DNA of 22,262 bases from the IMG/VR virus record IMGVR_UViG_2700989171_000001. One strand, written 5' to 3'. Below, piece after piece: positions 1 through 22,262 of this stretch. The position numbers were made by a program, and so were the translations under genes. Numbering within the stretch: the first letter of the stretch is position 1; every line of letters begins with the position of its first letter. Below the pieces are notes generated by a model, which did no database searches, was not told the origin of the DNA, and saw nothing but the letters and a program-made list of their open reading frames with translations. The DNA comes from a virus. Its lineage: Duplodnaviria; Heunggongvirae; Uroviricota; Caudoviricetes.

Positions 1-775
1 ATACGCGACATGCAGTATCATTCAGCGCAACGCCAATTGCGCGGTTTGATTTACTCTCTTCCGGGTTTATCCATGCCACCCGGCGCTGCATATCTATTTG
101 TTGCCATTCAAGGTTGATGATGTTCGAGCGTCTTAAGCCTGTTGCCAGTGCAAATTCAACAACAGACTTTAATGGCTCCGGACATTCATCAATCAGCCTT
201 TGTGCTTCATGGGGCTCCAGCCAGCGGATCCGTTTATTCTTTGGTTGAGGCACTTTAATAATTGGTGCCTTATCGAGCATTTTCCATTCACGCTCTGCGG
301 CTCTTAGCAGGGCCTTTATAAATGAAAGATGCGTAGCCTTCGTTGCAACGGACGCTGGTTTTGGCGTGTATTCTGGAACAGGTTTCCCTTTTTTTCTGCA
401 TGCTTCTGCCCTGAGTTTCCAGTTTTCCTCATGACGCCGGTTCGTCATTTTCTGCATTGCTGAATAAATTTTTGATTCAGTAATGTCTCTTAGTTGCATT
501 CCTGCGAAATGTTGAAGCCAGAATCCGATCCGGCTTTTGTCATCGTCCAGTGATTTTTTATGTGCTTTCTCTTCAAGCCACCTGACACACGCTTCCTCGA
601 ACGTTATATCAGGTATTTCACCAAGTTTGCTGACCCGCCATGCTTCAGCCTTTAGCTTGTCATGGAGTTCTGTCGCCTGCCTTTTGTCCTTTGTTCCAAG
701 AGACTGTTTAAATCTTTTACCGTTCGGCAATGTGAAACTGGCGTACCATATTTCACCTCTGCGGAAGAGTGACAT
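1..775 (-). CDS. int: Tyrosine integrase, P22-type; only the N-terminal ~258 codons are in the window
   Basis: Minus-strand ORF with ATG at 775..773; translation begins [33 protein letters not shown]..., recognised as the P22/e14-family integrase N-terminus. Absent from the ORF track because it runs off the window edge. Confidence 0.85.
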
Positions 776-1002
776 TTTCTTTCCTCTGTTATGCCATCAC
801 CCGCGCTCACCTTGATAGTATGCAGCGGAGACTGAAGCGCCGCAATGCAGGCTTGTCGCGTTGTGAGGTAAGGAGATTTTGGTTTAGTGGGGTCTTTGCG
901 TGTTGCCTGTAGGCGGCCTGTTCGTATCCAGTTGGTAGCGGTAGGTCTGGATATCTTGAGAAACTGACAGGCCTCATCGAGTGTGAGGCTGTATGATTCC
1001 AT
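652..1002 (-). CDS. xis: Excisionase, P22 Xis-like (116 aa)
   Basis: ATG at 1002..1000 preceded by AGAGG; [37 protein letters not shown]... is an AlpA/Xis-type helix-turn-helix; overlaps the int start by about 124 nt in another frame. Confidence 0.8.
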
Positions 1003-1252
1003 GGTTACCTCTGCTTTTTGAACGCATGTCACGTAACTTCTTAATGTGTTCTGCCGTTTCGATCTCTTCTGCTATCCGATCTGCATCAGCTTTATTCACA
1101 GGTTCAAAGTCATGATTAAAGCGGAACATGCTGGCGATACATGTTCTGCCTTTTCGGATGTAGTGAACTTTGTTGTGGGTAGAACGCAGGATTTTGCAGG
1201 GAGTGCCGTGGTGGTCGACGTACCAGGTGTTAGGAAAAATGATTCTGAACAT
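974..1252 (-). CDS. Hypothetical Cys/His-rich small protein of the exo-xis region (92 aa)
   Basis: ORF with GAGGTG RBS-like sequence before the ATG at 1252; several His/Cys residues (HH..C..H..H..C) suggest metal binding; position corresponds to the lambda ea8.5 slot, homology not verified. Confidence 0.5.
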   Translation of the reverse strand: MFRIIFPNTWYVDHHGTPCKILRSTHNKVHYIRKGRTCIASMFRFNHDFEPVNKADADRIAEEIETAEHIKKLRDMRSKSRGNHGIIQPHTR

Positions 1253-1299
1253 TTTTACACCTCAGTTGGACGATGTTGAAATTTGCTGCTTTGAGGCCA

Positions 1300-1518
1300 T
1301 CACAATCCCCATTGTTTGTTCTTAAGTTCGATCTCCTCCTGGCAACTTGCACAAGTCCGACAACCCTGAACGGCCAGGCGTCTTCGTTCATCTATGGGAT
1401 CGCCACACTTACAACAATGAGTGGCAGATATAGCCTGGTGGTTCAGACGACGCATTTTTATTGCTGTATTGCGCTGTAATTCTTCGATTTCTGATGCTGA
1501 ATCAATGATGTCTGCCAT
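1300..1518 (-). CDS. TraR/DksA-family C4 zinc-finger protein (72 aa), lambda orf73-like
   Basis: ATG at 1518..1516; CCKCGDPIDERRRLAVQGCRTCASCQ is a CxxC...CxxC motif with spacing typical of TraR/DksA C4 zinc fingers. Confidence 0.7.
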   Translation of the reverse strand: MADIIDSASEIEELQRNTAIKMRRLNHQAISATHCCKCGDPIDERRRLAVQGCRTCASCQEEIELKNKQWGL

Positions 1519-1571
1519 CTTCCATTAATCCCTGAATTATTGGTTAATACGCTTGAGGGTGAATGCGAATA

Positions 1572-1594
1572 ATAAAAAAGGAGCCTGTAGCTCC
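1572..1594 (-). terminator. Putative rho-independent terminator inside the leftward early operon
   Basis: Minus-strand transcript would read GGAGC-UACAG-GCUCC followed by a U6 tract (plus strand aaaaaaggagcctgtagctcc). Confidence 0.55.
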
Positions 1595-1616
1595 CTGATG
1601 ATTTTGCTTTTCATGT

Positions 1617-1832
1617 TCATCGCTCCTTAAAGACGCCGTTTAACATGCCGATCGCCAGGCTTAAATGAGTCGGTGTGAATCCCATCAGCGTTACCGTTTC
1701 GCGGTGCTTCTTCAGTACGCTACGGCAAATGTCATCGACGTTTTTATCCGGAAACTGCTGTCTGGCTTTTTTGATTTCAGAATTAGCCTGACGGGCAATG
1801 CTGCGAAGGGCGTTATTATGTTCTATTGTCAT
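1617..1832 (-). CDS. Hypothetical protein (71 aa)
   Basis: Internal ATG at 1832..1830 with GAGG 6 nt upstream; the longer 117-aa track ORF would overlap the upstream gene; stop lies 7 nt after the preceding gene. Confidence 0.5.
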   Translation of the reverse strand: MTIEHNNALRSIARQANSEIKKARQQFPDKNVDDICRSVLKKHRETVTLMGFTPTHLSLAIGMLNGVFKER

Positions 1833-1839
1833 ATTGGCC

Positions 1840-2592
1840 TCACACTTCGAATGCCAGTTGAGGGGTAAAGACGTCCCGTTCAGCGTTGTAATTAAGTGAA
1901 CTGGCACTGTTGAATGATTCAATGCGTTCCACAAGAACTTGCGTACGGGTTTCTTTACTTGCGGGAGCATATGGCGAACCTACCCAGGATTTGTCGATGC
2001 CTATATTTCTTGCGACGTTCGTGCTGTCTGCAGACGAAAGCGGTACATGAGTAAAAATGTCTTTATTTAACATCCGTAACCCATGAATCTTGGTGATTGG
2101 GTAGCCGTACTGATCTACAACATGACGTATAAGATCGCGTAGTTTAGCCCGACACGCTCTCGGTCGTTTTGCATCGTATTCCCCCATCGAGCCGATGCAG
2201 ACGCGGGGAAACTCATGGCACAGACGAATAAATCGCTCATCTGGTTCGTTCATGTGCCACACCGGAGCACCAATAAATTTACCGTGAGGCCATGCCGCAA
2301 TCAGGGCGTCATTCTCTTCACTGGTTCCGCCGATAACATCCGGGATAACCGCGAATGAGAAACGAGGGTGATTACCCCAGCGTTCAACAAATCTGTAATA
2401 TTCATTCCAGTCTACGGCCTTGTTTTTTGTCCAGAATGTGAATGCACCATTATCAAGAGCAAATGATTGGGTGACTTCGGAAGCCAGATCAATCTGAGCT
2501 GGATTAGCAAAACTGATGAATGCGTGTCTGCCTTTCCAGGCTTTCAACGCACAGGTATCGGGAGTTATTGGACCACCGTGAAAATGAATCAT
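1840..2592 (-). CDS. Hypothetical protein (250 aa), function unknown; possible (beta/alpha)-barrel enzyme
   Basis: Long ORF whose ATG (2592..2590) overlaps the stop of the upstream small ORF (ATGA coupling); conserved-looking acidic motifs ALDNGAF, IPDVIGG, SSADST. Confidence 0.6.
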   Translation of the reverse strand: MIHFHGGPITPDTCALKAWKGRHAFISFANPAQIDLASEVTQSFALDNGAFTFWTKNKAVDWNEYYRFVERWGNHPRFSFAVIPDVIGGTSEENDALIAAWPHGKFIGAPVWHMNEPDERFIRLCHEFPRVCIGSMGEYDAKRPRACRAKLRDLIRHVVDQYGYPITKIHGLRMLNKDIFTHVPLSSADSTNVARNIGIDKSWVGSPYAPASKETRTQVLVERIESFNSASSLNYNAERDVFTPQLAFEV

Positions 2593-2747
2593 ACACTCTC
2601 CCGTTTATTATTTATCTCCTCAGCCAGCCGCTGTGCTTTCAGTGGATTTCTGATAACAGAAAGGCCGGGAAATACCCAGCCTCGCTTTGTAACGGAGTAG
2701 ATGAAAGTGATCGCGCCTACCCGGATATTATCGCGAGGATGCTTCAT
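2589..2747 (-). CDS. Small protein (52 aa), lambda orf60a-like
   Basis: ATG at 2747..2745 overlaps the exo stop; translation [52 protein letters not shown]; below the ORF-track size cutoff. Confidence 0.5.
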
Positions 2748-3424
2748 CGCCATTGCTCCCCAAATACAAAACCAATTTCAGCCAGTGCCTCGTCCATTTT
2801 TTCGATGAACTCCGGCACCATCTCGTCAAAATTCGCCATGTACTTTTCATCCCGCTCAACCACGACATAATGCAGGCCTTCACGCTTCATGCGCGGGTCA
2901 TAGTTGGCAAAGTACCAGGCATCTTTTCGCGTCACCCACATGCTGTACTGCACCTGGGCCATGTAAGCCGACTTTATGGCCTCGAAACCACCGAGCCGGA
3001 ACTTCATGAAATCCCGGGAGGTAAACGGGCATTTCAGCTCAAGGCCATTGCCGTCACTGCATAAACCATCGGGAGAGCAGGCGGTGCGCATACTTTCGTC
3101 GCGATAGATGATCGGGGATTCAGTAACATTCACGTCGGAAGTGAACTCAAACAGGGTTCTGGCGTCGTTCTCGTACTGTTTTCCCCAGGCCAGTGCTTTA
3201 GCGTTAACTTCCGGAGCCACACTGGTGCAAACCTCGGCAAGCAGGGTGTGGAAGTAGGACATTTTCATGTCAGGCCACTTCTTTCCGGAGCGGGGTTTTG
3301 CTATCACGTTGTGAACTTCTGAAGCGGTGATGACGCCGAGCCGTAATTTGTGCCACGCATCATCCCCCTGTTCGACAGCTCTCACATCGATCCCGGTACG
3401 CTGTAGGATAATGTCCGGTGTCAT
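2744..3424 (-). CDS. exo: Lambda exonuclease (Red-alpha)
   Basis: 226-aa translation [50 protein letters not shown]... matches lambda Exo as I recall it, nearly residue for residue. Confidence 0.95.
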
Positions 3425-4206
3425 GCAGCCACCTTCTGTTCAGAGGCTTTCTGTTTCAGGAATCCAAGAGCTTTCACTGCTTCGGCCTGTGTCAGTTCTG
3501 ACGATGCGCGAATGTCGCGGCGAAATATCTGGGAACAGAGCGGCAATAAGTCGTCATCCCATGTTTTATCCAGGGCAATCAGCAGAGTGTTAATCTCCTG
3601 CATGGTTTCATCGTTAACCGGAGTGATGTCGCGTTCCGGCTGACGTTCTGCAGTGTATGCGGTATTTTCGACAATGCGCTCGGCTTCATCTTTGTCATAG
3701 ATACCAGCAAATCCGAAGGCCAGACGGGCACACTGAATCATGGCTTTATGCCGTAACATCCGTTTGGGATGCGACTGCCACGGCCCCGTGATTTCTCTGC
3801 CTTCGCGGGTTTTGAATGGTTCGCGGCGGCATTCATCCATCCACTCGGTAACGCAGATCGGATGATTGCGGTCCTTGCGGTAAATCCGGCATGTGCAGGA
3901 TTCATTGTCCTGCTCAAAGTCCATACCATCAAACTGCTGGTTTTCATTGATGATGCGGGACCAGCCATCAACGCCCACCACCGGAACGATGCCGTTCTGC
4001 TTATCAGGGAAGGCGTAAATTTCTTTCGTCCACGGATTAAGGCCGTACTGGTTGGCGACGATCAACAATGCGATGAACTGCGCATCGCTGGCATCACCTT
4101 TAAATGCCGTCTGGCGAAGAGTGGTGATCAGTTCCTGTGGGTCGACAGAATCCATGCCGACACGTTCAGCCAGCTTCCCTGCCAGCGTTGCGAGTGCTGT
4201 ACTCAT
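3421..4206 (-). CDS. bet: Lambda Bet (Red-beta) single-strand annealing protein
   Basis: 261-aa translation [59 protein letters not shown]... matches lambda Bet; 4-nt overlap with exo. Confidence 0.95.
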
Positions 4207-4211
4207 CCGTT

Positions 4212-4628
4212 TTATACCTCTGAATCAATATCAACCTGGTGGCGGGCAATAGTTTCAACCATGTACCGGATGTGTTCTGCCATGCGCTCCTGAAACTCAA
4301 CATCGTCATCAAACGCACGGGTAATGGCTTTTTTGCTGGCCCCGTGGCGTTGCAAATGATCGATGCATAGCGATTCAAACAGGTGCTGGGGCAGGCCTTT
4401 TTCCATGTCGTCTGCCAGTTCTGCCTCTTTCTCTTCACGGGCGATCTGCTGGTAGTGACGCGCCCAGCTCTGAGCCTCAATACGATCCTGAATGTAATAA
4501 GCGTTCATGGCTGAACTCCTGAAATAGCTGTGAAAATATCGCCCGCGAAATGCCGGGCTGATTAGGAAAACAGGAAAGGGAGTTAGTGAATGCTTTTGCT
4601 TGATCTCAGTTTCAGTATTAATATCCAT
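4212..4628 (-). CDS. gam: Lambda Gam, RecBCD inhibitor
   Basis: 138-aa translation [49 protein letters not shown]... matches lambda Gam. Confidence 0.95.
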
Positions 4629-4726
4629 TTTTTATAAGCGTCGACGGCCTCACGAAACATCTTTTCATCGCCAATAAAAGTGGCGATAGTGAATTTAGTC
4701 TGGATAGCCATAAGTGTTTGATCCAT
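4583..4726 (-). CDS. kil: Kil (host cell-division inhibitor), 47 aa
   Basis: ATG at 4726; [47 protein letters not shown] matches lambda Kil; overlaps gam start as in lambda. Confidence 0.85.
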
Positions 4727-4859
4727 TTTTTGGGACTCCTGGCTGATTAAGTATGTCGATAAGGCGTTTCCATCCGTCACGTAATTTACGGGTGATTCGT
4801 TCAAGTAAAGATTCGGAAGGGCAGCCAGCAACAGGCCACCCTGCAATGGCATATTGCAT
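4695..4859 (-). CDS. cIII: CIII (FtsH/HflB inhibitor), 54 aa
   Basis: ATG at 4859..4857; translation [54 protein letters not shown]; missed by the ORF track (under 60 aa, different frame from kil). Confidence 0.85.
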   Translation of the reverse strand: MQYAIAGWPVAGCPSESLLERITRKLRDGWKRLIDILNQPGVPKNGSNTYGYPD

Positions 4860-4931
4860 GGTGTGCTCCTTATTTATACATAACGAAAAACGCCTCGAGT
4901 GAAGCGTTATTGGTATGCGGTAACGCCGCGC

Positions 4932-5300
4932 TCAGGCGGCTTTGATAGTCATATCATCTGAATCAAATATTCCTGATGTATCGATATCGGTAATTCTTAT
5001 TCCTTCGCTACCATCCATTGGAGGCCATCCTTCCTGACCATTTCCATCATTCCAGTCGAACTCACACATAACACCATATGTATTTAAGTCGCTTGAAATT
5101 GCTATAAGCAGAGCATGTTGCGCCAGCATGGTTAATACAGCATTTAATACAGAGCCGTGTTTATTGAGTCGGTATTCAGAGTCTGACCAGAAATTATTAA
5201 TCTGGTGAAGTTTTTCCTCTGTCATTACGTCATGGTCGATTTCAATTTCTATTGATGCTTTCCAGTCGTAATCAATGATGTATTTTTTGATGTTTGACAT
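4932..5300 (-). CDS. ea10: Ea10-like protein (122 aa)
   Basis: MSNIKKYIIDYDWKASIEIEIDHDVMTEEKLHQINNFWSDSEYRLNKHG... matches lambda Ea10 as recalled. Confidence 0.8.
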   Translation of the reverse strand: MSNIKKYIIDYDWKASIEIEIDHDVMTEEKLHQINNFWSDSEYRLNKHGSVLNAVLTMLAQHALLIAISSDLNTYGVMCEFDWNDGNGQEGWPPMDGSEGIRITDIDTSGIFDSDDMTIKAA

Positions 5301-5318
5301 CTGTTCATATCCTCACAG

Positions 5319-5346
5319 ATAAAAAATCGCCCTCACATTAGAGGGC
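5319..5346 (-). terminator. Putative rho-independent terminator (tL-type) between ral and ea10
   Basis: Minus-strand RNA hairpin GCCCUC-UAAUGU-GAGGGC followed by a U6 run (plus strand aaaaaatcgccctcacattagagggc). Confidence 0.55.
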
Positions 5347-5482
5347 AAAGAAGATTTCCAATAATCAGAACAAGTCGGCTCCTGTTTAGTTACGAGCGAC
5401 ATTGCTCCGTGTATTCACTCGTTGGAATGAATACACAGTGCAGTGTTTATTCTGTTATTTATGCCAAAAATAAAGGCCACTA

Positions 5483-5683
5483 TCAGGCAGCTTTGTTGTT
5501 CTGTTTGTCAAGTTCTCTGGCAATCATTGCCGTCGTTCGTATTGCCCATTTATCGACATATTTCCCATCTTCCATTACAGGAAACATTTCTTCAGGCTTA
5601 ACCATGCATTCCGATTGCAGCTTGCATCCATTACATCGCTTGAATTGTCCACGCCATTGATTTTTATCAATAGTCGTAGTCAT
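5483..5683 (-). CDS. ral: Ral, restriction alleviation protein (66 aa)
   Basis: MTTTIDKNQWRGQFKRCNGCKLQSECMVKPEEMFPVMEDGKYVDKWAIRTTAMIARELDKQNNKAA matches lambda Ral. Confidence 0.9.
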   Translation of the reverse strand: MTTTIDKNQWRGQFKRCNGCKLQSECMVKPEEMFPVMEDGKYVDKWAIRTTAMIARELDKQNNKAA

Positions 5684-5753
5684 ACGGATAGTCCTGGTAT
5701 TGTTCCATCACATCCTGAGGATGCTCTTCGAACTCTTCAAATTCTTCTTCCAT
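5667..5753 (-). CDS. Small acidic ORF (28 aa), lambda orf28-like
   Basis: ATG at 5753..5751; MEEEFEEFEEHPQDVMEQYQDYPYDYDY; its stop overlaps the ral start (tATGActacgactattga). Confidence 0.45.
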   Translation of the reverse strand: MEEEFEEFEEHPQDVMEQYQDYPYDYDY

Positions 5754-5896
5754 ATATCACCTTAAATAGTGGATTGCGGTAGTAAAGATTGTGCCTGTCT
5801 TTTAACCACATCAGGCTCGGTGGTTCTCATGTACCCCTACAGCGAGAAATCGGATAAACTCTATTCACCCCTACAGAGAGCAAAAGAGAAACGCCG

Positions 5897-6478
5897 ATGA
5901 ACAACTCATGGTGGCAGGAACTAATGCATTTTTTCCTGCAAGGAATGACACTTAAACAGTTGATTCATATGCTAATCATTCTGATCATATTGATTATTGT
6001 TATGCCGGTAAGCGTAAAAGAATGGATAAACCTGCATAATCCAGAAATCCTTCCTCATTACTGGATGTATTACATCCTGTTGTTTTGCGTTAGCTATGTG
6101 CTTAACGGCGTTGTTAATTCCGCTTATCACGCTGTGACTGAAAGAATTGAGGTATCCGCTGCTCAGAAGCGCAAATCTAAAGAAGAAAAATATGTGCAAG
6201 ATTTGTTTGATTCATTAACTCTTGGAGAAAGAGCGTATTTGGCATTCGCTGTAGCCGCTAATAACCAGCTACAAACGGAAAAGGGAGCTCATGAATCAAT
6301 TTCATTGCTCAAAAAAGGACTCCTCGTTCGAAGGCCTCCTGCTGTTGGATATCCTGATACCGACCGTTTCGTTATCCCTGAAAGCTATAGACATGAGTGC
6401 TACATTAGGTTTGCCGGGAAGGCAGACAGCCTTATGGATGAACTTATCGCTCAGGATAAGCATGGCAAAAACAAGTAA
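5897..6478 (+). CDS. sieB: Superinfection exclusion protein B-like membrane protein (193 aa)
   Basis: Plus-strand ORF opposite to the leftward operon; hydrophobic segments LIHMLIILIILIIVMPV and YWMYYILLFCVSYVLNGVV; translation matches lambda/P22 SieB as recalled; AT-rich. Confidence 0.7.
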   Translation: MNNSWWQELMHFFLQGMTLKQLIHMLIILIILIIVMPVSVKEWINLHNPEILPHYWMYYILLFCVSYVLNGVVNSAYHAVTERIEVSAAQKRKSKEEKYVQDLFDSLTLGERAYLAFAVAANNQLQTEKGAHESISLLKKGLLVRRPPAVGYPDTDRFVIPESYRHECYIRFAGKADSLMDELIAQDKHGKNK

Positions 6479-6494
6479 TTAGCAAATGAATTTA

Positions 6495-6767
6495 TCATCT
6501 CGCCGTCAGTTGTTTTGATTTCCGGTAGCCTGCCGCGTAAATGGCTACGTTTGGCAGGCAAATACTTCCACTGCATTCATCTGCCTTCTTGCAGCGAAGG
6601 CTTCCGAGTGATGCTGCTTTGTCTGCTCTGACGCAACCAGAGAGCTTTAGCGCAATTTTTCGCGCCAGTCGCTGTTCTTGCATTGCCTGCTCACGTTGAG
6701 CCTGTCTGCGTGCTCTGCGGCGATTTCTGGCGTTATCGTTAGCCAGATATGTAATGACTACTGCCAT
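6495..6767 (-). CDS. N: N-type transcription antiterminator (90 aa) with N-terminal arginine-rich motif
   Basis: ATG at 6767 preceded by GGAGG; arginine-rich NARNRRRARRQAQREQ near the N-terminus; middle segment ARKIALKLSGCVRADKAASLGSLRCKK resembles phage 21 N and the C-terminal YAAGYRKSKQLTAR resembles P22 gene 24 protein, from memory. Confidence 0.8.
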   Translation of the reverse strand: MAVVITYLANDNARNRRRARRQAQREQAMQEQRLARKIALKLSGCVRADKAASLGSLRCKKADECSGSICLPNVAIYAAGYRKSKQLTAR

Positions 6768-6875
6768 GTTGACCTCCGATGATTGACTTTGGCGGTGACG
6801 CGCCGGGTGCTTATCTTCCGGTTGCCGTCGTGCAGCTGCACTTCACGTCACCCCAAAGCCAACTACTCTTTGGTT

Positions 6876-6915
6876 CCCGCATTTCGGCGGGACAATCCCA
6901 TCAATGTTAAAGAGC
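6876..6915 (-). promoter_or_regulatory. nutL: nutL (boxA plus boxB hairpin)
   Basis: Minus-strand reading GCTCTTTAACA (boxA-like), spacer, then CCCGCCGAAATGCGGG hairpin; the same boxA and boxB sequences recur on the plus strand downstream of cro. Confidence 0.65.
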
Positions 6916-6954
6916 CTGCCAATCTGTTCCGTTTGGCTACCAGCGTCCTGCTGA

Positions 6955-7050
6955 TGACTTAAATTTAAGATTTCTTTAATTGTTGGTCAAGGGTGTTTTT
7001 GAAGAAAACTTAAATTTTATTGCGAAGTTTAAGTTTTGCTTTGATTTTTA
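6955..7050 (-). promoter_or_regulatory. OL operators and pL promoter region
   Basis: Three P22-type operator-like repeats (aatttaagatttctttaatt; aacttaaattttattg; agtttaagttttgctttga); minus-strand -35 TTGACC (plus 6986..6991) and -10 TTAAAT 17 bp downstream. Confidence 0.5.
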
Positions 7051-7054
7051 AAGG

Positions 7055-7080
7055 AAAGAAAAAAAGGGGCGAATGCCCCT
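7055..7080 (-). terminator. Putative rho-independent terminator at the 3' end of c2
   Basis: Minus-strand hairpin AGGGGC-AUUC-GCCCCU followed by U-rich tract (plus strand aaaaaaaggggcgaatgcccct); overlaps the c2 stop codon. Confidence 0.6.
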
Positions 7081-7730
7081 TATGGAAGGTTTGCTATTTT
7101 TGCATCGACAACTACACCGATGATTTTGCAGTTCCCGTTGATCTCAATCATCGGATATTGTGGGTTAAGTGGTTTTAGAAACCTTCTACCAGCATCAATA
7201 ACTAACTTCTTGAAAGTTGCCTCGTTTTCTCCTTCGAGCTTTGCCACTACCAGCTTCCCATTACGAGGTTCTACTTCAGGATCAACAAGTATTATCATCC
7301 CTTCCGGGATGCTAAGACCGGCTGGAGCCGTCATCGAATCACCCTTTACGTCCAGCCAAAACGAATCTTCTGAACAATCTACGGTTGTATCGTACCAGTT
7401 ATCTATTGCACGCTTATGATATGGCTCTACAGCTTCCATCCAACATCCTGCGCTTACCCAACTAATTAGAGGATACGAACCTCTTGGATCATGCCTGCTG
7501 TGATAGGCAATGTTTGAAAGACTATCTTCTCCTTTCAACAAGTAATCAGGGGAGCACTGTAAAGCCTTGGCTAAAGCCAATAGGTTTTCGCCATTGGGCT
7601 CAGTTTCAGAACGCTCCCATTGGGAAATAGCAACATTAGACACGCCAACCATCTTGCCAAGGGCAGCCTGCCTAATCTTAAGTTCTTTTCTGCGAGCGCG
7701 AATACGCTCACCCATCAGTTGTGTATTCAT
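7080..7730 (-). CDS. c2: P22 c2-type (CI-like) repressor, 216 aa
   Basis: MNTQLMGERIRARRKELKIRQAALGKMVGVSNVAISQWERSETEPNGENLLALAKALQCSPDYLLKGE... matches P22 C2 repressor (N-terminal HTH, C-terminal LexA-like autocleavage domain) as recalled. Confidence 0.95.
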   Translation of the reverse strand: MNTQLMGERIRARRKELKIRQAALGKMVGVSNVAISQWERSETEPNGENLLALAKALQCSPDYLLKGEDSLSNIAYHSRHDPRGSYPLISWVSAGCWMEAVEPYHKRAIDNWYDTTVDCSEDSFWLDVKGDSMTAPAGLSIPEGMIILVDPEVEPRNGKLVVAKLEGENEATFKKLVIDAGRRFLKPLNPQYPMIEINGNCKIIGVVVDAKIANLP

Positions 7731-7734
7731 AGTT

Positions 7735-7805
7735 AAGACATCTTAAATAAACTTGACTTAAGATTCCTTTGATAGATAATTTAAGTATTCTTTAATTTGG
7801 TGGCG
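7735..7805. promoter_or_regulatory. OR operators with pR and pRM
   Basis: Three operator-like repeats with TTAAG....CTTTAA half-sites (catcttaaataaacttgac; cttaagattcctttgat; aatttaagtattctttaatt); plus-strand -35 TTGACT (7753..7758), 16-nt spacer, -10 GATAAT (7775..7780) upstream of cro. Confidence 0.6.
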
Positions 7806-7810
7806 AGTCT

Positions 7811-7996
7811 ATGTACAAGAAAGATGTTATCGACCACTTCGGAACCCAGCGTGCGGTAGCTAAAGCGTTAGGCATTAGCGATGCAGCAGTCTCTCAGTGG
7901 AAGGAAGTCATCCCAGAGAAAGACGCCTATCGACTGGAAGTCGTTACAGCTGGCGCCCTGAAGTATCAAGAAAGTGCTTATCGCAAAGCGGCATAA
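7811..7996 (+). CDS. cro: Cro (61 aa), P22-type
   Basis: MYKKDVIDHFGTQRAVAKALGISDAAVSQWKEVIPEKDAYRLEVVTAGALKYQESAYRKAA; HTH, matches P22 Cro as recalled. Confidence 0.9.
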   Translation: MYKKDVIDHFGTQRAVAKALGISDAAVSQWKEVIPEKDAYRLEVVTAGALKYQESAYRKAA

Positions 7997-8003
7997 GCAA
8001 ATT

Positions 8004-8045
8004 GCTCTTTAACAGTCATGGTCCTTATTCCCGCCGAAATGCGGG
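8004..8045 (+). promoter_or_regulatory. nutR: nutR (boxA plus boxB hairpin)
   Basis: GCTCTTTAACA at 8004..8014 and hairpin CCCGCCGAAATGCGGG at 8030..8045, identical to the nutL elements. Confidence 0.65.
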
Positions 8046-8104
8046 AATACAACGCGCATCAGTTGGTGCGTATAACTTCTTATTTGTTAAGGAAATACTT
8101 ACAT

Positions 8105-8383
8105 ATGCAACTTACAAGTACTCGCAAGAAAGCGAATGCAATCACAAGCAACATCCTGAATCGAATTGCTGTACGTGGTCAGCGAAAGGTTGCTGATGCA
8201 TTAGGGATTAATGAATCGCAAATTTCGCGATGGAAAGACAGCTTTATCCCAAAGATGGCCATGCTTCTGGCTGTGCTGGAGTGGGGTGTTGAAGACGAGG
8301 AATTAGCAAAGCTAGCAAAGAAAGTAGCCATGGTGCTGACAAAAGAAAAGCCTCAAGACTGCTGCAACAGTTTTGAGGCCTGA
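8105..8383 (+). CDS. c1: C1 (lambda CII-like transcriptional activator), 92 aa
   Basis: ATG at 8105; MQLTSTRKKANAITSNILNRIAVRGQRKVADALGINESQISRWKDSFIPKMAMLLAVLEWGV... matches P22 C1/CII family as recalled. Confidence 0.85.
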   Translation: MQLTSTRKKANAITSNILNRIAVRGQRKVADALGINESQISRWKDSFIPKMAMLLAVLEWGVEDEELAKLAKKVAMVLTKEKPQDCCNSFEA

Positions 8384-8417
8384 TGTAGAAAGACTGGATC
8401 AATCCACAGGAGTCATT

Positions 8418-9317
8418 ATGACAAATACAGCAAAAATACTCAACTTCGGCAGAGGTAACTTTACCGGACAGGAGCGTAATGTGGCAGATCGCGATGATGG
8501 TTACGCCAGACTATCAAATATGCTGCTTGAGGCTTATTCAGGCGCAGATCTGACCAAGCGACAATTTAAAGTGCTGCTTGCCATTCTGCGTAAAACCTAT
8601 GGGTGGAATAAACCAATGGACAGAATCACCGATTCTCAACTTAGCGAGATTACAAAGTTACCTGTCAAACGGTGCAATGAAGCCAAGTTAGAACTCGTCA
8701 GAATGAATATTATCAAGCAGCAAGGCGGCATGTTTGGACCAAATAAAAACATCTCAGAATGGTGTATCCCTCAAAACGAGGGAAAATCCCCTAAAACGAG
8801 GGATAAAACATCCCTCAAATTGGGGGATTGCTATCCCTCAAAACAGGGGGACACAAAAGACACTATTACAAAAGAAAAAAGAAAAGATTATTCGTCAGAG
8901 AATTCTGGCGAATCCTCTGACCAGCCAGAAAACGACCTTTCTGTGGTGAAACCGGATGCTGCAATTCAGAGCGGCAGCAAGTGGGGGACAGCAGAAGACC
9001 TGACCGCCGCAGAGTGGATGTTTGACATGGTGAAGACCATCGCGCCATCAGCCAGAAAACCGAATTTTGCTGGGTGGGCTAACGATATCCGCCTGATGCG
9101 TGAACGTGACGGACGTAACCATCGCGACATGTGTGTACTTTTCCGCTGGGCCTGCCAGGACAACTTCTGGTCCGGTAACGTGCTTAGCCCGGCCAAACTC
9201 CGCGACAAGTGGACCCAGCTCGAAATCAACCGTAACAAGCAACAGGCAGTCGTGACAGCCAGCAAACCAAAACTCGACCTGACAAACACAGACTGGATTT
9301 ACGGGGTGGATCTATGA
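8418..9317 (+). CDS. O: Replication initiator O (lambda-type)
   Basis: ATG at 8418 with GGAG RBS; MTNTAKILNFGRGNFTGQERNVADRDDGYARLSNMLLEAYSGADLTKRQFKVLLAILRKTYGW... matches lambda O. Confidence 0.95.
   Translation: MTNTAKILNFGRGNFTGQERNVADRDDGYARLSNMLLEAYSGADLTKRQFKVLLAILRKTYGWNKPMDRITDSQLSEITKLPVKRCNEAKLELVRMNIIKQQGGMFGPNKNISEWCIPQNEGKSPKTRDKTSLKLGDCYPSKQGDTKDTITKEKRKDYSSENSGESSDQPENDLSVVKPDAAIQSGSKWGTAEDLTAAEWMFDMVKTIAPSARKPNFAGWANDIRLMRERDGRNHRDMCVLFRWACQDNFWSGNVLSPAKLRDKWTQLEINRNKQQAVVTASKPKLDLTNTDWIYGVDL
8766..8900 (+). repeat. Lambda-type replication origin: four iterons plus AT-rich segment inside O
   Basis: Four tandem about 19-20 bp repeats (atccctcaaaacgagggaaa / atcccctaaaacgagggata / atccctcaaattgggggatt / atccctcaaaacagggggac) followed by aaagaaaaaagaaaagattatt. 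Confidence 0.85.
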
Positions 9318-10015
9318 AAAACATCGCCGCACAGATGGTTAACTTTGACCGTGAGCAGATGCGTCGGATCGCCAACAACATGCCGGAACAGTACGACGAA
9401 AAGCCGCAGGTACAGCAGGTAGCGCAGATCATCAACGGTGTGTTCAGCCAGTTACTGGCAACTTTCCCGGCGAGCCTGGCTAACCGTGACCAGAACGAAC
9501 TGAACGAAATCCGCCGCCAGTGGGTTCTGGCTTTCCGGGAAAACGGGATCACCACAATGGAACAGGTTAACGCAGGAATGCGCGTAGCCCGTCGGCAGAA
9601 TCGACCATTTCTGCCATCACCCGGGCAGTTTGTTGCATGGTGCCGGGAAGAAGCATCCGTTATCGCCGGACTGCCAAACGTCAGCGAGCTGGTTGATATG
9701 GTTTACGAGTATTGCCGGAAGCGAGGCCTGTATCCGGATGCGGAGTCTTATCCGTGGAAATCAAACGCGCACTACTGGCTGGTTACCAACCTGTATCAGA
9801 ACATGCGGGCCAATGCGCTTACTGATGCGGAATTACGCCGTAAGGCCGCAGATGAGCTTGTCCATATGACTGCGAGAATTAACCGTGGTGAGGCGATCCC
9901 TGAACCAGTAAAACAACTTCCTGTCATGGGCGGTAGACCTCTAAATCGTGCACAGGCTCTGGCGAAGATCGCAGAAATCAAAGCTAAGTTCGGACTGAAA
10001 GGAGCAAGTGTATGA
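9314..10015 (+). CDS. P: Replication protein P (DnaB helicase loader)
   Basis: ATGA overlap with O stop; MKNIAAQMVNFDREQMRRIANNMPEQYDEKPQVQQVAQIINGVFSQLLATFPASLANRDQNE... matches lambda P. Confidence 0.95.
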   Translation: MKNIAAQMVNFDREQMRRIANNMPEQYDEKPQVQQVAQIINGVFSQLLATFPASLANRDQNELNEIRRQWVLAFRENGITTMEQVNAGMRVARRQNRPFLPSPGQFVAWCREEASVIAGLPNVSELVDMVYEYCRKRGLYPDAESYPWKSNAHYWLVTNLYQNMRANALTDAELRRKAADELVHMTARINRGEAIPEPVKQLPVMGGRPLNRAQALAKIAEIKAKFGLKGASV

Positions 10016-10302
10016 CGGGCAAAGAGGCAATTATTCATTACCTGGGGACGCATAATAGCTTCTGTGCGCCGGACGTTGCCGCGCTAACAGGCGCAACAGT
10101 AACCAGCATAAATCAGGCCGCGGCTAAAATGGCACGGGCAGGTCTTCTGGTTATCGAAGGTAAGGTCTGGCGAACGGTGTATTACCGGTTTGCTACCAGG
10201 GAAGAACGGGAAGGAAAGATGAGCACGAACCTGGTTTTTAAGGAGTGTCGCCAGAGTGCCGCGATGAAACGGGTATTGGCGGTATATGGAGTTAAAAGAT
10301 GA
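10012..10302 (+). CDS. ren: Ren (Rex exclusion escape), 96 aa
   Basis: ATGA overlap with P; MTGKEAIIHYLGTHNSFCAPDVAALTGATVTSINQAAAKMARAGLLVIEGKVWRTVYYRF... matches lambda Ren. Confidence 0.9.
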   Translation: MTGKEAIIHYLGTHNSFCAPDVAALTGATVTSINQAAAKMARAGLLVIEGKVWRTVYYRFATREEREGKMSTNLVFKECRQSAAMKRVLAVYGVKR

Positions 10303-10317
10303 CCATCTACATTACTG

Positions 10318-10346
10318 AGCTAATAACAGGCCTGCTGGTAATCGCA
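10318..10346 (+). terminator. Putative rho-independent terminator (tR2-like) between ren and ninB
   Basis: AGGCCTGC-tggtaatc-GCAGGCCT followed by TTTTTATTT. Confidence 0.65.
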
Positions 10347-10375
10347 GGCCTTTTTATTTGGGGGAGAGGGAAGCC

Positions 10376-10816
10376 ATGAAAAAACTAACCTTTGAAATTC
10401 GATCTCCAGCACATCAGCAAAACGCTATTCACGCAGTACAGCAAATCCTTCCAGACCCAACCAAACCAATCGTAGTAACCATTCAGGAACGCAACCGCAG
10501 CTTAGACCAAAACAGGAAACTATGGGCCTGCTTAGGTGACGTCTCTCGTCAGGTTGAATGGCATGGTCGCTGGCTGGATGCAGAAAGCTGGAAGTGTGTG
10601 TTTACCGCAGCATTAAAGCAGCAGGACGTTGTTCCTAACCTTGCCGGGAATGGCTTTGTGGTAATAGGCCAGTCAACCAGCAGGATGCGTGTAGGCGAAT
10701 TTGCGGAGCTATTAGAGCTTATACAGGCATTCGGTACAGAGCGTGGCGTTAAGTGGTCAGACGAAGCGAGACTGGCTCTGGAGTGGAAAGCGAGATGGGG
10801 AGATCGGGCTGCATGA
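10376..10816 (+). CDS. ninB: NinB (Orf family recombination mediator), 146 aa
   Basis: ATG at 10376 with GGGGGAGAGGG RBS; MKKLTFEIRSPAHQQNAIHAVQQILPDPTKPIVVTIQERNRSLDQNRKLWACLGDVSRQVEWHGRW... matches lambda NinB. Confidence 0.9.
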   Translation: MKKLTFEIRSPAHQQNAIHAVQQILPDPTKPIVVTIQERNRSLDQNRKLWACLGDVSRQVEWHGRWLDAESWKCVFTAALKQQDVVPNLAGNGFVVIGQSTSRMRVGEFAELLELIQAFGTERGVKWSDEARLALEWKARWGDRAA

Positions 10817-11340
10817 CTATCAAATCAAATACGCCAGCACACGACAAGGACTGCTGGCAAACGCCGCTTTGGCTTTTTGATGCACTGGATATTGAGTTTG
10901 GATTCTGGCTGGATTCGGCAGCGAGCGACAAAAATGCTCTGTGTGCTCACTGGCTAACTGAGGCCGACGACGCGCTCAATTCTGAGTGGGTAAGCCACGG
11001 TGCAATCTGGAATAACCCACCGTACAGCAATATCAGGCCGTGGGTGGAAAAAGTCGCTGAGCAGTGCATACAACAGCGACAGACGGTAGTTATGCTTGTG
11101 CCAGAGGATATGTCAGTCGGATGGTTCAGCAAGGCTCTGGAGAGTGTCGACGAAGTTCGCATTATCACTGATGGACGGATTAATTTTATCGAACCATCGA
11201 CAGGGCTGGAGAAGAAGGGAAACAGCAAAGGCTCCATGCTGCTGATTTGGCGACCGTTCATCAGTCCTCGACGGATGTTTACTACCGTATCCAAAGCGGC
11301 ATTGATGGCGATCGGGCAGGGCGTCAGGAGGGCGGCATGA
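10813..11340 (+). CDS. Phage-type DNA N6-adenine methyltransferase (Dam-like), 175 aa
   Basis: ATGA-coupled to ninB; motif [10 protein letters not shown] is the (D/N)PPY catalytic motif of N6-adenine methyltransferases; occupies the lambda ninC/ninD position. Confidence 0.75.
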
Positions 11341-11519
11341 GACGACAGCGACGAAGTATCACCGACATCATCTGCGAAAACTGCAAATACCTTCCAACGA
11401 AACGCTCCAGAAATAAACGCAAGCCAATCCCAAAAGAATCTGACGTAAAAACCTTCAACTACACGGCTCACCTGTGGGATATCCGGTGGCTAAGACATCG
11501 TGCGAGGAATACAAGGTGA
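11337..11519 (+). CDS. ninE: NinE (60 aa)
   Basis: ATGA-coupled to the methyltransferase; [60 protein letters not shown]. Confidence 0.75.
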
Positions 11520-11686
11520 TTGACCCAAATCGAAGTTACGAACAAGAAAGCGTCGAGCGGGCTTTAACGTGCGCTAATTGCGGTCAGAAGCTGCATGTGC
11601 TGGAAGTTCACGTGTGTGAGTACTGCTGTGCAGAGCTGATGAGCGATTCGAATAGCTCGATGCACGAGGAAGAAGATGATGGCTAA
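11516..11686 (+). CDS. ninF: NinF (about 56 aa), Cys-rich
   Basis: Probable GTG start at 11516 overlapping the ninE stop (ggTGAtt); ...[55 protein letters not shown]; the upstream ATG at 11474 would overlap ninE by 46 nt. Confidence 0.6.
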
Positions 11687-12290
11687 ACCAGCGCGAAGAC
11701 GATGTAAAAACGATGAATGTCGGGAATGGTTTCACCCTGCATTCGCTAATCAGTGGTGGTGCTCTCCAGAGTGTGGAACCAAGATAGCACTCGAACGACG
11801 AAGTAAAGAACGCGAAAAAGCGGAAAAAGCAGCAGAGAAGAAACGACGACGAGAGGAGCAGAAACAGAAAGATAAACTTAAGATTAGAAAACTCGCCTTA
11901 AAGCCCCGCAGTTACTGGATTAAACAAGCCCAACAAGCCGTAAACGCCTTCATCAGAGAAAGAGACCGCGACTTACCATGTATCTCTTGCGGAACGCTCA
12001 CGTCTGCTCAGTGGGATGCCGGACATTACCGGACAACTGCTGCGGCACCTCAACTCCGATTTGATGAACGCAATATTCACAAGCAATGCGTGGTGTGCAA
12101 CCAGCACAAAAGCGGAAATCTCGTTCCGTATCGCGTCGAACTGATTAGCCGCATCGGGCAGGAAGCAGTAGACGAAATCGAATCAAACCATAACCGCCAT
12201 CGCTGGACTGTTGAAGAGTGCAGGGCCATCAAGGCGGAGTATCAGCAGAAACTCAAAGACCTGCGAAACAGCAGAAGTGAGGCCGCATGA
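11676..12290 (+). CDS. ninG: NinG / Rap recombination endonuclease (204 aa)
   Basis: [63 protein letters not shown]... matches lambda NinG (Rap). Confidence 0.9.
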
Positions 12291-12333
12291 CGTTCTCAGT
12301 AAAAACCATTCCAGATCACAAGGGAGAAGGCGC

Positions 12334-12822
12334 ATGGGCATAAGAGAACTAAACCTCACCAAAGAACAGCACGAGTGGCTGAATGGCTGGCTTGAACTGT
12401 GGGGCGCATGGGTTTATTCAGGTCGTCTGGAAAAGCGCATGAGCAGCGTAATAGCGAAGTTCATGGAGAGCGTAGAGCCGGGAAGAGTTATGACAAGGCC
12501 AATGTGTAATGATGATGATGGAATGTTGATTTCTCAGGTCGTCGATTCCGTCATGTACATTGACAAGAAAGCCTTTGGCATCCTCCTCAGCTACTACGCC
12601 CACGGCTCTTCCAAGCACGCCATTGCATCTTACTATCATCGCGTCGCAAGACCTCGCAAGATGTTATGCCGGGGCGGCGGGCGCATTCAAAAACCATCGC
12701 TCGCAACCTGTCGACGGGAAGTTGACGAAATCATCAATGCCTCGTTGTTTATGATTTACCCGGTTCTGGATAGTGCGTTTAAAAACCGGAAACGTGTAGA
12801 GAAAATTAAACATATAGCATAG
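12334..12822 (+). CDS. Q: Late-gene antiterminator Q, phage 21 / QuuD-like family (162 aa)
   Basis: ATG at 12334 with AAGGGAGAAGG RBS directly after ninG (no ninH/ninI); MGIRELNLTKEQHEWLNGWLELWGAWVYSGRLEKR...PMCNDDDGML... resembles Q21-type antiterminators rather than lambda Q; sits immediately upstream of phage-21-type lysis genes. Confidence 0.7.
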   Translation: MGIRELNLTKEQHEWLNGWLELWGAWVYSGRLEKRMSSVIAKFMESVEPGRVMTRPMCNDDDGMLISQVVDSVMYIDKKAFGILLSYYAHGSSKHAIASYYHRVARPRKMLCRGGGRIQKPSLATCRREVDEIINASLFMIYPVLDSAFKNRKRVEKIKHIA

Positions 12823-12825
12823 AAC

Positions 12826-12913
12826 GTGTTGACATCATTGAGCAAATGAGCAACACTATTCGCATAAGCTGCCGTTAGTGACTCTTAAGTTGCAACGGTG
12901 GCTTTTTTTATTT
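12826..12913 (+). promoter_or_regulatory. Putative late promoter pR' / qut region with promoter-proximal terminator-like T-run
   Basis: TTGACA at 12830..12835 directly after Q; downstream GC-containing inverted repeat (gccgtt...aacggtggc, includes palindrome gttgcaac) followed by T8 at 12903..12913; the stem is imperfect. Confidence 0.4.
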
Positions 12914-12988
12914 GGGTCAGTCGTATAAAGGTCATTACGGAAGGCTGTTAACCTTCTTATCGTGGTTCGAGTCCACGCTGTCCCGCCA
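12914..12988 (+). tRNA. tRNA-like gene, anticodon GTT (Asn) by manual fold; possibly degenerate
   Basis: 75 nt ending in CCA; perfect anticodon stem gaagg/ccttc with loop ctGTTaa; T-arm cgtgg-ttcgagt-ccacg; but one mismatch in the acceptor stem (gggtcag/ctgtccc) and a 3-bp D-stem. Confidence 0.45.
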
Positions 12989-12993
12989 AATAT

Positions 12994-13069
12994 GCTGGTT
13001 TAGCTCCAATGGTAGAGCGGTCGCCTTGTAAGCGAATGGGTAGCGGTTCAAGTCCGTTAACCAGCACCA
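12994..13069 (+). tRNA. tRNA, anticodon TGT (Thr) by manual fold
   Basis: Perfect 7-bp acceptor stem gctggtt/aaccagc, D-arm gctc-caatggta-gagc, anticodon loop ctTGTaa, T-arm agcgg-ttcaagt-ccgtt, discriminator A plus CCA. Confidence 0.65.
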
Positions 13070-13187
13070 TAACTGAGCCGTAGCCACTGGATGTCCTGAA
13101 TTCATCAGTGATAGTTATGCTGCGGTCTTCTTTTTCTCCCTTCCCAATATAAGAACTACGCAATCCGTTACTGGCGGAGGCGTTGCT

Positions 13188-13403
13188 ATGAAATCAATGG
13201 ACAAAATCTCAACTGGCATTGCCTACGGAACATCCGCTGGTAGTGCGGGATACTGGTTTTTGCAGTGGTTGGATCAGGTCAGTCCATCACAGTGGGCTGC
13301 GATTGGGGTGCTTGGAAGCCTTGTGTTGGGCTTTCTCACCTATCTGACAAATCTGTACTTCAAAATCAGAGAAGACAGAAGAAAGGCTGCGAGAGGTGAA
13401 TAA
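13188..13403 (+). CDS. S: Pinholin / antiholin, phage 21 S21-type (71 aa, dual start Met1/Met4)
   Basis: GGAGG RBS; [71 protein letters not shown] matches S21 as recalled; two transmembrane segments. Confidence 0.9.
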
Positions 13404-13900
13404 TGCCTCCATCATTACGAAAAGCCGTTGCTGCGGCTATTGGTGGCGGGGCTATTGCTATAGCATCTGTGTTAATCACTGGCCCAAGTGGTAACGATGG
13501 TCTGGAAGGCGTCAGCTACATACCATATAAAGATATCGTTGGTGTATGGACTGTATGTTACGGGCATACCGGAAAAGACATTATGCTCGGTAAAACGTAT
13601 ACCGAAGCAGAATGCAAAGCCCTCCTGAATAAAGACCTTGCCACTGTCGCCAGACAAATTAACCCGTACATCAAAGTCGATATACCGGAAACAACGCGCG
13701 GCGCTCTTTACTCGTTCGTTTACAACGTTGGTGCTGGAAATTTCAGAACATCGACGCTTCTTCGCAAAATAAACCAGGGCGATATCAAAGGCGCATGTGA
13801 TCAGCTACGGCGCTGGACATACGCTGGCGGTAAGCAATGGAAAGGTCTCATGACTCGTCGTGAGATTGAGCGTGAAGTCTGTTTATGGGGGAAGCAATGA
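13403..13900 (+). CDS. R: SAR endolysin (lysozyme with N-terminal signal-anchor-release segment), R21-type
   Basis: TAATG overlap with S; N-terminal [20 protein letters not shown] hydrophobic Gly/Ala-rich SAR segment followed by a lysozyme-like domain; matches phage 21 R as recalled. Confidence 0.9.
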
Positions 13901-14289
13901 AGATCCACTACAAGATAATTATCTTCGCGTTCGCATTGAGCGTACTGGGCGTCATCGTTTGGTCAGCAAGCCATTATCACGATAAGTATCAGGCGGAACG
14001 GCTACGCGCAGATGCTGCCGAGCAGAACGCCAACGCCGCCGAAGCGATCACCGCCAACGTCATTCGGTCTGTGAACATCATCAACGCCATTGCAGAGGCC
14101 AACCAGGATGCAAAGAACCAGATCACACTGGAGTCACAGGGAGCCCAAGCAGATATCAAAGTGGCTATTGAGAATGATGACTGCGCTCATCGGCCTGTGC
14201 CTCCTGCAACTGCTCACCGGCTGCGGCAATTCGCGGACAGTTTACGTACCGGTATCGGTAGTGCCTCTACCGGCAAACCTGACAGCTGA
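13897..14289 (+). CDS. Rz: Spanin, inner-membrane subunit (Rz-like), 130 aa
   Basis: ATGA overlap with R; N-terminal transmembrane segment [16 protein letters not shown] followed by charged, coiled-coil-like periplasmic region. Confidence 0.7.
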
Positions 14290-14431
14290 GACGCAACAGC
14301 CAGCCATTCCCGAACCGCTGACCTATGGGGCCAGTCTGGAGCTGAATGTTAGCCTGCTATCGGCGCTGGGTCAGTGCAACATCGATAAGGCTAGTATCAG
14401 GAAGATTGAAGAGTCTCGGACCTCTCTGTAG
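14174..14431 (+). CDS. Rz1: Spanin, outer-membrane lipoprotein subunit (Rz1-like), overlapped architecture
   Basis: +1-frame ORF beginning inside Rz with lipoprotein signal [17 protein letters not shown] (lipobox LLTGC); Pro-rich; extends about 140 nt beyond the Rz stop. Confidence 0.6.
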   Translation: MMTALIGLCLLQLLTGCGNSRTVYVPVSVVPLPANLTAETQQPAIPEPLTYGASLELNVSLLSALGQCNIDKASIRKIEESRTSL

Positions 14432-14551
14432 AAGACTATTTTGCTGCCATGAAGAAGCTTTATATCTTTGGTCAATACATCGAACAGATCAGATAATTCT
14501 TATGTGATTGATGCTATATTTATCCCCTATTTAAACATGGGAGTTACGGAT

Positions 14552-15352
14552 ATGTCTGTCAGTCAAGATATTTATAAGTCTACACTTAGAGTTGAAAGTG
14601 ATACTCCAGAGGGAACCTCGGTAGGAACTGCTTTCTGGTTTTGCTTTGTTATGGAAGGTGGTGAAGATATTGTTCCACTCTTGGTAACTAATAAGCATGT
14701 TGTTAACGGGGCAACAGAAGTTAGGCTACGTCTAAACATTACCGACAGCGCAAATCCTGAGATAAAATTTTATAACCTAACAATTTCAGAGGGGGCAAAT
14801 GCGTTCATTATGCACCCTGATGATAATGTTGATATATGCATATTGCCTATCGCTGGATTGCTGAATGAGATGGAGAAAAGTGGCATTAGCCCAGAACTCT
14901 TCTTTTTCACAGATCGTCAGATGCGTGGTAACAATTACATTACTCCTGTCGAAGATGTTTACATGACAGGATATCCAAATGGATTATGGGATTCTGTAAA
15001 CAATAGGCCTGTTACCAGGAAAGGCATCACAGCATCATCACCTATGGAAAACTGGAAGGGTAAGCCTGAATTCCTCATTGATATGGCTTGTTTCGGTGGT
15101 TCTAGCGGTTCTCCCGTTTATATAATGAACCAAGGCTCATATGCTACTAATGATGGTATTGCTATGGGGGAGAGATTAATTTTCCTTGGGTTGTTGTATG
15201 CAGGGCCAGTAACGAATGTTAGCGGGAATATTGAAATTATTGACGTACCAACAGTCGCTACACCAGTTGTGCGTTCTGAAATTACAATGAATCTCGGATT
15301 TGTTATTAAAGCAGAGAAGCTAAATGACTTTAAGCCTCTCTTGGGGATTTAA
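14552..15352 (+). CDS. Trypsin/chymotrypsin-fold serine peptidase-like protein (266 aa), apparently cytoplasmic; moron of unknown role
   Basis: ATG at 14552 with GGGAG 7 nt upstream; motifs consistent with an S1-type triad: LLVTNKHVV (His49), HPDDNVDICIL (Asp), CFGGSSGSPVY (Ser); no N-terminal signal peptide; locus visibly AT-rich relative to neighbours. Confidence 0.7.
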   Translation: MSVSQDIYKSTLRVESDTPEGTSVGTAFWFCFVMEGGEDIVPLLVTNKHVVNGATEVRLRLNITDSANPEIKFYNLTISEGANAFIMHPDDNVDICILPIAGLLNEMEKSGISPELFFFTDRQMRGNNYITPVEDVYMTGYPNGLWDSVNNRPVTRKGITASSPMENWKGKPEFLIDMACFGGSSGSPVYIMNQGSYATNDGIAMGERLIFLGLLYAGPVTNVSGNIEIIDVPTVATPVVRSEITMNLGFVIKAEKLNDFKPLLGI

Positions 15353-15358
15353 CACAAG

Positions 15359-15379
15359 CCGCCTCCGGACGGTTTTTTT
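15359..15379 (+). terminator. Putative rho-independent terminator after the protease gene
   Basis: Short GC hairpin (ccgcc-tccg-gacgg, one mismatch) immediately followed by T7 (ggttttttta), 7 nt after the stop. Confidence 0.5.
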
Positions 15380-15393
15380 ATTGCTATTACAAA

Positions 15394-15415
15394 AGCCACT
15401 CCATGCCGAGTGGCT
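15394..15415 (-). terminator. Putative terminator-like hairpin, oriented for the minus strand
   Basis: Perfect 8-bp stem agccactc/gagtggct with 6-nt loop; on the minus strand it is followed by UUUU then an A-rich tract. Confidence 0.4.
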
Positions 15416-15485
15416 TTGATAATGGCTTATACCCTACACGGGATAACTTAACTGATATCCCAACAAGCGGATAAAGAGGTTCTCA

Positions 15486-15611
15486 ATGTCCGACATCTAC
15501 CAAATCATGTTAACCACCCAAACAGGCGAAACCTTTACGGGTAAGATGTCACGACGTCAGCGTGAGCTGGTTAATGGCTTTATGCAGCCGGCTACCGAGA
15601 TGGGCGAGTAG
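15486..15611 (+). CDS. Small ORF (41 aa), unknown function
   Basis: ATG at 15486 with AAGAGG 7 nt upstream; MSDIYQIMLTTQTGETFTGKMSRRQRELVNGFMQPATEMGE; below ORF-track cutoff; the RBS is the only coding evidence. Confidence 0.35.
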   Translation: MSDIYQIMLTTQTGETFTGKMSRRQRELVNGFMQPATEMGE

Positions 15612-15700
15612 AATAACTCCATTAGGAGAATGTGGAACCATTACACTTTGAGCCGTTAACTGATATTGATAAAGGTAAATAATATCGTGGTTAAGGCTTT

Positions 15701-15973
15701 CTAATAGCCAGCCATTTGCAAAATCACAGTTGCAGCAGCAGCGAAAGCTGCATATGAGTTATATTTAGACTGTAACCGCGCAGTTAAGAAAAATTCGTGA
15801 AGATCTACATTTTTTTGGGGATCATCAAATGTAATTGCTACAACGGTGCTTCTACCTGTTTTGACTTTGGCTGTTGCTGATTTGATCCATAACCCAGCCG
15901 ATAAAAAACCAAAGAAAATTGATAGTGTATGATGGTCAATTAACCAGTTTTTAATTAGTAATAAATCACTCAT
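15701..15973 (-). CDS. Small membrane protein (90 aa), unknown function, divergent from the terminase genes
   Basis: ATG at 15973..15971 (the track ORF start at 16018 is a TTG); hydrophobic segment HTLSIFFGFLSAGLWI and Ala-rich C-terminal segment; AT-rich. Confidence 0.5.
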   Translation of the reverse strand: MSDLLLIKNWLIDHHTLSIFFGFLSAGLWIKSATAKVKTGRSTVVAITFDDPQKNVDLHEFFLTARLQSKYNSYAAFAAAATVILQMAGY

Positions 15974-15997
15974 TTTCAATCCAATTGAGACTTTGCC

Positions 15998-16549
15998 ATG
16001 GCACTCACCGACAAACAAGAAATGTTCTGTCGCGAGTACCTCATCGATTTAAACGCCACACAAGCGGCTATTCGGGCGGGGTACAGCGCAAAGACAGCCA
16101 ACCGTACTGCGTCCGAAAACATGTCAAAACCTGACATCAAGTTAAGAATCGCTGAACTGAAAGCGCAACGCAATGATCTTGTTGGTATTAATGCAGAATA
16201 TGTACTTAATCGCCTTCTTGAAATCGACCAGATGGATGTGCTTGACATTCTCCTGCAAAACGGTGAGCTAAAACCCATTAAAGACTGGCCTAAGGTATGG
16301 CGCACAACGCTATCAGGAATGGATGTCGTGGAGATGGTATCCGCAGATAGCGCCGCACTTCTGAAGAAAATCAAATGGCCTGATAAGGTTAAAAACCTTG
16401 AGTTGCTTGGGCGTCATGTTTCTGTTCAGGCGTTTAAAGACAACGTCAAAAATGAAGTGACTGGCGCTGATGGAGGACCAGTCAGAACAGAAATTACCAA
16501 CTTAACGCCGGAGCAGGCTGCAGAGGCGTATAGAAAAATGATGGGCTAA
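15998..16549 (+). CDS. Terminase small subunit (183 aa)
   Basis: [57 protein letters not shown]... is a typical N-terminal HTH DNA-binding domain of phage small terminases (P27/Terminase_2-like); immediately precedes the large subunit. Confidence 0.85.
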
Positions 16550-16551
16550 GT

Positions 16552-18174
16552 ATGCCGTTACCATTCCCCTTCGATTTTAAACATCCTGATTACCAGATGG
16601 TTTTTGAATGGCGGATGGAACGCCTACAGCGCATTCGCCAGAATCCTGAAATATTGCCCGTGTTGAAGCAGTTTTACCGAACCAATCCGGCTCAGTTCAT
16701 CATCGACTGGGGCATGACAACGGACCCGCGTAATATTGATTATGGCCTGCCGGTGACCATTCCGTTTTTACTCTTCCCTAAGCAGGAGGAGTGGATCCAC
16801 TGGATTATGGAACGCTGGAGCAATCGGGAGAATGGTATTACCGAAAAATCCCGTGAAATGGGGCTCAGTTGGACCGCGATCGGACTGGCCTGCTCGCTTT
16901 GTCTCTTCAACAAAGAAATGGTTATCGGTTTCGGCTCCCGTAAAGAGGAATACGTCGACAGCACTGGTGACCCGAAAGCATTGTTCTGGAAGGCGCGCAA
17001 GTTCGTGGAAACGCTACCTGTAGAGTTTCGCGGTTCGTGGAGCGAGAAGAAGCACGCGCCATATATGCGTGTTGAGTTTCCTGAAACTGGTGCCGTTATC
17101 AAAGGCGAGGCTGGCGATAATATTGGTCGCGGTGACCGTACCACGCTTTATCTGGTTGATGAGGCTGCATTCCTTCAGCGTCCTCTGCTGATTGATGCGG
17201 CGTTGTCACAAACGACGCGTTGCCGTATTGACCTGAGTTCAGTTAACGGCATGGCGAACCCGTTCGCACAGAAGCGTCATGGCGGGAAGATACCGGTATT
17301 CACATTCCACTGGCGGGATGATCCTCGCAAGGATGAAGAGTGGTATCGCAGGGAATGCGAGAAAATCGATAATCCGGTGGTGGTGGCACAGGAACTTGAT
17401 CTGAACTACAGCGCATCAGCGGAAGGCGTCCTGATTCCATCCGAATGGGTACAGGCTGCCGTTGATGCGCATATCAAACTGGGTATCCAGCCAACAGGCA
17501 AACGACTTGGCGCGATGGATGTCGCCGACGAAGGCAGGGACAAAAATGCCTTTTCCACCCGTCATGGCTTCCTCCTGGAGAATGTGCGGGAATGGTCCGG
17601 TGTGGGCAGCGACATTTATCAGTCCGTCGAGAAGGTCTTCGGCTTTTGCGAACAGGACGATCTTGAAGAGTTTCGCTTTGACGAGGACGGGCTGGGCGCT
17701 GGCGTTCGCGGCGATGCACGCGCTATCAACGAACTGCGTAACGCTGCGCGTCGACCGTCAATACTCGCCACACCGTTTCGAGGTAGTGGCGCGGTATTTG
17801 ATCCGGATGATGAAGCTGTTCGCGGGGACAACGGGCAAGCCGCACGTCTGAACAAGGACTTCTTCGCTAACGCCAAAGCCCAGAGCTGGTGGCGGTTACG
17901 TAAACTTTTCCAGAACACCTACCGTGCCGTGGTTGAGGGCATGGCCTACAACCCGGACGAAATCATCTCAATCAGCAGCGCCATGGCGAGCAAAGACAAA
18001 CTCATCATCGAGCTGTCGCAGCCGACCTACTCCATTAACGGCGTGGGGAAAATCGTTGTTGATAAACAGCCTGACGGCACCAAGTCGCCGAACCTTGCCG
18101 ACTCGGTGATGATCAGCTACGCGCCAATGAATTCAGCCCTGAACATCTGGGAGCTGCTAGGGAGACAGGCCTGA
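16552..18174 (+). CDS. Terminase large subunit (540 aa)
   Basis: Size and position; ATPase region with Walker B-like LYLVDEAAF and C-terminal nuclease-like region; not lambda A-type. Confidence 0.85.
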
Positions 18175-19643
18175 TGGCACGAAACAAGCAAGCCTCTCAG
18201 CGAACGGCACAGGCCACCGCTGATGGCTATGAGAACTTTGTCGCCCGCGTGGGGATGCAGACGCCTAACCAGCACTCAGCATCGACCTACCGGGCTAACT
18301 TCACCAGCCGCAACCGCATGCTGGTGGAATGGTCCTATCGTTCGTCCTGGATCATCGGCGAAGCGGTCGACGCTATCCCGGACGATATGACCCGGAAAGG
18401 CATTCGCATCACTTCGGAGATTGACGCCAAAGACCGTGGCACCCTGGAAGCGCAGCTGGATGAGTTGCAGATCTGGGATGCGCTGAACGACGTGCTGAAA
18501 TGGTCGCGTCTCTACGGCGGCGCGGTTGGCTTCATCATGATTGAGGGGCAGGCACCAATGACCCCGTTGCGGCTCGAAACCATTGGAGAAGGCAAGTTTA
18601 AGGGCATTCTCCCGCTCGACCGCTGGATGATTAACCCGGTGCTGACCCGCCGCATTAAAGAGATGGGGCCGGACCTGGGTAAACCTGAGTTTTACGACGT
18701 GGTGACCACTGCAACGGGCATCCCGGCCTGGCGCATCCATCACAGCCGCCTGATTCGCTTCGACGGGGTGACGCTGCCATTCCAGCAGAAGATGACCGAA
18801 AACGAATGGGGAATGTCGGTTGTAGAGCGTATCTGGGATCGTCTTACCGCGTTCGACAGCGCTACTGTCGGCGCGGCGCAGCTGGTCTACAAGGCGCATT
18901 TGCGTACCTACAGCGTGGAGAAGCTACGCGAGCTTATCGCACTTGGTGGTCCTGCGTATGAAGCGTTGCTGAAGAATATCGACCTGATTCGACAGTTCCA
19001 GAGCAATGAAGGCATGACGCTCATGGACTCGCGGGATAAGTTTGAAACGCATCAGTACAGCTTCAGTGGTCTGGATGACATCCTATCGCAGTTTGCAGAA
19101 CAGATTAGTGGCGCTGTTGGTATTCCACTGGTGCGGTTGTTCGGACAGTCCCCGAAAGGATTTTCTACCGGTGATGCAGATCTTGCCAACTATTACGACC
19201 GCATCAGTTCGTTGCAGGAGAGGCGTTTACGTCTTCCGGTGCGTCGGATACTGGACATCATGCATCGTTCGGAACTTGGCAAGCCGCTCCCGGATGATTT
19301 CACGTTTGAGTTTAACCCGCTCTGGCAAATGTCTGATGTCGATCGCTCAACGGTGGCGTTAAACACCACCAACGCAATCAGTACGGCGCTGGGCGACGGA
19401 TTGATGACGCGTAAGGCGGCAATGACCGACCTGCGCGAAAACTCTGACGTCACCGGCATCGGGGCATCCATTACCGACGAGGACATAGAGAATGCCGAAG
19501 ACGAAGCGCCGCCAGGCATCGGCGAACTTGGCGACAACCCGCCAGAGTCGCCAGGCGGAGATCCGATATCGAACGAGCCTACGGCAGATAGCGCGGGCGG
19601 TCGGGGATATCGTAAATGGGCGCTACGATGGTTCAAACGATAG
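18174..19643 (+). CDS. Portal protein (489 aa)
   Basis: ATG overlaps the terminase stop (TGATG); size and position after the large terminase; acidic C-terminal tail. Confidence 0.8.
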   Translation: MARNKQASQRTAQATADGYENFVARVGMQTPNQHSASTYRANFTSRNRMLVEWSYRSSWIIGEAVDAIPDDMTRKGIRITSEIDAKDRGTLEAQLDELQIWDALNDVLKWSRLYGGAVGFIMIEGQAPMTPLRLETIGEGKFKGILPLDRWMINPVLTRRIKEMGPDLGKPEFYDVVTTATGIPAWRIHHSRLIRFDGVTLPFQQKMTENEWGMSVVERIWDRLTAFDSATVGAAQLVYKAHLRTYSVEKLRELIALGGPAYEALLKNIDLIRQFQSNEGMTLMDSRDKFETHQYSFSGLDDILSQFAEQISGAVGIPLVRLFGQSPKGFSTGDADLANYYDRISSLQERRLRLPVRRILDIMHRSELGKPLPDDFTFEFNPLWQMSDVDRSTVALNTTNAISTALGDGLMTRKAAMTDLRENSDVTGIGASITDEDIENAEDEAPPGIGELGDNPPESPGGDPISNEPTADSAGGRGYRKWALRWFKR

Positions 19644-20265
19644 CGTCACCGAAATCATGGATGCGCTGGAGCGCTACAGCGAAATCATCACCCCCTGGGC
19701 GACGAAGGTTGCTGAGAACTTTACCGCCGACATTGCGCGCCAGAATGAAAAGCAGTGGCGTCAGCACAGCCGGAACATCAGTGCAGAGCTGCGCAACATG
19801 GTTGACCGCGCCCCGGTAGGCCAGGTGATGAAATCCATCGTTGCCGAGCAGATTAAGTACATCAAATCGCTACCTCTTGAGGCCGCCGATCGGGTGTATG
19901 ACATTCAGAACAAAGCCATCGAGGCCGTTGTGACTGGTGGCCGCGCTGAGCCATTCGCGAAAGAGATAGCTGCGTCCGGTGACGTGTCACGCTCACGAGC
20001 GAACCTTATCGCCCGTACCGAGCTTGGACGCGCAACCGGCGCGCTCGATCAGGCGCGTGCGCTGTCAATCGGCTCGAATGGTTATATCTGGCGTACAGCC
20101 GAAGATGGCGACGTCCGGCATTCTCATCGGGAGATGGAAGGTAAGTTTGTCGAATGGGGCCGACCTCCAACGCTTGACGGTATGACCGGTCACGCTGGTG
20201 AGCTGCCGAACTGCCGCTGTTACAAAGAAATCGTCTTCCCCAACCCTCATTCTTATCTCGCCTGA
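19492..20265 (+). CDS. Head morphogenesis protein, Mu F / SPP1 gp7-like (257 aa; start uncertain)
   Basis: Position after portal; the longest ORF overlaps the portal 3' end by about 150 nt in another frame (GAGG RBS before ATG 19492); alternative start at an internal Met (about 19654). Confidence 0.65.
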   Translation: MPKTKRRQASANLATTRQSRQAEIRYRTSLRQIARAVGDIVNGRYDGSNDSVTEIMDALERYSEIITPWATKVAENFTADIARQNEKQWRQHSRNISAELRNMVDRAPVGQVMKSIVAEQIKYIKSLPLEAADRVYDIQNKAIEAVVTGGRAEPFAKEIAASGDVSRSRANLIARTELGRATGALDQARALSIGSNGYIWRTAEDGDVRHSHREMEGKFVEWGRPPTLDGMTGHAGELPNCRCYKEIVFPNPHSYLA

Positions 20266-20279
20266 ATCGCAGGTAAACC

Positions 20280-21500
20280 ATGAAATATTTTTTCAATACC
20301 CGGCTGGGGGAAACCCGCTATCAGCTGGCTGACGGCTCGCTGCTGTGCAAAGACGTGCCGATAGGTCGAACGGGTAAGCAGCTCTACGGCGCTGCCGATC
20401 TGCCAAACCTCAAACCCGACAAGCTCGGTGAGATAGTCGTAACGCGTTCTCCTGAGCAGGTATTCCATCCGGCCACGCTCGCCTCATTCGAAGGGATGAG
20501 CATCACGATCCTGCATCCTGAAGATGAAAACGGGAATGTGCGGCTGGTAAATCCCGAGAACTGGAAAGTGCTTGCTGTCGGGCACCTCCAGAATGTCCGG
20601 CGCGGGACGGGTGAGCAGTCTGATTTGATGCTGGCTGACCTTATCGTCAAAGACGAAAGCGCCATTCAGCTTATCGAAGATGGCCTGCGCGAAGTGTCGT
20701 GCGGCTATGACGCGGAGTACGAGCAGACCGAGCCAGGTAAAGCCGAGCAGGTCGATATTACCGGAAACCATGTGGCTCTTGTCCCTAAAGGCAGAGCCGG
20801 AAATCGTTGTGCAATTGGAGACAGAGACACAATGGCAAATCAAAAGAAAAGCTGGTGGACCCGCATGCGCACGGCCATCAAAACGGGTGACGCTGACACC
20901 ATGAACGAACTGGTGGAGTCGGCTCCCGCATCGGTTACAGGAGATGAGGGGGATTTGCCGCAGGGCGTTAATCTCAACATCAACCTGTCCCCGCAGCAAC
21001 CGCTACCGGACAAAGCACCAGAGATGGGCGGAGGTCCAACCGGCGACAGTGGTGATGACCTCAAAACATTACTGAAAGCCCTGCTGGCTAAGCTGGAAGG
21101 AAATGCGACGGGCGATAACGACAATAAGCCTGACGATAATCCGACCGGTGACGGCGAGGACGATGAAGAGGAAACCACGATTACTGGTGACTCAGCCTGG
21201 CGTGCCGAAGTTATCGTTCCGGGTATCGATCTGAGCCGTAAGATGAAACCGACCGCGTTCAAACGCGAGGTTCTGGCTTCCGCTGACAAAACGCTGGTTC
21301 GCCAGATAGTCGGTGATGCGGATATCCGCAAATTACCGAAACAATCGGTCGACATGGCGTTTAATGCCGTGTCTGAGATTGCCAAAGGGCAAAACACCCG
21401 CGCCACCACCGGCGATGCACAGCGCCCAAACATGGGCATGACCAGTATCGCTTCCCTGAACAAACAAAACGCTGAATTCTGGGCAAACCGTAAAGGGTAA
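20280..21500 (+). CDS. Putative head scaffolding / prohead maturation protein (406 aa)
   Basis: Position between Mu-F-like gene and capsid genes; acidic low-complexity central region (GDEGDLPQ...GDNDNKPDDNPTGDGEDDEEETT) typical of scaffold proteins; globular N-terminal domain. Confidence 0.45.
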   Translation: MKYFFNTRLGETRYQLADGSLLCKDVPIGRTGKQLYGAADLPNLKPDKLGEIVVTRSPEQVFHPATLASFEGMSITILHPEDENGNVRLVNPENWKVLAVGHLQNVRRGTGEQSDLMLADLIVKDESAIQLIEDGLREVSCGYDAEYEQTEPGKAEQVDITGNHVALVPKGRAGNRCAIGDRDTMANQKKSWWTRMRTAIKTGDADTMNELVESAPASVTGDEGDLPQGVNLNINLSPQQPLPDKAPEMGGGPTGDSGDDLKTLLKALLAKLEGNATGDNDNKPDDNPTGDGEDDEEETTITGDSAWRAEVIVPGIDLSRKMKPTAFKREVLASADKTLVRQIVGDADIRKLPKQSVDMAFNAVSEIAKGQNTRATTGDAQRPNMGMTSIASLNKQNAEFWANRKG

Positions 21501-21503
21501 AAA

Positions 21504-22050
21504 ATGAATAATGTATTTCTGTACCGGATGCCTGTTGGCATTGCCGGGGCTGTTTCTCGCCCGCAGGACTTAACCGTCGAACCGGTGGTCCTTAAATCCG
21601 ATAACGCCTTTGCTGCCTATGGCCTGGCTGGTAAATACGATGATGACGGTTTTTTCGTGCCGCTGGCAGATGGTGATACCGCAGACAAGGTGAAGGGGAT
21701 CTACGTGCGCCCTTATCCGACCACTTCGCAGCCGGACATGGTTCGCCAGGTGGGGAGTGGCAAGAACTTCCCGGGCGACGCCATGAAGCGTGGCTACGTG
21801 ACCGTTAATCTCGGTTCTNNNNNNNNNNNNNNNNNNNNNNNNNNNNNNNNNNNNNNNNNNNNNNNNNNNNNNNNNCATCAAAAAAGGCGACCCGGTATAC
21901 GTTGTCGTCTCCACTGATGAATCCATCAAAGTGCCGCTGGGTGGATTCATGTCCACGTCAGTCAGTGGCAAAAACGTGGTGCTGACCAACGCTGAATTCA
22001 CAGGTGCCGGTGATGCTGACGGCAATGCAGAAATTTCCTGGAAGATTTAA
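21504..22050 (+). CDS. Putative head protein (decoration/structural), interrupted by an assembly gap
   Basis: Coding continues on both sides of the N-run but in different frames (after the gap frame 21877: IKKGDPVYVVVSTDESIKVPLGGFMSTSVSGKNVVLTNAEFTGAGDADGNAEISWKI), so the 57 N are a placeholder of unknown true length. Confidence 0.5.
21819..21875. other. Assembly gap (57 N)
   Basis: Run of n characters in the sequence. Confidence 1.
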
Positions 22051-22061
22051 GGAACAGACGA

Positions 22062-22262
22062 ATGATTACTTTTGATCAGGCAACCGTTGACAGCTCTGGT
22101 GCCTTTCTCATCGGGGAGCTGGAGCGACTCGACCAGACGCTGAACCTGCCACTGGTGGGGTACACCTGGACCCGCGATATTCAGTTGCGTGAAGATGTCT
22201 CTATCGCAGATGACATTTCCAGCTGGACGAATACCAGCTTCGCCGCTGCGGGTACTGGTGCA
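22062..22262 (+). CDS. Putative major capsid protein, N-terminal fragment (runs off window end)
   Basis: ATG at 22062 after GGAACAGACG; MITFDQATVDSSGAFLIGELERLDQTLNLPLVGYTWTRDIQL...; position after the scaffold-like and decoration-like genes. Confidence 0.45.
   Translation, partial: MITFDQATVDSSGAFLIGELERLDQTLNLPLVGYTWTRDIQLREDVSIADDISSWTNTSFAAAGTGA

Follow-up and report, generated by a model that had tools for sequence, protein, structure and literature searches.

A DpdA-family gene carried on a discrete cassette in the early region of an SfI/lambda-like temperate phage

Background

Many restriction systems are defeated by 7-deazaguanine modifications of phage DNA, which newly found defence glycosylases in turn target. 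In the 2019 survey of Hutinet et al. (PMC6884629), the transglycosylase DpdA occurred alone in 76 of 182 DpdA-encoding phages, the largest group, and Supplementary Data 1 of that paper places Shigella phage SfI (NC_027339, YP_009147480) among these "DpdA-only" phages, together with HK106, SPN3UB, BTP1, SEN1, PEAT2 and 7-11. The singleton DpdAs form separate clusters, and it was proposed that they may have 'functionally diverged' (PMC6884629). When the DpdA of phage 9g was expressed alone in E. coli, host-made preQ0 gave rise to dPreQ0 in plasmid DNA at 790 per 10^6 nt (PMC6884629). The extent of modification differs widely among phages, with about 32% of G replaced in CAjan, dADG at about 0.02% of G in 7-11, and no modification in Orion (PMC6884629). 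In the singleton phage MED16, dADG has been recorded at about 0.13% of G with negligible dPreQ0, and this dADG gave no protection from any restriction enzyme tried; the published HHpred result for its DpdA is a 99.2% probability to TGT 2ASH. The tested singletons carry dADG and not dPreQ0, though they have no known nitrile hydratase.

Two other relatives have been described in mechanistic detail. In bacterial DpdA, D95 serves as acid/base, F99 as gate, D130 and H181 in base recognition and D256 as nucleophile, and the protein has a CxCx2Cx22H zinc site, while Cap10 uses a D248/H226 catalytic pair with D73/S74, D122 and K154 as base readers. A preprint on E. coli HS phages mentions DpdA solely for a Queuovirinae phage with a full dPreQ0 gene cluster, and the phages described in a preprint on DNA glycosylases encode queC and queD as well.

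Results

Genomic setting and the 775-bp cassette

The window, that is, the whole stretch of 22,262 nucleotides analysed, corresponds to the early region of a temperate lambdoid phage of SfI/lambda-like type. Its positions 1-13900 share 97.8% identity with SfI, and the morphogenesis half is divergent. The leftward genes and signals considered here are as follows.

4628-4212, minus strand: gam
4206-3421, minus strand: bet
3424-2744, minus strand: exo
2747-2589, minus strand: orf60a-like DUF1317 gene, 52 aa (54 aa from an alternative upstream ATG at 2753)
2602-2598, minus strand: GGGAG Shine-Dalgarno of the DpdA ORF, within the 3' end of the DUF1317 gene, by direct sequence reading
2592-1840, minus strand: 250-aa DpdA-family ORF
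1815-2589: foreign (non-lambda) cassette DNA with the DpdA ORF, 775 bp, from blastn of the window against lambda
1841-1838, minus strand: GAGG Shine-Dalgarno of the 71-aa ORF, overlapping the stop of the 250-aa ORF
1832-1617, minus strand: 71-aa ORF (phrog_303)
1620-1537, minus strand: 27-aa ORF, annotated in SfI as gp32
1518-1300, minus strand: TraR/DksA zinc-finger gene
1252-974, minus strand: DUF4222 gene, between the TraR-like gene and xis

The DUF4222 gene lies beyond the 1617-2747 range of the preliminary description of this DNA, and a terminator-like hairpin with a T-run is present at 1596-1578, inside the 27-aa ORF. The DUF1317 protein matches Pfam PF07026 (E=2.5e-31) and is 90% identical to lambda orf60a over 52 aa; its gene is a common lambdoid gene and is not specific to DpdA. 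A search of the 71-aa protein against PDB sequences returned ankyrin-repeat matches only, which were judged spurious.

Blastn aligned window positions 1323-1814 with lambda 30418-30910 (96.8% identity) and positions 2590-4296 with lambda 31194-32900 (97.1% identity). The 775 bp in between take the place of lambda 30911-31193, which in the lambda annotation spans orf63 almost entirely, together with the 5' part of orf61. The DpdA gene is a discrete, self-contained cassette, which we describe as mobile, within the pL operon. The slot is the same as in the lambda exo-xis region, the flanks are about 97% identical, and an orf60a homologue, an orf61-derived ORF and a TraR-like ORF are kept; the two regions differ in that almost the whole of orf63, with the 5' part of orf61, is found in lambda where the DpdA cassette is found here, in that nothing in the window significantly matches lambda ea22 or ea8.5, and in the presence of the DUF4222 gene. 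The 71-aa ORF is the remainder of orf61, its start matching orf61 Met33, and it reads through into the downstream frame because a poly-A run is A6 in the window and A7 in lambda. The TraR-like gene corresponds to a 73-aa ORF of lambda that was left unannotated in the lambda record. Thus the earlier suggestion that the three ORFs replace orf61, orf63 and ea22 is borne out for nearly all of orf63 and for the 5' part of orf61, but the rest of orf61 is retained as the 71-aa ORF.

Junctions read from the sequence showed an ATGA overlap between the DUF1317 stop and the ATG of the 250-aa ORF, and a spacing of 7 nt from the stop of the latter to the start of the 71-aa ORF. ATGA overlaps were also found between the exo stop and the DUF1317 ATG, between bet and exo, and between the 71-aa and 27-aa ORFs. 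The preliminary description had taken the DUF1317, 250-aa and 71-aa ORFs for a translationally coupled trio: its coordinates, overlap and spacing are all correct, but since coupling runs along this whole segment of the pL operon, the ATGA overlap does not mark out a trio.

Sequence family of the 250-aa protein

The 250-aa protein is 100% identical to SfI gp34 (SfI_0034, YP_009147480), the ORF at SfI 23519-24271 in NC_027339. RefSeq NC_027339 names this ORF 'queuine tRNA-ribosyltransferase', and the same ORF is a 'hypothetical protein' in GenBank JX509734 and in PGAP bacterial genomes. A PHROGs profile search matched the protein to phrog_887 'queuine tRNA-ribosyltransferase' with E=4e-99, and the same profile also takes the 9g DpdA (2e-98) and the DpdA of Salmonella phage 7-11 (7e-74). 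By BLASTP the protein shares 39% identity with the DpdA of Pantoea phage MED16 (E=3e-47), 36% with that of 7-11 (E=1e-36) and 21% over 154 aa with that of 9g (E=6e-8); the last alignment pairs LDNGAF with LDSGAF, H170 with H196 and SSADS with SCDS. The BTP1 and SPN3UB proteins are 68% identical to it. These results firmly place the 250-aa protein in the phage DpdA family.

The preliminary description had listed the protein as of unknown function and offered a tRNA-guanine-transglycosylase/DpdA-like enzyme as a speculative possibility. The guess agrees with the PHROG 887 match, and because the identical protein was catalogued as a DpdA in 2019, it was correct but not new; likewise, a protein already annotated in RefSeq viral is not an unrecognised one. 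The DpdA identity of the 250-aa protein was already known at the bioinformatic level, and what we add are the exact boundaries of the cassette relative to lambda, a structural model and residue-conservation statistics.

Among the databases searched, PHROGs alone recognises the family. Searches of Pfam (including TGT), NCBIfam, PADLOC and PDB sequences with the protein and with family profiles gave no meaningful match. An hhalign comparison of the family with an 80-sequence gamma-proteobacterial TGT profile, which is shallow (Neff 2.2) and has no secondary structure, gave E=0.4, not significant, and its sole segment pairs D47 with D89 of E. coli Tgt; a comparison of the family with the single sequence of E. 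coli Tgt was not significant either. An exhaustive profile search of the family yielded, at E<=1e-3, 6791 clusters. Among the 148 representatives newly obtained in this way, the median length is 245 aa. Small proteins are the rule in this family.

Predicted structure and candidate active site

A first AF2 model from a shallow alignment of 20 sequences reached pLDDT 63 and gave only weak generic TIM barrels in Foldseek, and was dropped. With an alignment of 67 sequences spanning three clades, AF2 gave a model of eight beta-alpha units with pLDDT 93.4 and pTM 0.90. Foldseek on this model returned a TIM barrel, with the best query TM-score, 0.56, for ArcTGT among the 50 matches listed, although the E-values were non-discriminating; the structural similarity extends to TGT, ArcTGT and QTRT2. 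The (beta/alpha)-barrel that had been guessed from sequence is therefore present in the model as an eight-unit TIM barrel with TGT-type proteins as its closest structural neighbours among the matches listed, and the fold search that had been suggested favours this assignment by TM-score but not by E-value. The motifs ALDNGAF, IPDVIGG and SSADST, pointed out beforehand as reminiscent of nucleotide- or base-handling enzymes, are present and contain the family-invariant residues D47, D85 and D189.

In the model, strands 3, 4, 5, 7 and 8 carry D47, D85, H113, H170 and D189, respectively, at their C-terminal ends. Conservation was counted among 122 representatives, each from a different 50%-identity cluster and 18-65% identical to the query: D47 is kept in 119/122, D85 in 120/122, H113 in 121/122, H170 in 115/122 and D189 in 111/122, and position 51 is F or Y in 119/122. 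H170 aligns with 9g H196, the histidine that separates DpdA from DpdA2. The candidate codons are the following.

2454-2452, minus strand: D47, candidate catalytic codon
2442-2440, minus strand: F51, candidate codon
2340-2338, minus strand: D85, candidate codon
2256-2254, minus strand: H113, candidate codon
2085-2083, minus strand: H170, candidate codon
2028-2026, minus strand: D189, candidate codon

The candidate residues follow the same order, with similar spacing, as in SmDpdA and Cap10. The D47-x3-F51 spacing equals that of D95-x3-F99 in SmDpdA, and H170...D189 resembles the H226/D248 pair of Cap10. From topology and spacing rather than superposition, we infer that D47, D85 and D189 may be equivalent to SmDpdA D95, D130 and D256.

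The CxCxxC zinc motif was found in none of 496 family proteins, the query included. Validated 9g-type DpdAs in this set are likewise without CxCxxC, and the zinc site is therefore no defining feature of the phage branch, all of which, validated members included, lacks both this site and the large Ins8. The 250-aa protein is a minimal, zinc-less member of the TGT/DpdA TIM-barrel superfamily.

Distribution and neighbourhoods

The 250-aa gene was found in 100 of 5426 complete E. coli genomes (about 2%), in copies that are all at least 99% identical and that cover at least 80% of the gene in 95 of the 100 genomes. The 71-aa gene is present in 3248 of the same 5426, which argues that its product is not a dedicated DpdA partner. 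The homologues examined always lie in early replication/recombination modules of temperate phages, with different neighbours each time: the BTP1 homologue between an Ead/Ea22-like gene and EaA, the divergent clade P0158 between the recombination module and xis/int in E. coli prophages, a 67%-identical homologue after the GpA replication gene of an Aeromonas P2-like prophage, and another in the early operon of a Yersinia prophage. Both the genome counts and the varying neighbours elsewhere contradict a reading of the three genes as a functional unit.

No folE, queC, queD, queE or yhhQ was detected among window ORFs of at least 90 aa in a PHROG scan, in agreement with the earlier statement that the window has no 7-deazaguanine precursor genes. 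The PGAP-annotated copy of the prophage has no preQ0/G+ pathway genes, and at the loci examined no que genes occur within 6 kb of the homologues. The PEAT2 homologue adjoins a gene of the Vut_1/YhhQ preQ0-transporter family.

Discussion

Proposed function

Starting from family membership, fold, conserved active-site residues, cassette organisation and lack of precursor genes, all of which are shown here, we infer as follows which base is used, what DNA is targeted and how the phage benefits. The 250-aa protein is a singleton phage DpdA that would be made early and probably places sparse 7-deazaguanine in phage DNA from a host precursor. Its location in the pL operon between the recombination genes and xis suggests that it would be made early in lytic growth, with its translation putatively coupled to exo and orf60a. 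By analogy with characterised relatives, the enzyme would act on double-stranded phage DNA, flip the target guanine into the C-terminal pocket of the barrel and swap it for a 7-deazaguanine base by a TGT-type double displacement, in which D189 would be the nucleophile and D47 the acid/base, F51 would act as gate, D85 and H113 would read the base, and H170 would position D189. As the phage has no folE, queD, queE or queC, the base (preQ0 or the amide ADG) would have to come from the queuosine pathway of the host. The expected product would be sparse, motif-specific dPreQ0 or dADG in virion DNA, at perhaps 0.01-0.3% of G, which might mark the DNA against certain host nucleases without amounting to bulk hypermodification.

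Several observations were counted against this explanation. Modification is at trace level in the tested singletons, MED16 is unprotected and Orion is unmodified; the tested singletons have dADG instead of dPreQ0; there is no significant match to Pfam TGT, NCBIfam, PADLOC DpdA or PDB sequences, nor did hhalign with the TGT profile reach significance; and the structural zinc site and Ins8, the large DNA-binding insertion of bacterial DpdA, are absent.

In a more specific and rather speculative proposal, which we hold to be unlikely, the singleton mini-DpdAs of temperate enterobacterial phages would be no weak copies of the hypermodifying enzymes but would have a distinct activity, the placing of a sparse, motif-specific dADG mark through the host queuosine pathway by a single zinc-less enzyme of 250 aa. 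Either the QueC intermediate ADG would be inserted directly or preQ0 would be hydrated by the enzyme itself, and both routes would explain dADG formation without DpdC. Such a mark might have a purpose other than general anti-restriction, e.g. the evasion of one particular defence, or the marking of self versus non-self when the prophage is induced. The proposal would be directly testable in a prophage of SfI type, which is lambda-like and genetically tractable.

Alternative explanations

A transglycosylase that modifies phage DNA is the reading we prefer, but the trace levels and the lack of protection in the tested relatives (0.02-0.13% of G in 7-11 and MED16, with no restriction protection in MED16) keep alive a rival to which we give a limited though real chance: the mini-DpdA may have kept the TGT fold and pocket while its activity diverged towards that of a DNA glycosylase, an exchange enzyme for another base, a 7-deazaguanine binder or sensor, or a host-takeover or anti-defence factor, with the trace dADG of its relatives as a side reaction. 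The remark of Hutinet et al. on the separate singleton clusters fits this rival, as does the moron-like scatter of the gene in accessory regions of unrelated temperate phages. However, the candidate catalytic and base-reading residues are kept in 91-99% of the 122 divergent representatives, which argues for retained transglycosylase-type chemistry, the 9g DpdA, also of PHROG 887, has been proven to insert preQ0, and no alternative conserved partner genes lie nearby. It is much less probable that the protein acts on tRNA and alters the queuosine status of host tRNA during infection. The founding members of the superfamily are tRNA enzymes, the structural similarity is to TGT, ArcTGT and QTRT2, and both RefSeq and PHROG use a tRNA name, but this name was inherited from automatic annotation; moreover, the protein is without the zinc site and the C-terminal insertion through which TGTs contact tRNA, there is no Pfam TGT match, and the tested members of the phage family all act on DNA.

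Two further readings concern possible partners. The orf60a-like, 250-aa and 71-aa ORFs might form one module with the small proteins as DpdA cofactors, for which the ATGA overlap, the 7-nt spacing and the need of bacterial DpdA for its partner DpdB could be cited. We regard this as very improbable, given that the 71-aa gene is so much more frequent in E. coli genomes than DpdA, that lambda has orf60a and orf61-related sequence without DpdA, that the genes around the homologues in BTP1, P22-like, P2-like and Yersinia prophages are wholly different, that coupling extends along the whole operon, and that 9g DpdA works alone in E. coli. Scarcely credible is a Cap10-like enzyme for protein-linked 7-deazaguanine (deazaguanylation), as in type IV CBASS: neither the window nor the related loci examined yielded a Cap9/QueC-like or CD-NTase partner, PADLOC gave no match of any kind, and the likeness to Cap10 is structural only, with identity of 10% versus 15% to DpdA.

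Comparison with known systems

In type IV CBASS, Cap10 (PDB 9NTN) has a deazaguanylated CD-NTase as its binding partner and acts together with the QueC-like Cap9; at the locus described here no such partners were found. The bacterial DpdA of Salmonella Montevideo (PDB 7UI4), at 413 aa, carries the CxCx2Cx22H zinc site together with four insertions, one of which, Ins8, is 128 residues long; it requires the DpdB ATPase and sits in a restriction-modification island, and the window protein is without these features. There was no PADLOC DpdA match, and no DpdB-like gene among the window ORFs scanned (at least 90 aa). The validated 9g/CAjan DpdA (DpdA1) belongs to the same PHROG 887, shares the LD(N/S)GAF, H-G and (A/C)DS motifs, and acts without a DpdB-type ATPase. 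Unlike the window protein, to which it is 16-21% identical, 9g DpdA is 317 aa long with N- and C-terminal extensions, and its gene adjoins folE, queD, queE and gat-queC, whereas the window has no pathway genes; 9g/CAjan phages replace a large share of G, whereas relatives of the window protein modify less than 0.2% of G.

The 250-aa gene is not a new kind of system. The window shows such a gene as a clean cassette of 775 bp within the early operon, in other respects lambda-like, of an E. coli/Shigella prophage, and the gains are a better annotation for a protein that PGAP calls hypothetical and a convenient genetic system for the role of singleton DpdAs. Nothing sets the window protein apart as a member of the singleton phage DpdAs (group 3 of Hutinet et al., from gamma-proteobacterial phages, and also MED16), all of which lack the zinc motif, come from phages without preQ0 genes and are about 235-265 aa in length.

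Genomic context of the DpdA homologues

DpdA-family enzymes exchange guanine for 7-deazaguanine in DNA, and two genes beside homologues of the 250-aa DpdA-family query were identified in other phages:

L004 2531-2998, Pectobacterium phage PEAT2: short gene of the Vut_1/YhhQ (preQ0 transporter) family
L005 3767-4732, Salmonella phage BTP1: eaA, directly downstream of the DpdA homologue

The PEAT2 gene overlaps the start of the DpdA homologue, and no other 7-deazaguanine-linked neighbour was seen in the DpdA contexts examined. The BTP1 EaA protein has a PF04447 domain (dATP/dGTP pyrophosphohydrolase, E=4e-48) and may be linked to the handling of guanine nucleotides. In the window itself, the nin region encodes a DNA methyltransferase, thus the phage has a second DNA-modifying gene besides the putative DpdA:

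Window 10753-11340 (+): DNA methyltransferase (phrog_111, E=1.4e-87)

A DpdA-carrying prophage was also found in E. coli EF7-18-58 (locus L089, NZ_CP068591.1 1216606-1233262), where it is inserted beside tRNA-Thr, downstream of proA. This prophage is decayed, with a truncated holin and a baseplate in fragments, and is adjoined by an Avs2 defence gene; despite the decay, its DpdA ORF is intact. A protein with 67.6% identity to the query is encoded by OR850331.1, a 1719-bp record named 'Staphylococcus phage SA 1298 Kay'. The Salmonella P22-like phages show this same percentage, and the record is probably mislabelled or a contaminant. Protein P0005 (415 aa) shares 86% identity with the query across the full 250 aa of the latter, and may be a fusion protein or have a wrongly called start.

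Late half of the window

A nucleotide search gave no match in the late half (window 13900-22262) to Shigella phage SfI, whose gp34 is identical to the query. The large terminase subunit encoded there matches its family (phrog_2) only weakly, at E=1e-31, and one protein belongs to a family of unknown function:

Window 14468-15352 (+): 294-aa protein (phrog_7688), flanked by the lysis genes and the gene for the small terminase subunit

orf71, its small neighbours and lambda orf61

Three leftward genes lie downstream of the DpdA ORF:

Window 1617-1832 (-): orf71, 71 aa (counterpart, lambda NC_001416 30839-31024)
Window 1537-1620 (-): 27-aa hydrophobic ORF, ATGA-coupled to orf71, annotated in SfI as gp32
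Window 1300-1518 (-): TraR/DksA zinc-finger gene (counterpart, lambda segment L096 1593-1814, lambda 30392-30613)

A stem-loop resembling a terminator, with a T-run after it, lies inside the 27-aa ORF at 1596-1578. The near-identical lambda counterpart of the zinc-finger gene (73 aa) is without annotation in NC_001416. Within orf71 an ankyrin-repeat-like motif was found (GFTPTHLSLAIGMLNG), and the PGAP name of this gene varies between genomes, being either 'cell division protein ZapA' or 'hypothetical protein'. Sequence comparison showed that orf71 corresponds to the C-terminal part of lambda orf61, continued by read-through into the downstream frame. Lambda orf61 looks like a frameshift-truncated version of a longer gene, because a poly-A run is A7 in lambda and A6 in the window; the longer form is intact in the window, and DNA matching it at the megablast level occurs in some 60% of complete E. 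coli genomes.

Follow-up and report, generated by a model that had tools for sequence, protein, structure and literature searches.

A predicted trypsin-fold serine protease of the candidate defence family PDC-S45 in the lysis-terminase junction of a lambdoid prophage

Introduction

Lit, encoded by the e14 prophage, is a single-gene cytoplasmic protease that aborts infection when it is triggered by a phage late protein. It is a zinc metalloprotease and its substrate is EF-Tu. PrrC is a backup abortive gene embedded in a type I restriction-modification (R-M) operon. Extra genes of lambdoid phages such as lambda bor, lambda lom and HK97 gp15 are known as morons, and an autonomous promoter is part of the Hendrix/Juhala definition. 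Genes lying within lambdoid late operons are by default expected to be transcribed from the Q-dependent late promoter.

Trypsin_2-type cytoplasmic proteases are also found in an antiviral context in multi-gene systems, such as the trypsin-MBL and nuclease-protease pairs in Hachiman, AVAST/Avs2 and Argonaute systems, the RT-protease of retron type XI and the LmuA-protease of Lamassu. There the protease is fused or paired with a sensor (STAND, helicase, RT or SMC) and with a pro-effector that it activates. Three reports describe the activation of adjacent pro-effectors by trypsin-like proteases as widespread in defence systems (PMC12799240, PMC12642450, bioRxiv 10.1101/2025.09.03.673762). In the searched literature, every validated trypsin-like defence protease belongs to a multi-gene system (trypsin-MBL, nuclease-protease pairs, Avs2 and HamMAB). 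PADLOC also catalogues PDC-S45, a family of single genes of about 265-290 aa with a Trypsin_2 domain. PDC genes are described as candidates and not as validated systems (PMC11514479), and the one paper found to name PDC-S45 lists it as a PADLOC hit in Sinorhizobium prophages (PMC12429752). Our literature search turned up no experimental validation of PDC-S45, and the PADLOC label denotes a candidate only, on the basis of association. Here we describe a member of this family in a viral stretch of 22,262 nucleotides (IMGVR_UViG_2700989171_000001), referred to below as the window.

Results

Gene order around the protease gene

The setting is a lambdoid prophage, and its gene order was confirmed with Pfam and PHROGs. 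The window corresponds to the left 22.3 kb of the IMG/VR contig UViG_2534681628_000026. The features that matter for the junction are as follows.

12211..12822, antiterminator Q, upstream of the junction and followed by tRNA-Asn, tRNA-Thr, a P21-type holin and lysozyme
13885..14289, + strand, Rz spanin (Pfam DUF2570; PHROG Rz-like spanin)
14174..14431, + strand, Rz1/LysC spanin overlapping Rz (Pfam LysC; PHROG Rz-like spanin)
14432..14551, + strand, AT-rich leader of 120 nt, GC 0.33, with an RBS and a weak sigma-70-like site
14552..15352, + strand, predicted S1/PA-clan serine protease gene of the PDC-S45 family, 266 aa
15356..15379, + strand, short GC hairpin and T7, terminator-like 3' end of the cassette (from folding and comparison with other copies)
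15374..15461, no strand assigned, conserved lambdoid backbone element outside the insert, with a strong hairpin at 15392-15417 (from conservation and folding)
15486..15611, 41-aa ORF 3' of the protease gene (phrog_6581)
15701..15973, - strand and convergent, 90-aa membrane ORF (phrog_14357), GC 0.363
15998..16549, + strand, terS (Terminase_2)
16552..18174, + strand, terL, 3' of terS, with the portal gene next

The protease ORF and its product

The protease ORF runs on the + strand from an ATG at 14552 to a stop codon at 15350-15352. The RBS, GGAG at 14540-14543, lies 8 nt 5' of the ATG. Alternative in-frame starts are found upstream, a TTG at 14468 and a GTG at 14504, and some gene callers take upstream starts and report proteins of 282 or 294 aa. 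The homologues are 264-268 aa long and their alignment starts at Met1, so 14552 is the likely start. The ORF has a GC content of 0.403 and a GC3 of 0.345, while the GC/GC3 values of the flanking genes are 0.541/0.593 for Rz, 0.566/0.651 for Rz1 and 0.539/0.610 for terL. Its GC content falls in the lowest 3% of all 801-nt segments, and this foreign base composition indicates horizontal acquisition of the gene. Comparison with homologues of 83-97% identity gives dN/dS values of 0.08-0.21, typical of purifying selection; the gene is therefore real and functional. No transmembrane segment is found in the protein, the highest 19-residue Kyte-Doolittle mean being 1.34. The N-terminus is acidic and hydrophilic, the pI is 4.6, and the 266-aa form has no signal peptide or hydrophobic N-terminal region. 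By sequence, the product is predicted to be a cytoplasmic, single-domain protease. The earlier note on this DNA, made by a model from the sequence alone, had reported a 266-aa ORF with its own RBS, a composition more AT-rich than the lysis and terminase flanks, and the lack of a signal peptide or transmembrane segment. All of these hold, with a GC content of 0.403 against 0.54-0.57 in the flanks.

Fold and catalytic triad

Trypsin_2 is the only Pfam domain of the protein (E 1.9e-10). The motifs TNKHV at residue 46, DNVDIC at residue 91 and GGSSGSP at residue 182 carry the predicted catalytic residues His49 (codon 14696-14698), Asp94 (14831-14833) and Ser185 (15104-15106), in the order His, Asp, Ser. 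Ser185 sits in the GxSGxP motif G183-S-S-G-S-P188 and is assigned as the catalytic serine because it aligns with GDSGGP and with GGNSGSPV of Esp. All three residues are invariant in an alignment of 49 sequences. Among 148 representatives of 50%-identity clusters, which are 32-43% identical to the query, His49 and Asp94 are invariant and Ser185 is at least 90% conserved. His88, G140-Y-P142, Asp147 and Gly158 are further invariants in these representatives and are specific to the family. The ordered motifs of an S1 protease that had been read from the sequence are thus all present and conserved in relatives.

The AlphaFold2 model, built with 49 homologues, has a pLDDT of 89 and a pTM of 0.86, with the loop at about 221-240 as the exception. 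Searched against the PDB, the family profile matches the Esp/V8 glutamyl endopeptidases (E 2.4e-4), and the His, Asp and Ser motifs align. At the level of sequence and predicted structure, this confirms a trypsin/chymotrypsin fold (double beta-barrel) with an ordered His-Asp-Ser triad in a predicted PA-clan S1 protease, and it agrees with the fold check that the earlier note had proposed. Compared with HtrA, DegP, DegS and Deg (MEROPS S1C) and with V8/Esp (S1B), the protein lacks a PDZ domain, a signal peptide and a propeptide and is predicted to stay in the cytoplasm. Its sequence identity to the HtrA and V8 proteases is only 15-20%. About 80 residues are specific to the family and in the model would form an N-terminal helix, a long beta-hairpin (188-217) and a flexible insertion (about 220-247). 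With the NCBIfam model degP_htrA_DO the score is 10.5 bits, below the cutoff of 416, and the protein is not an HtrA because it has neither a PDZ domain nor an export signal. A constitutively active cytoplasmic protease would need some means of control, and none is visible in the sequence.

Boundaries of the cassette

On the left, the spanin homology found by blastn is about 70% and stops near the Rz1 stop codon, and megablast of 14000-14560 gave no phage match. The leader therefore travels with the gene. On the right, homology to about 90 lambdoid/P22-like phages that do not carry the gene resumes at about 15371-15374, inside the T-run; for the protease-less phage 569R4 it restarts at about 15371. 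The cassette spans about 14432-15373 (about 940 bp) and consists of the leader, the ORF and a short hairpin whose T-run is common to the backbone. In 569R4, Sf6, HK544 and others the junction is present without the protease gene. The comparison supports the earlier suggestion that the gene is an accessory gene inserted into the Rz1-terminase junction.

The first hairpin (15356-15375, with T7 at 15373-15379) is weak, with a folding energy of -7.3 kcal/mol and a z of -1.2, and 25 of 200 shuffled sequences fold as well. The Salmonella copy, which is 97% identical, has a perfect stem at this site; the hairpin here differs by a G-to-A change that weakens it. An equivalent hairpin and T-run stand 3' of the gene in the diverged cassettes of Klebsiella and Serratia. 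The second hairpin has a perfect 10-bp stem (15392-15401 and 15408-15417) that can be extended to arms of 19 nt. It folds with -24.6 kcal/mol (z -7.8) on the + strand and with -22.9 kcal/mol (z -5.8) on the - strand, where it is followed by UUUUGU. The surrounding 87-nt element (15374-15461) is 93-95% identical in about 90 protease-less phage records, including Sf6, HK544, mEp460 and IME10. The second hairpin lies outside the insert because this element is conserved in phages without the protease, and the element is probably a bidirectional terminator of the junction. Both hairpins had been noticed before, the second as a perfect 8-bp stem. Both are indeed present and the second is stronger than described, but it belongs to the backbone and the first is weak. 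A known RNA element in the junction was considered and rejected, since Rfam returned no family there and its best match, P9, was below threshold (18 bits against a gathering score of 43).

Expression of the protease gene

The leader has one promoter-like site, TGGTCA-17-GATAAT at 14469-14497, matching at 9 of 12 positions. A promoter scan of the region found 5 sites where 5.1 are expected from shuffled sequences, and the upstream regions of diverged homologues have no clear common -35/-10. With the site count at chance level and no shared elements, a sigma-70 promoter of its own is unsupported. In the Morganella-type homologues there are only 33-36 nt upstream of the gene and no terminator before terS, so in these prophages it is co-transcribed with the phage genes around it. 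The protease gene is always co-oriented with the late genes, and its expression may occur only in lytic growth. Expression in the lysogen from the leader is possible.

These results bear on the proposal that the gene is a moron. Like lambdoid morons, it is an extra gene of deviant composition that separates two genes which adjoin each other in relatives, and a weak terminator-like hairpin comes after it. As for a promoter of its own, the promoter-like site is at chance level, and the Morganella homologues have neither a promoter-like site nor a terminator. The inserted position and deviant composition are thus borne out, whereas the autonomous promoter is not.

Family membership and spread

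The PADLOC profile PDC-S45 matches the protein along its whole length (E 7.5e-100, 331.6 bits; residues 2-264 against positions 15-283 of 293), and the protein also matches PHROG 7688, a family of unknown function (E 1.7e-100). NCBI names for the family are 'S1 family peptidase' and 'trypsin-like peptidase domain-containing protein'. We see no structural difference from PDC-S45. The protease is a member of a catalogued candidate family and not a new kind of system, and the earlier statement that it is not a named system has to be corrected to this extent. The weaker PADLOC matches cover the protease part only (RT-Protease_XI, E 2.7e-6; LmuA, E 7e-4), and no RT or SMC gene, as in retron type XI or Lamassu LmuB, lies nearby. 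The Tai (tail-assembly-inhibition) systems of prophages and PICIs were considered as well and rejected; the Tai paper mentions no protease.

At 50% identity, an exhaustive profile search gave 1,917 clusters with E <= 1e-30; at the looser threshold of E <= 1e-10 the number was 4,081. Almost all of these clusters have a length of 265-300 aa. In longer members (P0173, P0189 and others) Trypsin_2 was the only domain found, and for this reason their N-terminal extensions are probably mis-called starts. Relatives of about 40% identity occur in at least 510 of 185,579 species-level genomes, from Proteobacteria, Bacteroidota, Firmicutes, Actinobacteria, Planctomycetes, Cyanobacteria, CPR bacteria and archaea. 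Such a patchy and very wide taxonomic spread is typical of mobile defence genes. The family is also found on at least 106 IMG/VR viral contigs and on 20 plasmids. A tblastn search of 50,697 deposited phage genomes in INPHARED, which include many close lambdoid and P22-like relatives, gave no homologue; carriers may rarely be inducible, or sampling may simply be sparse. Members of the query's 90%-identity cluster come mainly from Salmonella enterica (Newport, diarizonae and others; more than 1,300 contigs), with others in draft genomes of E. coli and E. marmotae. No DNA match was obtained in the complete RefSeq genomes of E. coli.

Neighbourhoods in prophages and other elements

Salmonella P22-like prophages carry a copy of 97% identity, always between Rz/Rz1 and the packaging genes, and these prophages differ in their terminases, replication modules and immunity regions. 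Klebsiella lambdoid prophages carry a homologue of 59% identity in the same slot. The genes downstream of these close Salmonella and Klebsiella homologues vary (DUF2560, PhageMetallopep, or the terminase directly). The E. coli homologue is located 3' of a different lysis cassette. In the BPP-1-like prophages of Morganella and Providencia the gene follows nin-like genes and is directly 5' of terS; 33-36 nt separate it from the gene before it and about 50 nt from terS, and no terminator is present. In Serratia, a decayed prophage remnant that is without head and tail genes still keeps the protease together with lysis genes. The gene adjoins the lysis module in P2-like elements, and in a Bacillus phage-plasmid it is found between tail genes and an integrase/lysis module. 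Across 50 non-redundant viral loci, terminases, portals, integrases, and P2-type R/S and lysis genes are the most frequent among the first three genes downstream. The slot thus recurs across prophages with unrelated terminases and heads, and close relatives exist without the gene.

No conserved partner was found, as no protein family occurs in more than 3 of the 103 immediate neighbours at 58 non-redundant loci. We also found no pro-effector (MBL-fold hydrolase or nuclease) and no sensor fusion in the window, in longer members or among conserved neighbours. The architecture is stand-alone and single-gene. Some relatives are embedded in, or adjoin, defence genes, and where they are embedded in operons the gaps are 0 to -8 nt. 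The examples are given below by locus.

L046, Balneola, BrxC-x-PglX-protease-DUF4268 (BREX)
L070, a Micrarchaeia archaeon, HsdM-PIN-HsdS-protease-HsdR (type I R-M)
L076, Salinibius, HsdR-YgjP-protease (type I R-M)
L053, protease adjoining PDC-S06
L042, protease adjoining a Schlafen/AlbA_2 ATPase

A 13-kb Acinetobacter plasmid carries the protease with an MvaI/BcnI type II restriction enzyme and Vsr. Many of the chromosomal neighbours are metabolic or housekeeping genes, and some of the chromosomal regions have no phage genes.

Discussion

We favour the reading, with a probability of roughly 0.5, that this self-contained cytoplasmic protease is prophage cargo and would act as a single-gene anti-phage exclusion or abortive-infection factor. 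The PDC-S45 match, the embedding of relatives in BREX and type I R-M operons and the plasmid with a restriction enzyme argue for such a role, and the suggestion of a defence function in the earlier note agrees with all three, still as a putative role read from sequence. Also in favour are the recurrence of the gene in a variable slot of otherwise unrelated prophages, its absence from close relatives of these, its survival in the Serratia remnant, the patchy and wide spread, the conserved triad with low dN/dS, and the foreign composition. Weighing against the reading are the candidate-only status of PDC-S45, the chance-level promoter evidence, the constant co-orientation with late genes and the tight packing in Morganella-type prophages, the many housekeeping neighbours, the absence from deposited phage genomes, and a sequence that shows no means of controlling the protease. 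Lit offers a functional analogue only. It is likewise prophage-borne, single-gene and cytoplasmic, but its fold is unrelated. The type I R-M embedding of L070 and L076 resembles that of PrrC. Towards the host and the phage that carry it, the protease would stay latent or do no harm. When a competing phage infects, the protease may directly cleave a protein of that phage. Alternatively, a phage product may switch the protease on, so that an essential host protein would be cleaved and the infection aborted, as with the unrelated Lit. By analogy with HtrA activation loops, the flexible insertion at about 220-247, the invariant GYPxGxWD..NN..R.G loop and His88 are candidate parts for regulation or recognition. 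The gene might be expressed at a low level from the AT-rich leader in the lysogen, or as part of the Q-dependent late transcript.

The gene lies within a Q-dependent late operon and shares its strand with the lysis and packaging genes, which would also fit a late accessory protease that serves the phage itself, in counter-defence or host takeover, by degrading a host protein during lytic growth. The chance-level promoter evidence, the tight packing in Morganella and Providencia without a terminator, and the P2-like and Bacillus elements in which the gene adjoins the lysis module point the same way. We consider this unlikely, however. The family is found as well in BREX and type I R-M operons, on small plasmids and in chromosomal regions free of phage genes, the Serratia remnant has kept the gene without virion genes, and all 50,697 deposited phage genomes are without it. 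Counter-defence genes are also usually early and do not follow the lysis genes.

Selfish or neutral mobile cargo with no role in immunity, for example a lysogenic-conversion protease whose association with defence genes reflects shared integration hotspots, is quite improbable. It would account for the many ordinary metabolic and housekeeping neighbours on chromosomes, the PDC status comes from association only, and accessory slots of prophages also hold virulence or fitness genes such as lambda bor and lom. Hotspot sharing is harder to reconcile with gaps of 0 to -8 nt inside R-M and BREX operons of distant taxa, or with a family that spans phyla and domains at about 40% identity and keeps its catalytic core invariant, and without a secretion signal a classical virulence role is unlikely. 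The gene could also be the protease half of a protease-effector pair, with the 41-aa ORF (15486..15611) or the 90-aa ORF (15701..15973) as its partner. Adjacent pro-effectors activated by trypsin-like proteases are widespread in defence according to the reports cited above, and the 90-aa ORF shares both the AT-richness (GC 0.363) and the junction with the protease gene. The neighbour census largely refutes such a pair, as no protein family exceeds 2-3 of the 103 immediate neighbours at the 58 loci. The Salmonella and Klebsiella homologues have different downstream genes, and the backbone terminator element lies between the protease gene and the convergent 90-aa ORF. We regard a two-gene module as very improbable.

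The preferred reading, a single-gene defence factor, matches an existing bioinformatic prediction, and the gene is a reasonable candidate for testing rather than a surprise. The test would be cheap because the cassette is short, its boundaries are defined and catalytic-dead controls (S185A and H49A) are at hand. If the function is not validated, the gene would be an accessory protease. New for the family are the boundaries of the cassette, the Rz1-terS junction and equivalent slots as recurrent carriers, and the members found inside BREX and type I R-M operons. Should the function be validated, PDC-S45 would rank among the smallest protease-based anti-phage systems, and sensing and killing would be combined in one chymotrypsin-fold domain, unlike in the multi-gene protease-effector modules. 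The lysis-terminase junction of enterobacterial prophages is a slot worth mining for defence cargo.

Sequence elements between the protease gene and terS

The part of the junction between the protease gene and terS contains one non-coding element and two small ORFs:

15374..15461, no strand given: non-coding element of 87 nt, conserved across phages, with a hairpin on both strands
15486..15611, + strand: small ORF of 41 aa, matching PHROG 6581
15701..15973, − strand (ORF listed as 15701..16018): AT-rich accessory ORF of 90 aa, matching PHROG 14357

The non-coding element belongs to the phage backbone. It is 93–95% conserved across ~90 lambdoid and P22-like phages, including Sf6, HK544, mEp460 and IME10, and its counterpart carries no annotation in those records. 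It contains a perfect 10-bp hairpin (15392-15417) with a stable fold on either strand (z −7.8 and −5.8). No family was matched in an Rfam search of the element. The element probably serves as a bidirectional terminator where the lysis and packaging regions meet.

The 41-aa ORF aligns with positions 1-41 of the 66-residue PHROG 6581 profile (E 2.5e-16), so that it possibly represents a small phage gene that has been shortened. The 90-aa ORF, with a GC content of 0.363 and GC3 of 0.286, is the second AT-rich accessory gene of the junction. This ORF and the protease gene are convergently oriented, and it directly adjoins terS. Its product has hydrophobic segments at both the N-terminus and the C-terminus; the best description is PHROG 14357, a PHROG of unknown function, matched with an E-value of 5e-62. 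The protease homologues of other prophages lack this ORF as a companion.

Other features of the window

12914..13069: tRNA-Asn (GTT) and tRNA-Thr (TGT), between Q and the holin gene
5897..6478, + strand: ORF of 193 aa with hydrophobic N-terminal segments, within an AT-rich stretch (~4600-6400)

The tRNA block shares 99% identity with Shigella phage SfI and 97% with phage 21. The 193-aa ORF is flanked by an arginine-rich N-like ORF (6495..6767, − strand) and the recombination region, with a CI-like repressor gene (7080..7730, − strand) as a neighbor. Its size and position make it a candidate for the superinfection-exclusion gene sieB.

Genomic settings of the protease family

None of the 50,697 deposited phage genomes in INPHARED encodes a relative, although family members occur on at least 106 prophage-derived contigs of IMG/VR and in over 1,000 assemblies of Salmonella and Klebsiella. 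The prophages that carry the gene may induce poorly, or may simply be missing from the sampled phages. In Serratia marcescens (CP118723.1; locus L021, 4063-7804), a degraded prophage remnant adjoining copCD/yebY retains the holin, lysozyme and spanin genes together with the protease gene, while the head, tail and terminase genes are all absent.

Family members also occur inside defense operons of distant taxa, where gaps between genes are 0 to −8 nt. The gene order is BrxC-x-PglX-protease in Balneola (L046, 5986-6822), HsdM-PIN-HsdS-protease-HsdR in a Micrarchaeia archaeon (L070, 5989-6834) and HsdR-YgjP-protease in Salinibius (L076, 5977-6891), with coordinates being those of each locus.
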